This document shows positions 1 to 64,000 of a stretch of 64,000 nucleotides of DNA, in pieces. Origin of the DNA: Candidatus Kryptoniota bacterium (GTDB taxonomy: Bacteria > Bacteroidota > Ignavibacteria > Kryptoniales > JAKASW01); contig JBJKPN010000185.1 of the NCBI GenBank assembly GCA_046706365.1, forward strand, positions 1,113-65,112, written 5' to 3'. The position numbers and the translations under genes were made by a program. Positions within the stretch are counted from its first letter, which is position 1; every line of letters begins with the position of its first letter. The notes below the pieces were generated by a model, which was not told the origin of the DNA, searched no databases, and saw nothing but the letters and a program-made list of their open reading frames with translations.

Positions 1-617
1 GATTTTGTTCCATACGCTGCCGCAGCAATGGCCTGCGCACCGCCTATCGAATAAACCTCTTCTATACCGAGCAAGCTGCATGCGGCCAGAACAACCGGAT
101 TGACGTGTCCATTCCTTCCCGGAGGTGTAATAACACAAACCTCTTTCACTCCTGCGACCTGCGCAGGAACAGCATTCATGATGACGGTGGAAGGGTAAGC
201 GGCAGTGCCGCCCGGCACGTACAGCGCCACGCGATCCAACGGGGTTACCCTCTGGCCCAGGATGGTGCCGTCCTGCTCCTGCTGCATCCACGAGTTTTGT
301 CTCTGACGTTCGTGAAACTTCCTCACGTTCCCCGCGGATTCCGACATGATAGCCAGAAGCCTCCTGTCGACCCGGTTCTCCGCTCGCCTGATATCCTGTT
401 TCGGTACCCTGATTCGTTTCGTCGAGACTTTGTCGAATTCCTTCGTGAACCTCAAGAGCGCTCTGTCGCCCTCTGACCTGACAGCCGCGACGATGGATTG
501 GACTTTCGACATGATATCGACGCTGACAGTGACATTTCTGTTCTTGATTCTATTAAGACGCTCGGTTGCCTCTTTGCTGCCGAGCCTCAACAGCGGAAAT
601 ATTTCTAAATTGTTCAT
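1..617 (-). CDS. hisD: histidinol dehydrogenase, N-terminal ~205 aa (rest of gene lies left of the window)
   Basis: Not in the ORF track because it runs off the edge. The reverse complement from the ATG at 617 reads MNNLEIFPLL...RFTKEFDKV...VALYVPGGTAAYPSTVIMNAVPAQVAGVKEV...IGGAQAIAAAAYGTK without stops. LYVPGG.AAYPS and GGAQAIAA.AYGT are HisD signature blocks. Confidence 0.85.
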   Translation of the reverse strand, partial: MNNLEIFPLLRLGSKEATERLNRIKNRNVTVSVDIMSKVQSIVAAVRSEGDRALLRFTKEFDKVSTKRIRVPKQDIRRAENRVDRRLLAIMSESAGNVRKFHERQRQNSWMQQEQDGTILGQRVTPLDRVALYVPGGTAAYPSTVIMNAVPAQVAGVKEVCVITPPGRNGHVNPVVLAACSLLGIEEVYSIGGAQAIAAAAYGTK

Positions 618-719
618 GCTTTGTAATTTATGCGAGGGAGCCGTCGTTTTCAATTCTCGATCGATACGGCCGGCAATGCGTTAAGGAGGGACACAATATC
701 ACTGCAACTCTTCTTCGAA

Positions 720-1805
720 TCAGAAGAGCATTTCGCAGACGATGCCGAAGAGGTCGTGGTACATACCCGTATTCCATTGTGGGTTCTTTGCATAGGAAGC
801 CTCTACTGAAACCAGGGGGAGATCGGGCAGAAGTAGTTTCACCGGGAATCTGAGCGAAAAGCCGTACGAGAAACCGGTCCCCATCTGCGAGACGCTCAGG
901 TTATTATACGGATCCGAACCCGGTCTCGTCGGGGTCTTGAAAGTGTAACCGAGGCGGACCGCCAACGCTCCAAGGGCCATTGCCTCAAGTCCAACCCGGT
1001 ACTGGTCGTTGAATGAGGGGAGGTCGTCCATCGGAGCATTCGTAGCGAATAAATGCATGTAGTCGGCTGCCATCGTGACTTTGAACAACTCGAAATCGCC
1101 GAGACGGTAGTTCGAAGCAAAAGTGTATGCAATGCCGCAGCTGAATGTCTGCGGCAGGTTGACGCTCACGTCAGTGGCGGTCCCCAGGTACCCTGGCTCC
1201 CCGGACTTCAGCGTCATACCGGGAAGAACGTTTGCAAAAACTGCTCCGGTGGACAAAATTGCACGGAAAAACGTTGTGTTCGAAAGCTCGACTCGATTGG
1301 CCGCTCCTACGTCAAAAGTGAAGCGACTCCCCTTCATGTCTACCGGAAAAACCGTCTGGTCCGTCGCGAGGAAGGTCCGAGAAAAAGAAATATGCTTTCC
1401 CGTCACCCCGATTGAGAAGCCGAGGGGCAGTCCTGTAGCGAGGCCAAAGCTTGAAATTGTTGTGCGCCAGCCGCCAAGTTCCAAACTGCTGTAGCATGCC
1501 CCTCCACCCAGCAGCCCTATGGGAAAAGCAACGGAAACGTCCCATGCCGCAAGATTGCCGTTCTGGAGAAACTGAGAGCTGGAATTCGGAAGGAAAAGCT
1601 GATCGGTGGGGCCGGACAATGTTTCATAGTCGGAGGATGCATAGACGCTGTAGACTGACGCAAGCCGGGCCGGATTCAAAGTGACAGCGTGGGCAAGATC
1701 CGGCGAGGCAACGCAGGCAGCCATCCCTGCGGCCCTGTTCGGCAAAAGATACTCACCATCCAGAAAGACGGATTGTGCCAGTGCTGTTCGCGCAATCAGG
1801 GCCAC
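720..1805 (-). CDS. putative outer-membrane beta-barrel protein (family not recognised)
   Basis: 361-aa ORF with an alternating-hydrophobic strand pattern, G/S/T/N-rich loops and a C-terminal ...CEMLF aromatic end typical of OM barrels. It sits directly downstream of the Omp85-type gene. In-frame codons upstream of the called GTG encode the rest of a signal peptide, so the true start is probably 1832 (see finding). Confidence 0.6.
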   Translation of the reverse strand: MALIARTALAQSVFLDGEYLLPNRAAGMAACVASPDLAHAVTLNPARLASVYSVYASSDYETLSGPTDQLFLPNSSSQFLQNGNLAAWDVSVAFPIGLLGGGACYSSLELGGWRTTISSFGLATGLPLGFSIGVTGKHISFSRTFLATDQTVFPVDMKGSRFTFDVGAANRVELSNTTFFRAILSTGAVFANVLPGMTLKSGEPGYLGTATDVSVNLPQTFSCGIAYTFASNYRLGDFELFKVTMAADYMHLFATNAPMDDLPSFNDQYRVGLEAMALGALAVRLGYTFKTPTRPGSDPYNNLSVSQMGTGFSYGFSLRFPVKLLLPDLPLVSVEASYAKNPQWNTGMYHDLFGIVCEMLF

Positions 1806-1831
1806 AAGTGCAAATGCTGCCGCTCTACTTA

Positions 1832-4800
1832 TTAGAAGTCTCCTCCAAGTGAGAAATAGAATATGGGTTTATGGAATCCTTCAATGTTATACTGCCACGC
1901 ATAGTCAAACCTCAAGACAAAATACAAAAACGGCAGTCTTGCTCCAAAGCCGGATCCGATCAGCAGATCCTGTGTAACCAGTTGCCCCGCCGAATTCTTC
2001 ATGAACGGCTTATACTGCCCGAACGAATCGAATGCACTCCCGGCGTCGGTGAATATCACTCCTTCGATGTTGTCGAGCAAAATAGGTATTAAGCCGGGGA
2101 CAAAGTACCTGACCAGTGGAAACCTTACCTCTGCGTTCACGAGGAAATATTTCGTACCGAGCTGCGTGTTAAACTGATAGCCTCGCAGCGGAAAGACTGG
2201 CGTCAGGAAAGCATAATCGCCGACAGAGCTGATGGGTATATCGAGATTGGAATAATTAATGTTTATCCAGTTGCTCACACCACCCATGAAAAACTTCTGA
2301 GGATTGGCGCCTTCACTTACCGCCCCGGAAGCGCGGAATGCGAAGACATTTTCGTCCAGGAAAGGCAAGTAAGTCCTGTAGTCAAATTGTCCGGTGACAA
2401 ATCCGATAAAGGCAGAAGAAATTTTCGGAACGTAGGTCAGGGTCAGATTGTACCTGGTGCCATTTACGGGGGCATAAAATCCTTCCAGGGAATTGTCGCC
2501 GATGTAGCTTAGCGAGGTCAGGATTGCATTTGCGGTCCCGCCCGAATCGCTTGGATTGTCGAGGTTCTGGCGCGAGATCCCCAGGTATGCAAGATTCAGG
2601 TCGAGGCGCCTGAACCTGTCGAATGGTCTGGAAAAAGACAACTGCCCTACTGTCGATTGGAAGCGGTTCAGCTCATAGTTCTGCGTCACGTTATCGTACA
2701 AATACAGGAAGTTCGCGGTATGAAGCATGGACACCCCAAAATTAATCCGGGAGGCCAGATTATTGTACGAAATCGCATAGTCGCTATTCTGAAGATCGAT
2801 TACAAAGTCGGTATAAAGGTCTATTTCATTGTTCCCGAGCATATCGCTGAAAGCAAGCTCAGTGGCACCCTGAAATCCGTACAGAGTATTGAAACCGGCA
2901 CCTCCTGTAAGAATGTCCGGCGTGAAATCGATCTTGTAAGGAAACGGGATGTACTGACCGGAGGAATCGACATTTCCCTTAAGTACGAAAGGCGAGACTT
3001 TCGGCTTGGCATAAGGGCGCTCGTATTCCGGAGAGAAGACATAGTGACTGAAGTCAGAGTTAAGGGAAGCCCCGTAAAGAGCTGCGGCCGACTCTTCCCT
3101 GCTCGTGTCAGGAGGGGTTTTTGAAGCGAACTCCTCTTTCTTTCTTTTCGCAAAGAAACTCTTCACATAATTGGTCGGAACGAGGGGTCCCCTCAACGTG
3201 TCAGCAAGAGGAAGGTCCATCGTGAAGACGTCATATCCGCCGTCGTTCAATGAAGTAAACGCAAGCTTCTGCCCGTCGCGGGACAAGGAGGGCTCATTGA
3301 TTCCATACAGCGAATTCGTGATGGGAACCGTTTTCCCGGTGGCAAAATCGAGATAATACAGGTCGTCAATTCCATTCCGGCTTGACTCGAAGATCAGCCC
3401 TTTCCCGTTCGGTAAGGGAAGCGGATAGGTGTTGTCGCCGCCGTGCGGGACGACGTCCGGCATATTTGGAAAATTCGTGTATGTCAGCCTCTCTATTTTG
3501 CCGCTTGCCACGTCGATGGAGAAGATATCCATCGGGTTCCCCGCCGCCCAGTGTGCAAGGGTGAGCGGGTTCCCATGCTGGTGAAGCGAATCGCCGCGAT
3601 CAGATGAGAAATAGATCTTCTTCCCGTCCACCGACCAATGCGGATCCTCATCACTGAAGATGTCATCCGTCAGATTCCGTATCTTGTGCGTCTTCATATT
3701 GTAGATATAAATATCCGATTGAAGAGGCTCGTACGCTGAAATTGCCAGCTCCTCCCCGTTGGGAGAAAAGTCGATCCCGTTGATCCCCGGGAACTCGAGA
3801 TCAGGCAGCACTTTGGTTTTGCCGGTTCTAGAGTTTATAAGAAAAATCTTGTCGTATTCCCCCGTCTTGGAAGCCACGGCAATGTACTTTCCGTCCGGCG
3901 TCCATGAAATTCCCGGGGTGATTATGTGAAGCTCTTCAAAATTCGCAGTCCTACTTCCTTTGACGAGAGTTCGCACGATCCTTCCTGTCACTGTGGATGC
4001 CATCACAACATCGAAGTAGCCGCTTCTGTCGGTTATGAATGCTACTTCTGATCCGTCCGGTGAGATAACAGGACTTGTGTTGTAGGAACCTCCGTCAACC
4101 CTGTGATCTGTTACCCGATGTGCGAACTGATCGAAGGATTGCCTCAGTGCGACCTCAGGGAAGTATTGGTCGCGATTATATCTTTGCCATTTTTCGGAAA
4201 GCTGCTCAAGGTTCAAGCCTATGGCCCGCTCGAAACCCTTATTCACGCTCATTGTGGCGCGGACGGCGTTTACTACCTCACCGATTTTCTCATGTCCATA
4301 TTTCACGTCGATGTAATGCCAAACCGATTCCCCTCCCGGATAGTCGAGATAGCCGTTGAGATATGGGATCGGAGGCATGTACCCGTTTATCGTGGCATCG
4401 AGCAGAAATTGATCGGAAGCCACTTCCCAATGATCCAGGGATTGATATTGCGCCATGCCCTCATTGAACCAGGTGGGAATGTGGAATGTGATGTTGTGCT
4501 CGATAATCGACTGTATGGATCCGCCGTAAAACAACTCGTCAAACACAGCGTGCACAAGCTCATGATGAATTACGTGACGCATAAGTGCCAGATCACCTTC
4601 CCACGGGAGTACAACTCTGTTCTTGTACAGCTCGGTTACTCCACCGGTTCCCTCGGGAAGGTACTCGGCCACGATATTGTTCTGCTGAAAATCGTCATGC
4701 GAGTTGAAGACGGCGATGTTTATCCGTTTGTCTATCTGGTAATGGAAGCTTGCGCAAATGGAAGTCACCGAACTTTCCGCTTCGGCCGCGACGAACTGCG

Positions 4801-4960
4801 CCAGCTCGTATCCTCCGCGCGTGAAATAAATGTTGAAGTGCGGCGACTCTATGTATTCCCATTTAAAATCAACATAATGGACTTTGTTCTGTCCAAACTG
4901 TTGTGCGAAAGCCGCAGGTACTAAAGCAAGAGCAACAAGTGCTAGAAAGATGTTTCTCAT
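1832..4960 (-). CDS. composite outer-membrane protein: HExxH peptidase-MA-like domain + TolB/PD40 beta-propeller + Omp85/D15-type C-terminal barrel
   Basis: ORF 1832..4990. The start is taken at Met11 (4960), which gives the signal peptide MRNIFLALVALALVPAAFA-QQ. HExxH motif in VIHHELVHAV. Repeated PD40-type blades (SPDGSEVAF, TPDGKYIAV, SPNGEELAI, SVDGKKIYF, SRDGQKLAF). The C-terminal barrel ends FYFSLGGDF. Confidence 0.7.
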   Translation of the reverse strand: MRNIFLALVALALVPAAFAQQFGQNKVHYVDFKWEYIESPHFNIYFTRGGYELAQFVAAEAESSVTSICASFHYQIDKRINIAVFNSHDDFQQNNIVAEYLPEGTGGVTELYKNRVVLPWEGDLALMRHVIHHELVHAVFDELFYGGSIQSIIEHNITFHIPTWFNEGMAQYQSLDHWEVASDQFLLDATINGYMPPIPYLNGYLDYPGGESVWHYIDVKYGHEKIGEVVNAVRATMSVNKGFERAIGLNLEQLSEKWQRYNRDQYFPEVALRQSFDQFAHRVTDHRVDGGSYNTSPVISPDGSEVAFITDRSGYFDVVMASTVTGRIVRTLVKGSRTANFEELHIITPGISWTPDGKYIAVASKTGEYDKIFLINSRTGKTKVLPDLEFPGINGIDFSPNGEELAISAYEPLQSDIYIYNMKTHKIRNLTDDIFSDEDPHWSVDGKKIYFSSDRGDSLHQHGNPLTLAHWAAGNPMDIFSIDVASGKIERLTYTNFPNMPDVVPHGGDNTYPLPLPNGKGLIFESSRNGIDDLYYLDFATGKTVPITNSLYGINEPSLSRDGQKLAFTSLNDGGYDVFTMDLPLADTLRGPLVPTNYVKSFFAKRKKEEFASKTPPDTSREESAAALYGASLNSDFSHYVFSPEYERPYAKPKVSPFVLKGNVDSSGQYIPFPYKIDFTPDILTGGAGFNTLYGFQGATELAFSDMLGNNEIDLYTDFVIDLQNSDYAISYNNLASRINFGVSMLHTANFLYLYDNVTQNYELNRFQSTVGQLSFSRPFDRFRRLDLNLAYLGISRQNLDNPSDSGGTANAILTSLSYIGDNSLEGFYAPVNGTRYNLTLTYVPKISSAFIGFVTGQFDYRTYLPFLDENVFAFRASGAVSEGANPQKFFMGGVSNWININYSNLDIPISSVGDYAFLTPVFPLRGYQFNTQLGTKYFLVNAEVRFPLVRYFVPGLIPILLDNIEGVIFTDAGSAFDSFGQYKPFMKNSAGQLVTQDLLIGSGFGARLPFLYFVLRFDYAWQYNIEGFHKPIFYFSLGGDF

Positions 4961-5816
4961 AGCATCCCTTTGAATTGAATATTTAAACATACGAAAATTG
5001 TCCTCAAGAGAACACCTGGGGCGTTAACGACTGCCTAAACGCGGCCCCACTCTCGGGATGGGCCGGCAAATTGGACATGCAGGTGTTGGTAAAAACCGAT
5101 TCAGGTATTCCGAAAAACCTCTCAGCCCGCTGGATTACAGTAGCCATTCTTCTTTATCCTATTCCCCCTTCGACTCCTTGCGGTGCCATTGGCTCAAATA
5201 GCAAACTGATCACGTGGTGTTTTTCATTCATTCTTGATTTGTCAAGATATGGAGATTCATGACGGCTCGGTGACGGTTCCTTAGAGAGATTGACTGCCAG
5301 TCTGGTTGCCTTTGGGGGGCAACTTATTTGATAAGACGTTTTCCCGGCCTTTTGGTTTATTCGAGTCGATATCTTCACGGGAGAATTCCTCGTGCACGCC
5401 GGGAATTTTCCGACAAGCGTCCAATAACGCCGAAGCAGGCAGCTGTGAAGTGCGCTCCACACGAATATTTCCGTGCAAGCCGGCCGCTTGCCGAAATTAC
5501 TACCGGTGGTATCCCAAATGCGGTGGGGAGTTGTAGGTTGATAAATTCCATGGATTGTATTGCATCACCTCGAATTTCCTTCAAAAAAACGGGAAAGGGG
5601 GCTTTTTGAGGGAATAAATGCGATTTCTTAAATTTAGAGCGGACTAGGACCTCCTGTTGTTTTGCTCCACTCCATCTACGAAATAATACCGCACATCAAA
5701 AATGCTGGAAAACTTCAACTAATTCAACAGACTCACGTGGCAAACAGTTTCCGGTGGGACTCATCATATTTGCCTTCCTCCACGGGTTGAAAACGACGAG
5801 GATACGTCAGAATCCA

Positions 5817-7019
5817 TTATTTTACCATCAGCTTGACTTTGTCGAGCCGCCGGCCGTCGCTGGCCAATACTTGAATCTCAACACGGCCGAATGAAATTCT
5901 CTCGCCCGTCAAAGGAATCCTTCCCAATTCTGAAATCAGCAGGCCTGCTATGGTCGTGAATTCACCGGAAGGCAGTTTCAACTTGAGCTCGCTTTCGATC
6001 TCCGAAATCTCAGTGTTCCCTTTCAATACATACTGCTTGGGTGTCAACCGCTCTATTTTCTGCTCGCTGTCGCGGATTGCCACCTCACCCAGGAATAGCT
6101 CCATGACATCAGACGAGGTAACCAGGCCCGACGTCCCCCCAAATTCGTCTATCAATATTGCTATGTACACTTTCTCGGTCCTGAACTCCTCCAGCAGATC
6201 TATCACCGACATATTTTCCGGCACGAACAGGACATCGCTGACAAGCTCGTCGATTTTCGCAACTTCCCTGAAAATATCCTTCGCATAGACCACTCCGACT
6301 ATATTGTCGATCGTGGAATCGTAGACAACCACCTTCGTCTTTCTGCGCTTTTCGAAGAGCTCCCGTACCTTGTTGATGTTCGTCCCGAGTTTCGCCGCAA
6401 CGATGTCTGTCCTGGGTACCGCTATATTCCTCACCGGCAGGTTTCCGTTTGCGATCAGCTTCCTAATCATTTCTGATTCTATCTTGTCCAGATAGCCGCC
6501 TCCGACAGAGTTCCCGAGGAACCTATAGACATCTCTCCGCTGGAACATTCCGGGCTTCGATGAACTCTTGAACATGTAGCCGGCAATGAGAGTCGAAATC
6601 GCAGCCGTAAGCGTCACGACAGGTTGAGCGATGAAATAAAAACCGTTGACTACCGGCATCAGGATTTTTGCGGCAGACTCCGACCGCTCCAGTGCAATGC
6701 TCTTGGGGATAAGCTCGCCGAAGAGGAAGCCGACGGCCGTTGTGAGCACCATGACCTTTATCATGTCCAGATGCATGTTCTCATGCAAAAGCACCTCTGC
6801 GGCTGAAGAGAAGAGGGTCATGAAGAGATTAGTAGCAACAACAACCGTTGCAAAGAAGAGTTCGTTATTCTGCAGGAAGAAAAAGGTTGAGTTGAATCGG
6901 AACTTCGAACGCCTGTCCACGATAAGCGCAACCTTGTCTGCCGACACAAACGAGGTCTCCGCCCCTTCAAAGCAGGCAATCAGAAGCAGAAAGAGAGCTA
7001 TTGCTGCGATCTCAAGCAT
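5817..7019 (-). CDS. CNNM/CorC (hemolysin-family) protein: DUF21 membrane domain + CBS pair + CorC_HlyC domain
   Basis: 400 aa. N-terminal TM helices (MLEIAAIALFLLLIACFEGAETSF... is a typical DUF21 start), a central tandem CBS region (VRNIAVPRTDIV..., IDNIVGVVYAKDI) and a C-terminal transporter-associated domain. Confidence 0.8.
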   Translation of the reverse strand: MLEIAAIALFLLLIACFEGAETSFVSADKVALIVDRRSKFRFNSTFFFLQNNELFFATVVVATNLFMTLFSSAAEVLLHENMHLDMIKVMVLTTAVGFLFGELIPKSIALERSESAAKILMPVVNGFYFIAQPVVTLTAAISTLIAGYMFKSSSKPGMFQRRDVYRFLGNSVGGGYLDKIESEMIRKLIANGNLPVRNIAVPRTDIVAAKLGTNINKVRELFEKRRKTKVVVYDSTIDNIVGVVYAKDIFREVAKIDELVSDVLFVPENMSVIDLLEEFRTEKVYIAILIDEFGGTSGLVTSSDVMELFLGEVAIRDSEQKIERLTPKQYVLKGNTEISEIESELKLKLPSGEFTTIAGLLISELGRIPLTGERISFGRVEIQVLASDGRRLDKVKLMVK

Positions 7020-7094
7020 GGCACAGATAGTCTTCCGCTAGGTGGAAATGACGACGGCATATCCCAAGACGTACGCGCCGGGAGAATCCGGTAT

Positions 7095-7520
7095 TCAAAG
7101 GCCGCTTAACTTCTTTCGCCCCAGACCAAGCCGATCCTTGACAAATATGAATGCGAGGACAATAAGGGCTGCGATAACGTCAATCGCAAAATCCTTGAAC
7201 TCCTCTGTTCTCCCCGGCACGAAAGACTGATGAAATTCATCGCTGGCGCCATAAAGCATTACGATCAATAGGGCGGCAGCAAGGCTGAACTCATTCAGAA
7301 AGCGGCTGTACCCCTGGAACTTGAGAGCTCTGTAGGCCAAATAGAAGAGCGCCCCGTAAAGCATCGTGTGAGCGATCAGGTGAGCGTATGGGAATTCCAT
7401 GGGCTTCAAATCCGGGCCGGGAACGCAAGACAAACAGAATATCAGGGCCATCCACATTATGGCCGGAAGCTGAAACCTGACAAAGTCAGGATATTTTTTC
7501 AAATTCAACAATCTCTCCAT
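7095..7520 (-). CDS. VanZ-like family membrane protein
   Basis: Four TM helices and the SDEFHQSFVPGRT..DF.IDV motif characteristic of VanZ-like proteins. The start is taken at Met13 (MERLLN); the ORF-track start at 7556 would overlap nnr by 71 nt. Confidence 0.7.
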   Translation of the reverse strand: MERLLNLKKYPDFVRFQLPAIMWMALIFCLSCVPGPDLKPMEFPYAHLIAHTMLYGALFYLAYRALKFQGYSRFLNEFSLAAALLIVMLYGASDEFHQSFVPGRTEEFKDFAIDVIAALIVLAFIFVKDRLGLGRKKLSGL

Positions 7521-9069
7521 TCTCGACTCTCTGGAATGCTTCCGGCAGTGAGTCAATTATGTCCGTGGCTATCAAGGAATACAGTCCCTTCTTTTCCAGA
7601 GCTACATCACCTGCAACACTGTGAAGATAAACTCCCAACACGGCCGCATCGACCGGACTTAGCTTCTGTGCCAACATCGCAGCTATGATACCCGTCAGCA
7701 CATCACCGGACCCTGCAGTTGCCATTCCGGGATTCCCATGCACATTAAGGTAAACCGTCCCCTCTTTGGAGGCTACTACTGTAGGCGAACCTTTCAGGAC
7801 CAACGTTACCTTGTTGTCTCTGGCATACCTGCGTGCCAGCTCCACCCTGTCTCTCGCAATCTCTTCGATGGAGTACTTCGACAGTCGGCTGAACTCGGCG
7901 TGATGAGGCGTCATTATTATCTCAGCATGAGTCTCCTGAAGGAGGCCCGGCTGATCGGCTATGGCGTTAAGTCCATCCGCATCCACCAGAATCGTCCCGT
8001 CGTAGCTCCTGATCAGCTTTCCGACGAGCTGGGCTGTTTCCTGGTTCCTGGAAATCCCCGGACCTATCACGAGTGCGTCTGCCCAGCCAAGGTTCTTCTG
8101 AATTTGAAGAAGAACCGCCAGAGAAAGACTCCCATCGGCAGTCTGAGGCAGAGGAAGAGTCATAACTTCGGTCAGCTTATTTTCGTAAATGTGATTCAAA
8201 TCCGACGGAACTCCGAGCACGACTGCACCGGCACCGGCGCGCATCGCCGCCTGACCAACCATCACACCGGCACCCGTCAGTCCAACCGAACCAACCAGTC
8301 CGAATATCTTACCGACAGCATGTTTATGAGTTTCCTGCTCCCGGACAGGCAAAAGTCTTCTGACCTCTGCACAGCCTGCAAGAAATGTGTTTGGCTCTTT
8401 CAAAGCTTCCAGATCTGCCGGCATACCGATGTCGACTATGTAAACCTTTCCCGATTTTACCTTCCCCGCATTCATCAGAATACCGCGCTTGAGGCTGCCC
8501 ATAGTAGCAGTGGCAAGAGCCGCGGGGGCTGTAGTAAACACTGAGCCGTCATCTGCGTTTACTCCGGTGGGAATATCCATCGCGAGTACTGGGGTCCTCG
8601 TTTCAAGCATCAAGTCGATTGCCTTTTGTGCCGCCTCTTTCGGCTCCCCGGTCAGCCCGGTTCCAAGAACAGCATCGATGACCAGATTATAGTCGTCCAG
8701 CGGATGGGTGCCGATGCTTTCCTCGAGCTGCAAAATTTCCACCTGCTGATCCTGGGGAAGCTCCTTGACCTTGTCGAAAAATATCTTCGCGTCGCCTGAA
8801 ATAGCGTCGGGCATATCGGTCAACATGATTGTTATGGCGGCCCCCATTTGAGAGAGATAATACGAGGCGCAAAACCCGTCTCCCCCGTTGTTTCCTTTGC
8901 CGCAAAGCAGCGCTATCCTCTTCCCGCGAACATCACCCAGAAGCAATCCGGCAACCTTAGCTGCCCCGAATCCGGCTTTGTTCATCAAGGAGCTCCCTGA
9001 GACTTTGCCCGACTCAATGGACTCCCGGTCGCACTCCCTCATTTCCGCAGATGTCAGTACAAATTCCAT
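7486..9069 (-). CDS. nnr: bifunctional NAD(P)H-hydrate repair enzyme (epimerase + ADP-dependent dehydratase, YjeF family)
   Basis: 527 aa. The N-terminal YjeF_N domain carries GKGNNGGDGF. The C-terminal carbohydrate-kinase-like domain carries HKHAVGK..GLTGAG...GSGDVLTGIIAAMLAQ. Confidence 0.85.
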   Translation of the reverse strand: MEFVLTSAEMRECDRESIESGKVSGSSLMNKAGFGAAKVAGLLLGDVRGKRIALLCGKGNNGGDGFCASYYLSQMGAAITIMLTDMPDAISGDAKIFFDKVKELPQDQQVEILQLEESIGTHPLDDYNLVIDAVLGTGLTGEPKEAAQKAIDLMLETRTPVLAMDIPTGVNADDGSVFTTAPAALATATMGSLKRGILMNAGKVKSGKVYIVDIGMPADLEALKEPNTFLAGCAEVRRLLPVREQETHKHAVGKIFGLVGSVGLTGAGVMVGQAAMRAGAGAVVLGVPSDLNHIYENKLTEVMTLPLPQTADGSLSLAVLLQIQKNLGWADALVIGPGISRNQETAQLVGKLIRSYDGTILVDADGLNAIADQPGLLQETHAEIIMTPHHAEFSRLSKYSIEEIARDRVELARRYARDNKVTLVLKGSPTVVASKEGTVYLNVHGNPGMATAGSGDVLTGIIAAMLAQKLSPVDAAVLGVYLHSVAGDVALEKKGLYSLIATDIIDSLPEAFQRVENGEIVEFEKIS

Positions 9070-9082
9070 TTTGTCTCCTTAC

Positions 9083-9118
9083 AAATATAGAAAAGCCGCC
9101 TCAAAATAGAAGCGGCCT
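9083..9118 (-). terminator. candidate intrinsic terminator after nuoN
   Basis: The minus-strand RNA reads AGGCCGC-(12-nt loop)-GCGGCUU (7 bp including one G-U) followed by UUCUAUAUUU. It lies about 30 nt after the nuoN stop. The stem is short, so the call is tentative. Confidence 0.4.
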
Positions 9119-9148
9119 CCCTCATACACTCTTATTTCTTTACCTAAT

Positions 9149-10573
9149 CTAAAACAACTTCTGCGTGAGAGCAACAATGTACCCCGGAGTAATACCGAGC
9201 TCCAAAACTGCCAGTGCCGCGATAACAAGCGCAGTGGCTCCAAGGCGGGAAATGGCTGCGGGGGCGCTTTCCTCAGGCGAATCCTTGAAATACATGTTCA
9301 CGACCACGTTTATGTAAAAATAAACGGAAACGACGCTCGCAAGCACTCCGACCACCGCAAGCCAGGTCATATTGGCGGATATCGCCGAGGCAAAGAGATA
9401 ATATTTGCCGAAAAACCCGGCAAACGGAGGTATTCCAGCGAGTGAAAACATAAACAAAGCCATCAACGCCGCAATGAATGGATGTCGCTGCGATAACCCC
9501 TGATAATCTGAAATGTTCAAATACCTGCCTTCTTTGTTTTCCAGAACCGATACGACACCGAAGGCACCGATTTGCATGAATGTGTAGGCAAGCATGTAGT
9601 AGAGCACACCCGTCCGGCCGAGCGTATTCGCCGCCGCAATACCCACAAGGGCATACCCGGCATGCGCTATACTGGAATAAGCCAGCATCCTTTTGATGTT
9701 TTGTTGGACCAGGGCTATGAGGTTTCCAAGAACCATGGTGAAAGCCGCAAGATAGGCGATGACCGTCTGAAGCTGCCAGGAAGGATGGACTGAATAGCTG
9801 AACAGGATGACAAGCGCCGCGAAAGCAGCCGCCTTGCTCCCGGTGGACATGAAGCCGGATACCGTCGTCGGAGAGCCCTCATAAACGTCCGGCACCCACA
9901 TATGGAAAGGCACCGCGGATATCTTGAAGCTCAGTCCGATCAGGATCAGAGCGGCTCCGACCCAAAGCAGCGGACTGTTCTCGATTGACGAAAAATTACT
10001 CAGAATAGTTGCCAGATTCGTCGTCCCAGTCGCACCGTAGACAAGAGAAATTCCATAAAGAAAGAAGCCTGTGGCAAAGGCCCCGAGGAGGAAATACTTC
10101 AAAGAGGCCTCGTTCGACTTAGCATCGCTTCTGGCGTAACCGGCAAGGACGTAAAGACTGATCGACATGAGCTCGAGGCCGAGGAAGAGCACCATCAGAT
10201 CCCGCGCGCTTGCCATCAGCATCATCCCGATCGTCGCAAAGACGAGGAGTGTATAGAACTCTCCGAAATGCAGGTTCTCCTTCTCTAGATACGGTTTCGA
10301 CAGCAGTACGCTCAGGGCAGAGCTGCATACGAAAACGATTTCAAAGAATGCCGGGAAGTGACCGGTAAACACCATACCGTTGAAGGCATATGCGGACGCG
10401 TTGTAAGTGTTTACGGTGAGGATCCCGGTAATTATCAGGGCAAGCAGCGTCAGCCAATACGCAATGTTCGCCGGTTTCTTTATCGTTGCATCGATGATCA
10501 GAAGGAGCAGCGAAAATCCAGTCAGGAACAAAATAGGGCTGATAGCAACCATATCACTTAGGTTAAAAGGCAT
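9149..10573 (-). CDS. nuoN: NADH-quinone oxidoreductase subunit N
   Basis: Polytopic antiporter-like subunit, about 475 aa, last gene of the nuoJKLMN order. The start is taken at the second ATG (MPFNLSD), which has GGAGAG 7 nt upstream. The ORF-track start is 10588. Confidence 0.9.
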   Translation of the reverse strand: MPFNLSDMVAISPILFLTGFSLLLLIIDATIKKPANIAYWLTLLALIITGILTVNTYNASAYAFNGMVFTGHFPAFFEIVFVCSSALSVLLSKPYLEKENLHFGEFYTLLVFATIGMMLMASARDLMVLFLGLELMSISLYVLAGYARSDAKSNEASLKYFLLGAFATGFFLYGISLVYGATGTTNLATILSNFSSIENSPLLWVGAALILIGLSFKISAVPFHMWVPDVYEGSPTTVSGFMSTGSKAAAFAALVILFSYSVHPSWQLQTVIAYLAAFTMVLGNLIALVQQNIKRMLAYSSIAHAGYALVGIAAANTLGRTGVLYYMLAYTFMQIGAFGVVSVLENKEGRYLNISDYQGLSQRHPFIAALMALFMFSLAGIPPFAGFFGKYYLFASAISANMTWLAVVGVLASVVSVYFYINVVVNMYFKDSPEESAPAAISRLGATALVIAALAVLELGITPGYIVALTQKLF

Positions 10574-10837
10574 TGTATTTCTCTCCATAGAATTCCGATA
10601 CCAACCGGAAAAGTAATTCCATGCTCATTTCAGATTCTTTTCAACCGATCTTTAGTAAATGTCTTGATCTCATGTTTCCCATTCGTAAGGCGGCTGCAGT
10701 GCCGCGACACATCCTCATATATCTTCATCTCAACCGGGTCGCTCCATCCATGCCGAGAATTCTGCATTAGCTTCAATATCCCGACTCTTCATTCATCACA
10801 ACAAGCAACAGCACTGCTATGTCCACCCTATCGTCCC

Positions 10838-12364
10838 TCATCGCACCGCGAGAGCACCGACTTTTGCCTTCGTAAGGGTATCCACGAGAGCCTGAACTGC
10901 GGGCTCACTCTTCGAGAGGAAAGTCATCGGGTGAACGCCGATCCAGACTATGAATATTACCACCGCCGAAAGCACGAGTATCTCACGAAGGTTGAGATCC
11001 TTCATTTGTTCATTCTCAGGTTTGTCTACCGTCTTGAAAAACACCCTTTGATACATCCAGAGGAGATAGACGGCGGCAAGAATCACACCGCTCGTTGCAA
11101 CTATAGCGTACGCCGGACTTCCGAGAAATTCACTCTTGAAAGAGCCCACCAGTATCAGAAACTCGCCGACGAAACCATTCAAACCGGGCAAACCGACGGA
11201 CCCGAGCATGGCAATCATGAAAAACGTCGCCATCACCGGGACGACTTTAGCAAGGCCTCCGAAATCGCTGATCAACCGCGTATGTCGCTTGTCGTAAAGC
11301 ATGCCAACCAGAAGGAACAGGGCGCCGGTGGTAAGACCGTGATTGACCATCTGGATGACCGATCCCTGAATCGACTCGACGGTGATGGCAAAGATTCCGA
11401 GGACTACAAAACCGAGGTGGGCGACAGAGGAATAGGCAACGAGTTTCTTAAGGTCCTTCTGGACCATGGAAACGAAAGCCCCGTAGATAATCCCGATGAT
11501 AGCAAGGATAGCCATCAACGGGAGAAACTTGAACGCAGACTGCGGGAACAGCGGCAGAGAGAACCTGAGAAGTCCGTACGTTCCCATTTTAAGAAGTACG
11601 CCCGCCAGCAGAACGCTGCCCGCCATAGGCGCCTCGGTGTGAGCATCCGGAAGCCAGGTGTGAAGCGGGAAAATCGGCACCTTTATCGCAAAGCTCAGAG
11701 TAAACGCGAGGAACAGCCAGGTCTGCACCGACAGGGGAATCGTGGGGCCTATTTTGTAAAGCGTCACAAGATTTGTCGTGAACTCCCCGCCAGGGAGGGT
11801 ACTGGCATAGTAGCCGAGCCATATGATGGCTACCAACATCAGCAAGCTCCCGAACATGGTATAGACGAAGAACTTTACGGCTGCGTAAACCCTTCTCTCG
11901 TGGCCCCAGATGCCGATAATGAAGTACATCGGGATCAGCATCGCCTCCCAGAAAATGTAAAACAGGAAGAGGTCGAGCGACGAAAACACTCCAAGCATTC
12001 CGACCTCGAGGAGCAGCACGAAGAAATTGAACGCCTTGACCTTCTTCCCTATCGACGACCACGAAGCGACCAGAGCAATGAGAGTCAGGAACGTCGTGAG
12101 CGTGATGAGCAGGAGCGATATCCCGTCTATGCCGAGGTGGTAAGCGACGTTCAGGCTGCCGATCCAAGGGACGTACTCGACAAACTGGAACCCCGGTTTG
12201 GACACATCGAAGTTCAGGTAGAGGAGGACGGAGAAGATGAATGTCACGGCCGCGAAGAATATCGATACGCTCTTGACAAGCTTCTCGTTGTTCAGCAGAA
12301 GGAGTATGAGAGCTCCGACAAGCGGTGTGAATATTATGTAAGTAAGGAAATGAGTTTCGAACAT
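10838..12364 (-). CDS. nuoM: NADH-quinone oxidoreductase subunit M
   Basis: 508 aa Mrp-antiporter-like subunit with conserved blocks (FYIFWEAMLIPMY, HTWLPDAHTEAP, YSSVAHLGF). Its position between nuoL and nuoN fits. Confidence 0.9.
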   Translation of the reverse strand: MFETHFLTYIIFTPLVGALILLLLNNEKLVKSVSIFFAAVTFIFSVLLYLNFDVSKPGFQFVEYVPWIGSLNVAYHLGIDGISLLLITLTTFLTLIALVASWSSIGKKVKAFNFFVLLLEVGMLGVFSSLDLFLFYIFWEAMLIPMYFIIGIWGHERRVYAAVKFFVYTMFGSLLMLVAIIWLGYYASTLPGGEFTTNLVTLYKIGPTIPLSVQTWLFLAFTLSFAIKVPIFPLHTWLPDAHTEAPMAGSVLLAGVLLKMGTYGLLRFSLPLFPQSAFKFLPLMAILAIIGIIYGAFVSMVQKDLKKLVAYSSVAHLGFVVLGIFAITVESIQGSVIQMVNHGLTTGALFLLVGMLYDKRHTRLISDFGGLAKVVPVMATFFMIAMLGSVGLPGLNGFVGEFLILVGSFKSEFLGSPAYAIVATSGVILAAVYLLWMYQRVFFKTVDKPENEQMKDLNLREILVLSAVVIFIVWIGVHPMTFLSKSEPAVQALVDTLTKAKVGALAVR

Positions 12365-12379
12365 TTCGTTGTTCTCGAA

Positions 12380-14329
12380 TTACTTCAGAATTATGTATCC
12401 AATTATTATGATGATGCCTATTACAAACGTCAAAGCATAGTTCTGTACGAAGCCTGTCTGAATCTTGCGGATCAGTCTGCCGAAGAACCTCACAGTCTTC
12501 CCCGTTCCATTCACAGACCCGTCAATCATGATTTCGTCGACCCCATGCCAGAGGTATTTGTCGCTGACGTAGATTAGCGGTTTTACAACGATAGCCTGGT
12601 ATATCTCGTCGATGTAAAACTTGTTCAGGATTATTTCATACAAATCGCCGGCTGCCCTTCTGAATTTTGCGGAGAGTTCGGGCGTCTTAAGGTAAGCCAT
12701 GTAAGCCACATAAACGCCTCCTACCGCAAGAATGACTGATATCGCCATGAGGATGTATTCTGTTGAAGGCTCGACGACGAAGAGCGACGGCATTGTAGCC
12801 TGAGCATTCTCAAACACCGGCTCGAGGAATTTACCGAACGTGTCGCCACCGCCGAGTATCGCGGGTATGCCGATCCAGCCGCCGATAGCCGAGAGTATCC
12901 CGAGCACCCAGAGCGGGATAAGCATCGTCGTCGGCGCATCGTGAACATGGATATGATGCACGTCGAATCTCGGCTTCCCTTCGAAAGCCAGTATGAATAG
13001 CCTGAAGATGTAAAACGCCGTCAGAAAAGCGGTCAGTGCGCCGATCAACCACAGGATAAAGGAGCTGGCGAATGCACGCCCCAATATCTCATCTTTACTG
13101 AAGAAGCCCGACAGTGGCGGGATGCCGGAGATCGCAAGACTAGCGAGCAGAAACGTCTTATATGTGCCCGGCATGAGTTTCTTCAGGCCCCCCATGTTCC
13201 TCAGGTCCTGGTTCTCATGAAGAGCGTGGATAATCGCGCCGGCGCCGAGGAACAGTAGAGCCTTGAAAAACGCGTGTGTCATGAGATGGAATATGCCTGC
13301 GCCGAAAGCACCGACTCCCAACGCGAGAAACATATAGCCCAGCTGGCTGATGGTGGAATAGGCGAGGACCTTCTTGATGTCGTTCTGGACGAGACCCATC
13401 GTGGCGGCATACATCGCGGTGACCGCGCCGACGATCGCGACGACGAGCATTGTTGTCGGTGCGAGGGCGTATAGTATCGAGCTCCTCGCTATCATATAAA
13501 CGCCCGCCGTCACCATGGTAGCCGCGTGAATCAGCGCCGAAACCGGAGTCGGGCCCGCCATCGCGTCAGGCAGCCAGATATACAGCGGGATCTGCGCGCT
13601 CTTCCCCGTGGCACCGATGAAGAGCAGCATCGTAATCCACGTAACGGTAGCGCTGCCCGCCGTGAAGTGACCGGTGGCGGCTCCGAAGATGGTGTCGAAA
13701 TTGAAGGTTCCGAAATTCTGGAAGATCAGGAACATGCCGATCAGGAAAGCAAAATCTCCGATGCGATTGACGATAAACGCCTTCATCCCGGCATCGCCGG
13801 TCCATGTCAGATTGACCCCTTCGAATTTCCTGTCGTACCAGAATCCGATGAGGAGGTAGGAACACAAGCCTACTCCCTCCCAGCCGAGAAACATCAGCAG
13901 GTAATTGTCTGCCAAGATCAGGTTCAGCATGGCAAACACGAACAGATTCAGGTACGTAAAAAACCTGAAGACGCCGCGGTCGCCGTGCATGTAGCCGATC
14001 GAGTAGACGTGGATAAGGAAGCTTACGCCCGTAACGATCAGGAGCATTACAATTGAAAGCGGGTCGATCAGGTACGAGACGCTGACGGACAGATTCCCGG
14101 CGGCGATCCAAGTGTAAACGTCGACGATATGGCTGCGGGCGCTCGAAGCTTCGCCGAGCAGATGGATGAATATCACTACGGCGAATATGAACGAAAGTCC
14201 GATGGTAGCGCTGCCGATCGCACCGACGACCTTCTCGCCGAACTTCTTTTGTATGAGACTCCCGAGGAGCCCGTTAATTAGTACGCCGATGATCGGAAAG
14301 ACAACGACGTAAACGACTAAATTTTGCAT
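12380..14329 (-). CDS. nuoL: NADH-quinone oxidoreductase subunit L
   Basis: 649 aa. Blocks WEGVGLCSYLLIGFW, LPDAMAGPTPVSALIHAATMVTAG and AYSTISQLGYM, plus the long C-terminal lateral helix region typical of NuoL. Confidence 0.9.
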   Translation of the reverse strand: MQNLVVYVVVFPIIGVLINGLLGSLIQKKFGEKVVGAIGSATIGLSFIFAVVIFIHLLGEASSARSHIVDVYTWIAAGNLSVSVSYLIDPLSIVMLLIVTGVSFLIHVYSIGYMHGDRGVFRFFTYLNLFVFAMLNLILADNYLLMFLGWEGVGLCSYLLIGFWYDRKFEGVNLTWTGDAGMKAFIVNRIGDFAFLIGMFLIFQNFGTFNFDTIFGAATGHFTAGSATVTWITMLLFIGATGKSAQIPLYIWLPDAMAGPTPVSALIHAATMVTAGVYMIARSSILYALAPTTMLVVAIVGAVTAMYAATMGLVQNDIKKVLAYSTISQLGYMFLALGVGAFGAGIFHLMTHAFFKALLFLGAGAIIHALHENQDLRNMGGLKKLMPGTYKTFLLASLAISGIPPLSGFFSKDEILGRAFASSFILWLIGALTAFLTAFYIFRLFILAFEGKPRFDVHHIHVHDAPTTMLIPLWVLGILSAIGGWIGIPAILGGGDTFGKFLEPVFENAQATMPSLFVVEPSTEYILMAISVILAVGGVYVAYMAYLKTPELSAKFRRAAGDLYEIILNKFYIDEIYQAIVVKPLIYVSDKYLWHGVDEIMIDGSVNGTGKTVRFFGRLIRKIQTGFVQNYALTFVIGIIIIIGYIILK

Positions 14330-14390
14330 ATAGCATCCTCTAAGAAAGGTATTCGTGCTTGCAGGCGAAAGAGGTTTCCTGTGGAAGCAT

Positions 14391-14693
14391 CTACCATTTC
14401 AGAATGTTGACTTCGTCTATGTTCACGGTCAGTTTGTTGCGGAATAAAGCGATTATGATGGCAAGTCCGACCGCGGATTCAGCTGCGGCCACCGCTATCA
14501 CAAAGAATACAAGTATCTGACCGGCTGGGTTGCCGGAATATGCCGAAAAGGCAATGAGTGAAAGGTTCACGGAATTGAGCATCAATTCTACCGACATAAA
14601 AATTACTATCGCGTTGCGGAGAGTCAGAACACCGATTACTCCGATTATGAACAGTACAGCGCTCAATCCGATGTAGTAGGCTAGTGGTATCAT
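14391..14693 (-). CDS. nuoK: NADH-quinone oxidoreductase subunit K
   Basis: 100 aa with three TM helices. The segment ...[11 protein letters not shown]...[11 protein letters not shown]... is the NuoK signature. Confidence 0.9.
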
Positions 14694-14694
14694 A

Positions 14695-15201
14695 TCATTC
14701 GAATTTTTTCTTTGCCAGGAAGATCGCTCCTACAATTGCAGCCAGGAGCAGAATCGAAGTCACCTCGAAAGGAAACAGGTAACCGAGATAAAGGACTTTT
14801 CCGATCGACTCCACGGTTCCCATTGTCTCTGCCTTGGGGGAGATTCCGCTTGTCGAAGTGAAGTTCAAAACGAAGTAGGCGATCTCGACGAGTAGAGCTA
14901 TACCGAGCAGAGCGGCGATCGTCTTTGAAGAGTTGAGTTTCCATTTTAGCAGCTTGTCATCGCCCAGATTCAGAAGCATTATGACGAACAGGAAGAGCAC
15001 CATGATGGCGCCGGCATAAACGGTGATTTGTATTATGGCAATGAACTGCGCACGCAGGAACAAGTACAGAACAGCTATCACGAAAAAATTGAAAACAAGG
15101 TAGAGGGCACTTGTTACAGGATTCCGGCGGGTAATCATCAAGATGGCGGAGGCGATGGCAGCCACAGCAAGAATCAGAAATGCAATTTGTTCAAGGTTCA
15201 A
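14695..15201 (-). CDS. nuoJ: NADH-quinone oxidoreductase subunit J
   Basis: The in-frame TTG at 15201 is preceded by GGAGGT (15208-15213, 6-nt spacing). It gives [29 protein letters not shown]..., a normal ~168-aa NuoJ. The ORF-track start at 15309 adds 36 non-NuoJ residues. Confidence 0.85.
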
Positions 15202-15234
15202 CCGAATACCTCCGTAGTGTTTTAGAACGCAAAA

Positions 15235-15263
15235 AATATAAAATAAGGTGGTTAAACAATCAA
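15235..15263 (-). promoter_or_regulatory. candidate sigma70-type promoter for nuoJKLMN
   Basis: The minus strand reads TTGATT (15263-15258), a 17-nt spacer, then TATATT (15240-15235). It lies about 35 nt upstream of the nuoJ TTG. This is a sequence match only. Confidence 0.4.
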
Positions 15264-15566
15264 CGCTGAAAGAATTCGCCTGTCTCCCGTTGTCAAAAGA
15301 TCCAACCACGACGTCACCCTTCGGATACCCCCGGTGAGTAGAGCCGCTTCCATCATTCTATTTCCGGGACACTCCCTGAGCTTCCCTCCCACACTTGAAT
15401 CTGTCTGATCCCAGGTATACCTTTCATGTCGTCAGGTCAGGCGGGCGTCCGGAGTTCACATGAATCGGTCAAATACATCCGGGCCTCTGGAGCGAAAGGG
15501 GCGCTCGGTATGACGATCCGGTTGTGATTGAAGCTGTGAGCACTCGTAATTCTACAACAATATTCG

Positions 15567-16433
15567 GTGTGCGATGATTCCGGTCGATTTTGGATTAGCA
15601 GTATGACTATTCTCCAACATGAAGGACACTACGACCCCGAAGTGCTTTCGTCGGCGGATGATCTCGCGTTCTGGTCCACCCCGTTCGGTCTCCGGCTTCT
15701 AGATGTCGTCCACTATGAAAAGCAGATGAGGGTGCTCGACCTCGCATGCGGAGCCGGGTTCCCGTTAATTGAACTCGCAATGAGACTTGGGAGAACGTCA
15801 AGGGTATACGGAGTTGATCCATGGAGCGACGGCATTCTCATGGCCGCCCGTAAAATCATGGCACACCGAGTGACGAATGCCGAGGTAATTCAGGCGCGTG
15901 CTGAAGATTTGCCTTTCCGCGAGGCATTCTTCGATTTAGCGGTATCAAACAACGGAGTTAACAACGTATCGAACCTTGAATTGACCTTCGATGAACTTCG
16001 ACGGGTTTTGAAAACTGGGGCACAATTTGCATTCACGTTCAACACCGACCGGACTTTTGAACAGTTTTATGATGTATTTCGGGACGTCCTGACCGGGATG
16101 GGCCTCCATCAATATGTGAAATCGATAGAAGACCACATATATAAAAAGCGGAAACCGATCAGCGTTTTCATAGAACTCCTCGAATCAAAGGGGTTCCACC
16201 TGATTTCCGTTCACAAGGACAGCTTCAGCTATCATTTCGCAGACGGCACCGCCATGCTGAACCATTCATTCATCAAGCACTCGTTTTTTCCATCGTGGAC
16301 GGAGATTCTCGATGAAGAACATCGGAAGCCGGTTTTCGAAAGGATTGAACAGTCTCTGAACGCTCTTGTCGAGAAATCCGGCCCGTTGACGATGCCTGTT
16401 CCCTTCCTGATTGTCAACAGCGAGAGGACGTAG
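15567..16433 (+). CDS. class I SAM-dependent methyltransferase
   Basis: 288 aa with SAM-binding motif I VLDLACGAGFPLIELA and downstream acidic and DLAVSNNGVNN motifs. The start is ambiguous (GTG 15567 or ATG 15603). Confidence 0.7.
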   Translation: MCDDSGRFWISSMTILQHEGHYDPEVLSSADDLAFWSTPFGLRLLDVVHYEKQMRVLDLACGAGFPLIELAMRLGRTSRVYGVDPWSDGILMAARKIMAHRVTNAEVIQARAEDLPFREAFFDLAVSNNGVNNVSNLELTFDELRRVLKTGAQFAFTFNTDRTFEQFYDVFRDVLTGMGLHQYVKSIEDHIYKKRKPISVFIELLESKGFHLISVHKDSFSYHFADGTAMLNHSFIKHSFFPSWTEILDEEHRKPVFERIEQSLNALVEKSGPLTMPVPFLIVNSERT

Positions 16434-16727
16434 AGGGGAAACGGGACAGGAACGGGCCGACCTGGCTTCCCGTATTTCACCGACCTTTCTAATAAGAATG
16501 GTGCAGCTACGTGAGACCCAGTGCGCTTGCAATTTTATTTAACCGCCGATAATTTCGTCTATGAATTTCATCCGAATAATTCTCAGTCGCTTCATTCAAT
16601 GTCTCGCCGCAGCCGACCCTTCAGTTGGAATTGCTGCGGCAGCGCGTCCACCGGCAGAGCTTTGCTTTGCGTCAGAACCCTTCGTGTTGGAAATCAAAAC
16701 CCACCATGAGGTTATCAGGAGAATGAC

Positions 16728-17519
16728 ATGGATCTAGGTCTAACAGGAAAAGTCGCCGTCGTATCAGCTTCGACCAAAGGACTCGGCAAAGGAGTCGCAA
16801 CGTCTCTCGCGGCTGAAGGTGCAACGGTCATCATTAACGGAAGACACAAGCAGAATATTCACGATGCTGTGGAAGAGATCCGGAGCAAGACCGGCCAATC
16901 GGTATTCGCGGTCATGGGCGACGTGACACAGGCCGAAGATGTCGACAGACTCTTTGAAGAAGTCGTCCGTCGTTACGGAACGGTACATATTGTCGTATCC
17001 AATGCGGGCGGCCCACCGGCAGGAAGTTTCTCTGAATTCAACGACGAACAGTGGCAGAAGGCGGTTGAACTCAATCTGATGAGCACCGTCCGCCTGATTC
17101 GAAAGGCGATGCCGATAATGCAATCTCAAAAATGGGGAAGAATCGTCAACATCACTTCTTTGACTGTCAAGCAGCCTGCAGATAATCTGCTACTGTCAAA
17201 TTCTGTAAGGGCCGCAATCGTCGGCCTTGCAAAGACAGTGTCCCGCGATCTTGCACGCGACAATGTGCTGATTAACAACGTCGCGCCTTACTACGTGGCA
17301 ACCAAGCGTATCGATTATTTGATGGAAGAGACGGCCGCGAAGAAAGGAATCACGAAGGAGGCGGCTATCCAGAACATAATCAGGGAAATCCCGATGGGAA
17401 GGCTCGGAACGCCCGAAGAATTCGGCGATTTTGTTACGTTTCTCTGTTCAGAGAAGAACAGTTATGTAACTGGTGCGACTATCCAATTCGACGGCGGCGC
17501 TTATCGAGGTATGCTCTGA
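16728..17519 (+). CDS. SDR-family oxidoreductase (3-oxoacyl-ACP-reductase-like)
   Basis: 263 aa with the Rossmann motif GKVAVVSASTKGLGKG and the NAGG motif. Length and layout are those of classical SDRs. Confidence 0.8.
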   Translation: MDLGLTGKVAVVSASTKGLGKGVATSLAAEGATVIINGRHKQNIHDAVEEIRSKTGQSVFAVMGDVTQAEDVDRLFEEVVRRYGTVHIVVSNAGGPPAGSFSEFNDEQWQKAVELNLMSTVRLIRKAMPIMQSQKWGRIVNITSLTVKQPADNLLLSNSVRAAIVGLAKTVSRDLARDNVLINNVAPYYVATKRIDYLMEETAAKKGITKEAAIQNIIREIPMGRLGTPEEFGDFVTFLCSEKNSYVTGATIQFDGGAYRGML

Positions 17520-17532
17520 CAGGATGTTCCTG

Positions 17533-19815
17533 TCAATAACCGATCTTGCCGGTCGGCTGCGCAACCGCCCGCTGGTTCGGTCCCGTATGGACATTGCAAA
17601 CGGGCGGAAGATATTTTGCGTTGAAGATGGCCGGGACTTTGTCCGGACAAAACTCCGTCGCCAGCATTCCGGTCTGGGCGCATATCATCCGCGTAACGAC
17701 TCCTTCGGGCTGGACAAATGAAGTGATAGGAAGCCCGATGTCTCTATCGGCGTACACGTCTCTCATAAATATTGCCCAGATTGGCGCAGCCGCCCGTCCT
17801 CCCTGTCCGTCCCAGTTTGTAAAATGAACGCGATCATCGTCGAAACCTACCCAAACGCCTGCAACCAACTGCGGCGTGTACCCAATGAACCAGGCATCGC
17901 CATAGTCCTGGGTCGTTCCCGTCTTTCCCGCGCAGTCCTGAGTGAAGTAATTCCTTACACGGGCGCCCGTTCCCCCGTCTATCACTCCTCTCAGCATATC
18001 TGTCATCAGGTAGGCAGTCTGCGGACTTAGTACCTCTGTAGACTGGGCATGGTTCTCATAAATAACGTTGCCGTTTTTGTCCTCTATCTTCAGAATCGAG
18101 ATCGGCTTGGTTAGTATACCGTCGTCGGCAAATATGCCGTAAGCGGAGGTGAGCTGGATAGGTATGACGAGTGCCGAACCTATCGCTATCGAAGGATAAG
18201 GAGGGATGTCCGTCGTAAGGCCCATCCTGTGTGCGTAGTCGATGACCTGGCTTATCGGGGCAATTGCGTCTCTTCCAAGAACCGCCCGAACCGCAACGAC
18301 GTTCACGGAATATTTCAGCGCATCTCTAATTGTAACTTCTCCGCTGAACTCACCGTCGGCGTTGCGGGGAGACCAACGAGTTCCGTCGGGGTTCACAACC
18401 GTGACCGGTTGGTTGAGAATTTTGTAGGAAGGAGCATACCCGTTGTCGATGGCGACGGTGTAAACGATGGGTTTGAATGCGGAACCAGGCTGCCTCGCAA
18501 TTTGAGTAACATGATTGAGGCCGTAGCGAAACTCCTTATAGTTCGACGAGCCGACCATTGCCTTGATGTATCCGGTTTTCGGATCTATGCAGACAAAACC
18601 GACCTGGATTCTCTGCTCCGCCTTCTTCACCGAATCGACAAATGCAACGCTCGAACGGAGCTGCTTGTAAATCGCGTTGCGTGCTTCGGCAGTTGCGGCG
18701 TCGCGGTAGTCGGGATAGTCTTTTATGGCCCTGTCCACGGCCGCCAGCAGGGTCGCCCGGTTGTCCTGCCACTTCCACTTTGTATCAAACCATTTTTGGT
18801 ATTCGGACAGATGCTGTGTAACGGCCTCGTCCGCGTATTGCTGCATCCTGGAATCGAGCGTCGTGTAAACGGTAAGACCGTCCCTGTAAATATCGAACCC
18901 GTATTTTTCCGCCATCTTCTCGAGCCGCTGCCTGACCATTTCGACAAACGAGGGGGCAAGCCCGGAAGAGGGGCTGTGGTACTTGATTCCGAGCGGAGTT
19001 CGTTTCGCAGCCTCATATTGAGCCTCTGTCAGTTTCCCGTCGTTGAGCATATTCCTGAGAACAACATTCCGGATGTCGAGCGCGCGTTTCGGGTGATTGA
19101 TGGGATCGAAAATGCCGGGCGACCGAAGCATGCCGATGAAAAGAGCTCCTTGAGGAAGCGTCAGGTCGGATGCAGATTCGTCGAAATACAACTGGGCGGC
19201 CGACTGAAGCCCGTATGCTCCCCGTCCGAAATAGACATCGTTCAGATACATCGAAAGGATCTCTTCCTTGGTGTAAGTCCTTTCGATTTGTATCGCGGTC
19301 AATGCCTCGCGGATTTTGCGCGTAATGTTGACTTCCTGATTCAAGTAGAGATTTCTCGCAAGCTGCTGGGTTATCGTGCTCGCTCCTTCCACAACGCGCA
19401 TGTGAACGAGGTCGATCAATGCCGCCTTGAAGATACGGATCGGATCGATTCCCCAATGCGAATAAAACTTCTTGTCTTCAGTTGCAATGAGTGCCTGAAC
19501 AACGTAGTGCGGAATTTCTTTGAGACTTATCAATGCCCGGTTCTTGAGATAGAATTGGTCGATCACCTGCCCGTCCGACGAGAGGACGCGAGTGGCAAGA
19601 TCCGGCTTGGGGTTTTCCAGCTCTTCGAGCGAAGGAAGGCCGGTTATAACGTAATAGCCGTACCCGATGAGAAGGACGATGATGGCCGACCAAATTCCGA
19701 ATTTCAGGGCTCGCCCCTCCCTGGAGTTTCTCTTCTTTTTCCTTCGCTGACTCTTCCTGTAGTCAGGGTCGTTGAAGTATCGCTCCATCTCCTCTTTCGA
19801 ATACCGCCACTTCAT
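17533..19815 (-). CDS. mrcA: penicillin-binding protein 1A (bifunctional glycosyltransferase/transpeptidase)
   Basis: 760 aa with an N-terminal TM anchor. GT51 motifs (ATEDKKFYSHWGIDP, GASTITQQLARN) and transpeptidase motifs SxxK (GSAFKP), SxN (YSVN) and KTG (GKTGTT). Confidence 0.85.
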   Translation of the reverse strand: MKWRYSKEEMERYFNDPDYRKSQRRKKKRNSREGRALKFGIWSAIIVLLIGYGYYVITGLPSLEELENPKPDLATRVLSSDGQVIDQFYLKNRALISLKEIPHYVVQALIATEDKKFYSHWGIDPIRIFKAALIDLVHMRVVEGASTITQQLARNLYLNQEVNITRKIREALTAIQIERTYTKEEILSMYLNDVYFGRGAYGLQSAAQLYFDESASDLTLPQGALFIGMLRSPGIFDPINHPKRALDIRNVVLRNMLNDGKLTEAQYEAAKRTPLGIKYHSPSSGLAPSFVEMVRQRLEKMAEKYGFDIYRDGLTVYTTLDSRMQQYADEAVTQHLSEYQKWFDTKWKWQDNRATLLAAVDRAIKDYPDYRDAATAEARNAIYKQLRSSVAFVDSVKKAEQRIQVGFVCIDPKTGYIKAMVGSSNYKEFRYGLNHVTQIARQPGSAFKPIVYTVAIDNGYAPSYKILNQPVTVVNPDGTRWSPRNADGEFSGEVTIRDALKYSVNVVAVRAVLGRDAIAPISQVIDYAHRMGLTTDIPPYPSIAIGSALVIPIQLTSAYGIFADDGILTKPISILKIEDKNGNVIYENHAQSTEVLSPQTAYLMTDMLRGVIDGGTGARVRNYFTQDCAGKTGTTQDYGDAWFIGYTPQLVAGVWVGFDDDRVHFTNWDGQGGRAAAPIWAIFMRDVYADRDIGLPITSFVQPEGVVTRMICAQTGMLATEFCPDKVPAIFNAKYLPPVCNVHTGPNQRAVAQPTGKIGY

Positions 19816-20549
19816 CTCTCAAATTCCCATTTCGCTAGTTGCATCTGGTTTCCGTCAAAGACCCCGTAGGTGAAATGCGACAGCCAGTCTCCCAGATTGA
19901 CATAGACTCCGTTTTCAAAACGTTCAAGCCTGGGGACATGGTTATGCCCCATCACGACGTAGTCAAATCCGTTCTTCAGATTCTTCTCCGCGTACAACAT
20001 CATTCCGTCAACTTCGCCGTAGTCCTTGCTGGTAGTGTATTCCCGGCTCTTCTTCGAAAATGCCTTTGCCATGCGGAATCCGACGTCGGGATGTATCCAC
20101 CTGATTACGGAGTTGACGAAATTGTTCCTTAACAGGCGTTTCAGGAATCTGTAACCGGAGTCCTTAACCGCGAGTCCGTCGCCGTGCACTACGAGAAACT
20201 TCTTTCCATTTATTTCTTCGGCAAAGCCGTCCTGATGCACGCGTAATCCAACCGATTTCGAAAAGAACTCGCCGAGAAAGAAATCGTGGTTCCCCGCCAC
20301 ATAGTCGATCGGAATTCCGTTATCTATCATCTGTTTAAATTCGGAGTAAATCCAGAAATAGTCCTTCGGTATTACAGACCTGTATTCAAACCAGAAATCG
20401 AACAGGTCTCCTACAATTATGATTCTGCTTCCATCATTGGCAACTTTACCCAAAAACTTCAATAGCTCAATTTTTCTCTCTTCTTCAAACTCGGGCTTCA
20501 GCGAAGGAGCGCCAAGGTGGACATCGGAGATGAAATAGACCGGCTTCAA
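19812..20549 (-). CDS. lpxH: UDP-2,3-diacylglucosamine diphosphatase
   Basis: 245 aa calcineurin-like metallophosphoesterase. Motifs ISDVHLG, GDLFDFWFEY, GNHD, VHGD and GHNH, with LpxH-typical length. Confidence 0.7.
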   Translation of the reverse strand: MKPVYFISDVHLGAPSLKPEFEEERKIELLKFLGKVANDGSRIIIVGDLFDFWFEYRSVIPKDYFWIYSEFKQMIDNGIPIDYVAGNHDFFLGEFFSKSVGLRVHQDGFAEEINGKKFLVVHGDGLAVKDSGYRFLKRLLRNNFVNSVIRWIHPDVGFRMAKAFSKKSREYTTSKDYGEVDGMMLYAEKNLKNGFDYVVMGHNHVPRLERFENGVYVNLGDWLSHFTYGVFDGNQMQLAKWEFER

Positions 20550-20993
20550 TTATCTAATTACCTTGAGTTCAACGCGCACGGTATCCGTCGCCATTCGACA
20601 CCATTTGTCCCGATCCGAGCAATACGTGTAGCGCAGGACAAATACTGCATCGTGCATCCCCGGGGTGAGGCCCTCAGTCTTACATTCGAGCACAACCGGC
20701 TGCGAGGCGTCAAGCATGTCGCCGGCGGTGTGCAAAGACGCAACTGTAATACTGACCCCTGCAGATTGCGACTCTGCGGATATTCGTGGCTCGGAATTAA
20801 TGTGGATGCCTGCAGCGGGCCGGAGTCGTAAGGCAAACTGAAAAGGCTTTCCGTTTTCCACTGTCACACTTGAAGACGGGAAGTCGATCACGACGTATTT
20901 CCCGGATTCAAATCCGACGCTCATAACTGCAAAACCGAACACAATTGCAACAAAAAGATTCCCTCTCAAGCAGACTCCGCTCTCTTCTTCCAC
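20550..20993 (-). CDS. hypothetical membrane-anchored/exported protein
   Basis: 147 aa with one N-terminal hydrophobic helix (LFVAIVFGFAVMSVGF) followed by a beta-rich domain. Tightly packed between the MFS gene and lpxH. No recognisable motif. Confidence 0.45.
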   Translation of the reverse strand: MEEESGVCLRGNLFVAIVFGFAVMSVGFESGKYVVIDFPSSSVTVENGKPFQFALRLRPAAGIHINSEPRISAESQSAGVSITVASLHTAGDMLDASQPVVLECKTEGLTPGMHDAVFVLRYTYCSDRDKWCRMATDTVRVELKVIR

Positions 20994-22228
20994 TCCACCT
21001 TGACCTGCTGAAGCAATATAAGGCCGCCGAGGAAGAATATCAGTACGGAGAGAACCGCGATCCGCTGGCTGCCGGTAAAGCTGGAAATGGCGCCGAAGGT
21101 AAGCGGACCCATGATGGCAGATGCATTGCCCGCTATCCCATCATAGAAGCCGAAAAATTCGGCCTCATGTTCCGGCGGAGTGAGAAGCGCCATGAAACTC
21201 CTGCTGCACGACTGTGACGAGCCGATTGCGATGCCTGCGAAAAGACCCACGATGTAAAACTGTGCCTTCGTCTGGATAAAGAATGCCGACAGTACGACTG
21301 CAATCCAGATTACCAGCGTAATATTGATGCTCGGCTTCGGCCCCCAATGATCGGTCAGTATTCCGAACACGATCGAACCGATAATCGCAGTCGTTTGGGC
21401 CACTATGAAAAAGACGACTACCTGGACTTCAGTAAATGCCAGAGTACCTCGCGCGTAAAGTGCAGCGAAGAATATTACCGTATTTACTCCATCAATATAG
21501 AGGAAGAAGGCCATGAGGAATCTGGAAAGTGATTTATACTGGCCAAGTCGTTTGAATGTTCTGACTGCCCTCCTGAATCCGAGACGGAAGTACGGAAGTC
21601 TGCGGCGATATCCTCCTGAATGGTCCCTGAGCCGGAGAAATGTCGGTAGGGAAAAAATTGCAAAGAAGCCCGCCACGATAAGAAAGCTTGTGCGGAAATT
21701 GACGAGGTTGGACGCGGCGAAACCTCCCTTTATAAACGGGAAGCAGATAGCCAGGATCGAGAGAGCGCCGAGATAGCCCATTCCGAATCCGTAGCCGGAC
21801 ACGCGGCCGTAGAGATGTCTCGGCGTAATCTCCGGAAGAAATGCGTCATAGAAAGTGTATCCCCCCTGAAAGCCGACATTTGCTGCAATGAAAACGAGCA
21901 TCGCGGGCAATATCATCCCCCTCTCTATCCAGTAGAGACCGGATGTAGCAATGATACACAGCGCGGCGAACGCGAGCAGGAATCTTTTCTTCTTTCGCGA
22001 GTAATCGGCCGCGGCACCGAGGACCGGGGAAAGTGCGGCTGCGATTATCATGGATAGGCTGTCCGCGAGTCCCCAGTAGAAGTCGCCGTGACCTGTACCC
22101 GCTGCAACGATTTCCCTGAAGTACAGTGCGAATCCAACCGTCTTGATCATTACCGAGAATGAAGTGCGTGCGTAATCGAATATCATCCAGGTGAATATCG
22201 TTAAGCGAGAGTAGCGATCCCCCATCAC
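20966..22228 (-). CDS. MFS transporter (UMF1/Atg22-like family)
   Basis: 420 aa with about 12 TM helices and a typical MFS loop between TM6 and TM7 (RRRLPYFRLGFRRAVRTFKRL). Confidence 0.75.
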   Translation of the reverse strand: MMGDRYSRLTIFTWMIFDYARTSFSVMIKTVGFALYFREIVAAGTGHGDFYWGLADSLSMIIAAALSPVLGAAADYSRKKKRFLLAFAALCIIATSGLYWIERGMILPAMLVFIAANVGFQGGYTFYDAFLPEITPRHLYGRVSGYGFGMGYLGALSILAICFPFIKGGFAASNLVNFRTSFLIVAGFFAIFSLPTFLRLRDHSGGYRRRLPYFRLGFRRAVRTFKRLGQYKSLSRFLMAFFLYIDGVNTVIFFAALYARGTLAFTEVQVVVFFIVAQTTAIIGSIVFGILTDHWGPKPSINITLVIWIAVVLSAFFIQTKAQFYIVGLFAGIAIGSSQSCSRSFMALLTPPEHEAEFFGFYDGIAGNASAIMGPLTFGAISSFTGSQRIAVLSVLIFFLGGLILLQQVKVEWKKRAESA

Positions 22229-22692
22229 GACTTCTTTTTCGTAGATGAATTTATCAGACCTCGTCCGCTTTTCTGAACTCTCCCGTCGGAAGCCAGCCTC
22301 TTCAACGCCGCGTCGAGTATGCCGTTCACAAACTTCGGACTCTCCTCGGTGCTGTATCTCTTTGCCAGCTCTATTACTTCATTGATGGTGACCTTGGTGG
22401 GAATCTCCATCGAATAAAGGATTTCGGCAATCCCCATGCGGAGGAGACTGCGATCTATCGGATTCACCCTGGTTATATCCCAGTGTTCAAGATGCTGCTG
22501 AAGGATTGCGTCGAGACCGCTCAGGTTTTCAAGCGTATCGCGGTAGAGCTTCCGGGCGAACTCCAGTGCCGGTTCATCCTGAATATCCTTGAATATGTCG
22601 GAACTCAGGAATTCCGGAGAAGTCCGCGACATGTCATAAGCATAGAGCGCCTGAAGAACGCGCTCCCTGGCCAGCCTCCTTTGTGAAGTCAT
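22225..22692 (-). CDS. nusB: transcription antitermination factor NusB
   Basis: 155 aa. The sequence RLARERVLQALYAYDMS...R.LLRMGIAEILY...P..V.INE.IELAK is the NusB pattern. Confidence 0.85.
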   Translation of the reverse strand: MTSQRRLARERVLQALYAYDMSRTSPEFLSSDIFKDIQDEPALEFARKLYRDTLENLSGLDAILQQHLEHWDITRVNPIDRSLLRMGIAEILYSMEIPTKVTINEVIELAKRYSTEESPKFVNGILDAALKRLASDGRVQKSGRGLINSSTKKKS

Positions 22693-22740
22693 ATTCTACA
22701 AACCCAATTTAATTGCCGATACAGATTCCTTACACACATT

Positions 22741-23670
22741 CTATGCACCGAACATCAAATACACCTGGAGAGCCGCCGACTCGCGCATCCGGTAATAGAT
22801 CTCACTGGGCAGGAACATCCGGTAGCCACTCGCCATCCCCTTAACCCTCGCGTCCTGCCATCGGCACATGAGCAACACACGCGGTAGATGCCAGTTGTCG
22901 CTGACAATCACAATTTTCTTCAAGTGCAATGAGTCGATGAGCACATTCTTGACGTAGTCAACCTGGTCCGGCGTACTGAGTGTACTCCGGTCCTTTATGA
23001 TATCGCGACCGCTTATTCCATTTTCACGAAGGTACGCAGCTTCCACTTCCGACTCAACGGTTCCGAATCGCCTGGTCCCTCCGGTCACGACGATTTTCCG
23101 GGCCAGGCCCTTCTTGAACAGCTTCATCGCCCTGTCCAGTCTCCCTCTCAGAAGCGGGCTTGGTCTGTCCTTTCCCCAGACCGAAGCTCCAAGCACGACT
23201 GCAGCGTCCATTTTCGAGTGGCCGTTGTAGCTCTCCGTGTCGAGGAATGTGTAAAGGAACCCAATGACCGAGAGGGCGATAAAAACAATTAAAGTCGTGC
23301 TGAATATTCTGGCCGCGCCTGCGCGTCTGGAGGACGTAGTGACGATAGCCGTGGAAAGCTGGAACAGGAGAGCCCCGTACCCCAGAATTGCCGCCTCATC
23401 CCTGAAATTGCCTTGATGGTAGATGTAGAGTGAACTCAGGAGGAAGAGAAATGCCAGGAGAAAGAGAAATGAGATCCGGAATTTGCCGAATTTCCTGAAG
23501 CCTAGTTCGATAAGCATGACGATGATGAGGACCGACAGACCCAGAGGCAGGTTTTGAGGGCTGACTAATCCGCCCTTCAGATGTTCGGCCGACGCCCTGT
23601 CGGAGAATATTTTCAGGGCAGCCGCGGCATCAAGCATCGCGGTCGCGTGCAAAAGAACTCTAGGTCTCAA
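22741..23670 (-). CDS. DUF218 (YdcF/SanA/ElyC-like) membrane protein
   Basis: 309 aa with N-terminal TM helices followed by a DUF218 core (AAVVLGASVWG...PSPLLRGRLDRAMKLFKKGLARKIVVTGG). Confidence 0.7.
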   Translation of the reverse strand: MRPRVLLHATAMLDAAAALKIFSDRASAEHLKGGLVSPQNLPLGLSVLIIVMLIELGFRKFGKFRISFLFLLAFLFLLSSLYIYHQGNFRDEAAILGYGALLFQLSTAIVTTSSRRAGAARIFSTTLIVFIALSVIGFLYTFLDTESYNGHSKMDAAVVLGASVWGKDRPSPLLRGRLDRAMKLFKKGLARKIVVTGGTRRFGTVESEVEAAYLRENGISGRDIIKDRSTLSTPDQVDYVKNVLIDSLHLKKIVIVSDNWHLPRVLLMCRWQDARVKGMASGYRMFLPSEIYYRMRESAALQVYLMFGA

Positions 23671-23688
23671 ATGAAATTAAAGATTTAG

Positions 23689-23711
23689 TTCGTCTCTGTT
23701 TTCGAGACGAA
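23689..23711 (-). terminator. hairpin downstream of the ECF operon (possible terminator)
   Basis: TTCGTCTC-(7 nt)-GAGACGAA, a perfect 8-bp stem 47 nt after the stop at 23758. The tail CUAAAUCUUUAAUUU is only moderately U-rich. Confidence 0.35.
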
Positions 23712-23757
23712 ATTTAAGTCAAGAAGGCGGGATTTAAAAGGGGTAGAAAATATGCGT

Positions 23758-24330
23758 TCAGCGGCCGCGCATCCTCATTCCGCGTTGCATCATCATGAAT
23801 CTGATCCTCTGCCGAATTTCCCGGTCAAAACGCTGCTCAAACACCATATACTTTGCTATCTCGGTTGGAGAAAGAATATCTCCGAGCGATTTGATAAATC
23901 TCATATGGGTATTTGCCAGTTCATTATCCAGGCTCAGGACATGCTTTACATGGTCCCGTATCACCGGATCGGCTGCGTGACTGTCCACGGCAGAATCGAG
24001 TGAGTTGATCGCCGTCTTTCTCTCGCTGGTAATCGAGCGCATTTCCTGGTTGTATTTGTTATACAAAGGAAAGAATTTTTCTGCTTTCGCGGTCGGTAAA
24101 TTCATTTCCTTTGTCATCTGCCATATTTTTATCTGCTCGAGCTGTCTGCGAACTTGCGTATCTGCCTGGCCGTCAATCTGCCCATGATCCTCAGGACCAC
24201 GGCCAGACATCATGGGCCTTCCTCCTGAACCCGGGGGAGGTAGTGGTATCGACTGGCCCATTATTCCCTGTGCCATCCCTGATACGGAAAGGAACAATAT
24301 CGAACAAAACGTAACAATGATCTTCTTCAT
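23758..24330 (-). CDS. periplasmic helical protein, Spy/CpxP-like (tentative)
   Basis: The start is taken at Met43 of the track ORF (ATG 24330, GAGAGGA upstream). It gives the signal peptide MKKIIVTFCSILFLSVSGMA-QG. The mature part is helical and Q/R/M-rich. Third gene of the sigma/anti-sigma operon. Confidence 0.55.
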   Translation of the reverse strand: MKKIIVTFCSILFLSVSGMAQGIMGQSIPLPPPGSGGRPMMSGRGPEDHGQIDGQADTQVRRQLEQIKIWQMTKEMNLPTAKAEKFFPLYNKYNQEMRSITSERKTAINSLDSAVDSHAADPVIRDHVKHVLSLDNELANTHMRFIKSLGDILSPTEIAKYMVFEQRFDREIRQRIRFMMMQRGMRMRGR

Positions 24331-24340
24331 GACATTCCTC

Positions 24341-24916
24341 TCAATTCGAAAAACTGCTGCTCGAGTAATAAGCGGCATCGAGCGCTTCGGCAGAATCGCC
24401 GACGGAGCTCCATAAGGCGTTAACGATGGCCTGCTGCAGCGAGTCGTCAACCGCATCCATTTCGTCCAGCTCCCTTGCCTGGGAGGAAATCGCGTTGACG
24501 TAGTTAATATTCATGCTAGGTAGTGCAACGGCCTGCTGCGGTGAAATCGTTGAAGTCAACGCGGCAACGTTCTGCGGAGGAATTGTCGACTTATTATGTG
24601 AGAATTCCAGGATTCCCACCGCCGCAACGAGCATCAAGACTGCCAGTGCACCGGCAAACACGGGCACCCTGCTCCTGGCCGAAGCAGGATGAGACACACG
24701 CTCCATGATCGACAGGTGCAGCTCCTGCCAGAACGAATCCGGGTATTCCTCGACTTCGATCTCTCCAAGGAGGCGGATCGGCTCCCTCATGCTTTCGAAT
24801 TCGCTCCTGCATTTCGGACACATGTCGAGATGGTATTCGACAGACCTCCTGAGATTTGGCTCGATCTTCCCGAGTATGTAATCCGGAAGGTTCAGGACGA
24901 TATCATCGCATCGCAT
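24341..24916 (-). CDS. anti-sigma factor (zf-HC2 type, single-pass membrane)
   Basis: 191 aa with the N-terminal H-x3-C-x2-C motif (HLDMCPKC) and a central TM helix (VPVFAGALAVLMLVAAVGIL). It overlaps the ECF sigma gene by 14 nt. Confidence 0.7.
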   Translation of the reverse strand: MRCDDIVLNLPDYILGKIEPNLRRSVEYHLDMCPKCRSEFESMREPIRLLGEIEVEEYPDSFWQELHLSIMERVSHPASARSRVPVFAGALAVLMLVAAVGILEFSHNKSTIPPQNVAALTSTISPQQAVALPSMNINYVNAISSQARELDEMDAVDDSLQQAIVNALWSSVGDSAEALDAAYYSSSSFSN

Positions 24917-25454
24917 TTTTCAAATACTCCCCTATTTTCTTCATAGCATGGAAATAGTTTGCTTTCATGGCTCCCAGAGACCTGTGCATCATCTGCGCGA
25001 TTTCCTCGTACGAGAGTTCTTCATAGAACCTCAGAACGAAGACCTGTTTCTGCTGCACCGGAAGCGACTCCACTGCCGCTGCGACAAGCCTTTTCAATTC
25101 CGATCTGTCCGCCTCGCGCTGAGGTTCATTTCCGCCTGATAACATGTTCGATATCACTTCGTCAAGTCTTACGACTGCTCTTACTTTTCTTTTTCTCAGA
25201 TAACTAATGGCGACGTTCGTTGCAATCCGGTATATATACGTGTAGAGATTTGCGTCGCCGCGAAATTTTCTCAGGGAGTCGTGAAGCTTGATGAAAACTT
25301 CCTGCGTGGCATCGGCAGTTTCCGCGTCATCATTCAACATCCTTTTTATGATGAAGAATACTCTCTTTTCATACCGATTCACCAGTTCGCCGAAAGCTCT
25401 GTCGTTTCCCTCTTTTACCTTCTCTACTAATTCCAGGTCGTTTTCGTTCTGCAT
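24903..25454 (-). CDS. ECF (sigma-24/RpoE-type) RNA polymerase sigma factor
   Basis: 183 aa with sigma70 region 2 (..AFGELVNRYEKRVFFIIKRML...YIYRIATNVAISYLRK) and region 4 (LSYEEIAQMMHRSLGAMKANYFHAMKKI). Confidence 0.85.
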   Translation of the reverse strand: MQNENDLELVEKVKEGNDRAFGELVNRYEKRVFFIIKRMLNDDAETADATQEVFIKLHDSLRKFRGDANLYTYIYRIATNVAISYLRKRKVRAVVRLDEVISNMLSGGNEPQREADRSELKRLVAAAVESLPVQQKQVFVLRFYEELSYEEIAQMMHRSLGAMKANYFHAMKKIGEYLKNAMR

Positions 25455-25617
25455 TCAAAGGGCCCGGTCATTCAGCTTGGAGGGAATTTGTAGGCAAGCG
25501 GAATCTCAAACGCTTTCTGATTCTCAAAGCACCTCTTGGGTTGAATAGTTTCACTGGCTCTTGATCCTGAGTTAATTTCGAGATTATGACGCAAAAATAC
25601 CGAAAACGGTTTAAAAA

Positions 25618-25986
25618 TTACTCCTCAATTACGACTACAGCCGTGACGTAGTCTCCGGAGTGCGAAAGCGAAAGAAATATCCGTTTTTTGCGGAACAAAT
25701 CGAGAGAGGTTCCGCTCAGCCGCAGCTGGGGCCTCCCGCTCGGCTCGTTGATCACCTCGACCTCCTGCCAGGAGAAGTCGCTGTTCCAGCCTGTGCCGGC
25801 AGCTTTGCTGAATGCCTCTTTGGCCGCGAACCTCGCCGCGTAATGCTGATAGGGCTCGGGTTTCTCAGAGCAATATTTTAGCTCATTCGCCGTAAATATC
25901 TTGCCCGTAAAAGTCTCGCCGTAATCCTCAATGCTGCGCCGGATGCGGCTGACCTCGGTGATGTCTATCCCGACTCCTTCAATCAC
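25618..25986 (-). CDS. acpS: holo-[acyl-carrier-protein] synthase
   Basis: 122 aa. The sequence GVGIDITEVSRI...FT.NE..YC......HYAARFAAKEAFSKA....SLSHSGDYV is the AcpS pattern. Confidence 0.85.
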   Translation of the reverse strand: MIEGVGIDITEVSRIRRSIEDYGETFTGKIFTANELKYCSEKPEPYQHYAARFAAKEAFSKAAGTGWNSDFSWQEVEVINEPSGRPQLRLSGTSLDLFRKKRIFLSLSHSGDYVTAVVVIEE

Positions 25987-26665
25987 TTCTGTTTTCCTGT
26001 CTTATGAACCCGATCAATTCCTGGATATCGTTTGCCTCATAGTCACTCCCGGAAATTCCCGTATTGAAGGTATCTCCGTATCTGGCAAACACAGTTTTCA
26101 TTCCGACTTCCTTTGCCCCCGTTATATCACGTTCCGCCCAGTCACCTACCATCAGCGCTTCGTTTGGTTCAACCCCCAGTTTGTTAAGTGCAAGAGTAAA
26201 AGGGGCGGGATGCGGCTTGCGCTTCTTCGTATCTTCGAACGTGACGACCACGTCGAAAATGTGGTGCATGTTCAGGTAGGTCAGGCGAAGCCACGCTTCT
26301 CTCGCCGGAGCATCCGACACTACGGCGAGTTTCATTCCCATTTTTATCAGTTCATATAGAGTGATGTAGACATGAGGATACGGGACGAGGGCGGCTTCAC
26401 GTGCACGTCTGTAGGCGACCACACCGGCAGACAGGATCTTGTAATTCACACTGTCGAATATATCCGAGAGCAATGAATCGAACACATATTGAAACTCGAT
26501 TCCCTTCTCCTTGTAAATGGCATCTATCCGTCTCTTCACCTCTTCGTACGACAGGTCGAGTCCAGCGTCGATCATGGCTCTTATGGCCGCATCGATTGCT
26601 TCTCCCTTCATCTTCATGAAGTCGACCAGCGTATTGTCCAGATCGAATACTACGGCTTTGATCAT
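25979..26665 (-). CDS. HAD-superfamily hydrolase (phosphatase, subfamily IA)
   Basis: The start is taken at MIKAVVFDLDNTL (DxDxT motif). This ATG forms an ATGA overlap with the aroQ stop. Downstream motifs are VVSDA and MVGDWAERDI. Confidence 0.75.
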   Translation of the reverse strand: MIKAVVFDLDNTLVDFMKMKGEAIDAAIRAMIDAGLDLSYEEVKRRIDAIYKEKGIEFQYVFDSLLSDIFDSVNYKILSAGVVAYRRAREAALVPYPHVYITLYELIKMGMKLAVVSDAPAREAWLRLTYLNMHHIFDVVVTFEDTKKRKPHPAPFTLALNKLGVEPNEALMVGDWAERDITGAKEVGMKTVFARYGDTFNTGISGSDYEANDIQELIGFIRQENRSD

Positions 26666-27093
26666 TTCCTGGAAAGCTTTGTGAGTGCATAGGCCGCCGC
26701 GAAGTAGGAGTACTTGCCGAAGCCGGTTACCGTGGCCCTGCATATTTCCGAGATGACGCTCTTCCTGCGGAACTCTTCCCGGGAAAACACCTGCGACATG
26801 TGGACTTCCACCACGGGTTTATTAATAGCCGCGATGGCGTCTCTCAGAGCGTAGCTATAATGGGAGAGGGCGCCGGCGTTCAGTATTATGCCGTCGGCAC
26901 CGTTGATTCGGGCGGCATGAATCTTCTCGATGAGCTCACCCTCCGCGTTGGTCTGAAAGAAATCGAAATCGATAGCCGGGAATTCTTTTCGGAGTCCGGC
27001 GTTGATTTCGTCAAGCGTGTCGGTGCCGTAAACCTTCGGCTCACGCAGTCCCGTCAGATTCAGATTCGGCCCGTTTAACACCAGAATTTTCAT
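26662..27093 (-). CDS. aroQ: type II 3-dehydroquinate dehydratase
   Basis: 143 aa. The sequence MKILVLNGPNLNLTGLREPKVYG...FFQTNAEGELIEKIH...IILNAGALSHYS is the AroQ signature. Confidence 0.9.
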   Translation of the reverse strand: MKILVLNGPNLNLTGLREPKVYGTDTLDEINAGLRKEFPAIDFDFFQTNAEGELIEKIHAARINGADGIILNAGALSHYSYALRDAIAAINKPVVEVHMSQVFSREEFRRKSVISEICRATVTGFGKYSYFAAAYALTKLSRK

Positions 27094-27367
27094 TTTTATT
27101 CTCCGCCTGTTCTTCTACATACTCTCGCACGGCCGGCTTCAGGAAGACGTTCTCTACGCCGACTTCAACGAGGCTTCTCGCTATGGTCGAGGCCCGGTGT
27201 TTCGGATCGAACCTCTTATTTATCACGATCAGCTTTTCCTCCTTGAGGATGCAATAGCCGCCGCTGAAGTCTCCCTTTTCGTAAATGACCTTTAGCCCGA
27301 GCTGGGAAGCCGCTTCTTCCAGCTCAGCTATCAATGCTTCTGTTTTCAGTCTCGGCATTTTCACCAA
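27041..27367 (-). CDS. hypothetical protein (108 aa)
   Basis: Soluble, with protein-like composition (LIAELEEAASQLGLKVIYEKGDFSGGYCILKEEKLIVINKRF...). It overlaps both neighbours (44 nt upstream, 53 nt with aroQ). Family not recognised. Confidence 0.5.
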   Translation of the reverse strand: MVKMPRLKTEALIAELEEAASQLGLKVIYEKGDFSGGYCILKEEKLIVINKRFDPKHRASTIARSLVEVGVENVFLKPAVREYVEEQAENKNENSGVKRAESESDGTA

Positions 27368-27977
27368 TCTTTTCAGTTATCCTCGGCTTAATCGGGCGGA
27401 AGACGATTGCGGCGATCGCACTGTAATATGACAGGATGGCGATCACCGAAAGTCCACCGAGCCCACTGACACGTTCGACGAAAAGCCGCCTCATCTCGTC
27501 GCGCAACGGACCCGGGTCCGCGCCCAGAAAGAGCTGCAGTTGAAAATCCACATAAGAAACGAAGAATCTCAAGTCAAGATAACACGTATATAATTCAACA
27601 GGAATAAAGATTCCGAAAAGTATCGCTGCCATCAAAATATTCGGATGGTCCTTCATCCTGATGTCTGATTTGAGTACGAATATCACGAAGCCGATCAGCG
27701 CAAGGATGTATCCGAAATCCGTAAGGAGAGAAGTCCTTGCAAGGAGATCGTAGATTTCCTTTTCCGCATCGAAGGGAATATCCTGTCTGAATTTCAGCGT
27801 CCCGAGCTCGACAAGATTATTGCCGATTATTCCACGTGCCGCGGAGCCGCCGAGGTAGAAGATTCCCCCCACGATCATGATGAAGATTGCGGTCTTGACT
27901 CCCCTGGATAGGCCCTCGTTATCTCCTGCAGTGCCGGTGGATAAGTCGTTATCGGCGGCAATATTCTCGGGGAGCAT
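27324..27977 (-). CDS. hypothetical integral membrane protein
   Basis: The start is taken at Met45 (MLPENIAADN, ATG 27977), just after the upstream stop at 27983. Four to five TM helices. No motif recognised. Confidence 0.5.
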   Translation of the reverse strand: MLPENIAADNDLSTGTAGDNEGLSRGVKTAIFIMIVGGIFYLGGSAARGIIGNNLVELGTLKFRQDIPFDAEKEIYDLLARTSLLTDFGYILALIGFVIFVLKSDIRMKDHPNILMAAILFGIFIPVELYTCYLDLRFFVSYVDFQLQLFLGADPGPLRDEMRRLFVERVSGLGGLSVIAILSYYSAIAAIVFRPIKPRITEKIGENAETENRSIDS

Positions 27978-27982
27978 CTCTG

Positions 27983-28825
27983 TTACAGGGTTTCCGGAGT
28001 TTCGACGAATTCGGCCTCGCATTTTACCGGCAGAAGTGCCCGCTCGAATGCAAGGTTCAGAAAGAGCTGGATTGCCTCCCTCCCTTTCACGCCGTAGTCC
28101 AGCGTCCAATCGTTCACGTACATGCCGACGAATTTGTCGGCGAGGTTAGTGTTCATACCGCGGGCGAAACCGAGCGCATAGTCGAGAGCCGCTTGCCTGT
28201 TCTCGAGAGAGTATGCAATGCTCTTTTTCAGGTAGTAAGCCACTTTCTTTTTCAAATCCTCCGGAAGGTCGCGTCTTATCACGTTTCCACCGAGCGGAAG
28301 CGGCAGGTTGAACTTGTCTTTGAACCATACGCCGAGGTCGACGATGTTGTGAAGACCGCTCGTTTCGTAAGTAAGCTGTCCTTCGTGGATGATCAGTCCC
28401 GCCTCGAATTCACCTGCAAGCACCTTGTCTATTATCTGATCGAACGGCACAACCTCGTATTCGAACGTTCCGGCGAATATGCTGAGGGCAAGGAAAGCCG
28501 AGGTTCTCCTGCCAGGTATCGCGATCTTCAGCTTGTTGATGTCCCCGACCTTGTACGGTTTTGTGCTGACGAGCATCGGGCCGTAACCGTCGCCCATGCT
28601 GGCACCGCTGCTCAGCATTTGATATTTGTCGGCAATGTACGGATAAGCATGAATGGATACCGCGCTTACTTCGTACTCGCCTTTCATCGCCTTCTGGTTG
28701 AGCGTTTCTATATCGCTTAGAATATTTTCAAACTCAATTTCGCCCGTATCGAACTTCCTGTTCGCAAGGGCGTAGAACATGAATGCGTCGTCCGAATCCG
28801 GGCTGTGAGCTACTCTAATCTTCAA
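27983..28825 (-). CDS. MqnA/MqnD-family (VitK2_biosynth, periplasmic-binding-protein fold) menaquinone/futalosine-pathway protein
   Basis: 280 aa. The N-terminus MKIRVAHSPDSDDAFMFYAL... and overall layout resemble the MqnA/MqnD family. I cannot tell from sequence alone which enzyme it is. Confidence 0.6.
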   Translation of the reverse strand: MKIRVAHSPDSDDAFMFYALANRKFDTGEIEFENILSDIETLNQKAMKGEYEVSAVSIHAYPYIADKYQMLSSGASMGDGYGPMLVSTKPYKVGDINKLKIAIPGRRTSAFLALSIFAGTFEYEVVPFDQIIDKVLAGEFEAGLIIHEGQLTYETSGLHNIVDLGVWFKDKFNLPLPLGGNVIRRDLPEDLKKKVAYYLKKSIAYSLENRQAALDYALGFARGMNTNLADKFVGMYVNDWTLDYGVKGREAIQLFLNLAFERALLPVKCEAEFVETPETL

Positions 28826-28826
28826 C

Positions 28827-29600
28827 CTACTTTCCTTTCTTCACTTTCGTCTTTTTTGATTTTGAAAACTTGAACGCAGATGGACAAAGATCGCTTACTG
28901 TGCAGAGATCGCATTTCGGATTGCGGGCCAGGCAGACTTTTCTGCCGTGAGACATCAACAAGTGGCACAGCTGCGTCCATTCATCTTCAGGAAACAGCGC
29001 CATCAGATCAAATTCAATTTTGGTGGGATCGTCCTCATGACTGAATCCCATCCGACGGGCAAGTCTCCCGACGTGCGTATCGACGGCGATGCCAGGTATC
29101 CCGAATGCATTACCGAGAAGCACATTAGCCGTTTTCCGGCCGACGCCGGCAAGAGTCAGTAGCTCATCCATGCTGGCCGGTATCTTCCCGCCGAAATTTT
29201 CGACGAGTGAGCGGCTGCAGTTTGTAATCGACCTGGCTTTCTGCCTGTAGAAACCGGTTGATTTGATATCCCGCTCCAGCTCGGCTTGATTCGCAGAAGC
29301 AAAGCTTTTCGGTGAAGGATACTTTCTGAACAGGTCCGGCGTTACCATATTGACCCGTGCGTCCGTACATTGTGCCGAAAGTATCGTGGCGATCAGCAGC
29401 TCGAACGGTGAGTTGAAGTTCAATGCCACTTTCGCATCGAGGTACTCCCCCGCCAGCAGCGAGAAAATCTGGCTTGCCCGCTTCTTATCCGACGCTCTCC
29501 GAGAGTCTGCGGTTGCTTTTGACTTTGTGTTCTTGGGTTTCAAGTCATCCGGTGTTTTCTTGTGCACGTGAAATTTAGTCAACGAGCCCTGCTTAGGCAA
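28827..29600 (-). CDS. nth: endonuclease III (DNA glycosylase/AP lyase) with basic N- and C-terminal extensions
   Basis: HhH-GPD core (LLTLAGVGRKTANVLLGNAFG.PGIAVDTHV) and a 4Fe-4S loop C-x6-C-x2-C-x5-C (CLARNPKCDLCTVSDLC). It has a TTG start, a ~45-aa Lys/Ser-rich N-terminal tail and a KSKKTKVKKGK C-terminal tail. Confidence 0.85.
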   Translation of the reverse strand: MPKQGSLTKFHVHKKTPDDLKPKNTKSKATADSRRASDKKRASQIFSLLAGEYLDAKVALNFNSPFELLIATILSAQCTDARVNMVTPDLFRKYPSPKSFASANQAELERDIKSTGFYRQKARSITNCSRSLVENFGGKIPASMDELLTLAGVGRKTANVLLGNAFGIPGIAVDTHVGRLARRMGFSHEDDPTKIEFDLMALFPEDEWTQLCHLLMSHGRKVCLARNPKCDLCTVSDLCPSAFKFSKSKKTKVKKGK

Positions 29601-29690
29601 ACACGGGCCTCAACGAAGGGGGCCCGCCGGACCCTGGCCGGATGTACGTCCACCTACCTTCAGTAGGATTCCGGGCGTCAGGCTCGCTTG

Positions 29691-30071
29691 TCATTCGACA
29701 GAGGGCTTCACTTCCTCCGTAGCCAAAGGGGGATACAATCTTCTGTCGGGCTTATACCTTGGATCTTTCAGTAGCAGTCGCTCGACCACTTCGCCGGCAA
29801 CGATGTGCCTGTCTATTATTTCCGCGATGTCATCCTTCGTCACGTGACTGTACCAGACTCCCTCGGGATATATTACGATATTCGGCCCGTATTCGCAGAC
29901 ATCCAGACAGCCAGACTTGTTTGCACGCACTTTGGTTTTTAAGCCGCGGGCGTGGAGCTCTCTTTTAAACAAATCGCGAATGTCCTCGCTCCCTTTCTGG
30001 GCGCACGACCCTTTCGGGTCATCATCTTCTCTTCTGTTCGTACAGATAAAAATGTGCCTGATGTATCTCAT
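29691..30071 (-). CDS. thioredoxin-like [2Fe-2S] ferredoxin
   Basis: 126 aa. The sequence HIFICTN.....GSCA..GS...... KSGCLDVCEYGPNIVIYPEGVWY matches the Cys pattern and fold signature of thioredoxin-like 2Fe-2S ferredoxins. Confidence 0.75.
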   Translation of the reverse strand: MRYIRHIFICTNRREDDDPKGSCAQKGSEDIRDLFKRELHARGLKTKVRANKSGCLDVCEYGPNIVIYPEGVWYSHVTKDDIAEIIDRHIVAGEVVERLLLKDPRYKPDRRLYPPLATEEVKPSVE

Positions 30072-30325
30072 TTTTCAGAACCCGAACAATTGTTTGAATT
30101 GATTATGATCAGAATATCATTCTCGGCGGTACTTTCTTTCAAGACGTCGTCGGGCGAGTATTCGAAATTTTTCGTCAGATTCACAAGCGAATAAGATCCT
30201 TCGGTTTGCGCCCAGCCGAAAAAATTCCGCGCGATTTTCTTAACCTGATTTTCGGCGGTCGTATCGGCGTCGATTTCCATCCTGACTATCTCCCCGGAGA
30301 AACCTTTGCCGACAAATACCTGCAT
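30068..30325 (-). CDS. small hypothetical protein, possible ubiquitin-like beta-grasp fold
   Basis: 85 aa from the ATG at 30325 (TAATG overlap with the upstream stop; the ORF track starts 2 codons earlier at a TTG). There is an ATGA overlap with the downstream ferredoxin. The sequence starts MQVFV and has KEST at residues 63-66, as in ubiquitin (see finding). Confidence 0.5.
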   Translation of the reverse strand: MQVFVGKGFSGEIVRMEIDADTTAENQVKKIARNFFGWAQTEGSYSLVNLTKNFEYSPDDVLKESTAENDILIIINSNNCSGSEK

Positions 30326-30615
30326 TACCAATACCCCGTAGTTATGCTCACGTCGCCGAATACCCTTGTGGTGCAGGCGACCCGCTCGTTCTGACCGAAG
30401 TTTCCCCTTGCCATGAGCTTCTTCTCACACTCGGACGGCTGCGAAAGGTTCATCATGCCATCGACAATTTCTACCTTGCACCATCCGCAGACGCAATCCC
30501 CACGACATGAACTTCCGATGGGCACCCCGTTCACACGCGCTGCCTTGAAAAGAGTCTCCCCTTTCTTGATCTCCACTTCCTTGCTAAGCGGGACAAATTT
30601 AACCTTTGGCATCAT
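30325..30615 (-). CDS. [2Fe-2S] ferredoxin-like protein (plant-type beta-grasp)
   Basis: 96 aa with the Cys cluster SSCRGDCVCGWCKV plus a distal Cys (RVACTT), as in the 2Fe-2S fer2 domain. Confidence 0.65.
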   Translation of the reverse strand: MMPKVKFVPLSKEVEIKKGETLFKAARVNGVPIGSSCRGDCVCGWCKVEIVDGMMNLSQPSECEKKLMARGNFGQNERVACTTRVFGDVSITTGYW

Positions 30616-32323
30616 TCAGAAATTTCTTAGCCTGCTCGGTATCCATTGTGTTGAGGAGATCGTCTTTTGTCAGCCAGCCTTTTCGTGCAATGAAGACGCC
30701 GTAAACAAAGTCAGACAAACCCGCTACCGAGTGGGCATCAGGGTTGATCGAGAATTTGACGCCGGCCGCTTTGGCCTTCTTCAATTGCCTCCAGTCCATG
30801 TCCAGCCTGTGAGGGTTCGCATTGATCTCTATGACCTTCCTGTTGCGCGCCGCAAGCTTGACGACCTCCTCGATATCGAGCTCGTAACCGTCGCGGCCCA
30901 GCAGAAGGCGGCCGGTCATGTGTCCGAGAAATGTCAGATTGGGATTCTTTAAAGCGGCCAGGACTCGCTTTGTCGCCTCGTCCTTTTTCATGCTCAGTTT
31001 GCTGTGAACCGAGCCGACGGAGAAATCGAGTTTTTTTAGAACAGCGTCACTGAAATCGAGTTTGCCGTCGGCCAGTATGTCGACTTCGCTACCCTTGAAA
31101 ACCGTAAAGTCTTCCTCGCTGCTGTTCAACTCATCGACAGCGTCCGATTGTTCCTTGAGCCTCTTCTCGTCCAGCCCGTTTGCATAGAATGCAGCTTTGC
31201 TGTGATCGCTCAACCCCAAATATTTCAGCCCCAGTTTTCTTGCTCCGGCAACCATATCTTCGAGAGAATCCGCACCGTCGCTCCAGTTTGTATGGACATG
31301 GAAGAGTCCCTGTATATCTTCCAGCTTCACAAGGTCCGGGATCTCACCCTTCGAGGCGGCCGTGACCGCCTCTTCGTCATCGCGAAGTTCCGGCGGCACA
31401 AACTGAAGCCCGATCTCCCCGAATATCTCCTCTTCCGACTCGAACCTTATCTTGTCCCTCCCCTTCTTCAGCTCGCGGATCCCGAGATTGTACCCTCTGG
31501 ACGACGCGTATTCTTTCAGCCTGGCGAAGAAGTCTTTGCTGCCGGTCGAATGGAGGACTGCGAATGGATATTCGGCCTTGTTCACGATAATAAATTCAAT
31601 GGGGACTCCGTTTTCCCAGACAACGGAAACCAGATCGTCCTGTACGTCTTTGACTTGCCTGACCCCTTTTAATTTTTTGAGCGCCGCAAAAAGCTTGTCC
31701 CGCTCTCCGGACTTGAAATTTATTACACAATCCAGATCGCGTATCACTTCGCGCCTTCGCCGATAGCTTCCGGTAAACTGATAGCGTTCGACACCCTTGA
31801 GTTTCTCGAGGTATTTAGAAACCTGCATCGCCGTCTCGTGTATCAGATCAAGCAGGTGATATTCGCTATTCGCCTTGATGCGGCCAATCTCTTTGAGGAC
31901 CTTGTCTTGCGTTTTCTGCCCGAACCCTTTCAGAGGAACCAGCCTGTTCTCGTTACAGGCATACTCCAGCTCGGAAATCGACTTGATGTCCAGCTGTTCG
32001 AACAACGCGCGAACCTTGTTAGGACCGAGGCCCTGGATGTCGAACAGAGCAGGCAATCCAGGAGGGAGTGAATCCCTTATCTCTTCCAGGAAACTCATTT
32101 TCCCGGTTTCAACCAATTCCGTCAGTTTTTTCGAAAGTGCTTCTCCTACGCCGGGGATTTTCTTCGCCTCCCCCTTCTCGATCAGTTTGACGACATCGAC
32201 CGTGGAGCGGCCGATCGATCGTGCAGCCCTGGAGTAGGCGTTGACCTTGAATTTGTCCTCGCCTTTCAGCTCCAGGAGAGAGGCAATCTCCTCAAGTGTT
32301 CCGATAATCGCCTTCTTGTCCAC
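30599..32323 (-). CDS. polX: family X DNA polymerase with C-terminal PHP phosphoesterase domain
   Basis: 574 aa with a GTG start. N-terminal HhH region (LEEIASLLELKGEDKFKVNAYSRAARSI), a pol-beta-like nucleotidyltransferase core (GSYRRRREVIRDLD) and a PHP domain (HVHTNWSDG...SDH). Confidence 0.85.
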   Translation of the reverse strand: MDKKAIIGTLEEIASLLELKGEDKFKVNAYSRAARSIGRSTVDVVKLIEKGEAKKIPGVGEALSKKLTELVETGKMSFLEEIRDSLPPGLPALFDIQGLGPNKVRALFEQLDIKSISELEYACNENRLVPLKGFGQKTQDKVLKEIGRIKANSEYHLLDLIHETAMQVSKYLEKLKGVERYQFTGSYRRRREVIRDLDCVINFKSGERDKLFAALKKLKGVRQVKDVQDDLVSVVWENGVPIEFIIVNKAEYPFAVLHSTGSKDFFARLKEYASSRGYNLGIRELKKGRDKIRFESEEEIFGEIGLQFVPPELRDDEEAVTAASKGEIPDLVKLEDIQGLFHVHTNWSDGADSLEDMVAGARKLGLKYLGLSDHSKAAFYANGLDEKRLKEQSDAVDELNSSEEDFTVFKGSEVDILADGKLDFSDAVLKKLDFSVGSVHSKLSMKKDEATKRVLAALKNPNLTFLGHMTGRLLLGRDGYELDIEEVVKLAARNRKVIEINANPHRLDMDWRQLKKAKAAGVKFSINPDAHSVAGLSDFVYGVFIARKGWLTKDDLLNTMDTEQAKKFLNDAKG

Positions 32324-32916
32324 TACAGTCCCCCTGCAAATTTAAGAATGGCCCCTCCCTGGATCGCTGTCAGGATGATTCCGAGAGCTGAACCTGCAAT
32401 CACCTGCATTTTTGTATGCGCTTTGAGTTCGACTCTTGCCCATGCAATGATCGCCACGAGAGGAAAAGCATAAAGCACGACAGGACCTAGTGCGATTGCC
32501 AGAAGGGTCAAAGGACCGGCCGCCCCCATTGCGTGAGCACTGATTTTCCATTTCACATTGATCAGCGAAATGATAAGAGTGTTCGATATATAACAGAACA
32601 TCAATGCACAGACCGCTGTCGATGCCTGCAGCAATATAAGGGCAATCAGACCAAGTAAATAAATCAGTGCTGAAACGACGTATGGGATTGTCCGCTGCTG
32701 ACGAATCGGGACATCGATTTGGGTCACTTTAGATCGGCGCAAAAGAATGAAGAGATATAGAAACGGCAGGACAGAACCGAAGAGAACGGCGACTGCGGCC
32801 ACAATGATTTCATAACTACCTTGCCGTGTAAGGAAAGAAAGGAGCAGAAATGCGACGCATGCAAAGGTAGTCGGCATAAAAATGTACGATATGATGTGTG
32901 CGGCTCCGGCTTTCAC
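32323..32916 (-). CDS. PAP2-family membrane phosphatase (tentative)
   Basis: 197 aa with 6 TM helices. KISAHAMG and RVELKAHTKMQVIAG fit PAP2 motifs C2/C3 (SxH ... R....H...D-like). The stop overlaps the polX start by 1 nt. Confidence 0.55.
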   Translation of the reverse strand: MKAGAAHIISYIFMPTTFACVAFLLLSFLTRQGSYEIIVAAVAVLFGSVLPFLYLFILLRRSKVTQIDVPIRQQRTIPYVVSALIYLLGLIALILLQASTAVCALMFCYISNTLIISLINVKWKISAHAMGAAGPLTLLAIALGPVVLYAFPLVAIIAWARVELKAHTKMQVIAGSALGIILTAIQGGAILKFAGGL

Positions 32917-33016
32917 TTTTGTAATTTAGCCTTATTGCCACGACATTTGAAAGCGGAACCGACATAAAACCCCCGACGCTGGGCATCCCGATTTGTCACG
33001 GGCATTATCGTGGAAG

Positions 33017-33238
33017 TCATTCGGCCAGTTCGACAAGTTTGTTCCTCGCAGCGGCACCTCTTACCAAGCGAAGCTTCGACCTCGGGACTTTCAGAAATCC
33101 GCTCAGCGACTCGAGCGTAGCATCGTTGGCCCGTCCTTCGATCGGCTTTGCCCTCACGAACACTTCGAAACTGTCGTTCCCCCTTTGTACCACAATGTCT
33201 CGCTTCGAGCCCGGATGAACCTTTACCTTGATCAGCAT
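33017..33238 (-). CDS. DUF167 (YggU) family protein
   Basis: 73 aa. The sequence LIKVKVHPGSKRD.....G...EV.V.A.P.EG.AN......L...L.V.....LV.G..ARNK is the DUF167 pattern. Confidence 0.75.
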   Translation of the reverse strand: MLIKVKVHPGSKRDIVVQRGNDSFEVFVRAKPIEGRANDATLESLSGFLKVPRSKLRLVRGAAARNKLVELAE

Positions 33239-33343
33239 ACAATAATATCAAGATTGAATTCCCAATATCAAAACCTGTTTCGCTTGTGTTCTAGAATTTT
33301 CCCTTTTTGTTGAGATGCTTTCGCGTTATATTACTGCGCAATT

Positions 33344-33418
33344 CGGGGCGTGGCTCAGCCCGGTTAGAGCGCTTGGTTCGGGACCAAGAGGTCGTGGGTT
33401 CGAATCCCACCGCCCCGA
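33344..33418 (+). tRNA. tRNA-Pro (anticodon CGG)
   Basis: Hand-folded cloverleaf. Acceptor CGGGGCG/CGCCCCG plus discriminator A. D-stem GCTC/GAGC. Anticodon stem CTTGG/CCAAG with loop TT-CGG-GA (33379-33381, G37). Variable loop AGGTC. T-arm GTGGG-TTCGAAT-CCCAC. CCA is not encoded. Confidence 0.9.
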
Positions 33419-33485
33419 CACACCTTAGTTTTACGATCCCATTTTTTCGCTACACTTGTGAGTTCTGTCTCCCCGTCCGGAGGAT

Positions 33486-33558
33486 GAGGTCGTGGGTTCT
33501 CCCGCTATGAGCTGAAAGCTCTTTGCGGGATCCCTTCGGGAGAATCCCACCGCCCCGA
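33486..33558 (+). repeat. tRNA-Pro 3'-segment copy 1, with a 42-nt insert in the T-loop (33500-33541)
   Basis: GAGGTCGTGGGTTC | TCCCGCTATGAGCTGAAAGCTCTTTGCGGGATCCCTTCGGGA | GAATCCCACCGCCCCGA. Confidence 0.9.
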
Positions 33559-33626
33559 CACACCTTAGTTTTACGATCCCATTTTTTCGCTACACTTGTG
33601 AGTTCTGTCTTCCTCGTCCGGAGGAT

Positions 33627-33699
33627 GAGGTCGTGGGTTCTCCCGCTATGAGCTGAAAGCTCTTTGCGGGATCCCTTCGGGAGAATCCCACCGCCCCGA
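33627..33699 (+). repeat. tRNA-Pro 3'-segment copy 2, with the identical 42-nt insert (33641-33682)
   Basis: Identical to copy 1 over all 73 nt. Confidence 0.9.
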
Positions 33700-33952
33700 C
33701 ACACCTTAGTTTTACGATCCTAATATTTCCGCTACACTTGTGAGTTCTGGCTTCCTCGTCCGGGGGATCAGGTCGGGGGATCTCCCGCGACTGGCCGGGC
33801 GTCTTTTGGAAAATCAATCCGATGGGATTCAATGGTCGCGCGAGGGAAGTGCGCGCTTCAATACCGGACATCCCCCTCTACTATTCAACCCTGTCCCGCG
33901 CGCCCTTCTCCTTAGCAGTTGACTTCAATTAGGCGAGGCCTCACTTCCGAAG

Positions 33953-34789
33953 TCAGGCGAACTTTTCCTGAAGTGACTTCGAGTAAATCAGAGGGTTCTG
34001 AGTGTCATCGTTCAGCAGGTCGCCGATTTTCAGCTTCGCCACTTGCTCGTCCGTCAGAATATTCTTGATACCGTTGAATGTCGCACCGTCGGGCATATAG
34101 GCACAGGTCATCGCGCGACGAGATCCGGGGGTCATGTTGGCTCCTGCACCGTGAATGGTCAGACCGTTGTGGAACGAACAGCTCCCCGCCTTCATTGGAA
34201 CGGCCTTCGGTTCACATGTTGCGAGCCCGGGATACAGGTCGAAAATTGCATCCATGTTCTTTCCGATTCCGGGATTTTCAAACCCCGTCTTATGACAGGA
34301 GCCTGGCATGAAATACAAGCATCCGTTCTGATATGTCGCGTCGTCGAGTGCCACCCAGATCGAGATAGCACGCCGGTCGCTGAAGGACCAGAATGGCGTA
34401 TCGAGATGCCATGCCGTCGGGTTCGCCCATGGCCGTTTGATCAGTGCCTGGTCGTGCCAGATCCTGATCCCTTCACAGCCTGACAATTCTGCCGCCAGCT
34501 TGCCGAGCCTCTCGTCCAGCATCAATCCCCTCATCTTCTCGTTTGTCTGCCAGAGGTTTATCAACTGGTCGAACACTTTTCCGTAATATTCAGCATCTTT
34601 GTTTATGCCGTCGTCTTCCCCCGTTTTTATTTCCTCTCCAGGAAACTTCCGCCCGCCTCTCTCAGCAGTAGCTTCTCCCACTGCTTCTCTCCAGTACGCA
34701 AGCTCCTCCGTATCCAGCAGGTTCTCTATCAGAACGAAACCGTTTTCCCTGTAGCTCCGGATTTGCGATTCCGTCAACTCCGTTTTCAT
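33953..34789 (-). CDS. phytanoyl-CoA dioxygenase (PhyH) family Fe(II)/2-oxoglutarate oxygenase
   Basis: The start is taken at Met27 (MKTELTESQIRSYRENGFVLIENLL, AGGAAGG upstream). His-x-Asp in WHLDTPFW and a distal His in TIHGAGAN. Confidence 0.75.
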   Translation of the reverse strand: MKTELTESQIRSYRENGFVLIENLLDTEELAYWREAVGEATAERGGRKFPGEEIKTGEDDGINKDAEYYGKVFDQLINLWQTNEKMRGLMLDERLGKLAAELSGCEGIRIWHDQALIKRPWANPTAWHLDTPFWSFSDRRAISIWVALDDATYQNGCLYFMPGSCHKTGFENPGIGKNMDAIFDLYPGLATCEPKAVPMKAGSCSFHNGLTIHGAGANMTPGSRRAMTCAYMPDGATFNGIKNILTDEQVAKLKIGDLLNDDTQNPLIYSKSLQEKFA

Positions 34790-34962
34790 AAGCGCTGCCT
34801 TCCTTTCTCTGCTTTGAAGCTTAAACCTCACACTTGATGGGCTCCGCGGCCGAGAAAACTGACTCAATCTTCGTTTGTCTCGCCCGTTTCAAGAGACGCC
34901 TCGTACTTCATAACCACGCGGCAGACCCGTGTGTTCCCGACATCAGAATCGGATCGAGATTG

Positions 34963-35109
34963 AAAATCAGGGCGTTGGCCGAGACAGGGAGTTCACTCAC
35001 TCGAAAGGGAGACAAATCGATGAAGTGGGAGGAATGACGGTTCCATTCTGTTGCGAACGCAGGTCGACCATTAGGCTCGACACGTAAAACGGCGGCTTGC
35101 CCTGATTTT
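34963..35109. repeat. 147-nt element closed by a perfect 11-bp inverted repeat
   Basis: AAAATCAGGGC (34963-34973) and GCCCTGATTTT (35099-35109) are exact reverse complements. Inner hairpins are GAATG/CATTC (35032-35048) and GTCGA/TCGAC (35063-35081). The right arm abuts or overlaps the vWA stop codon. Confidence 0.6.
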
Positions 35110-36215
35110 TAGGGAAGCGTGCTGTTGAATTTCTTCCTGCGGTTGCGGATGTAGTCGACGAAGATGTACTCGCCCAATTTGTTAAGCGAGGAGTAATATG
35201 CCCGGCCCTTGTTCGCCCGTGTGAGTTCCTCCACGAAATTGATAAGGTAAGGGTCTTTAGCAACCATGAAAGTGCTTATTACCACTTTTTCTCTGCGGCA
35301 GGCAACTGCTTCGTCAAGAGTCTTATTGACTATTCTGGGGTCCAGCCCGAACGAATTCCTGTACAGTTTTCCTGATTCTTCGAAGATTGCGGAAGGCTTG
35401 CCGTCTGTAACCAGGAAGATCTGTCGGTTGACATTCCCCTTCCTCCTCAGAATGCTTCTCGCCAACCTGAGTGCTGCAAGAGTATTTGTGTGGTACGGGC
35501 CGACAGTCACGAAAGGAAGCTCCGCCAGGGTGATTTCCTTTGCGTCATCCCCGAACACGACAATATTCAGGTGATCTTTGGGAAACTTCGTCCTTATCAA
35601 CTCTGCAAGCGCAAGCGAGACTTGTTTAGCCGGAGTGATCCTATCCTCTCCGTAAAGAATCATCGAATGACTTATATCGAGAAGTACGACCGTCGCACAA
35701 TTTGTCATGTGCTCCGTCTCGTAGATTTCAATATCGTCCTCCCTGAGCCTGAAGTTCTCTATGCTGTCGTGCTTCAGGGCGTTCGTTAAAGTCGAAGTGA
35801 GATCGATATTTGTCGGGAGATCACCGAACGTATACTTCTTCGTCTCGCTCAGCCTGTCGATTCCCTGCCCGGTGTGCGGGGATTCATGTGAACCTTCGGG
35901 GCTCTTCTTCAGGTTGGAAAACACTTCTCTCAGTGCGTCCTCACGAATGCGCTGGACTCCCTTGGAGGTAAGTATAACGACATCCTTCGCATCCTCGACA
36001 TATCCCAGCTCTTTCAACTTATCGATAAAATCGTCGAGGCTCATATCCTCATCGAACAGCTCATATTCCTGCCCAAGCTGGCGCATCCAGTCGAGAGCCT
36101 CTTCCGTATCTCCGCTCGTCTGAAGGAGAAGGTAACTGAACAGCGATATCATGTTCTGGAGCCGCTGTTCGTCGGTCATCGAATTTTCAGTCCATCTCGA
36201 ATATCTGAATCTCAT
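35109..36215 (-). CDS. von Willebrand factor type A (vWA) domain protein
   Basis: 368 aa. The C-terminal vWA domain has the MIDAS motif VVLLDISHSM and later TDG. The N-terminal acidic helical region is not recognised. Confidence 0.75.
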   Translation of the reverse strand: MRFRYSRWTENSMTDEQRLQNMISLFSYLLLQTSGDTEEALDWMRQLGQEYELFDEDMSLDDFIDKLKELGYVEDAKDVVILTSKGVQRIREDALREVFSNLKKSPEGSHESPHTGQGIDRLSETKKYTFGDLPTNIDLTSTLTNALKHDSIENFRLREDDIEIYETEHMTNCATVVLLDISHSMILYGEDRITPAKQVSLALAELIRTKFPKDHLNIVVFGDDAKEITLAELPFVTVGPYHTNTLAALRLARSILRRKGNVNRQIFLVTDGKPSAIFEESGKLYRNSFGLDPRIVNKTLDEAVACRREKVVISTFMVAKDPYLINFVEELTRANKGRAYYSSLNKLGEYIFVDYIRNRRKKFNSTLP

Positions 36216-36239
36216 GACTTATCTCCCCATTTTCTCACT

Positions 36240-36887
36240 CTACTTTTCCGCAATTATCATATGAACAAACTGGTTGCCTTCCCTTTCAGCCCGCAGTGTA
36301 CTATCCGGCCCGTGCCCCGGATATATTCTGACATCTGACGGTAAAGACATTATTCTTTCTGAGATGCTCCTTGATATTTCTTCAGCAGACCCGGTGGGAA
36401 GGTCCGTCCGTCCAATCGACCTGTTGAATAGTGTGTCGCCCGTGAAGAGAATCTTTTCTTCCTTTGAGTAGAGACAAACCGATCCCGTAGAATGTCCGGG
36501 TGTATGCATAACCTTGAACTCATATTTTCCGACGGAAATCACTGACCCCTCCTCAATGAAGCGCTCAATTGCGACCGGTTCAACCTTCTCGGGAGGAGTA
36601 ATGACCATCCCGTTAGGGTCCTTCATCATCCACTCATCACCCGCATGCGCACACACTTTTGCGCCGGTTAGAGCGGCCATCTTCTTTATTTCACCCACGT
36701 GATCCCAATGTCCGTGGGTGGCCACGATATACTTAATACCGATTCCGAGCTCTCGTATCCTGCGGTAAATCTTTTCGGAAGACCACATCGGCACATCGAT
36801 CACAACACCTTCTTTCGAATCAGCGTCATAGACGAGATATCCGATAGTCCAGATCGGCCCGTCTTCGAACTTCTCGACCGAAAGCAT
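36240..36887 (-). CDS. MBL-fold metallo-hydrolase (glyoxalase II-like)
   Basis: 215 aa with the HxHxDH motif (ATHGHWDHVG), later HTPGHS and GDTLF, and a distal His (PGHG). Confidence 0.8.
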   Translation of the reverse strand: MLSVEKFEDGPIWTIGYLVYDADSKEGVVIDVPMWSSEKIYRRIRELGIGIKYIVATHGHWDHVGEIKKMAALTGAKVCAHAGDEWMMKDPNGMVITPPEKVEPVAIERFIEEGSVISVGKYEFKVMHTPGHSTGSVCLYSKEEKILFTGDTLFNRSIGRTDLPTGSAEEISRSISERIMSLPSDVRIYPGHGPDSTLRAEREGNQFVHMIIAEK

Positions 36888-38395
36888 CAGTCTTCCTCGT
36901 ATCTTCCTTTGGGCGGGAAGATGCTTCCGACAAGGTCTTTATAGGCAACGGTATTATCCGTGTCGTCCTTGGCAATTCGCGAAAACTGGTGCAGACCGTC
37001 GAGGACAAATTCCATGCTGGTGGCCAGCTCGTACTTCTTTGAATCGTCCACTTTCATGTGGCGCTTAACTACGTCCTTCAGGTTTGTGACCTTATTCAGC
37101 TCCGAGTAATAATCGTCGAAAGGCATATCGTCGGCGACTTCAATTTTGTTTCCCGCTTCGAACCAGGAGATTATCGGTGTGTATTCGTCATCGCGCTTCT
37201 TCGGCTCTTCTCCCTGAACGGTGCGAATTCTTTTCTGAAGAGGATCGGGAAAATACTTCTTGAATATCTCCCTGACCGCTTTGCCGATCAGGGCCCTGCT
37301 TACTTTGACGGATCCTTCCTGCTCCCCTTCGAAAACGAGCTCGAGTTTTCCGGTCATACCGGGGAGCACCTGTTGAAGGTCGCAAATGCGGGGAACGATC
37401 ACCTTTTCGTTGTTTGTGATCGCACGTCGTTCCGCACTGCTGATAAGGTTCTCCATTACAGAGATAGTCATTCGCACGCTCACACCGCTTTTCTGGTCGA
37501 CGAATTCGCTGCCGCGCGCCTGGAACGCTATTCCTTCGATAATCTCCCTCAGGTATGCCGGCATGACGACGTCTCTCCCGCCGTCCCTGGTGAGCCACGC
37601 CTCCTGTTCGGTAATTCTCATCGCTTCTTCCAATGTCCGGGGATAATGGGTGAGAATCTGCGAATCTATTCTGTCTTTGAGCGGCGTGATTATGTTGCCT
37701 CGGTTCGTGTAATCTTCCGGGTTGGCCGTAAATACCATCAATATGTCGAGCGGGATCCTTACGTTGAAACCGCGAATTTGAATATCCTTTTCTTCCATGA
37801 TGTTGAAAAGCCCGACCTGAATTCTCGGTTGAAGGTCGGGGAGTTCATTGATCGTGAATATGCCACGATTGGTCCGCGGAATTATTCCGAAGTGGATCGC
37901 TCCCTCATGCGAGTAGTGCAGCTTCTGAACGGCCGCTTTTATAGGATCGATGTCTCCGATCAAATCTGCGATTGTAACGTCTGGCGTCGCAAGCTTCTCG
38001 CCGTACCGCTGATCGCGCGTCAGCCATTCTATCTCGACGTCGTCTCCCCGTTCTTGAATGAGATCGACACATCGTTTGCAAACCGGTTTGTAAGGGCTGT
38101 CGTTGATCTCGCATCCCTTTATTACCGGGATCCGTTCATCGAGCAGGCTGTTTAGGCTTCGGGCGATTCTCGTCTTCGCCTGCCCTCTAAGCCCCAGCAA
38201 GATCATGTCGTGCTTTGCAAGCAATGCATTGACTATCGAAGGGATGACTGTCTTCTCATATCCGATTATTCCGTTAAACAGTGTTTCCCCCTTGTCGAGC
38301 TTAGCGATCAGGTTCTTCCTAATCTCGTCCTTCACGGGAAGAACTTTGTATCCGCTACTCTTCAGTTCTGCAATCGTGCGCGGCAGCTGCTTCAT
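36887..38395 (-). CDS. AAA+ ATPase of the Mg-chelatase ChlI/BchI-like clade
   Basis: 502 aa with Walker A LLGLRGQAKTR. GIFTINELPDL sits at the Walker B position. The downstream sensor region and a long C-terminal extension fit the clade. Paired with a vWA protein, as ChlI/ChlD-type systems are. Confidence 0.7.
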   Translation of the reverse strand: MKQLPRTIAELKSSGYKVLPVKDEIRKNLIAKLDKGETLFNGIIGYEKTVIPSIVNALLAKHDMILLGLRGQAKTRIARSLNSLLDERIPVIKGCEINDSPYKPVCKRCVDLIQERGDDVEIEWLTRDQRYGEKLATPDVTIADLIGDIDPIKAAVQKLHYSHEGAIHFGIIPRTNRGIFTINELPDLQPRIQVGLFNIMEEKDIQIRGFNVRIPLDILMVFTANPEDYTNRGNIITPLKDRIDSQILTHYPRTLEEAMRITEQEAWLTRDGGRDVVMPAYLREIIEGIAFQARGSEFVDQKSGVSVRMTISVMENLISSAERRAITNNEKVIVPRICDLQQVLPGMTGKLELVFEGEQEGSVKVSRALIGKAVREIFKKYFPDPLQKRIRTVQGEEPKKRDDEYTPIISWFEAGNKIEVADDMPFDDYYSELNKVTNLKDVVKRHMKVDDSKKYELATSMEFVLDGLHQFSRIAKDDTDNTVAYKDLVGSIFPPKGRYEED

Positions 38396-38626
38396 ACTTT
38401 CCTCTTACTTCTGCTGTGAATTTATTTTTACGTTTTCCTAAATGCAACCTGTCCTTACCATGACTCATGCATCCTCTCACTCACAAACATAACGACAACT
38501 TTCTCTCGACGGTTATTCTCTCAATACAAGAAATGTTCAATGTAAAATACCTCAGAATCAAGACAAGTACCGACGATTAACACTAAGGCGAACATGCGCC
38601 GGATCGGGTCGGGAACCGATTCGCGA

Positions 38627-38655
38627 TTGACACATCTTCTCTAAATTCATATTTT
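38627..38655 (+). promoter_or_regulatory. candidate sigma70-type promoter of the GT9 gene
   Basis: TTGACA (38627-38632), a 17-nt spacer, then TATTTT (38650-38655). The -10 ends 6 nt before the ATG at 38662 and no SD is visible. Confidence 0.4.
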
Positions 38656-38661
38656 CTAACA

Positions 38662-39669
38662 ATGTCAAGCTCAAAAAAGCTCCTCATACGTTTAAGCTCC
38701 GCCGGCGATGTGCTTCTCACTTCGCCGCTTTTGAGATTGATAAAAGAGACAGAGCCCGATTCCGAAATACATTTTGTCGTAAAGTCATCGTACGCTGACA
38801 TTGTTCGATTTAATCCTAACGTCAGCCGTATCCATTTAGTTCAGGAACATGCGGACGTACAACAGCTCGAAAACCTGAGGCGGAGTCTCATTTCCGAGCA
38901 TTTTGAAACTACGCTCGACCTGCACAACAACTTCCGGAGCGTTTACCTGAGAAAGAATACCGCGAAGGAAGTGCGGGTCATCAGAAAGGATATCCTCAAG
39001 CGAGCAGTCCTGATCAAGACAAAAGCGAGCCTTTATTCGGATATAAGGCCGGTCGCTTTGAAGTATGCGCAGACCTACGATAAAACGCTTTCGACTGTTC
39101 CTCCGCCGGAAATATTTATACCGGAGGAAGCCGAGGACAGGGCCGCCGCTCTCTGGAACTCTGCCGGACTGGAAAGTCAGCAGGCGGTTTTCCTTTGCCC
39201 CGGTGCAAAGCACTTCACGAAACGCTGGCCCGTCGAGTACTGGTCGCTTCTGGCCCGGAAGCTGTCGCGGGAACACCGGATCGTTTTGGTTGGCGGCACC
39301 GGCGACACAGGAGCGTGCGCGCAAATTGCGAAATACTCGGGGGCCCTGGACTACAGCGGTAAGCTATCTCTCGTCGAAAGCGTGGCCATGATGAGGAATG
39401 CTTCAATCGTCGTCACGAACGACTCGTTTCTAATGCACGCAGCAAATGCCGTCGGAAAGAAGATCGTGGCTATCTTCGGGTCCAGCGTCCGGGAATTCGG
39501 CTTCTTCCCCTACGGAGTCAGGAACACTATCCTCGAGATGGAAGGGATGAAGTGCCGTCCATGCTCCCATGTCGGTCGGGAGTCTTGCCCGAAGGGACAT
39601 TTCAATTGCATGCTCGAGATAAAACCCGATACTGTGCTTGGAGCCGCCAAGTCTCTGCTGGAAAACTGA
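38662..39669 (+). CDS. glycosyltransferase family 9 (LPS heptosyltransferase-like)
   Basis: 335 aa. The N-terminus KKLLIRLSSAGDVLLTSPLLRLIKE and the C-terminal region ...LVGG..D........L.GK.SL.E..A....A...V.NDS..MH.A.A.G are typical of GT9. Confidence 0.8.
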   Translation: MSSSKKLLIRLSSAGDVLLTSPLLRLIKETEPDSEIHFVVKSSYADIVRFNPNVSRIHLVQEHADVQQLENLRRSLISEHFETTLDLHNNFRSVYLRKNTAKEVRVIRKDILKRAVLIKTKASLYSDIRPVALKYAQTYDKTLSTVPPPEIFIPEEAEDRAAALWNSAGLESQQAVFLCPGAKHFTKRWPVEYWSLLARKLSREHRIVLVGGTGDTGACAQIAKYSGALDYSGKLSLVESVAMMRNASIVVTNDSFLMHAANAVGKKIVAIFGSSVREFGFFPYGVRNTILEMEGMKCRPCSHVGRESCPKGHFNCMLEIKPDTVLGAAKSLLEN

Positions 39670-39803
39670 CATTCGCGGGGTTTCAAACAGCGCAGCCGTC
39701 TAACACCGCCTTCACTCTTCAATTCCCGCCCGCTCGGGACGACGCGGTCCTGGTCAATGAGTCGTGATATTACTGCAGCAGACCCGGGCCAAACCAGTCA
39801 ACG

Positions 39804-40700
39804 CTATGACAACTGTATTCCGGCCAGTACTTTGAGGGCCTGGAGGTACTTCTCACTGGTTCCCCTGATGATTTCGTCAGGCAGGACAGGAGCCGGCGGC
39901 TTCTTCTCCCATTTAATCGAAAGGAGATAATCCCTTACAAACTGTTTGTCAAAGCTCGGCTGAGACTTTCCAGGTTCATATCTCGCCTTATCCCAGAATC
40001 TCGAAGAGTCGGGAGTCAACACTTCGTCGATCAAAGTAATGTCACCGCTTTCGTCCAGACCGAACTCCAGCTTTGTGTCGGCGATGATGATTCCTCTGTT
40101 TTCGGCGTAAGCGGCAGCGGCCTTGTAAACTGCGATAGTGTAATCGCGAACTTTTTCTGCGGTCTCTTTTCCTATCAGTTTTACGACCTCGTCGAAGCTT
40201 ATGTTCTCGTCGTGCACTCCGATTTCCGCTTTCGTTGAGGGAGTAAATATCGGCTCGGGGAGTTTGTCAGACTCACGGAGACCCTTCGGAAGGGAGATTC
40301 CGCAAACTGCTCCTGTCTTCTGGTAGTCCTTCCAGCCGGTACCGCTTATGTAACCGCGGACGATGCATTCAACGGGAAGCGGCTTTGTCTTTTTTCCGAT
40401 AACACTCCGGCCGTTCAGGTCCTCCTGATACGGTTTGCACTCTGCCGGATAATCTTTGATGTCGGTTGCGACGACATGGTTCTTGACGATGTTCTTGGAG
40501 AAGTTAAACCAGAAGTTGGAAATCTGATTGAGAACCTTCCCCTTGTAAGGAATCCCGTTCGGAAGTATCACATCGAAGGCGCTGATGCGATCGGTCACTA
40601 CAAAAAGGAGCCTGTCGCCCAGGTCGTATATATCGCGGACCTTACCCCGCTGAAACAGCTTAAGGTCCGAAAAGTCGGTTTTCGTAATTACTTTTTCCAT
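39804..40700 (-). CDS. purC: phosphoribosylaminoimidazole-succinocarboxamide synthase
   Basis: The start is taken at Met46 ([10 protein letters not shown]...). [25 protein letters not shown] and later conserved blocks are the SAICAR synthetase signature. Confidence 0.9.
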
Positions 40701-40968
40701 TTTCCTCTCTCTTTTGATTTGGAACTTGCTGAGATGAATTGGCAAATTCGGGAATCGCCCAATGACGTTTCCTGAAATAAAAATAAGGCCTTTATTTCTA
40801 TTTTCCGAATTGCTACCGGCGACGATTTGGTTCATCTATTCCGATCAGCTGCTTCGCTGCCTATTCATATCGCAATATGCAATAAGCGAGGAGTGACATG
40901 GCTTCTGGCAGGCAGGAGCAATGCTGGCCAGAGCAGGTAGAGAAGATCCGACGTGCAGGACGCAGCTA

Positions 40969-41490
40969 TCAGTCCGTGTCGTACTGAATCAGCGAGAAAA
41001 TCTCCTTCCCCGGAATTGCCTTCCTCCCGTTTAGCGGATTCAGTTCAACGAGAAAACAGATTCCCTCGACTTTACCCCCCAACCGCTCAATGAGTTTGCA
41101 TGCCGCCGCAACTGTTCCCCCGGTGGCGAGCAAATCATCGTGGACAAGGACTTTTTCTCCCGGCGTGATTGCATCCTTGTGAATTTCCATCGAGTCTGTT
41201 CCGTACTCCAGTTGATACTCCTGGCGGATAACTTCCGCGGGGAGTTTGCCCGGTTTGCGTATCGGGACGAAACCCGCCCCCAGCCGATATGCCAGTACGC
41301 TGCCGAATATGAAGCCGCGGGATTCTACGGACACGACTTTGTCTATCTTCATATCCTTATAGTGTTTGTAGAATTCGTCGACCACGTAAGCAAACGCTTC
41401 ATTGTCATTCAGAAGAGTCGTAATGTCTCTAAATAGAATTCCTTTTTTCGGAAAATCCGGTACGGATCTGATCTTGCTCCCTATGTCCAT
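40969..41490 (-). CDS. apt: adenine phosphoribosyltransferase
   Basis: The ATG at 41490 forms a TGATG overlap with the upstream stop. IRSVPDFPKKGILFRDITTLL and the PRPP loop VLVHDDLLATGGT are present. Confidence 0.85.
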   Translation of the reverse strand: MDIGSKIRSVPDFPKKGILFRDITTLLNDNEAFAYVVDEFYKHYKDMKIDKVVSVESRGFIFGSVLAYRLGAGFVPIRKPGKLPAEVIRQEYQLEYGTDSMEIHKDAITPGEKVLVHDDLLATGGTVAAACKLIERLGGKVEGICFLVELNPLNGRKAIPGKEIFSLIQYDTD

Positions 41491-42269
41491 CAATCCCACT
41501 CCATTTGTTTTTTGTTCAAAAATGAATTTACACCTTTTTGAAAGTCCTCCGTTGAACGTGCCACAACATTCAACATGGCACTGTATTTCATAGCTTCATC
41601 GAGACTCATGTCTCTGACCTCCGAGAGAATCTCCTTTGTAAGTGAAACCGCGCCTCTGCTCGTTCCGGTTACAAATTCACGGAAGAATTCATCGGTCCTG
41701 GTTTCAATAGCCGAATCTTCTATCACTTCCGAAATGAGCCCGATTCGTTGGGCCTCTTCCGCCCCGATAACTCTGCCAGTCAGAACAAGTCTTCGAACGT
41801 CGACTTCTCGAAGTTTCCTGAGAGCAAGATTGGCCACTACCGCAGGCACGAATCCGATTTTCACTTCCGTGAATCCGAACTTGGCTTTCTCCGATGCAAA
41901 GACTATGTCACAAGCAAGAACAAGTCCGAAAGCGCCGGCAAGCGCGGGCCCTCTCACAACTGCGCATACAAGCTTCGGACTCCTGTAAACTTCCAGGAGA
42001 AAATTCTTTAATGCGCAGGAATCCTCGAAATTCGCTGCCGATGTATTGCTCGACAACTTCATGAGGTACTCCAGGTCTGCGCCCGCCGAGAAGGCGCTTC
42101 CCTCCCCTTCAAATACGATCGCTCTCACAGCCTCGTCGGAGTTCGCCTGCTCAAAGTACCTGCGCAACTCCGCGACCGCTACGTCGTCTATCGCGTTCCT
42201 CTTCTCAGGCCTGCTCATCTTCAGATAAGCGACCTTCCCCCTGACTGCAAAGTTGACCCTTTCGCTCAT
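41490..42269 (-). CDS. enoyl-CoA hydratase/isomerase (crotonase) family protein
   Basis: 259 aa with the crotonase fold pattern (VAYLKMSRPEKRNAI...FSAGADL...GPALAGAFGLVLACD). Confidence 0.8.
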   Translation of the reverse strand: MSERVNFAVRGKVAYLKMSRPEKRNAIDDVAVAELRRYFEQANSDEAVRAIVFEGEGSAFSAGADLEYLMKLSSNTSAANFEDSCALKNFLLEVYRSPKLVCAVVRGPALAGAFGLVLACDIVFASEKAKFGFTEVKIGFVPAVVANLALRKLREVDVRRLVLTGRVIGAEEAQRIGLISEVIEDSAIETRTDEFFREFVTGTSRGAVSLTKEILSEVRDMSLDEAMKYSAMLNVVARSTEDFQKGVNSFLNKKQMEWD

Positions 42270-42486
42270 AGCTTGCTCCTTTCCAGATGAGAGTTCGGAA
42301 ATTCAGACCGGAGAAACGCGACCTCTCCGCGACAATGATTCCTGTTGAAGTTATACTGCAAATATGGTCAAACCGGTCGAAAGCATCAACTTCAGTACAC
42401 AGGCACCGACAACATGAGCTCTTTTCCCGGTAACCAGACGATCCGGGAGCAGGACGGCAAGTCTCGACTGTATATCAGCGTGTAAA

Positions 42487-42515
42487 TTGATAAAAGGCCG
42501 TGCCTTCCGTATATT
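42487..42515 (+). promoter_or_regulatory. candidate sigma70-type promoter of the lepA-lepB-lepB-hemW operon
   Basis: TTGATA (42487-42492), a 17-nt spacer, then TATATT (42510-42515). It lies 36 nt upstream of the lepA ATG. Confidence 0.45.
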
Positions 42516-42551
42516 ACCCCACATAAAAGATGAGATGAATTAACCACACAA

Positions 42552-44363
42552 ATGAGTCTTTCTCCCCAGTTTATAAGAAATTTCTGCATCATTGCGCACA
42601 TAGATCATGGAAAGTCAACTCTAGCGGACAGGCTTCTCGAGCGCACCGGGACCATAGCTGAGCGGCAAATGGTAGATCAGATACTGGACGATATGCCGTT
42701 GGAGCGGGAGCGAGGGATAACCATTAAGAGTCATGCCATTCAGATGAAGTACGGCGCAAAGGAAGGCGACTCGTACACCCTCAACCTCATCGACACGCCG
42801 GGTCACGTCGATTTCTCCTACGAAGTCTCCCGCTCTTTGGCAGCCTGCGAAGGGGCAATTCTTGTCGTGGATGCGTCGCAGGGCGTCGAAGCACAGACAA
42901 TCAGCAACGTTTACCTCGCGGTCGACGCGGGGCTGGAAATAATTCCCGTTATAAACAAGATAGACCTTCCAAGCGCGATGGTCGACGATGTGAAGAAGCA
43001 GCTTGTCGACCTGATCGGCTGCAAAGAAGAGGAGATACTGCTGGCAAGCGCAAAGGCAAAGGTCGGAATCGATGAAATTCTCGAGGCCATTGTCAAGCGA
43101 ATACCTCCTCCTGCAGGAAACTCGTCCGCGCCGACAAGGGCGCTCGTATTCGACGCCAAGTATGATTCTTACAGGGGCGTCGTGACCTACATCCGCATAG
43201 TAGACGGCGTATTGAAGACAAACGACAAAGTTTTGTTTCACAAGACAGGTAAGGTGTTCCAGGCTGAAGAAGTTGGAGTCCTGGAAATAAGCCGTGAGCC
43301 GGTTCAGGAACTAGAGGCTGGAAATGTCGGCTACCTCATCGCGGGCGTGAAGGAACTCAATGACGCCCGGGTCGGAGATACCGTAATGAATTTCGAGAAC
43401 CAGGCGACTGCCCCGCTCCCCGGCTATCGTGAAGTCAAGCCGATGGTTTTCAGCGGACTTTATCCCGCTCAGAGCGAGCACTTCGAAGAGCTGAGGGATG
43501 CGCTTGCTAAATTTAAATTAAACGACGCAGCTCTACTGTACGAACCGGAAACGTCAACCGCGCTCGGCTTCGGATTCAGGTGCGGCTTCCTCGGACTACT
43601 CCATATGGAAATCGTCCAGGAAAGGCTCGAGCGGGAATTCAACCAGACAATCATCACAACAGTTCCCAACGTCGAATACAAGGTTGTCAGGACAAACGGA
43701 GAAATAGTTCTCGTCGATAATCCCGCAGAGATGCCGAACCCTGCCGAGATTGATCATATCGAAGAGCCATTCGTCACCGCGCAGATTATTTCACCTTCCG
43801 AATTCATCGGCAATGTTATGAAGCTCTGCATGGACAGACGCGGCGTCTACAAGAACACAACTTACATCGATACGAAACGTGCAGACATCCGGTTCGAGCT
43901 TCCCCTCGCCGAAATTGTCTTCGATTTTTTCGACAAGCTGAAGTCACTTACGAGAGGCTATGCTTCTTTCGACTACGACTACCTCGACAACCGCGAGTCG
44001 GACCTGGTGAAACTCGACATATTGCTGAATGGTGAAGTTGTCGATGCACTCTCTTCCGTCGTCCACAAAGAGAAGGCGTACGATTGGGGAAGAAAGCTGA
44101 GCTCCAAGCTGCGCAAGCTGATTCCGAAGCAACTGTTCGAGGTGGTCATTCAGGCCGCAATCGGAAGCAAAATAATTGCGCGCGAAAGCATCTCGCCGAT
44201 AAGGAAGAATGTAATTGCGAAGTGTTACGGCGGTGATATAACCAGGAAGCGAAAGCTGCTCGAGAAGCAGAAAGAAGGCAAGAAGCGAATGAAACAAATC
44301 GGAAGGGTCGAGGTGCCGCAGGAAGCCTTCCTCGCCGTGCTTTCACTTAACGAAGAAGAATAA
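42552..44363 (+). CDS. lepA: translation elongation factor 4
   Basis: 603 aa. [34 protein letters not shown] and the LepA-specific C-terminal domain (..[25 protein letters not shown]). Confidence 0.95.
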
Positions 44364-44373
44364 TCCAAGGATC

Positions 44374-45303
44374 ATGGAGAGAAAATTGAAACAGTCCACC
44401 GGAACCCGCACTGTGGGACAAACCGCACAAAAGAAACAGAAAAAGGCTCAGAAGAAGAGATTCCGAGACTCGATAGAGGGATTGATATTCGCGATTATTG
44501 CCGCCCTTCTCCTGAAGACCTTTGTCGTCGAAGCATTTAGAATTCCCACGGGGTCGATGGAAAACACGCTCCTAGTAGGCGATTTCCTTCTCGTTAACAA
44601 GTTCATCTACGGGTCGAAAAGCCCGCAGTATCTTCCCTTCACCGATCTCTCGATTCCTTATTTCCAGCTTCCACCGCTGAGGTATCCGCACAGAGGCGAT
44701 GTGGTTGTCTTCAACTGGCCGGGCGACAGAGACGAGGTAAAACCACCCCAGCCTGTGGATTACATAAAAAGATGTATCGGTACGCCGGGCGATACGATAC
44801 AGGTGGTCAACAGGGCGGTGTATGTGAACGGCAAACTTCAGCCCTTCCCTGCCGGCGTGAAGTTCGATACATATACGATCCTCCCGAAAGGTTACCCGAA
44901 CCCGCAGATTTTTCCCGAAGGCTCCGATTTCAACGAAGACAACTATGGACCTGTAGTGGTACCGAAGAAGGGTGAGATCATCCACCTGGATGCTGCCGAC
45001 TATATCAAGTGGAAGATATTCATCGAGCGGGAGGGGAATTCATGCAGTCTTCGTTCGGGCACTGTTTTCGTAGACGACAAGCCTGCGTCTGAATACACGG
45101 TCAAGAACAATTATTATTTCATGATGGGAGACAACAGGGAGAACAGTCTCGACAGCCGGTTCTGGGGGTTTGTGCCTTTCAAGAATATCGTCGGCGAGGC
45201 GATGATTGTCTACTGGTCATGGAATCCGGATATTCCCATATACGACATATTTGCAAAGATGGGGAGCGTACGATGGAACAGAATCGGAATGATAATCCAT
45301 TAG
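44374..45303 (+). CDS. lepB: signal peptidase I (S26), copy 1
   Basis: 309 aa with a basic N-terminal tail and one TM helix. Catalytic Ser box IPTGSMENTL, Lys box YIKRCIGTPGD and MMGDNRENSLDSRFWG. Confidence 0.85.
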   Translation: MERKLKQSTGTRTVGQTAQKKQKKAQKKRFRDSIEGLIFAIIAALLLKTFVVEAFRIPTGSMENTLLVGDFLLVNKFIYGSKSPQYLPFTDLSIPYFQLPPLRYPHRGDVVVFNWPGDRDEVKPPQPVDYIKRCIGTPGDTIQVVNRAVYVNGKLQPFPAGVKFDTYTILPKGYPNPQIFPEGSDFNEDNYGPVVVPKKGEIIHLDAADYIKWKIFIEREGNSCSLRSGTVFVDDKPASEYTVKNNYYFMMGDNRENSLDSRFWGFVPFKNIVGEAMIVYWSWNPDIPIYDIFAKMGSVRWNRIGMIIH

Positions 45304-45306
45304 CTC

Positions 45307-46296
45307 TTGGCAAAGAAGGGACCTATGACATCATCGCGTCGCGATTCGAAGAGTAGGCTTGCGCCTGATAAAACAGACAAGTCCGCCGGCCGCGGCGAAT
45401 CGACACGGACTCAGGCAAAGTCGGACGAGAAGCGGAGCACCTTGCTGCAGAGGACCTACTCGATGGCAGCGAGCTTCATCGCGCCGGTTACTTTTGCCCT
45501 CTTGCTTGTCACTTTTGTGGTGCAGGGATACGGGGTTCCCACGGGCTCTATGGAAAACACGATCATGACCGGTGATTTTCTCTTCGTAAACAAGTTCATC
45601 TACGGAGCAAGACCTCCCAGGTACATCCCCTTGACCAGGATTCCTATTCCATACTTCAGACTCCCCGGTCTCCGCCTCCCGGAACGCGGCGACATCGTCG
45701 TCTTCGATTGGCCGGGAAGCAGAGACGAAGTCAGAACACTCAGGGATACCGATTATGTGAAAAGGTGCATCGGCCTTCCGGGCGACACGATACTGATAGT
45801 CAACCGGGTCGTGTTCGTTAACGGCAAGCGCATCCCATTTCCGCCTGACGTGAAGTTCGTTACTTACACGATAATGCCGAAAGGTTACCCTGATCCATCG
45901 ATATTTCCCGAGGGGTCGGACTTCAATGCCGACAACTACGGACCGCTCGTTGTTCCCATGAAAGGAGAGAAGATCCGCCTGACGGCCGCAGATTTCCCTG
46001 AATGGAAGATCTTTATCGAGCGCGAGGGACACAGATGCAGCCTGAGCAATTCAACAGTGTACGTGGACAACATGCCGACCGCAGAATATACCGTTGAACG
46101 CAATTACTATTTTATGATGGGCGATAACAGGGAAAACAGTGAGGACAGCAGATACTGGGGATTCGTGCCCTTCAGGAACATTGTGGGCGAGCCCATGATA
46201 GTGTACTGGAACTGGAACCAGGGCCTTCCACTTTACGACCTGCCCCAAAAACTTGCATCGATAAAATGGGACCGCATAGGGATAATACCCAGGTAA
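45307..46296 (+). CDS. lepB: signal peptidase I (S26), copy 2 (tandem paralogue)
   Basis: 329 aa with a TTG start. It has the same boxes (VPTGSMENTI, YVKRCIGLPGD, MMGDNRENSEDSRYWG) and is collinear with copy 1. Confidence 0.85.
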   Translation: MAKKGPMTSSRRDSKSRLAPDKTDKSAGRGESTRTQAKSDEKRSTLLQRTYSMAASFIAPVTFALLLVTFVVQGYGVPTGSMENTIMTGDFLFVNKFIYGARPPRYIPLTRIPIPYFRLPGLRLPERGDIVVFDWPGSRDEVRTLRDTDYVKRCIGLPGDTILIVNRVVFVNGKRIPFPPDVKFVTYTIMPKGYPDPSIFPEGSDFNADNYGPLVVPMKGEKIRLTAADFPEWKIFIEREGHRCSLSNSTVYVDNMPTAEYTVERNYYFMMGDNRENSEDSRYWGFVPFRNIVGEPMIVYWNWNQGLPLYDLPQKLASIKWDRIGIIPR

Positions 46297-47465
46297 ACGA
46301 AGTCGAAGGATCCTTTTCTTCAAATCTCGGCGTGTATATTCACATTCCGTTTTGTGAGAAGAAGTGCTTCTATTGCGACTTCTATTCGATCGAGAACCAG
46401 TCACAGCGAAGCGACTTCGTTTCATCCCTCCTGAAAGAAATAGAGCTCTATTCACTGTCGCATCCCAAACGCAGGGCAGACACGATCTTTTTCGGCGGTG
46501 GGACGCCTTCCCTTCTGGCCCCGGCCGAGATGGGACAGATTATCGATAGCGTCCGGAAGAATTTCGAAATCACCCCGGACGCGGAATTCACAATCGAATG
46601 CAACCCCGGGACTGTCGACACGAAATATCTCGCCGAATACCGCGAAATAGGGGCCAACAGGCTGAGCTTCGGAGTCCAGTCCTTTTTCGATGACGAGTTG
46701 AAGTTCCTCTCGCGGATTCACGATTCAAAAGCGGCTGTCGCTGCATTTAAGAAGGCCAGGGACGCCGGCTTTGATAACATAAACATCGACTTGATGTATG
46801 CCCTTCCTGGTCAGACAAAAGAGAGAGTCTTGTCAAATCTCTCTACCGCAGTGGCACTCGCTCCGAATCACATTTCGGCTTACTCGCTGATCGTTGAGCC
46901 GGGCACACCTTTGTTTTCCGCCGTCGCAAATCGTCAGGTATCACCTGCAGATGAAAACACCGAAGCCTTACTCTATGAAACGGTAATGTCGTTCATGGGT
47001 AACAACGGGTTTCACCATTACGAGATTTCCAACTATTCTATTCCAGGTTTCAAATGCAGACACAACCTGAAATACTGGGACGGAGGAGAGTATGCGGGTT
47101 TCGGTCCAAGTGCTCATTCACATCTGGGGAATCGAAGATTTTGGAACGTTTCATCTTTGAATGCATATCTCAGTAAACTGAGCGAGGGGGTACTTCCTAT
47201 TGCGTCAACCGAAAATCTATCACAATCTGAGACTAAGGATGAGTTCATATTTCTCAGTCTCCGGAAGGGGAAGCTGAGTCTGCGACTTCTGAGAGCGACG
47301 CATGGAGTCGAGCTGGCAGGAGAATTCCTGTCCGGGCTTTCGGTATCAGGCTACGCCGTCATTGAAGGAGAAGAACTTGTCCTGACCAGAAAGGGATTTA
47401 CAGTCTGCGATGAGATCGCGAGTGAGATTGCCGGGGTCAGTCCCGATCTAAGCTTCCCTTTGTGA
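46266..47465 (+). CDS. hemW: radical SAM heme chaperone / coproporphyrinogen-III-oxidase-like protein
   Basis: 399 aa. LGVYIHIPFCEKKCFYCDF (CxxxCxxC), GGGTPS and a HemN_C-like C-terminus. The start overlaps lepB-2 by 31 nt. Confidence 0.8.
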   Translation: MGPHRDNTQVNEVEGSFSSNLGVYIHIPFCEKKCFYCDFYSIENQSQRSDFVSSLLKEIELYSLSHPKRRADTIFFGGGTPSLLAPAEMGQIIDSVRKNFEITPDAEFTIECNPGTVDTKYLAEYREIGANRLSFGVQSFFDDELKFLSRIHDSKAAVAAFKKARDAGFDNINIDLMYALPGQTKERVLSNLSTAVALAPNHISAYSLIVEPGTPLFSAVANRQVSPADENTEALLYETVMSFMGNNGFHHYEISNYSIPGFKCRHNLKYWDGGEYAGFGPSAHSHLGNRRFWNVSSLNAYLSKLSEGVLPIASTENLSQSETKDEFIFLSLRKGKLSLRLLRATHGVELAGEFLSGLSVSGYAVIEGEELVLTRKGFTVCDEIASEIAGVSPDLSFPL

Positions 47466-47814
47466 TTACAACCTGAGTCTGGCTGCCTTTGCAGATTCTC
47501 CCTTTCGAGTTTACGCCATCGATAGTGCAGACCAGAGTTTTACCGTCCGTCTCCGACAATTCCGCCGTCACACTAACAGTATCACCGATCCTAGTCGGCG
47601 CAATATGATCAAGACAAATGCCTGCGCCGGCCGCGTCTTCTCCTTCCAGCAAATAGGGCTCGATAAGTTTTCTGGCGGCGAGCTCTGCATAATAGACAAG
47701 TTGAACAGTCGACAGAACCCTGTGAATGATTCTGCCTTCAAAAGCTGCCGAATGGCTCTCCTGTACTCTGAACGATAATGTGTATTTCGCGCCGGGAACT
47801 AAGCCGCCCTTCAT
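47437..47814 (-). CDS. hotdog-fold thioesterase family protein (FlK-like)
   Basis: 125 aa. The pattern ...VLSTVQLVYYAELAARKLI...AGAGICLDHIAPT.IGDTV...A.L.. DGK.L.....V.....I..G is typical of small hotdog thioesterases. The call is tentative. Confidence 0.55.
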   Translation of the reverse strand: MKGGLVPGAKYTLSFRVQESHSAAFEGRIIHRVLSTVQLVYYAELAARKLIEPYLLEGEDAAGAGICLDHIAPTRIGDTVSVTAELSETDGKTLVCTIDGVNSKGRICKGSQTQVVITKGSLDRD

Positions 47815-48242
47815 CTACCCTGTTCCATGTCGCGCCTGCTCAGGAAGAAATCCTTCACTATCCCAAAATCTTCCAGGAGGCCCAGTGCATTCGAAAAGGC
47901 ATTCTCGTTCGCACCGAGAAATTTCCCAAGCAAATCGCGTCCGGTATCCTCCGGCAGACACCCTCTCACTTTGCCCAGAGAATCCAGAAACTTCTTCAGA
48001 GCATCCTCAGCTTCGCCCGATATCCTCGATTTGACATCGTCGTCGGAAATTCCAGCCTCGAGCAGGCGACTCAATTTCTGGAAACTCTTCGCCAGGAAAG
48101 CAAGGTCGCTGAAAACCGACAACTGCCCCGACTTGCTGCAAGCTTCGTACAGTTTTCCCACCTCATCGGGGAAGTTAAGCTCCTTCCCCACGGTCGAGCT
48201 GACCAAAACCGCAAATGCTCTACCGTCCGGCTGCTGGCTCAA
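47811..48242 (-). CDS. hypothetical protein (143 aa, helical, acidic)
   Basis: The frame is supported by 4-nt and 23-nt overlaps with both minus-strand neighbours. Two longer plus-strand ORFs over the same DNA have R/S/P-rich, non-protein-like composition. Confidence 0.45.
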   Translation of the reverse strand: MSQQPDGRAFAVLVSSTVGKELNFPDEVGKLYEACSKSGQLSVFSDLAFLAKSFQKLSRLLEAGISDDDVKSRISGEAEDALKKFLDSLGKVRGCLPEDTGRDLLGKFLGANENAFSNALGLLEDFGIVKDFFLSRRDMEQGR

Positions 48243-49395
48243 TTTCCAGTCTCAAGTCCGCTATTTGTTTAAGCACGAATTTTCTCAACTCGGAATTTTC
48301 AGGCTGCTTGACGAGCAATCTGCCGTTGCTGAGTATCGGTCTGAGTAGCGGCTCTGATGTGCGTTCGGGCTTCTGAGATGCAGGGACGACTTTTCGCCTC
48401 CTCGACCTTCGGTTTATGTAGACCTGCTTTTCGCCCGACAGCTTACCCCGTTTGGAAACCGGCTCCCCTTCCACTTCAATTATGTCCATCGCGAAATCGA
48501 GTACGGGGGCGCTGCTGATAGAGGTACCAACCCCGTACGCATCGACAACAGTGTTTAGTTTCTGAATCGAGAACTCGTCGACTCCGCCGCTGACAAAAAT
48601 CTTCACATCCTTGAATCCGCGAATGTCCAGTTCCCACCTGACTTCCCTGCAAATCGCGAGGAAGTCCCCCCGCCTCGACCCGGGAGTGTCAAGTCTCACG
48701 GCAAAAAGCTTCCTGCCGAGTGCTTCCGCAACTCTAATCGACTCGAACTTCTCATCGTGAAATGTGTCGATCAGAACCGTTCTCTGCACGAGAGGATCCA
48801 TTACCTCATCAAATGCCCGTGCTGCCTGGACAGTATCGTTGAACATCAATATCATCGAATGCGGCATTGTCCCGCTCGGTTTAATTCCGATGTCCTCCGC
48901 ACCCAGCAAAGTGGCGACACCGTCGCATCCGCCTACATACGCATTCCTGTCTATCATGGGGGTGATCGACGGATGCATTCTGCGTGCGCCGAAATGGACG
49001 ACAGGTCTGTCCCCCGCGGCCACTCTTACCCGGGCCGCTTTCGTTGCAATGCCGGAAGCTTGGCACAAAAAGCCCAGGATCGCAGTTTCATGAACACCGA
49101 AATCCTGGTAAACACCCTCTACGATCATTACGGGCTCGTTTGGATAGAACACGGTCCCTTCCCTCATGGCCTTCACTTTCACGGGAAGATTGCTGAGCAG
49201 CGATATGGCTTCGTCGAGACCTGCAAGCACTGCCCAGGGATAATTTCGGGGAAACTTCTTAACTACAAATTCGGCTTTTACGGTCTTATGAATATTCTTC
49301 GCATTAAGCACCTCGAGGGCGCGGGAGAAATATACGTCGGTAACTTTACCTGCAAGTATTTCTTTGGCAGTAGCAATATGAAATGGTTTGTCCAT
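48220..49395 (-). CDS. nicotinate phosphoribosyltransferase (short, archaeal-like type)
   Basis: 391 aa. The N-terminal ...GKVTDVYF.R....L and the type II PRTase barrel blocks (FGARR.HP, GT.PHS, VRLDTPGSRRG) resemble the ~390-aa NAPRTase family. Confidence 0.65.
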   Translation of the reverse strand: MDKPFHIATAKEILAGKVTDVYFSRALEVLNAKNIHKTVKAEFVVKKFPRNYPWAVLAGLDEAISLLSNLPVKVKAMREGTVFYPNEPVMIVEGVYQDFGVHETAILGFLCQASGIATKAARVRVAAGDRPVVHFGARRMHPSITPMIDRNAYVGGCDGVATLLGAEDIGIKPSGTMPHSMILMFNDTVQAARAFDEVMDPLVQRTVLIDTFHDEKFESIRVAEALGRKLFAVRLDTPGSRRGDFLAICREVRWELDIRGFKDVKIFVSGGVDEFSIQKLNTVVDAYGVGTSISSAPVLDFAMDIIEVEGEPVSKRGKLSGEKQVYINRRSRRRKVVPASQKPERTSEPLLRPILSNGRLLVKQPENSELRKFVLKQIADLRLEIEPAAGR

Positions 49396-49404
49396 AGACT
49401 CCGG

Positions 49405-49887
49405 TCAGTTTTCGTGGTCCAGATAAAAGATTTCCGAGTCGGCATCGTAGCCGAACAGCTCGGCATACCTTCCCCAATCGACAAGCGTGTCGAAAAGTCC
49501 ATCCGGCTCTTCGTTGGGAAAGTGAATAGCAAGAATATCCAGGATTACATCGCGCTCGATCCGCTGGTCCTCCACATGCTTGATAGCATCGAGAATTAGC
49601 TGAGTCGTGCCGAGTTTCTTCAACTGGTTCTTGAAGAATTTTTTTCTTGCCCTGATTTTGCCTTTCAGCAGACTGGTTCCGGTATCAGTAATGTTAATGT
49701 CGCCGCCCGGAGTATCCACGAATCCGAGCATCTCGGCGCCCTTTATGATCGAAAGGAATTCTCCGAACTCAAGTCCGCTGTCCCTGGCCAGCTTGTAAAT
49801 GTCGTCCTTTCCACCTTTGTCTTCGAGAATTTCCAGAAGTCCGACAATTTTACTTACTCCTGCTCGAGGCAGGGGTTCAACGTCCAT
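49405..49887 (-). CDS. AAA-associated C-terminal domain protein (accessory to NitT/TauT-type ABC ATPases)
   Basis: 160 aa. The region ...LPRAGVSKIVGLLEILEDKGGKDDIYKLA........L......AE.LGF looks like the winged-helix 'AAA-associated' module usually fused to this ATPase family. The call is tentative. Confidence 0.5.
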   Translation of the reverse strand: MDVEPLPRAGVSKIVGLLEILEDKGGKDDIYKLARDSGLEFGEFLSIIKGAEMLGFVDTPGGDINITDTGTSLLKGKIRARKKFFKNQLKKLGTTQLILDAIKHVEDQRIERDVILDILAIHFPNEEPDGLFDTLVDWGRYAELFGYDADSEIFYLDHEN

Positions 49888-49900
49888 ATACTCCTCATTC

Positions 49901-50653
49901 TTATGTTATCATTGCGAACAGATTATCGCAGTACTGGTTGAACTGATCATCCATCTTATTGCGGGGATAAGGCAGATCTATTTTTATATCGCCGACTATT
50001 CTTCCGGGATGTGCCGACATTACCAGCACGCGGCTGGCCATCGCAACGGCTTCCTCGATAAGGTGAGTTACCATGATGACCGTCTCTACCGGAAAGGTTT
50101 CCTCAGACCAGAGTTTGATGACTTCTTCCCGTAGGTTTGCCGCGGTCAAGGCGTCAAGCGCCGAAAAAGGTTCGTCCATGCTAAGTACCTTCGGCTCGAT
50201 CGCAAGCGCTCGGGCCAATCCGACCCTCTGTTTCATTCCGCCGGAAAGTTCACGCGGGTAAGCTTCTTCAAATCCCGCAAGTCCAACCTGCTCGATGTAG
50301 AATTCCGCTTTCTTTTTTCTATCCGGAATGGAGACTCTCCTGGCCTCCAAGCCAAGCTCGACATTCTCCTGCACAGTAAGCCACGGCAAAAGAGCGAACG
50401 ACTGGAACACCATCGCCGATTCCAGGTTTACCCCGGTCAGGGGTTTGTCCTTGTAGATCACCCGGCCTCCTGAAGGAGTAATAAGCCCGCTCATTATTCT
50501 CAACAACGTGCTCTTTCCGCTGCCCGACGGACCGACAAGCGCGACGAATTCCCCGTCCTGAATTTCAATACTGATATTATCCAGAACCAGCAGTGAAGAA
50601 TGTTCGCGCGGGAACTCCTTCATCACGTGGTCCAATTTTATTAGCGGCATCAA
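49901..50653 (-). CDS. ABC transporter ATP-binding protein (NitT/TauT-like)
   Basis: 250 aa. Walker A GPSGSGKST, Q-loop, signature LSGGMKQRVGLARAL, Walker B VLSMDEPFSALD. Confidence 0.85.
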   Translation of the reverse strand: MMPLIKLDHVMKEFPREHSSLLVLDNISIEIQDGEFVALVGPSGSGKSTLLRIMSGLITPSGGRVIYKDKPLTGVNLESAMVFQSFALLPWLTVQENVELGLEARRVSIPDRKKKAEFYIEQVGLAGFEEAYPRELSGGMKQRVGLARALAIEPKVLSMDEPFSALDALTAANLREEVIKLWSEETFPVETVIMVTHLIEEAVAMASRVLVMSAHPGRIVGDIKIDLPYPRNKMDDQFNQYCDNLFAMIT

Positions 50654-52387
50654 TCAGTACTCGATTTTGAACTTTTCTGCTGCAATTTTATACATTTTAC
50701 GCCAAAACAGCCGATTTATCAACACGATGAAAACCACGAGGCTGACGACGCAAAGCACCATAAGGGATTGACTTCCGAGCTGGTATGTGGCTTTGTCGAG
50801 GAGCGCTCCTATTCCCAAAACAGAGTAAACAGTTCCTCCGAAGACGACGTACTCGGAGACTATGAGTGCGTTCCAGCCGCCTCCCCAGCCTGTAATGCTC
50901 CCGGTAATGAGAGAAGGCATCATGGCAGGCAGAAGAACCTTCAGCCAGTACTTGTGGCGCTTCATACCGAAGGCCGTCGCGACTTCTTTCAGGTCGCCCG
51001 GAACATTCCGGACGCCCGCCACCAGATTGAAAATGATGTACCACTGCATCCCGGTGAGTATCAATGCAATAGCCGCGAGATTCATTCCACCGAACGATTT
51101 TATGAAGAAAAGGAGAACAACCGGAAAAAGAGCCGTAGCGGGAATGGATGCCGCTATCTCGATAACCGGCATCAGGATTCTGGATGCCTTTTCGTTTTCA
51201 CCAATCCATACAGAAACCGGTATCGTCCACAGAAGAGAGATGATGAAGGCCACGACAAGACGGAGAGTGGAAAACAATATCGCCGCCGGGATGTTTGCTG
51301 CATCGGCCGGAAGCGGCGCCTTGAAAAGAGAATAAACTCCTACCGAGAACTCCACGCCGAGATATATCGCCACTGCGAGAAGGACAAGCTTAAGACTTCT
51401 CCTGATAAAAACCTTCGCCTTCGCCATCGATTCCCGGTTGTACCATCCCCTAATGCCAAAGGATACGCGTCCAACGTTCCTCGTGACAAGTTTCGCAAAA
51501 GCTTCCTTGAACCTTACCGGCAGACTCAGGTGAAGCAGGCGCCCGCCCGTGTTTCTCCAGGCGGAGAAAATGGCAGGCTGGTTGGCACTCACTGTGGACA
51601 CGACAAACTCGTAACGGAACTTCTCGGCCCAGATGGTCAGGGGACGCCAGACAAGGAGATGCAACAGCGTTATCAGGGTGGTCAACGTGATCAGTCCGAG
51701 AACAAGTCCGCTAACTGAACCGCTCTCCGCAGCGTGAAACAGAAAGCTCCCGATACCCGCAAGCGAATAATTGGCCTGGCCGACGGCGATAAGCTCGCAC
51801 GCCGTCAGGATGTACCATCCCCCTGCCCAGGACATTATGCTGTTGTAAACCAGCTTGGGAATTGTGGAGGGAAAATAGAACCTGCGGTATCTCAGCCATC
51901 CTCTTATGTTCAGCGAGTCCAGGGCGTCGATCGCTTCTCTCGGAAGCGTGACCATGGTCTCGTAGACGCCGAAAGCCATATTCCAGGCCTGGCTCGTGAA
52001 GATCAGAAACACGCTGGCGAGCTCGACTCCGAAATGACTCTGGTGGAAAAGGCTGACGAAGAAGAAGATGGCGGCCGGGAAAAATCCCAGAACCGGCACG
52101 CTCTGGAGAATGTCCAGGATGGGAATCATGACCTTTTCGAGCCGTTTGTTCGTCCCGGCAAAATGGCCGAAGACCAGCGAGAACATGAGCGCCAGCACGT
52201 AGGCGGCCAGCATCCTGAGAAACGAATAGAATGCAAGGACGGGAAGCCGAAAAAGTCCCTCGGTTTCCACTCTCGGCACGTGAACTTTCGGACCGACGCC
52301 GAATTTCCAAATAAGAATGAATACCAGAGCGAGGAAAATAGAGAGAACGAGGAGATATTTCTGTCGTTCTTTTCCCCCGCTATTCAC
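50654..52387 (-). CDS. ABC transporter permease, duplicated (two fused BPD_transp_1-type modules)
   Basis: 577 aa with about 12 TM helices in two similar halves. It lies immediately upstream of the ATPase with abutting stop and start. Confidence 0.75.
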   Translation of the reverse strand: MNSGGKERQKYLLVLSIFLALVFILIWKFGVGPKVHVPRVETEGLFRLPVLAFYSFLRMLAAYVLALMFSLVFGHFAGTNKRLEKVMIPILDILQSVPVLGFFPAAIFFFVSLFHQSHFGVELASVFLIFTSQAWNMAFGVYETMVTLPREAIDALDSLNIRGWLRYRRFYFPSTIPKLVYNSIMSWAGGWYILTACELIAVGQANYSLAGIGSFLFHAAESGSVSGLVLGLITLTTLITLLHLLVWRPLTIWAEKFRYEFVVSTVSANQPAIFSAWRNTGGRLLHLSLPVRFKEAFAKLVTRNVGRVSFGIRGWYNRESMAKAKVFIRRSLKLVLLAVAIYLGVEFSVGVYSLFKAPLPADAANIPAAILFSTLRLVVAFIISLLWTIPVSVWIGENEKASRILMPVIEIAASIPATALFPVVLLFFIKSFGGMNLAAIALILTGMQWYIIFNLVAGVRNVPGDLKEVATAFGMKRHKYWLKVLLPAMMPSLITGSITGWGGGWNALIVSEYVVFGGTVYSVLGIGALLDKATYQLGSQSLMVLCVVSLVVFIVLINRLFWRKMYKIAAEKFKIEY

Positions 52388-53708
52388 CGCAGAGTTCCTT
52401 CACCTTGCCCGCTACTGAGGCTGAGGCTCCGAGGTGCATGCTCACGAAGCTTTTTGCAATATCACCCGCATTTTTTCTCGCCGCGGCATCCTCGACCATC
52501 CTGGTGAGTACCCTGTAAGCGGCCGCCGAATCCTTGACGAAGAACAAAGCTCCGGTTTGCATCAGCTGTATCGCTTCGTCCGAACGTTCTATCCTCGGGC
52601 CTGTAATTACCGGGATGCCGTAAACTGCCGGTTCAAGAACGTTGTGAACACCCGCCCCGAACCCGCCTCCGACATAAGCGACATCACCCAATACATAAAG
52701 TTGCGACAGGATCCCAACCCTGTCGACTATGAGAAACGAAAAACGGTTGTCTCCATTGTTCATTTCCGACATTACTCTTGCAGTGGGGAATTGTTCCCTG
52801 AGACGCCCCACCTCTTCAGTAGTCGGCTCGTGCGGGACCATTAGCACGGTCAGCGACGCAAATTTCTTCAGAAGCCTGTTCAACCCTGGAGCCAGGACGT
52901 CCGTGTCCTGACGCCACGTGCTGCCGAGAACCACGACAATCCGATCGGGGCCGTCGATTGTGAACGGGATTCTCGCAGCTATATTATTTGCGGCCTTACG
53001 GTTGTAAACCCTGTCAAATCGCGTATCTCCCACAACTACTGCTTTTTCCGAACCAAGAAAGAAATCGAACATTTTCTTGTGTTCCGAAGTAGTTGTCAGT
53101 ATCATGTCGGTCAGAGTATAAAGATCGCGAAAGAATTTCTTCAAAAAGTCGGGCCTTTGAAATAACTTCACCGGGAAAGTAGCATCTGCCAGGACTATTT
53201 TGGCCCCGAATTTTTTCGCCGCAATCAGATGGTTCAGCCACAAATCGTATCTCATTACCACAAAGACCGAGGGCTTGACTATATCGACGAATCTCCTGGC
53301 GTTCTGAATCGTATCGAGGGGAATGTAAGTCACGGCATCCGCGTGAGGATAGCTCTTCGAAAACTCATACCCCGATGGAGAGAAAAGCGAAACGACAATA
53401 TTGTAGCCGTCTTCTTTGAGTATTTCTATGATGGGTTTGGCCTGTTCGAATTCACCGAATGACGAAGCATGGAACCAGATTCTCTTGCCTTCAGGAACAC
53501 CCGACATCTTCTTTCTGAGCTCCCCAAACAGATTCTTTCTCCCCTTGAGCCCGCGCTTAGTCTTGTTGTTGAACAGGGAACTCACGAAAAAGAATAGATA
53601 CATCATACCTACGAAGACGTAGGAATACAGGAACCGTGCCCCCGCGGATATCGTATTTACCTTTTGCTCAGCCACGACTCCGGATCCTGTTTTCTCGTGT
53701 TCACCCAC
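52380..53708 (-). CDS. waaA: 3-deoxy-D-manno-octulosonic acid (Kdo) transferase
   Basis: N-terminal TM helix followed by RIWFHASSFGEFEQAKPIIE and a C-terminal GT-B region (GGGFG..GVHNVLEPA..G.PVI.GP). The start is uncertain: GTG 53708 (52-nt overlap) or GTG 53678. Confidence 0.8.
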   Translation of the reverse strand: MGEHEKTGSGVVAEQKVNTISAGARFLYSYVFVGMMYLFFFVSSLFNNKTKRGLKGRKNLFGELRKKMSGVPEGKRIWFHASSFGEFEQAKPIIEILKEDGYNIVVSLFSPSGYEFSKSYPHADAVTYIPLDTIQNARRFVDIVKPSVFVVMRYDLWLNHLIAAKKFGAKIVLADATFPVKLFQRPDFLKKFFRDLYTLTDMILTTTSEHKKMFDFFLGSEKAVVVGDTRFDRVYNRKAANNIAARIPFTIDGPDRIVVVLGSTWRQDTDVLAPGLNRLLKKFASLTVLMVPHEPTTEEVGRLREQFPTARVMSEMNNGDNRFSFLIVDRVGILSQLYVLGDVAYVGGGFGAGVHNVLEPAVYGIPVITGPRIERSDEAIQLMQTGALFFVKDSAAAYRVLTRMVEDAAARKNAGDIAKSFVSMHLGASASVAGKVKELCGE

Positions 53709-54877
53709 ACTTCAAAATGCAGGATCGACCCGCCAAGCGATTCGCCCACAGTTCCGATAGGTTCTCCCGCTTTCACAATGTCCCCCTCCTTCACAAATAT
53801 ATCCGACAGATGTGAGTAGACGGTCCTGAGACCGTTGTAGTTGTTTATGATCAGCAGGTTTCCGTAAGAAGGCAGCCAGAAAATCCTGGACACCTGTCCG
53901 TCAGCCACGCTTCTCACCTGAGTGTTTTCAGGAACGGCGATGTCGATGCCATAGTTCAAGGTTACGGTTTTCAAAATCGGATTTTCATGCTCGCCGAAAT
54001 TAGCCACGACCCTGCCCCCGCTGACAGGCCATGGTAGGCGTCCCCTCAAAGTCGCAAGACTCCCGTGATACACGTCGGAGGGATTCTCCGGCGATCGGGC
54101 TGTCCCGTTCCTGCCGGCACTCTTCCTGCCCGCCTCGGCCGCTATGAGACCTTGAATTAACCGCTCAAGGTCCGCCGCAGCGTTCTTCGATCTCTTCAAC
54201 TGCTCGCCATATACTTTTTTGTCTCGTCGAAGTCTTCCGATAAGTCGGCGATGCTCGACAATCCTCGAGGCCAGAAGTCTTTCTTCAGATCTCTTCCGGC
54301 CGAGGTACGACTGCTGCTTCCCGAGTTTGTCGTGAAGCTGGTTTTCCAGGTCGGAGAGCCTCGCCTTTTCCGAACTTATGGAATTCAAATCGATTCTCGT
54401 CTGATCGGAGAATTTCTTGAGATATTCATATCTGACCAGCATTTCGTTAACGGAGGAAGCGCCGACTATCAACTCCAGGTCATGCATTCTTCCCTGCTCA
54501 TAGAAACCTCTCGCGAATCTGGAATATTCCGACTTGAGGTCCTCAAGTTTGGATGAGGCATCCGCTATTTTCTTTTCCACTCCGTCGATCTGATGTGAAT
54601 TTGCCGACATCTCATCGGAAATCTTCTTGATGGACTGTCTCGTTTTCAGGTTCTGCCTTTCCAGACGGTCAAGAGTTCCAAGAGAGATAGACTCCTTCTT
54701 GTCGCTTTCCGCCAGCTTACGCTCGTAAAGCTTGATGTTGCCGCGAAGTTTGTTGAGTTCCTGCTTCTTCGTGTTGATTTTGCGTTTATTCTGACCGTAG
54801 GAAGCCGGTGCAGCCGACAAAGCCAGACAGCAAAGCATGAGTGCCGAAGCACTAATATAAAATAACTTTCTTCGCAT
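53657..54877 (-). CDS. M23-family peptidase with N-terminal coiled coil (EnvC-like murein hydrolase activator)
   Basis: 406 aa. Signal peptide, a long coiled-coil region, and a C-terminal LytM/M23 domain (GIDIAVPENT.V.SVADG.V......YGN.LII.H..G..TVYSHL). Confidence 0.8.
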   Translation of the reverse strand: MRRKLFYISASALMLCCLALSAAPASYGQNKRKINTKKQELNKLRGNIKLYERKLAESDKKESISLGTLDRLERQNLKTRQSIKKISDEMSANSHQIDGVEKKIADASSKLEDLKSEYSRFARGFYEQGRMHDLELIVGASSVNEMLVRYEYLKKFSDQTRIDLNSISSEKARLSDLENQLHDKLGKQQSYLGRKRSEERLLASRIVEHRRLIGRLRRDKKVYGEQLKRSKNAAADLERLIQGLIAAEAGRKSAGRNGTARSPENPSDVYHGSLATLRGRLPWPVSGGRVVANFGEHENPILKTVTLNYGIDIAVPENTQVRSVADGQVSRIFWLPSYGNLLIINNYNGLRTVYSHLSDIFVKEGDIVKAGEPIGTVGESLGGSILHFEVWVNTRKQDPESWLSKR

Positions 54878-55613
54878 CAGGCGGAACAGTGAAATCGGCT
54901 CTTTCTTTGTGATTCAAACTGATATCTTGATAAAAGAGTTTTGCAGAGATGCCGCGCCTCATATCCTGAAACGAGACGCTCCTCGGAAAATACATATCGT
55001 CGACACTTGTGAAGTCAGAGTACCCGATCTTCAATATCGTTTCACCGTCAACCAGTTTCTCGTAGGTCCGCGTGCGCATATAATTTCCGTCAATCGTATA
55101 CTTCTCAACTGTGTCATCATTCACGTAGGTGTAATTCGCCATGTCCCCTGCAGAGTGCGAAATGTAGTGAGGATCGTCGAGATGACTGACGGGGGTCATC
55201 AGATCCAACAGGAGATCCGTCAGGGAAGCTCCGTTCGAGGCAATCATCAGGAGATTCCGGAGATTGTCCTCGGTGGGACGGGCGACATAGATCTCGTTCC
55301 GCATGCTGTTGTAAACCAGGAGCGAATCCGCGGTCAGCTTCACCTGCATCACCTTTATGCCGAACGGTCCGTAGAGACTGACGTACGCGAAAGACGGCCG
55401 GCGAACAGAAAGATCGAACCTTGCGCTGTATGCCCCGTCTTTTGTTTCGAAATTCCCGTAGCCGCTCGAGTGGAAATACTTCAGTGATCGGGACTGGCTC
55501 TCGATATTCCGGGCGACCTGCTCGGCAGATACATCCGTAAGATTTATGTATGAGGTCGTGGCACACCCGGCAAGAATGACGGCCGCTGCCGCTAGGAGAA
55601 GAAGGCGGTTCAA
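54852..55613 (-). CDS. lipoprotein, DUF4292/LolB-like (tentative)
   Basis: 253 aa with the lipobox VILAGC. The beta-rich body and the TPR/DUF4292/M23 gene order are common in FCB-group genomes. Confidence 0.55.
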   Translation of the reverse strand: MNRLLLLAAAAVILAGCATTSYINLTDVSAEQVARNIESQSRSLKYFHSSGYGNFETKDGAYSARFDLSVRRPSFAYVSLYGPFGIKVMQVKLTADSLLVYNSMRNEIYVARPTEDNLRNLLMIASNGASLTDLLLDLMTPVSHLDDPHYISHSAGDMANYTYVNDDTVEKYTIDGNYMRTRTYEKLVDGETILKIGYSDFTSVDDMYFPRSVSFQDMRRGISAKLFYQDISLNHKERADFTVPPDAKKVILY

Positions 55614-57391
55614 ATCTTCACTTTCTCAATCTTCTTTTTAAGAGATTCATCCTTTGGGGTCAGCTCAAGGGCTTTCTTCCAATGGCTCACCGCCTCTTCC
55701 TGATTTCCAAGCTTCTCATATATGTCTCCGAGATGTTCCTCCAGTGTCGCCGGTGATCCGTCGGACGGCTTCCGCAGCGACAGCGCCTTCTTGACGTACA
55801 TCTCGGCTTTCTTGTAGTCTGCCAGTTTGAAATAGACCCATCCCATCGTATCCAGATAAGCACTGTTTCCGGGATCAAGCGTAACCGCCTCCTTTGCCAT
55901 CTTGAGCGCCTTCTCCAGGTCTATCCCTCTTTCGGAAAGGCTGTAGGCATAATTGTTCAGGATGAGAGCGTTCTTTGCGTCGACCTTCAGTGCTGTCTCG
56001 TAGACTCTATCGGCATCGTTGTACCTGTTCAGGGATTCATATACCAGCGCGAGAGTGCTTAACGCATCCATATTCGTCGGCTTGAGAGACACGGCTTCCT
56101 CAAGCGGCTTAATCGCGCGGGCATTGTCCCCTGCCTGATTAAGAGCAAGACCGTAAAACAAGTTTATGTTGAAGTCATTCGGGAAAATCTGAACCGCCCT
56201 CGCCATCGCATCCACCATCTTTTTGAATTCACTGTTCTGATAGTAGAAAACCGCAATTGCGTTCCATGCGTTCAGGTTTGTCGAATCGAGCGACACCGAC
56301 TTCTGCAGGTAATTCTCCGCGATGGAATCCTTATTCTCGTATGACGCTCCCAGGCCCGCCATCAAATATGACCTCGGATCATTGGGATACAGTTTCAACA
56401 GCCTTTGGAAAATCTGGCCGGCGAACGGCGCCACCGCCGAATCCTGCCGCATTTCGTCGAGATAGAATTGCCCGATTGCGAATTTCGCGTCCGCCCTGCT
56501 GGAATCCGAAGTAAAAATTGTATCGAGCAGGCTGTCGGCGTGAACAAAATCCTTCATACGGAGATACGCAGTCGCGGCAAGTGCCTTCAGGTTGAAATCA
56601 CCGGGAGCAGCTTTGATTAACCCATCCAGTATGGTCACGGCGCGCGAATTATCGCCCGTCTGTAAGTACAGCCTCGCGAGCATTTCAGTCAATTTGGAAT
56701 TCCCGGGGTCAACGCGGATCATTTCCTTCACGACACGGATCGAGTTGTCGTATTGCCCGGCCGAGTTGTATAACTGAACAAGCTGCATCATCGTCGGAAG
56801 GTCCGGCCCGGTGAATTCCAGAGCTCTTTCGTAGAGCTTCGCCGCTTCGTTAGGATTATCCTTCTGATACAGCTGCGCCAGGATCAACATGTCGCCTACC
56901 TGGGTGCTGTCTATCGAGAGGATCTTTGCAAACTGAATCCTGGCGCTGTCAAGGTTAAAGACAGAGAGGTAAGCCTGGGCGAGAGTTCTCCGATAGTTGA
57001 TGTTGTCCGGACTGAGAGCGACGGCCTGCTGTGCCTCGCTTATCCCGGTATTTGACTTTCCGAGTCTCACATAATCCTGAGCCATTGCATCGAGAATGGA
57101 AGCCGACTTGTAATAGCGAAGCGCTTCCTGGTAGTCAAGAATTGCGTTCGCATAATCGCCGAGCACATCGTTCACGTTGCCGTCTATGAAGTGATCCATG
57201 GCTGCCCGGTAATTCGGATTAGTTGCGATCAAATCCGGTTGTGTATCGATTTCGGGATTTGGTTTGAGCGTTTCCTTGGTTGCAGAACAGCCGCCAAGCG
57301 CAAATGTGGATACGACTAGTGCAACGACAGCAAATTTATACACAATTTCTCCTCTTCGGGTAAATTTAAGTTTGGAGGGGATTCCAAACAA
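55610..57391 (-). CDS. tetratricopeptide-repeat (TPR) lipoprotein
   Basis: 593 aa with the lipobox FALGGC and more than 10 TPR-like 34-aa repeats (A..Y...G.....A...). Confidence 0.75.
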   Translation of the reverse strand: MFGIPSKLKFTRRGEIVYKFAVVALVVSTFALGGCSATKETLKPNPEIDTQPDLIATNPNYRAAMDHFIDGNVNDVLGDYANAILDYQEALRYYKSASILDAMAQDYVRLGKSNTGISEAQQAVALSPDNINYRRTLAQAYLSVFNLDSARIQFAKILSIDSTQVGDMLILAQLYQKDNPNEAAKLYERALEFTGPDLPTMMQLVQLYNSAGQYDNSIRVVKEMIRVDPGNSKLTEMLARLYLQTGDNSRAVTILDGLIKAAPGDFNLKALAATAYLRMKDFVHADSLLDTIFTSDSSRADAKFAIGQFYLDEMRQDSAVAPFAGQIFQRLLKLYPNDPRSYLMAGLGASYENKDSIAENYLQKSVSLDSTNLNAWNAIAVFYYQNSEFKKMVDAMARAVQIFPNDFNINLFYGLALNQAGDNARAIKPLEEAVSLKPTNMDALSTLALVYESLNRYNDADRVYETALKVDAKNALILNNYAYSLSERGIDLEKALKMAKEAVTLDPGNSAYLDTMGWVYFKLADYKKAEMYVKKALSLRKPSDGSPATLEEHLGDIYEKLGNQEEAVSHWKKALELTPKDESLKKKIEKVKI

Positions 57392-57430
57392 GAAAGGAAA
57401 AAAGGCACGAAGAAGAATTCTCCGCCCGGG

Positions 57431-57840
57431 TTATGCGCCGCCGGCTATCCTGAGTCGGTTGATCGCCCGCGCCAGAGCAGCCCGGGCCCTAACCATATCC
57501 GTTCCCTGTTCCTTCTTCTGAATCCTGTCTTCGGCGCGCGTCCTGGCGGCCGTCGCTCTCTTCACGTCGATCTCGCCCTTTTTCTCGGCGGTATCCGCGA
57601 GAAAGATCACATTGTTGTTATTTACCTCGACGAAGCCGCCGCTCGTCGCGTAGACAGATTCATCACCGGCCTGATCGATAAACCTCACCTCGCCGACGGT
57701 GATGGACGACAAAAGAGGAGCGTGATTATGCAGCACCTGGAATGCGCCGACGGTGCCCGGCACGGTGAAGGATTCCACCGCACCTGAAAACACACTTTTC
57801 CGGGGAGTAACTATTTCCAAACTGAAGACATTCTCCGCCA

Positions 57841-57841
<1 letters not shown>
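57431..57841 (-). CDS. atpC: F0F1 ATP synthase subunit epsilon
   Basis: The start is at MAENVFSLEIVTP, whose ATG shares its A with the atpD TGA stop. VESFTVPG..G.FQVL.NHAPL.S is the epsilon signature. Confidence 0.85.
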
Positions 57842-59319
<1,478 letters not shown>

Positions 59320-59443
59320 CTATGGCGAAGTACATCCCCCGATTTCGCGGCTATTCTGTCCGTGAAAATCTTTTCATTCAATTTTAATTGCCGGTTCATG
59401 CGATCGTTACAATATTGATCGCAGAAAAAAGGAGAACGATATA

Positions 59444-60982
59444 ATGGCTGAGTTAATTAAAAGGAAAATTTTTTATGGAATTGGAGCTCTCGGTTTAATC
59501 GCAGGCCTTTTTATCCTCACAATGGGCCTGACATACGGTAAAATCGGGGACACAGCCAAGCACGTCAAACTAGGGGCAGAAAAGCCGCCTATCACTCAAA
59601 TGTCTCCCGCCGTCGAGCAACTGAGCAACGCATTCATTTCAGTTGCCAGGGCGGTCACACCGGCAGTCGTCCAGATAAAAGTCACATCCACTCCGCAGGC
59701 GGTCAATGTACCGAATGACGGAGGTTCCCAGAATGGAAATCTGTTCAAGTTCTTTTTCGGACCGAATTTCCCGTTTCACAATTTCAACATGCCGAATCCG
59801 AAGCCGGAACCAGAGGTTGCTCTCGGATCAGGTATAATAGTCAATCCTGACGGCTACATCATTACAAATAATCACGTCGTACAGGGAGCAGACCATGACG
59901 GGATCAAAGTAACCCTGCTCAACAGAAGGACCTACAGGGCGAAGCTAATCGGCAGGGATCCGACGACAGACATAGCGGTAATCAAGATTGACGGGCATGA
60001 CCTACCATACGTTTCGCTTGGAAATTCGGACAGCGTTCATGTAGGTGAATGGGTTGTCGCAATCGGCAATCCGTTTGGGTTGGACTACACTGTAACCCAG
60101 GGAATCGTAAGTGCGCTCGGAAGGAATATCAACATTATACGGAATAAATACGGTATCGAAGATTTCATCCAGACCGACGCGGTCATCAACCCCGGAAACA
60201 GCGGCGGCCCGCTCGTCAACATGCATGGGCAGGTGGTGGGAATCAACACTGCAATCGCCACCAACACCGGTTCGTACGAGGGCTATGGTTTCGCAATTCC
60301 GATAAACATCGCCAAGGAGGTCGCAACTGATCTCATCGAACACGGCAAAGTAGTACGGCCCTACATCGGCGTCGAAATCCAGGATATCGACCAAACAATG
60401 GCAAAAGCCCTCGGAATGAAGACGGCACACGGAGTCATAGTGCAATCGGTCGAGAGCAATTCACCCGCTGAGAAGGCAGGAATCAAGTCCGGCGATGTCA
60501 TTCTGAAATTCGACGGTTCAGAGATCGAACATGGAAATCAGCTGCAGGCGCTGGTGGCGTCCAAGCAGCCCGGTGACAAGGTCACTATTGAGATATTGCG
60601 CGACGGAAAGAGAGAAGATAAGACCGTCGTTCTCGAAGCGCGCAGCGGCGCCCAGTTTGCATTGACGACAACATCATCGTCAAGCTCGACCGACCTCAAC
60701 TCACTCGGTCTGAACGTCCAGACTGCCGATAAGGCGACGGCCGAAAAATACGGCAAGAAATACGGCGTCGTCGTTACCGGAGTGACGCCCGGCAGCGAAG
60801 CCGAGAATCGCGGTATACAGAAAGGCGATTTGATAACGAGCGTGGATAATCAGCCCATAAAGAACTCGGATGAGCTCGAGAAGATGGTCGAAGCTCACAA
60901 GCCGGGCGATGCTCTCCTGTTCAGGGTAACCACGTCGTCCAAAGTAAGCGCATACCTGGCACTCGAGATACCGCGCAAGTAA
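59444..60982 (+). CDS. htrA: periplasmic serine endoprotease DegP/HtrA family (trypsin domain + 2 PDZ)
   Basis: 512 aa with AAGGAG as the SD. Catalytic triad context (TNNHVV, D..TDIAV, GNSGGPL) and two PDZ domains. Confidence 0.9.
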   Translation: MAELIKRKIFYGIGALGLIAGLFILTMGLTYGKIGDTAKHVKLGAEKPPITQMSPAVEQLSNAFISVARAVTPAVVQIKVTSTPQAVNVPNDGGSQNGNLFKFFFGPNFPFHNFNMPNPKPEPEVALGSGIIVNPDGYIITNNHVVQGADHDGIKVTLLNRRTYRAKLIGRDPTTDIAVIKIDGHDLPYVSLGNSDSVHVGEWVVAIGNPFGLDYTVTQGIVSALGRNINIIRNKYGIEDFIQTDAVINPGNSGGPLVNMHGQVVGINTAIATNTGSYEGYGFAIPINIAKEVATDLIEHGKVVRPYIGVEIQDIDQTMAKALGMKTAHGVIVQSVESNSPAEKAGIKSGDVILKFDGSEIEHGNQLQALVASKQPGDKVTIEILRDGKREDKTVVLEARSGAQFALTTTSSSSSTDLNSLGLNVQTADKATAEKYGKKYGVVVTGVTPGSEAENRGIQKGDLITSVDNQPIKNSDELEKMVEAHKPGDALLFRVTTSSKVSAYLALEIPRK

Positions 60983-61007
60983 GTTTTGCTCCACTCCCCC
61001 AATAAGA

Positions 61008-61050
61008 GGAAGACGGCTCAGCCATACGGCGGCCGCCTTCCCTTTTTTTT
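61008..61050 (+). terminator. intrinsic terminator after htrA (possibly bidirectional)
   Basis: GGAAGACGGC-(14-nt loop)-GCCGCCTTCC (10 bp with one mismatch), followed by C and T8. It lies 26 nt after the htrA stop. On the other strand it is preceded by A8 and lies 55 nt after the DUF971 stop. Confidence 0.65.
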
Positions 61051-61104
61051 ACGAAGGATCTTACCCTGTCGTTTTAATGAACCCCGGATCGGAAACTGTT
61101 GCCG

Positions 61105-61464
61105 TCAGCTAACGTTCTCGCGCTTGCCTGCACCGCTGTTATCGGTGTCGGTCTTTCTGTCGTATTCCCCGCATAATTTTCTGAGATAATCGAAGGCATA
61201 CATTCCCGTGTTGTGACCGTCAAGCCAGGTCAACGCGATCGCATAGTTGCCGATTATCTCCGCTGCCTTCAGATTGTATTTGCCCGGAGTCAGTATCTGA
61301 AGCGGGGAGGGCTTGTACTCTTTCCAAAGCACCGTCTCACCGGCACATGAGGCACACGGACATTTGTCACGAAGGTATTTCATGGTCAGACTGAATTCGC
61401 TTCCGTCGTCCCATTTTATGAAGATCTCGTCATCGTTCAGTTTCTTAAACTGGGCTGGATACAT
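61105..61464 (-). CDS. DUF971 family protein (gamma-butyrobetaine-hydroxylase N-terminal-like)
   Basis: 119 aa. The sequence ...IKWDDGSEFSLTMKYLRDKCPCASC......L.W.DGH.TG.Y....L matches the DUF971 pattern. Confidence 0.7.
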   Translation of the reverse strand: MYPAQFKKLNDDEIFIKWDDGSEFSLTMKYLRDKCPCASCAGETVLWKEYKPSPLQILTPGKYNLKAAEIIGNYAIALTWLDGHNTGMYAFDYLRKLCGEYDRKTDTDNSGAGKRENVS

Positions 61465-61548
61465 ATCAGGTCCCCTGTCAGAAAAACAAGCCGCAGATTA
61501 GCAGAGGTGTCTGTCGCCTCCGTTTGGCTGCGGCTCAATTACTCGTTT

Positions 61549-62076
61549 TTAATGTTTCGAAGTGAGCATTGCCAATTCGTCGATCACCTGCTTGGCGTGA
61601 ATCTTGGGATCTACATCCCGGTAAATCTTTACGATCCTGCCTTCCGGGTTTATCAGAAATGTAACTCTGTTGGCCATGTCCCACTTCTTGTTGTAAACGC
61701 CGTACTCGCTTACCACCTTGTGATGAGGGTCCGCGAGCAGAAGAAAATTGAGAGCGTACTTTTTGATGAAAGCCTTATGCGATTTAACAGTCTGAACACT
61801 TACGCCGACTATTTTCGCACCGAACTTCGTAATCGCGGAGACGTGATCCCTGAAATTACAGGCCTCCGTCGTGCATCCCGGTGTTTCGTCTTTCGGATAA
61901 AAATACAGGACCACATACTGACCTCTGAACTGATTCAGAGAATGCATATGGCCGTCGCTCCCTCTCAAAGTGAAATTCGGAGCCATCTCTCCGGCCTTGA
62001 GGGTGACCTTCGCGCTGGCGCTTACTGCCACGCCCAGCAGGATCATCAACAAGGGCGACAAGAATCTTTTCAACAT
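61549..62076 (-). CDS. bcp: thiol peroxidase / peroxiredoxin, Bcp type, with signal peptide
   Basis: 175 aa. The active site YFYPKDETPGCTTEAC is preceded by the N-terminal signal MLKRFLSPLLMILLGVAVSASA. Confidence 0.85.
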   Translation of the reverse strand: MLKRFLSPLLMILLGVAVSASAKVTLKAGEMAPNFTLRGSDGHMHSLNQFRGQYVVLYFYPKDETPGCTTEACNFRDHVSAITKFGAKIVGVSVQTVKSHKAFIKKYALNFLLLADPHHKVVSEYGVYNKKWDMANRVTFLINPEGRIVKIYRDVDPKIHAKQVIDELAMLTSKH

Positions 62077-62089
62077 TTCTTCCTCCTCT

Positions 62090-62836
62090 TTATTTGAAAT
62101 ACAAATGACGCAGTTTTCGGTTCAGGTCGAATCCGAAAAAGTCGTCACCGTTAAAATCAAAATCGGCTTTGCTCTCGTATCCGAGCCAATTCCAGTTTTC
62201 CACCACCTTGTCCCGTTCGTCGGGCAAAAGCTCGTTGAATTCAATAACAAAGTTACTGAATTCGGGGTGCCCGTCGTATTTGTCCGGGTTTACGACGGCG
62301 AAGGCTCTCCGCGTCGACCTTACATCCTCCACTGTCTCCTGCGGCAGACCCGCCGTTCTAATTTGACCGTCCCCGTTCGAAAGACTGATCGAATGCGTCT
62401 TCACAAAGCTCCCTTCGTCGAAGACATCGATTACAGCGGTAGGGGCAATACGGGAGACCTTGAGCAGAAAATCGAGGACCAGGAACGCATTAAGCTCGTT
62501 GTCTGCCACCCTCGTGAAGCCGCTCGCCACCATATTATCCTCATATCCGCCGCGCTTCACGATGATCATTCCCCTTCTCTCCAGCTCGTTCACCATTTCC
62601 ACTTCGGAATAGCCCGCCTCCCGTAGCTGGGTGAACCTCTTTCTTATGCCGGCAACGTCATGCCCGATCGAATCGTAATTCGGGAAGACAAGAAACCTCC
62701 TCAGATCTATCTTGCCGCCGGTCCAGAAGAATTCAGAGTTATACCAATTCTGAAGCGACCGAATCGATTCCCACTCGTCGTCCGATATGAAATTGCTGCC
62801 GTCATCCGGTATCCGATAGAAGATTTTTCTTGCCAT
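62090..62836 (-). CDS. hypothetical protein (248 aa, soluble)
   Basis: Protein-like composition. Tightly packed between ribE (1-nt gap) and bcp (13-nt gap). No motif recognised. Confidence 0.5.
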   Translation of the reverse strand: MARKIFYRIPDDGSNFISDDEWESIRSLQNWYNSEFFWTGGKIDLRRFLVFPNYDSIGHDVAGIRKRFTQLREAGYSEVEMVNELERRGMIIVKRGGYEDNMVASGFTRVADNELNAFLVLDFLLKVSRIAPTAVIDVFDEGSFVKTHSISLSNGDGQIRTAGLPQETVEDVRSTRRAFAVVNPDKYDGHPEFSNFVIEFNELLPDERDKVVENWNWLGYESKADFDFNGDDFFGFDLNRKLRHLYFK

Positions 62837-62837
62837 T

Positions 62838-63428
62838 TTACTTTTTCAAAATGCTCTCGACATACTTTGCCAGCATGTCGATTTCGATGTTGACTTCGCT
62901 TCCGACCCGGAGGAATTTGAACACGGTATTCTCGAAGGTGTGAGGAATTATGGCGACACGAAAGCCATCTGTGAGTTTTTCCGCGACCGTCAGACTCACT
63001 CCGTTGGCCGCTATGCTTCCCACCGGGATCACGTACTTCATCAGGTTTTTCGGTATTCGAAATGTGTACATCCTGCTCAAAGGAAGTTTCTCTATCGAAA
63101 CGACTTTCCCTTTGGCATCGACGTGCCCCTGCACAATGTGGCCGCCGAGTCTGTCGGAGAGTCTGACCGCACGTTCGAGATTCAAACGGTCACCCGACTT
63201 GTAACTGCCGAGCGTCGTTTTCTTGATGGTTTCTTCGACCGCTTCAACCGATACCTTTCCTTTGCTTCTTTCAACAACCGTCAGGCATACTCCGTTCACT
63301 GCCAGACTGTCGCCAATTTTCAAATCTTGTGCAACCAGACTGCAGCCGATGCGGAATTTTCTTGCTCCATGTCCTGCATTTTTCACTTCGTCGATCGTGC
63401 CGACTTCTTCAATGATTCCGGTAAACAT
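62838..63428 (-). CDS. ribE: riboflavin synthase (alpha chain)
   Basis: The start is at MFTGIIEEVGTI. The internal duplication (GDSLAVNGVCLTV / GSIAANGVSLTV) is diagnostic of riboflavin synthase. Confidence 0.9.
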   Translation of the reverse strand: MFTGIIEEVGTIDEVKNAGHGARKFRIGCSLVAQDLKIGDSLAVNGVCLTVVERSKGKVSVEAVEETIKKTTLGSYKSGDRLNLERAVRLSDRLGGHIVQGHVDAKGKVVSIEKLPLSRMYTFRIPKNLMKYVIPVGSIAANGVSLTVAEKLTDGFRVAIIPHTFENTVFKFLRVGSEVNIEIDMLAKYVESILKK

Positions 63429-63473
63429 GTTGCGATTCTCCAAGAGAAGGCTTCTGAATTAAACGGGATTCCA

Positions 63474-64000
63474 TTATTTGAACTTGAAATAACCCGTGAT
63501 GAGCAGGTCCGCACCGTATTGCGGTGCTTCCGTGATTCGAGCCTCAGCCGATCCGGGTAAGTTCGTCAACTCGATTCCGTCTGCGAAACTCTTACCTTTT
63601 CCCATGATTTTCGGTGCGATGAAAATGTGGAATTTGTCGGCCGCATGCTGTTTTATAAATTGTGAAAAGACGTCCGAACCGCCTTCGACCATCACAGAGC
63701 TGATTCCGAGCTCGGCCAACTTTCTGAGCGCGGCCTTGATAGAGATTCTTCCCTGCGAGTTCACTCTTGCGGCAAAGGTCTCGGTTCCCTTTTCCTCCAG
63801 GCGCCGGAGTCTTGTTTGTATCGCTTTCGAATTACCCGCCGCGGCCGCCGAGTAGAAAACTATCGTCCTCCCGCCTGTGAAAACCCGTGAATGGGGATCC
63901 GACGACAACCTGCCGTCGAGAATAACCTTAACAGGAGAGCGGCCCTTCCCGTAACGCACGTTCAATTGCGGGTCGTCAGCCCGTATGGTGCCCGCTCCCA
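63474..64000 (-). CDS. ribD: riboflavin biosynthesis protein RibD, C-terminal reductase domain (5' part lies right of the window)
   Basis: The frame stays open to the window edge (..TIRADDPQLNVRY..). The sequence ...VMVEGGSDVFSQFI......DKFHIFIAPKIMG is the RibD_C pattern. Confidence 0.8.
   Translation of the reverse strand, partial: GAGTIRADDPQLNVRYGKGRSPVKVILDGRLSSDPHSRVFTGGRTIVFYSAAAAGNSKAIQTRLRRLEEKGTETFAARVNSQGRISIKAALRKLAELGISSVMVEGGSDVFSQFIKQHAADKFHIFIAPKIMGKGKSFADGIELTNLPGSAEARITEAPQYGADLLITGYFKFK

Follow-up and report, generated by a model that had tools for sequence, protein, structure and literature searches.

Results

Organization of the tRNA-Pro locus

In the window (the whole 64-kb stretch of DNA analysed), a genuine tRNA-Pro(CGG) gene is followed by a tandem array that repeats its own 3' part. 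ARAGORN places tRNA-Pro(cgg) at 33344–33419 as the sole gene called, and Rfam RF00005 (tRNA) matches 33344–33418 at 69.8 bits (E 8e-15), which backs the identity given in a preliminary description of this DNA. The features of the locus are as follows.

33326–33334, plus strand: TTATATTAC box, about 10 nt 5' of the tRNA; likely -10/-7 promoter element of tRNA-Pro
33344–33418, plus strand: tRNA-Pro(CGG), genuine gene, CCA not encoded (ARAGORN and Rfam RF00005)
33402–33788, plus strand: whole tandem array, with units of 140 nt, 141 nt, and 106 nt (truncated)
33419–33485, plus strand: spacer 1, 67 nt, also the trailer of the genuine tRNA; ends in a small hairpin substituting for the anticodon arm (33469–33482)
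33486–33558, plus strand: pseudo-tRNA copy 1; covariance model R1 47.4 bits, E 5.5e-8; fold MFE -34.8 kcal/mol, z -3.4
33500–33530, plus strand: hairpin 1 of copy 1, TCCCGC..GCGGGA with nested GAGCT-GAA-AGCTC
33531–33541, plus strand: hairpin 2 of copy 1, TCCC-TTC-GGGA
33559–33626, plus strand: spacer 2, 68 nt, with hairpin TCCTC-GTCCG-GAGGA at 33611–33625
33627–33699, plus strand: pseudo-tRNA copy 2, identical to copy 1; insert at 33641–33682
33700–33767, plus strand: spacer 3, 68 nt; differs from spacer 2 by 5 substitutions and 1 indel
33768–33788, plus strand: copy 3, truncated and decaying (TCAGGTCGGGGGATCTCCCGC); the array stops after the 5' arm of hairpin 1

A sigma-70 consensus scan made no call on the box at 33326–33334, so its likely role as the -10/-7 element of tRNA-Pro is deduced from conservation: a (G)TTATATTA box stands at an equal distance 5' of tRNA-Pro in the related loci L011, L020, L042, L048, L049, and L051. 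The tRNA-Pro sequence itself is identical to that of the window in relatives L011–14, L020, and L042–49.

Tandem Repeats Finder (TRF) delimits the array to 33402–33788, with a period of 141 nt, 2.7 copies, 95% matches, and a score of 695, and its phase begins at the GAA in the T-loop of the genuine tRNA. Each unit opens with the final 17 nt of the tRNA; a spacer of 67/68 nt comes next, then the 5' arm of the T-stem and an insert of 42 nt with two hairpins, which is placed exactly between the TTC and the GAA of the T-loop. The final 31 nt of the tRNA (33388–33418) are repeated at 33486–33558 and 33627–33699, where the insert divides them into 14 nt (GAGGTCGTGGGTTC) and 17 nt (GAATCCCACCGCCCCGA). 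Accordingly ordered, copy 1 reads variable loop, T-stem 5' arm and TTC, insert, GAAT, T-stem 3' arm, 3' acceptor strand, and discriminator. The insert is identical at 33500–33541 and 33641–33682, and the 42-mer occurs twice in the 64 kb against 0 occurrences expected by chance. Its fold has an energy of -21.6 kcal/mol (z -4.7) and 15 pairs, none of which is G-U. Additionally, weak tRNA similarity extends by another 10 nt on the 5' side, reaching the anticodon stem in its 3' strand (24-nt family, 83%).

The preliminary description had reported these 31-nt repeats with their 141-nt period, and TRF and the unit alignment agree with it; the 67/68-nt spacers it gave also hold (33419–33485, 67 nt; 33559–33626, 68 nt). 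Its anatomy of the units, with variable loop, T-arm, 3' acceptor strand, and structured insert and with neither D-arm nor 5' acceptor strand, is correct. In contrast, the "about two substitutions" that it counted between units 1 and 2 reduce to 1 substitution and 1 indel (139/141, 98.6%). Unit 3 has indeed diverged as described, to 91.5% identity over 106 nt (33683–33788), but "heavily mutated" is too strong a term because the unit is truncated (inside the insert, immediately 3' of TCCCGC) while keeping this identity. Similarly, the hairpin TCCTC-GTCCG-GAGGA ascribed to the spacer end is present in unit 2 only (33611–33625), whereas unit 1 carries CTCC-CCGTCC-GGAG (33469–33482). In a second strain (Logan contig L001), copy 3 has an undamaged GTGGGTTC and the same truncation point as in the window; the L001 assembly ends inside the third unit.

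Searches with Rfam 15 at permissive E-values, over the window region and 10 related loci, gave tRNA as the only family reaching threshold, in line with the earlier remark that the repeat belongs to no known RNA family. At E up to 10, Rfam returned no tRNA match on 33486–33558 or 33627–33699, so that no complete cloverleaf was recovered in the copies. The ORFs running through the array (141 = 3 x 47) have no Pfam match.

Several other identities were considered and rejected. A dispersed palindromic element (REP/BIME/PATE/MITE) was dropped, as the hairpins are confined to tRNA-Pro loci in the window and 33 related loci; outside the tRNA-Pro loci, a scan for T...A G+C hairpins gave a single chance match in the remaining 63.6 kb of the window and no match in the related loci. 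A CRISPR array was rejected on the ground that the "spacers" are themselves repeated, at 91–99% identity to one another, with no near-threshold match; the weak CRISPR-DR17 match (16.9 vs 42 bits) falls at 34259, outside the array. A ribozyme was likewise rejected, with no Rfam ribozyme match.

A family of loop-remodelled pseudo-tRNAs

As judged by sequence reading and by model R1, the window copies belong to a family defined by a T-stem 5' arm and TTC, one or two T...A G+C hairpins, and RAAT, T-stem 3' arm, and CGCCCCGA. Its members lie directly 3' of a tRNA-Pro gene, with the same trailer as the gene. This unannotated family is found behind tRNA-Pro in Kryptoniota/Ignavibacteria-like MAGs and metagenomes. 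An insert-blind pattern with fixed tRNA flanks detected tRNA-Pro-linked copies in two GTDB MAGs, one from Ignavibacteria and one from Kryptoniota, and the same type of pattern in metagenomes found copies on 10 of 13 matched contigs, the other 3 being chance matches. None of 185,579 species genomes contains the exact insert pattern TTCTCCCGC..GCGGGATCCC..GGGAGAA; thus, the insert sequence of the window is lineage-specific. Covariance model R1, built from 9 copies of other lineages with the window left out, matches both window copies at 47.4 bits (E 5.5e-8) and nothing else in the 64 kb. R1 also scores on the reverse strand.

Hairpin 1 occurs as UGAGCC/GGCUCA, UCAGCC/GGCUGA, UGCGCC/GGCGCA, and UCCGCC/GGCGGA in other lineages and as UCCCGC/GCGGGA in the window. 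It is 100% paired, with 2 pairs altered on both sides, and its covariation score is 0.150 compared with 0.038 in shuffles (0/500 shuffles reach 0.150). Because MAFFT misplaced the copy types with nested inserts when all 15 were aligned, pair statistics were taken from the 9 simple copies and complemented by per-sequence folds. All inserts fold with z from -2.5 to -5.9; G-U accounts for 7 of 229 insert pairs, and the hairpins are near-perfect palindromes. The hairpin substituting for the anticodon arm varies as well, with UGGCGCG/CGCGCCA, UGGCGCC/GGCGCUA, and UGGCGC/GCGUCA (a sense-strand G-U) in relatives and UCCUC/GAGGA in the window.

Nearly all copies have 15–66 nt interrupting the T-loop centre. 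An exception is the third element of L028, a pseudo-tRNA whose T-loop is intact, so this disruption is not universal. Unit numbers are 2.7 in the window, 4 in L029, 2 in L020, 2 in L031, and 1 plus a truncated second in L049. Within arrays, distal copies change about as fast as the spacers, and some of the changes break pairs. The copy most like that of the window is found in L028, in which 34 nt including hairpin 2 and its 3' context are 97% identical. The copies of L030 and L033 have T-stem and acceptor sequences unlike those of the resident tRNA and are therefore not simple local duplications. The close relatives L011–14 and L042–48 have no copies.

The spacers of L020 and L030 start with CAT(N3-5)ATG, followed by a (G)TTAGAGCG-like sequence and the anticodon-arm substitute; from this arrangement, they look like units with the ORF deleted. 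The tRNA-Pro module is inverted in some relatives, with neighbouring genes that differ by lineage, and no inverted repeats of at least 12 nt flank the inverted module. PhyH was dropped as a synteny anchor because its homologues lie in unrelated, Bacteroidota-like contexts without a tRNA, and VWA as an anchor showed merely that the tRNA-adjacent slot is hypervariable.

GIY-YIG nuclease genes at related loci

Three lineages, L049, L051, and L028, have a stand-alone GIY-YIG ORF of 81–84 aa within or next to the unit; within the DNA available, these are 3 of about 11 copy-bearing lineages. In L049, the order is tRNA, CAACGG, an 83-aa GIY-YIG ORF, a pseudo-tRNA from the D-loop onwards, and then the first ~50 nt of the ORF again. 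The T-loop of this pseudo-tRNA contains the 15-nt hairpin TCCGCC-TTC-GGCGGA in place of GAATCC. L051 has the same layout in a different genomic context, at a tRNA-Pro(TGG), and its T-loop centre (TTC/GAA) is altered by a point change. In both loci, the nuclease gene begins 5–6 nt 3' of the tRNA and runs into a 5'-truncated pseudo-tRNA-Pro, with its stop codon in the D-loop. In L028, the ORF abuts the tRNA.

The nearest same-orientation relatives of the window, L042–46 and L048, carry a GIY-YIG pseudogene with an in-frame stop directly 3' of tRNA-Pro, at the position that the array occupies in the window. At L042-type loci, this pseudogene is present and a recognisable copy is absent. In the window, tblastn at E<=10 detected no GIY-YIG homologue, and spacer 1 has no significant similarity to the nuclease gene of the relatives or to any other locus. 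A reading of the window spacer as an ORF remnant was rejected, since local and global alignments against shuffles were not significant (p 0.3–0.96). As the window contains no nuclease remnant, we infer the link of its array to the nuclease module. The association with a GIY-YIG gene is visible in relatives only and not from the window sequence.

The nuclease consists of the GIY-YIG domain alone and has no C-terminal DNA-binding domain. Its best PDB relatives are UPF0213/Slx1-like, namely 1zg2 BH0048 (E 1.8e-6) and 1ywl EF2693 (E 1.4e-4). Judging from this domain content, such a minimal nuclease may not be a site-specific homing enzyme.

Comparison with known systems

SegB, a free-standing GIY-YIG homing endonuclease of T-even phages, recognises the T-loop sequence GGTTCRANTCC and cleaves close to the 3' end of the tRNA (PMC2330249). 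Driven by SegB, a unit of tRNA and truncated segB undergoes tandem "segmental amplification" through homologous recombination at short homologies (PMC13096335). SegB of phage T4/T6 is the closest analogue of the present system. As in L049, L051, and L028, its gene lies among or next to tRNA genes; its recognition segment, the T-loop and tRNA 3' end, is the segment repeated here with a disrupted centre in the copies; and the window, too, displays tandem amplification, with short homology in a tRNA bounding the unit. In contrast, SegB belongs to phages, among which no relative of the present unit was found. Moreover, the bacterial protein, at 81–84 aa, is nearest to Slx1-like UPF0213 rather than to the SegB/I-TevI lineage, loop-remodelled pseudo-tRNAs are absent from SegB loci, and a nuclease gene adjoining the tRNA is missing in the window itself.

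The single-domain UPF0213 proteins 1zg2 BH0048 and 1ywl EF2693 share the minimal size of the relatives' nuclease. In eukaryotes, Slx1 acts as a structure-specific nuclease and promotes recombination within tandem rDNA (summarised in PMC1564403), whereas the same source gives the bacterial proteins no function, target, tRNA linkage, or pseudo-tRNA association. REP/BIME, Rickettsia palindromic elements, and MITEs resemble the inserts in being short G+C-rich hairpins that can occur inside loops of structured-RNA genes and can nest, but they form many dispersed copies per genome, whereas the hairpins here are limited to tRNA-Pro loci.

The attL/attR sites of tyrosine-integrase islands are likewise direct repeats of the tRNA 3' part from in or before the T-arm, with a functional gene restored at one end, variable cargo beside the tRNA, and older repeats farther out. 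They differ in that the present loci have no integrase, intervals of 13–141 nt rather than kilobases, structured T-loop inserts, and a replaced anticodon arm.

Discussion

We give about an even chance to the reading that the window array is an ORF-less, tandemly amplified, and decaying remnant of a tRNA-Pro-linked selfish module composed of a GIY-YIG nuclease and a pseudo-tRNA. In favour of it stand the conserved family architecture, the confinement of copies to tRNA-Pro loci, the nuclease genes of three lineages, the pseudogenes of the nearest same-orientation relatives, the ORF-deleted look of the L020 and L030 spacers, the copies unlike their resident tRNA, the spacer-like decay of distal copies, the missing recombinases, and the SegB precedent. 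Against it stand the lack of a nuclease homologue or a nuclease-like spacer in the window, the few copy-bearing lineages with a GIY-YIG gene, the L042-type loci with pseudogene but no recognisable copy, the single-domain nuclease, and the intact T-loop in L028. The home of such a module would be the 3' end of tRNA-Pro genes in Kryptoniota/Ignavibacteria-like bacteria. Its complete form would be that of L049 and L051, with tRNA-Pro, the nuclease gene, and a pseudo-tRNA in which a short G+C hairpin stands for the anticodon arm, and in other lineages, one or two hairpins are inserted in the T-loop centre. Because the pseudo-tRNA keeps the final 17 nt of the tRNA and the trailer of the gene, unequal homologous recombination can add or remove whole units. 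The recombination partners would be the 3' end of the gene and the 3' end of the copy, and the outcome would be tRNA-(spacer-copy)n. The nuclease may cut tRNA-Pro DNA, and the resulting breaks might trigger the unequal recombination, which would make the amplification break-induced. Gene-proximal units would stay homogenised, while the distal unit would drift and become truncated. In the window lineage, the nuclease gene would have been lost, leaving the 67/68-nt spacer and the remodelled copy alone to be repeated; the window unit would then descend from a nuclease-bearing unit. The T-loop changes, as read from the copies, may render them uncleavable or otherwise benefit the element. The altered T-loop centre is the sole indirect hint that the nuclease might cleave the element-free target and spare the element-bearing allele.

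In a further version, which we consider decidedly unlikely, the pseudo-tRNA would be a working partner of the Slx1-like nuclease, either as palindromic DNA extruding a branched or cruciform structure that can be cut, or as a tRNA-shaped RNA cofactor or guide. In the DNA form, a structure-specific cut would trigger recombination and a change in copy number at tRNA-Pro; in the RNA form, the free 3' acceptor strand would pair with the tRNA-Pro gene. If true, this would be a two-component selfish or copy-number/gene-capture module of a kind undescribed in bacteria, and arrays of the window type would be non-autonomous derivatives mobilised in trans.

Hairpin architecture conserved over a long range could equally mean a functional RNA. 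The units might be structured RNAs, derived from the tRNA-Pro transcript or transcribed from a promoter in each spacer, with any nuclease link being secondary; a loop-capped tRNA-like 3' domain could stabilise the 3' end, signal processing, serve as an enzyme decoy, or work as a small regulatory RNA. The two-hairpin architecture kept across distant lineages with two-sided pair changes, the strongly non-random folds, and the retention of the anticodon-arm-substitute hairpin despite differing sequences are all consistent with this. Canonical terminators lie behind the last copy of L019 and behind each unit of L028 and L022, and each window spacer has, by eye, a promoter-like TTTTAC-N16-TACACTTG, on which the promoter scan made no call. 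However, the closing T-stem is broken in 3–4 of 9 sequences, C56-R57 is unpaired in 4 of 9, and RNAalifold did not recover the closing helix. The near-perfect palindromes, the scarcity of G-U pairs (7/229), and the reverse-strand score of R1 fit a DNA-level origin or template-switch correction equally well. Furthermore, the terminator of L028 and L022 lies between tRNA and copy, and the copies have no 5' acceptor partner. The distal copies decay at the rate of the spacers, and the absence of copies from L011–14 and L042–48 indicates that they are dispensable. These last points, together with the often-broken T-stem, weaken the co-transcribed structured-RNA array suggested in the preliminary description, and we regard a functional RNA as rather unlikely.

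T-loop-targeting tyrosine integrases leave direct repeats of the tRNA 3' end starting at the T-stem. The copies might accordingly be att scars, that is, displaced tRNA 3' ends left as integrase-bearing islands or prophages repeatedly entered tRNA-Pro by site-specific integration and were lost again, as also proposed earlier. The direct repeat of the 3' 17–31 nt of the tRNA, from the T-stem on, fits such leavings. So does the hypervariable tRNA-adjacent slot, which among relatives whose VWA protein is at least 90% identical contains PhyH, HisKA_7TM, Por_Secre_tail and Y1_Tnp, Sel1/HAD, or a methyltransferase and a relic copy. L019 has a 2-kb islet with a PemK/MazF toxin and copies on both sides, and the copies of L030 and L033 mismatch the resident tRNA. 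Against this, no integrase, excisionase, or transposase is encoded in 48 window ORFs or next to related arrays. The window set was drawn from the 59 longest ORFs that do not overlap (at least 110 aa), and for the 48 run through Pfam the earlier statement holds that the 64 kb contain no integrase, phage, or transposon gene. Similarly, no recombinase gene lies beside the arrays of L019, L020, L025, L029, L030, and L031 or in the gene tables of syntenic relatives, and a prophage or ICE bounded by the copies was seen in 0 of 15 related lineages retrieved. Phage and IMG/VR searches gave no match to the unit or its hairpin-bearing core: blastn of two concatenated copies against phages returned nothing, five pattern scans of IMG/VR returned zero, chance, or unrelated tRNA matches only, and blastn of the region against plasmids matched the tRNA alone. 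The "elements" between repeats are merely 13–72 nt. Finally, the T-loop, the presumed crossover region, is precisely the disrupted part, and no intact core or overlap region is common to the repeats. We therefore hold att scars to be unlikely.

An inert duplication by slippage or unequal crossing-over, with neither element nor function and with an insert accidental to this genome, is very improbable. It would account for the 98.6% identity of units 1 and 2, for the decaying and truncated distal unit, and for an exact 42-nt insert pattern found in no other genome of the 185,579-species collection. In contrast, the same architecture occupies the same T-loop position behind tRNA-Pro in at least 10 other lineages, with differing hairpin sequences whose pairing is kept through two-sided changes, and some copies are unlike the resident tRNA. 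Inert slippage, the remaining suggestion of the preliminary description, is thus refuted as a complete explanation by the criterion which that description itself set; unequal crossing-over is likely how the number of units changes.

If the selfish-module reading is true, tRNA-exploiting homing-type GIY-YIG elements are not limited to T-even phages, and miniature forms coupled to a remodelled pseudo-tRNA persist in the chromosomes of poorly known FCB-group phyla. This would explain the tRNA-Pro locus as a hot spot of rearrangement and gene capture, the assembly breaks at this locus, and the source of "tRNA 3'-end repeats without an integrase". In annotation, neither prophage att site nor tRNA pseudogene noise is an appropriate label for such repeats. 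The present collection provides about 20 sequences of this unannotated structured element, with a covariance model and an alignment.

Anatomy of the array

As the preliminary description had it, a tRNA-Pro(CGG) gene at 33344-33419 is followed by a tandem array. The gene is the sole tRNA that ARAGORN calls in the 64 kb (69.8 bits with the Rfam tRNA model over 33344-33418), and Tandem Repeats Finder reports a single array at 33402-33788 (period 141, 2.7 copies, 95% matches). The terminal 31 nt of the tRNA do recur at 33486-33558 and 33627-33699, both times split into GAGGTCGTGGGTTC and GAATCCCACCGCCCCGA by an identical 42-nt insert that falls precisely between the TTC and the GAA of the T-loop. 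This insert occurs twice in the window, with zero occurrences expected by chance, and is predicted to fold into two adjacent hairpins (-21.6 kcal/mol, z -4.7).

Hairpins of the 42-nt insert, from folding
Hairpin 1: TCCCGC..GCGGGA, nested GAGCT-GAA-AGCTC
Hairpin 2: TCCC-TTC-GGGA

The 67/68-nt spacer common to the gene and both copies is present directly downstream of each, in line with the first reading. Units 1 and 2 are 98.6% identical; the 1-nt indel described between them is there, and one substitution was found rather than about two. Unit 3 is indeed more divergent (91.5% identity over 106 nt), and it also breaks off behind TCCCGC, where the 5' arm of the insert's first hairpin is complete. 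In a second strain (Logan contig L001), GTGGGTTC is undamaged in unit 3 and the truncation point is the same; the end of this 3,782-bp contig falls within unit 3.

In 48 window ORFs, drawn from the 59 longest non-overlapping ones, Pfam found housekeeping domains only and no integrase, transposase or phage protein, which, for these ORFs, upholds the earlier statement that no such gene is present. Small ORFs crossing the array gave no match. Rfam yielded no family for the array of the window or for related array loci, and the preliminary description could not place the array in a known family either.

Bacteroidota-type -33/-7 promoters read TTTG ... TAnnTTTG. Each window spacer (33419-33485, 33559-33626) contains a resembling motif, TTTTAC-N16-TACACTTG, which a sigma-70 scan did not call.

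A family of remodelled tRNA-Pro copies

The finding is real, and the array belongs to an unannotated, tRNA-Pro-specific family. A pattern fixing only the tRNA flanks and leaving the insert free was run over GTDB with one genome per species and gave two matches (related loci, from MAGs and metagenomes, carry L-numbers). L020, a Kryptoniota MAG, carries tRNA-Pro, two 108-nt units and then DUF167, and in L019, an Ignavibacteria MAG, tRNA-Pro is followed by a single short copy, then a 2-kb islet, a pair of further copies and a terminator. When a looser pattern was applied to JGI metagenomes, 13 contigs matched, 10 of them with copies behind tRNA-Pro (CGG or TGG anticodon); the other three were chance matches in coding DNA. 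There are four units in L029 and two in L031.

Plan of all real copies
Part 1: lineage-specific spacer, identical to the trailer of the resident tRNA
Part 2: T-stem 5' arm + TTC
Part 3: one or two hairpins, T-NNGCC-loop-GGCNN-A
Part 4: (G/A)AAT + T-stem 3' arm + CGCCCCGA

Hairpin 2 is mostly UCCGCC-UNN-GGCGGA, and hairpin 1 is variable, with both sides of pairs changed. Over nine simple copies, pairing reaches 100% in hairpin 1, where two pairs have changes on both sides, and 96% in hairpin 2, where one pair does. Covariation scored 0.150 versus 0.038 when shuffled, none of 500 shuffles scored as high, and sliding the partners gave at most 0.03; RNAalifold predicted both hairpins independently. 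A covariance model from the nine copies recovered two window copies (47.4 bits, E 5.5e-8) and nothing further in the window. A scan of the window and 33 related loci found hairpins of the family's type only at tRNA-Pro loci; in this DNA they are not dispersed.

The copies of L030 and L033 differ in T-stem and acceptor sequences from their resident tRNA, and an anticodon-arm substitute (UGGCGC..GCGCCA) is common to L028, L030, L049 and L051. Collectively, these sequence comparisons show the family to be an independent evolutionary unit rather than fresh local duplication.

A GIY-YIG nuclease gene in relatives

The closest relatives were retrieved with DUF167 as an anchor. In L049/L050, CAACGG and then an 83-aa GIY-YIG ORF come after the tRNA; the final codons and stop of the ORF (CAG CCC GGT TAG) form the D-loop of a pseudo-tRNA. 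This pseudo-tRNA runs AGCCCGGTTAGAGCG, has its anticodon arm replaced by UGGCGCG-UCU-CGCGCCA, and continues with AGGTC GTGGG TTC, then TCCGCC-TTC-GGCGGA as a hairpin and lastly ACCGCCCCGA. Downstream of it, ~50 nt from the start of the ORF appear again as a truncated second unit. Here the nuclease gene itself serves as the unit's "spacer". The same layout occurs on a 3.7-Mb contig (L051/L052) behind tRNA-Pro(TGG), in a different neighbourhood (tilS, tRNA-Gly, tRNA-Cys) and with a pseudo-tRNA T-arm intact except C56 to G.

Of all copies, that of L028 comes closest to the window's (97% identity over 34 nt, second hairpin the same); the L028 GIY-YIG ORF ends at the 5' end of its tRNA, and in the full-length pseudo-tRNA of this locus the D-loop holds two hairpins and the anticodon arm is replaced. 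L042-L046 and L048 are oriented like the window, their tRNA diverging from DUF167, and hold a homologous GIY-YIG ORF directly 3' of the tRNA; this ORF has an in-frame stop. The spacers of L020 and L030 begin with CAT(N3-5)ATG, then resemble TTAGAGCG and lead into the anticodon-arm substitute; they look like units that have lost the ORF. The comparisons show a module of tRNA-Pro, GIY-YIG gene and remodelled pseudo-tRNA in two unrelated genomic contexts, decaying in others. In the window, neither tblastn nor alignment of the spacer gave any trace of the ORF, and this missing ORF is the weakest link of the nuclease-origin argument.

The nuclease protein consists of one GIY-YIG domain (PF01541). 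Among solved structures it comes closest to the UPF0213 proteins 1zg2 and 1ywl, classed in a phylogenomic study as bacterial Slx1-like minimal nucleases (PMC1564403), and its phage matches are marginal. Assemblies tend to break at these loci, as in L001; the contigs with homologues P0147-P0170 are mostly just 0.5-5 kb, which suggests repeated or polymorphic DNA.

The locus in syntenic relatives

L011-L014 carry an identical tRNA flanked by a HisKA_7TM gene and DUF167, without copies and in the opposite orientation to the window's relative to DUF167/PAP2/PolX. The 90% cluster of the window's VWA protein has members that their sources label Candidatus Kryptoniota or Kryptobacter, a label also borne by the closest DUF167 homologue, and others labelled Bacteroidota or Acidoferrales; the window therefore probably stems from a Kryptoniota (FCB group) MAG. 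Genomes with a VWA protein at least 90% identical differ widely in what the slot after VWA contains.

Slot after VWA
Window: PhyH
Relatives: HisKA_7TM; or Por_Secre_tail + Y1_Tnp gene; or Sel1/HAD
Further relatives: methyltransferase, then a relic of the two hairpins

These relatives show a dispensable array at an unstable locus.

The promoter-tRNA(-array) module of the window and L042-48 is inverted versus L011-14, L020 and L049 relative to DUF167/PAP2/PolX; no inverted repeat of at least 12 nt flanks the module in the window.

Promoter-tRNA(-array) module in the loci compared
Window: 33290-33788
L011: 8190-8330
L020: 380-710
L042: 1300-1760

Proposed mechanism and alternatives

The module's pseudo-tRNA and tRNA gene have their last 17 nt and trailer in common. 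Arrays read tRNA-(spacer-copy)n with a different trailer after the last copy, and the last trailer of L020 resembles the tRNA trailer of its copy-free relative L011. Units would be gained and lost by unequal homologous recombination between the 3' ends of gene and copy, and breaks made by the nuclease may promote it; both steps lean on the phage precedent SegB. This GIY-YIG endonuclease recognises GGTTCRANTCC and the 3' end of tRNA genes (PMC2330249) and drives tandem amplification of a unit of tRNA and truncated segB via microhomology recombination (PMC13096335). By analogy, the precedent explains much of the window finding, which would be of a known kind: selfish elements at tRNA genes that are driven by a nuclease, duplicate their target and undergo segmental amplification. 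The likeness is functional and not one of membership. The bacterial protein has no DNA-binding domain and lies in another branch of the superfamily. The altered T-loop centre may shield copies from the nuclease or otherwise serve the element. The window array, which looks decaying and gene-less and is probably inert, would be a non-autonomous derivative remaining after ORF loss.

That the units are a functional co-transcribed RNA seems unlikely, although it would be compatible with the nuclease module, in which the pseudo-tRNA could stabilise or process the nuclease mRNA. The helix closing the junction (T-stem + TTC/GAA) is broken in 3-4 of nine sequences and is not recovered by RNAalifold; in L025 the 5' arm is GTGGG, yet the 3' arm is CCCCC, tracking the resident tRNA. 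Moreover, the hairpins are near-perfect palindromes (G-U in 7 of 229 predicted pairs) whose reverse strand also scores with the model, distal copies change at the pace of the spacer with some pairs broken, and a terminator separates tRNA and copy in L028 and L022.

Integrase att scars, a slightly poorer candidate still, would account for the hypervariable slot and the L019 islet. Pfam found no recombinase in the 48 window ORFs or in six array loci, however, and there was no viral match. The preliminary description had looked to sister genomes for empty alleles or a bounding prophage or ICE; copy-free tRNA-Pro loci exist (L011-L014), and the relatives' precomputed gene tables contain no recombinase. 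It had also favoured an inert duplication if, among other conditions, the unit were absent from all other genomes. Because the family exists in other lineages (GTDB MAGs and JGI metagenomes), pure slippage fails as a full explanation, and we consider it highly improbable.

What the nuclease-driven reading would not lead one to expect is the loop-capped pseudo-tRNA. The literature and databases searched describe neither the family nor its hairpin remodelling nor its link to a minimal GIY-YIG nuclease. All three are open to direct testing, and their interest is substantial despite the precedent and the probable inertness of the window array.

Further observations at tRNA-Pro loci

Some tRNA-Pro genes have upstream 5' tRNA fragments (CGGGGCGTGGCGCAG...) that mirror the 3' copies. 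The D-loop of these fragments is split between CAG and CCCGG by two G+C hairpins, at the very point where the GIY-YIG ORF joins the pseudo-tRNA in L049.

5' fragments with D-loop hairpins
L029: 654-745
L019: about 205-290
L031 (minus strand): just upstream of its tRNA
L028: third element

The 2-kb islet between pseudo-tRNA copies (L019 450-2400; same genes in L031) encodes a 273-aa protein without a Pfam match, a 78-aa ORF and a PemK/MazF-like toxin (E 4e-11). At 7406-7445 of L039/L040, from a close relative (VWA identity of 90% or more), the two-hairpin relic and GAATCGCATG adjoin a methyltransferase gene with no tRNA nearby; the contigs end a few hundred bases beyond.

Between the array and the VWA gene of the window lies a PhyH-family dioxygenase gene (33953-34867, minus strand). 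Its best homologues outside its own contig (75-84% identity) are in named Bacteroidota (Flavitalea, Pedobacter, Chitinophaga) in unrelated contexts, and the slot in syntenic relatives holds other genes or none; the gene looks horizontally acquired. In Ignavibacteria-like lineages (L029, L030, L031, L019), tRNA-Pro(CGG) is directly downstream of miaA (IPP transferase), whereas in Kryptoniota lineages tRNA-Pro has the VWA/DUF167 context.

Upstream of the tRNA-Pro gene of L033 (20-100) is a similar three-way junction with two hairpins (UCGGCCC-GAA-GGGCCGA and UCUGCC-UUC-GGCGGA) and a different closing stem. Finally, L025 (oriented, 6700-7020) has long short-motif tandem runs (GACGGACGACAGAC-like and CTCTGACCT-like) immediately upstream of tRNA-Pro(TGG).

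Follow-up and report, generated by a model that had tools for sequence, protein, structure and literature searches.

A tRNA gene followed by an array of its own fragments

The window considered here, which is the whole 64-kb stretch of DNA that was analysed, carries a single tRNA gene, and a tandem repeat with a 141-nt unit (2.7 copies, 33402-33788; individual units of 140-141 nt) begins immediately at the 3' side of this intact tRNA-Pro(CGG) gene (Table 1). Two of the units contain the same 42-nt insert, TCCCGCTATGAGCTGAAAGCTCTTTGCGGGATCCCTTCGGGA, which is 100% identical between the copies and is flanked in both by GGTCGTGGGTTC on the left and GAATCCCACCGCCCCGAC on the right. The insert lies between TTC and GAAT, at the equivalent of T-loop position 56|57 of the adjoining tRNA. 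An earlier sequence-only reading of this DNA had reported an identical 42-nt insert placed exactly inside the T-loop of two tRNA-derived copies, and this description is borne out in both its coordinates and the identity that it claimed.

Table 1. Features of the tRNA-Pro(CGG) locus, in coordinates of the window
Feature	Position	Strand	Description or basis
GTTATATTA motif, putative promoter element	33325..33333	+	11 nt upstream of the tRNA; (G/C)GTTATATTA also precedes tRNA-Pro in related loci
Intact tRNA-Pro(CGG), uninterrupted T-loop, sole tRNA in the window	33344..33419	+	ARAGORN; Rfam RF00005, 69.8 bits
Unit 1 spacer, 56 nt	33420..33475	+	No detectable homology to any fetched locus
Unit 1 pseudo-tRNA left part	33476..33499	+	Degenerate anticodon-loop/3' stem TCCGGAGGATGAG, then GTCGTGGGTTC (T-stem 5' strand plus TTC)
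Hairpin plug copy 1	33500..33541	+	Module A 33500-33530 with inner hairpin; module B 33531-33541
tRNA 3'-end copy GAATCCCACCGCCCCGAC	33542..33559	+	T-loop 3' half, T-stem 3' strand, acceptor 3' strand; repeat family D1
Unit 2 spacer	33560..33616	+	Relative to unit 1, one substitution and one 1-nt indel
Unit 2 pseudo-tRNA left part	33617..33640	+	Repeat comparison
Hairpin plug copy 2	33641..33682	+	Identical to copy 1
Second tRNA 3'-end copy	33683..33700	+	Repeat comparison
Unit 3 spacer, more diverged	33701..33758	+	D1 65%, D3 89%
Terminal degenerate copy	33759..33791	+	TCCGGGGGATCAGGTCGGGGGATC then TCCCGCGAC, jointly an imperfect palindrome (T-arm-like hairpin)

The copies that host the insert are not interrupted tRNAs. 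They are 5'-truncated 3' fragments of the tRNA-Pro gene that lack the acceptor 5' strand, the D-arm and the anticodon stem, and therefore no splicing event could yield a tRNA from them. When the 42-mer is taken out, only GAGGTCGTGGGTTCGAATCCCACCGCCCCGAC is left behind a degenerate anticodon-loop segment. Neither ARAGORN nor Rfam calls a tRNA on any array copy, and an Rfam search of 33250-33960 at E <= 10 returns only tRNA plus chance matches on the real T-arm. The left part of unit 1 (repeat family D4) is 83% identical to tRNA positions 33378-33401. The array ends at the terminal copy, with no tRNA 3' end behind it. The first six nucleotides of the insert, TCCCGC, recur at 33783-33788 after the T-stem-like sequence of this terminal copy, which lacks the remainder of the 42-mer, and the left border of the insert is thus ambiguous.

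Little else was detected in the surroundings of the array. It contains no terminator or promoter consensus sites, and no terminator separates it from the tRNA, which lies on the same strand; the sigma-70 consensus scan also did not detect the motif upstream of the tRNA. Open reading frames overlapping the array have no Pfam support, no integrase-like ORF is present in the 20 kb around the tRNA (24000-44000), and two window proteins neighbouring the array are not on record in an exact-match protein look-up. An inverted tRNA 3' remnant at about 33822-33838 was considered as an inversion breakpoint and set aside, since its score of 17 is not significant against shuffles (15 +/- 2.2).

The 42-mer is confined to the array. 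No further copy with up to three mismatches occurs in the window or in shuffles of it, and a stem-defined pattern with free loop positions found 0 matches in 2.9 M viral and 241 M metagenome records, which indicates that the 42-mer is not a widespread element. The prospect that it might prove to be a dispersed MITE- or REP-like sequence, which had been raised as fatal to the original observation, accordingly came out negative. Units 1 and 2 differ at 0/42 positions inside the insert and at 2/81 aligned columns outside it, and pooling three arrays gives 1/102 differences inside and 11/218 outside (Fisher p = 0.11, not significant). Slower evolution of the insert than of the spacer is therefore rejected, and the "perfect conservation while the spacer drifted" that had been emphasized carries no meaning. 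The two inserts are presumably identical because the whole 141-nt unit was recently duplicated in tandem.

Structure of the insert

The insert consists of two GC-rich hairpin modules, one of which has a nested hairpin. As RNA it folds at -21.6 kcal/mol (shuffles -11.05 +/- 2.57, z -4.1, 0/200 as good) and as DNA at -13.0 kcal/mol (z -5.1), and both of its strands fold equally well. In copy 1, the outer stem of module A, TCCCGC/GCGGGA, pairs 33500-33505 with 33525-33530 and encloses an inner hairpin (33509-33521) of 5 bp, GAGCU/AGCUC, with a GAA triloop. Module B has the form UCCC-UUC-GGGA, with 4 bp and a triloop. The fold previously drawn by eye holds in outline, and its stability stands against shuffled controls; the inner stem had to be redrawn as 5 bp with a GAA triloop, and the proposed 3'-terminal C(UUCG)G tetraloop mini-hairpin gives way to the triloop of module B.

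When the T-stem is included, the plug extends it into a three-way junction of -34.2 kcal/mol in which the T-stem pairs have probabilities of about 0.92. An alternative fold that had been suggested as one of two mutually exclusive states reaches only -22.8 kcal/mol, about 11 kcal/mol above the optimum, with pair probabilities of 0.0. A bistable, riboswitch-like two-state element is ruled out on these energies. In the MFE and centroid structures the junctions are fully paired (the T-stem plus UUC/GAA, and the two hairpins), and there are no 3-nt bulges flanking a 4-bp helix. Junctions of this kind fold at z -3 to -4.5 in five lineages.

Hairpin modules in the loops of other tRNA duplicates

The precise placement of the insert had been called unexplained, but at least six further lineages have analogous hairpin inserts at this TTC|RAAT point, in pseudo-tRNA-Pro copies that belong to a tRNA-linked GIY-YIG cassette. 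Several lineages have a pseudo-copy whose T-loop is split there by one to four hairpins of the form T-N5-loop-N5'-A. Among the fetched loci, these inserts measure 24 nt in L019 (containing TCCCGC TTT GCGGGA), 30 nt, twice, in L021, and 15 nt in L005, L004, L062 and L067, where they lie behind GIY-YIG genes (intact in L005, L004 and L067). They measure 30 nt, twice, in L069, in which only 9 nt of the T-stem remain, and 30 and 60 nt in L056 and L064, the 60-nt one having nested hairpins. The L005-type plug is accompanied by deletion of GAATCC and loss of the T-stem. Every real tRNA-Pro has an intact T-loop.

The modules are uniform in size (6 bp plus 3 nt) with constant T...A ends, and triloops dominate rather than UUCG or GNRA tetraloops. 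In the window, in L056 copy 2 and in L076, one hairpin sits within the loop of another, and U.G closing pairs on the sense strand are found in L074 and L056. The module A stem of the window is shared with the L019 T-loop module and with an anticodon-arm plug in L090, a TCCGCC/GGCGGA stem with varying loops is common to Kryptoniota and Ignavibacteria-like loci, and L056 2664-2696 aligns with module B of the window plus the tRNA 3' end at 94% identity over 33 nt. Across 12 distinct 15-mer modules, 98.6% of cells are paired and 4/6 pairs are changed on both sides, figures that are inflated because the modules were chosen by eye as hairpins.

Perfect modules are concentrated in these loops. In 386 kb, 21/26 fall in pseudo T-loops, against a chance expectation of 4.25 +/- 2.2 modules, and the five outside are at chance level; L006 has a single, isolated TCCCGC TTC GCGGGA hairpin between genes. 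Hairpins are not enriched in the window (11 vs 19 +/- 6). A metagenome scan for plugged T-arms returned 16 loci, only five of them relevant (L056, L062, L064, L067 and L069), and the remaining 11 match by chance in high-GC coding sequence. Plugged T-arms of any tRNA, sought in 806 kb of fetched loci, comprise tRNA-Pro cases only, plus three coding matches that appear to be one conserved coding sequence.

A tRNA-linked GIY-YIG cassette in relatives

At the same site, relatives carry a cassette composed of tRNA-Pro, a gene for a stand-alone GIY-YIG protein of 81-86 aa (UPF0213-like) and a partial tRNA copy. It is present in Kryptoniota, Ignavibacteria-like loci (L074, L087), Calditrichaeota (L090) and Chitinophagaceae (L089, with tRNA-Pro(UGG)), and a patescibacterial locus (L076) has a mirror-image architecture on tRNA-Ser with a 36-nt nested-hairpin insert in the D-loop. 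Apart from its anticodon arm, in whose place stands a T-(GC stem)-loop-A hairpin, the partial copy agrees with the host tRNA. The ORF begins 2-10 nt behind the tRNA and has its stop codon in the D-loop-derived GGT-TAG of the pseudo-tRNA, and a canonical terminator stands behind the pseudo-copies in L064 and L089. ARAGORN called one such array, in L015, "tRNA-Cys(ACA)".

Tandem amplification of the cassette (up to 5.5 copies) is frequent, as are internal deletions and loss of the ORF. Arrays that end in the tRNA 3' end include four copies at 133 nt (L001), three at 108 nt (L021), two at 312 nt (L015), two at 309 nt (L017) and six at 309 nt (L020, with five full units and one truncated); amplification is also seen in L004 and L071. 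The ORFs of the 309-312-nt units match PF01541 (GIY-YIG) at E about 1e-14 to 1e-15, and in the 83-aa nuclease this match spans residues 1-67, with no recognisable DNA-binding domain. The nearest solved relatives are the UPF0213 proteins 1zg2 (E 9e-7) and 1ywl (E 6.5e-6), and at least 7,659 homologous proteins are found at E <= 1e-8. In L056, a 2-kb insert with a MazF-like gene, and with no integrase, lies between the tRNA and the plugged copies.

The array in the window resembles this cassette in lying directly 3' of tRNA-Pro, in having units that end in the tRNA 3' end, and in the splitting of a pseudo-tRNA loop by TCCCGC...GCGGGA and TCCC TTC GGGA hairpins, but its unit contains no GIY-YIG ORF. 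Like L021, L069 and L056, it can thus be no more than a derivative without the ORF; amplification of a unit with both a tRNA part and a nuclease gene is seen in relatives, and the window has only the ORF-less form. Searches of the window for a GIY-YIG remnant gave best E-values of 0.07-0.5 with tblastn, and with nhmmer the 5' ends of GIY-YIG ORFs gave a best E of 6.4, away from the array. A weak tblastn match at 63368-63589 was dismissed as a remnant, as it falls in riboflavin genes (ribE/ribD region). When the spacer, 42-mer and flank were compared with all fetched loci, only tRNA-derived parts and the L056 mini-unit matched. A full-text literature search found no published account of the tRNA/GIY-YIG/plugged-copy architecture.

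Comparison with known systems

SegB of phages T4 and T6 is a free-standing GIY-YIG homing endonuclease encoded in the tRNA gene cluster. PMC2330249 describes it as recognising a 27-bp site whose essential element, GGTTCRANTCC, is the T-arm motif, and as cutting tRNA genes at their 3' end. PMC13096335 adds that SegB drives tandem repeats of a tRNA and a truncated segB through breaks and homologous recombination. Relatives' cassettes likewise have a GIY-YIG gene beside tRNA genes, the essential motif of SegB is the one that is split by the plug, and the described repeats of a tRNA with a C-terminally truncated nuclease gene match relatives' arrays, in which the ORF ends in D-loop-derived sequence. 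However, SegB is a phage protein, whereas the cassette protein is chromosomal, a bare catalytic domain of 81-86 aa. SegB also has a C-terminal DNA-binding region. The SegB repeats described contain a full-length tRNA gene, and the passages on them do not mention hairpin-plugged pseudo-tRNAs. The window, for its part, has no nuclease gene.

The classical att pattern consists of an intact tRNA with direct repeats of the tRNA 3' segment behind it, and the sublocations used for integration in tRNA genes were reportedly classified by Williams in 2002. The array is like attL/attR in this arrangement, in an element that contributes or displaces the 3' portion of the tRNA, and in reuse of the site. 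It differs in lacking an integrase, in a repeat that is not identical (the anticodon arm is replaced and the T-loop is split), and in its tiny, tandem units. UPF0213/YhbQ-type GIY-YIG proteins (1zg2 BH0048, 1ywl EF2693) are of the same family as the cassette ORF and of equal size, but no tRNA linkage, pseudo-tRNA or mobility is known for them.

Non-canonical BHB introns of archaeal and eukaryal tRNAs and bacterial group I introns of the anticodon loop also place extra sequence in a tRNA loop, whereas the host here is a gene fragment in a bacterial organism, without a BHB, with an insert of the wrong size for group I or II and with a complete tRNA adjoining. REP/BIME elements are similar as clustered, nested, perfect GC-rich hairpins without a U-tract and as possible mRNA 3' stabilisers; the plug modules differ in that they are not dispersed, lie only in the loops of tRNA duplicates, and are 15-nt units with T...A ends and no GTAG-type head. 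An IS91-type insertion after GTTC, an integron attC site, a CRISPR and a type III toxin-antitoxin locus were also rejected, because their sizes, motifs and neighbouring genes are unlike those of the array.

Origin and possible role of the insert

We hold with moderate confidence that the 42-mer is a lineage-specific "loop plug" at the T-arm apex of a non-functional, 5'-truncated tRNA-Pro(CGG) duplicate, where it disables the duplicated T-arm motif. This function is one that we infer. The array would descend from the GIY-YIG cassette, or would have arisen by the same process, and a recent duplication of the unit would have produced two identical plugs. By interrupting GGTTC|GAATCC, the plug would destroy the duplicated T-arm motif and leave the direct repeat between duplicate and real tRNA in pieces of 14 and 18 nt. 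The plugged duplicate might then no longer be recognised or cut by a GIY-YIG nuclease that reads T-arms (cf. T4 SegB), recombine with the essential tRNA gene, or provide a tRNA-like T-arm in a read-through transcript. In the window, the plug is probably a relic without current function.

Several observations weigh against parts of this explanation. Because the window spacer matches no fetched locus, the case for descent from the cassette is built on position, architecture and shared modules; neither a GIY-YIG gene nor a recognisable remnant of one is present in the window, whose copies retain a degenerate anticodon-loop segment, not the GC hairpin of ORF-bearing cassettes. The idea of a nuclease site is weakened by the predicted form of the 81-86 aa protein, a bare catalytic domain seemingly without the DNA-binding domain that gives SegB and I-TevI their specificity. 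Moreover, the T-arm of the functional tRNA is intact, and the plug therefore cannot give full immunity. Nor are the cassettes with unplugged T-loops, about half of the total, obviously less stable. Since a plug that is not a hairpin would also break the site or the repeat, the hairpin form is not accounted for.

That the insert is a functionless repair scar we regard as unlikely. Breaks or template switches at the apex of the quasi-palindromic T-arm (GTGGGTTC|GAATCCCAC) would have added palindromic filler in unconstrained duplicates, intrastrand correction would keep the palindromes perfect, and nested hairpins, as in the window, L056 copy 2 and L076, would record successive events. In keeping with this, inserts occur only in loops of pseudo-copies (T-loop, anticodon arm, D-loop) and never in real tRNAs, their stems resemble T-stem strands (TCCCGC and TCCCAC, GCGGG and GTGGG), the insert-less terminal copy shares TCCCGC, triloops prevail over tetraloops, and both strands fold equally. 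However, a weak test of stems templated from the tRNA gave 2/10 exact 6-mers (p 0.03) and p 0.43 at >= 5 nt, module size and ends are uniform, module stems (TCCGCC/GGCGGA, and TCCCGC/GCGGGA in the window, L019 and L090) recur across phylum-level lineages while the loops alone vary, and the anticodon-arm hairpin is kept beside intact ORFs across deep divergence. Selection on a structured RNA seems more doubtful again. Here the array would be transcribed as a tRNA-Pro 3' trailer or, in relatives that have the ORF, as the 3' UTR of an mRNA for the nuclease, with the three-way junction protecting the 3' end, setting a processing site or acting as a tRNA-like decoy. The shared strand without an intervening terminator, the close spacing of tRNA and ORF with the stop codon in GGT-TAG, the terminators in L064 and L089, the junction z-scores in five lineages, the T-stem of L069 retained even with only 9 nt left and the sense-strand U.G pairs of L074 and L056 all point this way, but the antisense strand folds equally well, Rfam gives no match, conservation of the insert within arrays is not significantly above that of the spacer, the L005 type has lost its T-stem, and triloops are unusual for selected RNA hairpins.

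It is very improbable that the copies are attR-type scars of integrase-borne islands in tRNA-Pro, later duplicated, with the insert as the T-loop crossover junction. The att-like order of intact tRNA and 3' repeats is found in the window, the L056 insert with its MazF-like gene sits between tRNA and plugged copies, and ORF-less copies begin in the anticodon loop, a common crossover site. Nevertheless, there is no integrase at 24000-44000 or in the L056 insert, site-specific recombination keeps the overlap region and adds no hairpins, and in relatives the site is mostly taken up by the GIY-YIG cassette; the units, at 108-141 nt, are small and identical, which points to duplication in tandem and not to repeated integration. 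A tRNA intron, a self-cleaving or self-ligating RNA, or a mobile palindrome (MITE/REP/PATE-like) that landed in the T-loop is largely refuted and hardly credible. Its precise loop placement, its stable fold and the isolated L006 hairpin would fit, but the host copies lack the 5' tRNA half, 42 nt is far below group I or II size, and there is neither a BHB nor an Rfam match at E <= 10, so that the earlier exclusion of group I, group II and BHB introns stands; removal of the insert leaves no complete tRNA, and its junctions form no BHB. Dispersal is contradicted by the lack of further copies in the window, the zero viral and metagenome matches, the lack of hairpin enrichment and the chance-level count of modules outside pseudo T-loops (5 vs 4.25 +/- 2.2 expected).

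The loop-plug explanation can be widened into a proposal that we consider possible but tentative, namely that undescribed compact selfish cassettes, marked by the plug, exist across FCB-group bacteria and CPR. The 81-86 aa GIY-YIG nuclease would target the tRNA gene, and the tRNA would be rebuilt from the cassette's own 3' (or 5') part, with the displaced part left as a pseudo-tRNA. Hairpin plugs would neutralise nuclease-sensitive loops of the pseudo-tRNA (anticodon arm, T-loop, D-loop), and ORF-less plugged arrays such as that in the window would be non-autonomous or fossil forms.

Implications

The 42-mer of the window led to a recurrent and apparently undescribed architecture in several bacterial phyla, in which a very small GIY-YIG nuclease gene lies between a tRNA gene and its hairpin-plugged duplicate and is prone to tandem amplification. 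For genome annotation, such arrays can be miscalled as odd tRNAs, as in L015. If the nuclease recognises the arms of tRNA genes in the way that SegB recognises the T-arm, it would count as a minimal endonuclease specific for tRNA genes, and the cassette would offer a selfish gene a new means of occupying an essential gene while leaving it intact. This would also account for the tRNA-fragment repeats downstream of tRNA-Pro in these MAGs.

Structure and folding of the array

Each full repeat unit has four parts: a spacer of 56/57 nt; a tRNA-like stretch of 24 nt (TCCGGAGGATGAGGTCGTGGGTTC) that spans the anticodon loop to C56 of the T-loop and is 83% identical to 33378-33401; a hairpin-forming insert of 42 nt; and GAATCCCACCGCCCCGAC, the final 18 nt of tRNA-Pro(CGG). 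The sequence-only reading had described this 42-mer as occurring twice, in tRNA-derived copies, and exactly two occurrences were found, with no further copy in the window at up to 3 mismatches. The terminal copy, an imperfect palindrome of its own, carries the first 6 bases of the 'insert' and lacks the remainder. The tRNA-derived copies were rejected as interrupted tRNAs: they have no D-arm, no anticodon stem and no 5' strand of the acceptor, and ARAGORN and Rfam both fail to recognize them, Rfam even at E <= 10.

The two full units differ at 2/81 columns outside the insert. It had been claimed that the insert is conserved while the spacer drifts, but the contrast between 11/218 spacer and 1/102 insert differences (window and two other arrays pooled; p = 0.11) does not sustain this, and recent duplication of an entire unit predicts exactly the identity of the two 42-mers.

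As computed, the 42-mer is more stable than shuffled controls, both as RNA (-21.6 kcal/mol, z -4.1) and as DNA (-13 kcal/mol, z -5.1). The 6-bp outer stem and the inner and 3' hairpins drawn by eye are all present; the inner one is a 5-bp GAA-triloop hairpin, and the 3' one, formerly CC-UUCG-GG, is computed instead as a 4-bp UUC-triloop hairpin. When the flanks are included, a three-way junction forms (-34.2 kcal/mol, z -3.1), closed by the T-stem plus UUC/GAA, and the alternative register proposed to give two mutually exclusive folds is 11 kcal/mol costlier, with an ensemble probability of zero.

Features of the window and of related loci from other genomes (L numbers)
Locus	Position	Feature	Detail
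Window	33344-33419	tRNA-Pro(CGG)	Window's only tRNA and only Rfam family (ARAGORN, Rfam)
Window	33402-33788	141-nt tandem repeat	2.7 copies, 95% matches (Tandem Repeats Finder)
Window	33500-33541, 33641-33682	42-mer	Between TTC and GAAT
Window	33759-33791	Terminal third copy	GGTCGGGGGATC then TCCCGCGAC, after which repeat ends
L001, L016, L009		Cassette decay	Internally deleted ORF
L007		Cassette decay	First ~40 nt of ORF fused to DUF167, remainder absent
L008, L010		Cassette decay	Weaker ORF remnants without ATG
L006, L013, L022		Cassette decay	Empty site
L074, L087 (Ignavibacteria-like); L090 (Calditrichaeota)		Same architecture	On tRNA-Pro(CGG)
L089 (Chitinophagaceae genome)		Same architecture	On tRNA-Pro(UGG)
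L076 (Patescibacteria; also L077-L079)	1935-2336	Mirror-image cassette	On tRNA-Ser(GCT)
L019		T-loop insert	TCC GAA GGA + TCCCGC TTT GCGGGA
L021		T-loop insert, two copies	TGCGCC AAA GGCGCA + TCAGC(C/G) TCA GGCTGA
L005, L004, L062, L067		T-loop insert	TCCGCC TT(C/T) GGCGGA; GAATCC lost
L069		T-loop insert, two copies, ORF-less 125-nt units	TGCGCC GAA GGCGCA + TCCGCC TCT GGCGGA
L056 (= L064)		First plugged copy	30-nt insert
L056 (= L064)		Next copy	60-nt insert; two more hairpins within first hairpin's loop
L056		Mini-unit	GTGGGA TCCC TTT GGGA GAATCTCAC

On one side the array is flanked by DUF167, a PAP2-like membrane protein and PolX, on the other by a PhyH dioxygenase, all of them housekeeping genes. 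Neither an integrase nor a transposase turned up over 24000-44000, the 20 kb around the tRNA that the analysis covered. Judging from its PolX, whose closest counterpart among 23 Kryptoniota MAG loci is 84% identical, the window belongs to Candidatus Kryptoniota. In the window (33017-33419) and its closest relatives (L001, L002, L005), tRNA-Pro and the array are inverted relative to DUF167/PAP2/PolX, the tRNA and DUF167 pointing away from each other; most of the other Kryptoniota loci (L006-L011, L015-L017, L019-L022) have the two co-oriented, with DUF167 starting 10-30 nt past the tRNA or the cassette. The hotspot looks like a former inversion endpoint.

A GIY-YIG cassette beside tRNA genes

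At a hotspot immediately 3' of tRNA-Pro, a small GIY-YIG gene and an incomplete copy of the tRNA have been amplified, truncated and lost. tRNA-Pro(CGG) lies near PolX in 20 of 23 Kryptoniota loci, and five (L001, L015, L017, L020, L021) carry tandem arrays whose units close on the tRNA 3' end. Units of 309-312 nt code for an 83-aa protein assigned by Pfam to GIY-YIG (E 3e-14 and 3e-15), with the UPF0213 proteins 1zg2 and 1ywl as closest solved structures. The pseudo-tRNA 3' of the ORF starts in the D-loop, where the TAG of GGT-TAG serves as the ORF stop codon; its anticodon arm is replaced by a hairpin (e.g. TGGCGCG-TTT-CGCGCCA), beyond which T-arm and acceptor strand are identical to the host tRNA.

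The stop falls in D-loop-derived sequence in L020, L005, L074, L087, L089 and L090, mostly as GGT-TAG and in L089 as TAA in CGGTAAAAT. At several loci 2-10 nt separate the tRNA 3' end from the ATG, which suggests that the ORF is expressed from the tRNA transcript. Behind the plugged T-loop of L019 (4590-4850), a full-length GIY-YIG frame has no in-frame start (ATG/GTG/TTG), AAG TAT replacing ATG TAC, and is possibly a recently inactivated copy. The cassette pseudo-tRNA of L015 (4569-4639) was called a 71-nt 'tRNA-Cys(ACA)' by ARAGORN, so plugged pseudo-tRNAs can be mis-annotated as tRNAs.

The cassette is widely distributed. A profile search returned at least 7,659 homologous proteins at E <= 1e-8. 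In L074, L087, L090 and L089, the pseudo-tRNA D-loop, T-arm and acceptor each match the host's own tRNA, and the anticodon arm is replaced by a GC hairpin that differs each time. The L076 cassette runs from a promoter through a 14-nt tRNA 5' fragment, a 36-nt nested-hairpin D-loop insert and the GIY-YIG ORF to an intact tRNA-Ser. More distant homologues (L084, L086, L091) have no adjacent tRNA. In L069 a 13-nt duplicate of the tRNA 5' end stands about 45 nt ahead of the tRNA gene itself (2019-2094(-)), and in L087 a degenerate pseudo-tRNA with a TGACGCC AAT GGCGCCA hairpin (1310-1385) precedes the real tRNA gene.

Hairpin modules in pseudo T-loops

Hairpin inserts recur at TTC|(G/A)AAT in the pseudo-tRNAs of several loci, and the T-loop is intact in all real tRNAs. 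The inserts of L005, L004, L062 and L067 stand behind GIY-YIG genes, intact in L005, L004 and L067. The distinct 15-nt modules, twelve in all, form a gapless alignment of the type T-N5-N3-N5'-A, with 98.6% of cells paired and 4/6 pairs changed on both sides in modules that were picked as hairpins. Perfect modules number 26 across the 386 kb of related loci, where 4.25 +/- 2.2 would be expected by chance, and 21 of them are located in pseudo T-loops.

By its sequence, the window 42-mer is a composite of two such modules. Its TCCCGC/GCGGGA stem, with a GAGCT-GAA-AGCTC hairpin nested in the loop, is that of the L019 T-loop module and of the L090 anticodon-arm plug, and over 33 nt its TCCC-TTC-GGGA plus tRNA 3' end matches the L056 mini-unit at 94% identity.

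A lone TCCCGC TTC GCGGGA hairpin with the same stem sits between two housekeeping genes in L006 (3050-3064); it is among only five modules outside pseudo-tRNAs, a number consistent with chance. In L056 (2648-4950; = L064 1290-1590), a 2-kb insert with 273-aa and 109-aa ORFs, the latter MazF/PemK-like by eye, and no integrase separates tRNA-Pro from three or four differently plugged pseudo-copies, which are followed by a canonical terminator and the der GTPase gene.

Proposed mechanism and alternatives

T4 SegB is a GIY-YIG endonuclease encoded among tRNA genes; its 27-bp recognition site contains the essential element GGTTCRANTCC, and it cleaves at the 3' ends of tRNA genes, the phage's own included (PMC2330249). 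According to a further report, SegB activity and homologous recombination yield tandem repeats of tRNA and truncated segB (PMC13096335). The cassette likewise places a GIY-YIG gene beside tRNA genes, and the plug divides the T-arm motif GGTTC|GAATCC, SegB's essential element. In the tRNA duplicates at least one arm is always disrupted, by a hairpin in all but one lineage. By analogy, the bacterial arrays most likely arise as the phage repeats do, and the plug would deprive a nuclease of its site in the duplicated T-arm. It would also leave the direct repeat in common with the real tRNA (32 nt) in pieces of 14 + 18 nt, limiting deletion and gene conversion, and in RNA would turn the T-arm into an inert three-way junction. 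The window array would then be a relic of this process without an ORF. Against this mechanism, the window yielded neither a nuclease gene nor a remnant of one, its spacer could be traced to none of the related loci compared, the cassette protein has no recognizable DNA-binding domain, the functional tRNA is still a potential target, and the plug model gives no reason for the hairpin form.

Repair scars, in the form of functionless palindromic filler added at the tip of the T-arm quasi-palindrome, would explain the loop-only location, the nesting and the triloops. We consider this explanation possible but doubtful, since the uniform module format and the reappearance of identical stems in different phylum-level lineages are hard to reconcile with it. 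That the plugged T-arm acts as a functional RNA, a 3' stabilizer or decoy, is improbable: the array is co-oriented with the tRNA and retains the T-stem, but the antisense strand folds just as well. Scars of the att type left by an integrase are very unlikely, since no integrase lies within 24000-44000 and integration could not create hairpins. Introns, ribozymes and dispersed MITEs each fail their defining tests and deserve almost no credence; a MITE/REP-like origin is at odds with just two copies in a window that has no general hairpin enrichment.

Significance

Partial tRNA duplicates adjoining tRNA genes and GIY-YIG genes beside tRNA genes are already known. The combination of a UPF0213-size nuclease gene, a host-matched pseudo-tRNA that supplies its stop codon, and loop hairpin plugs was not found described in full-text searches. 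The window feature is probably a decayed example of this cassette and is of value because it points to the cassette family.
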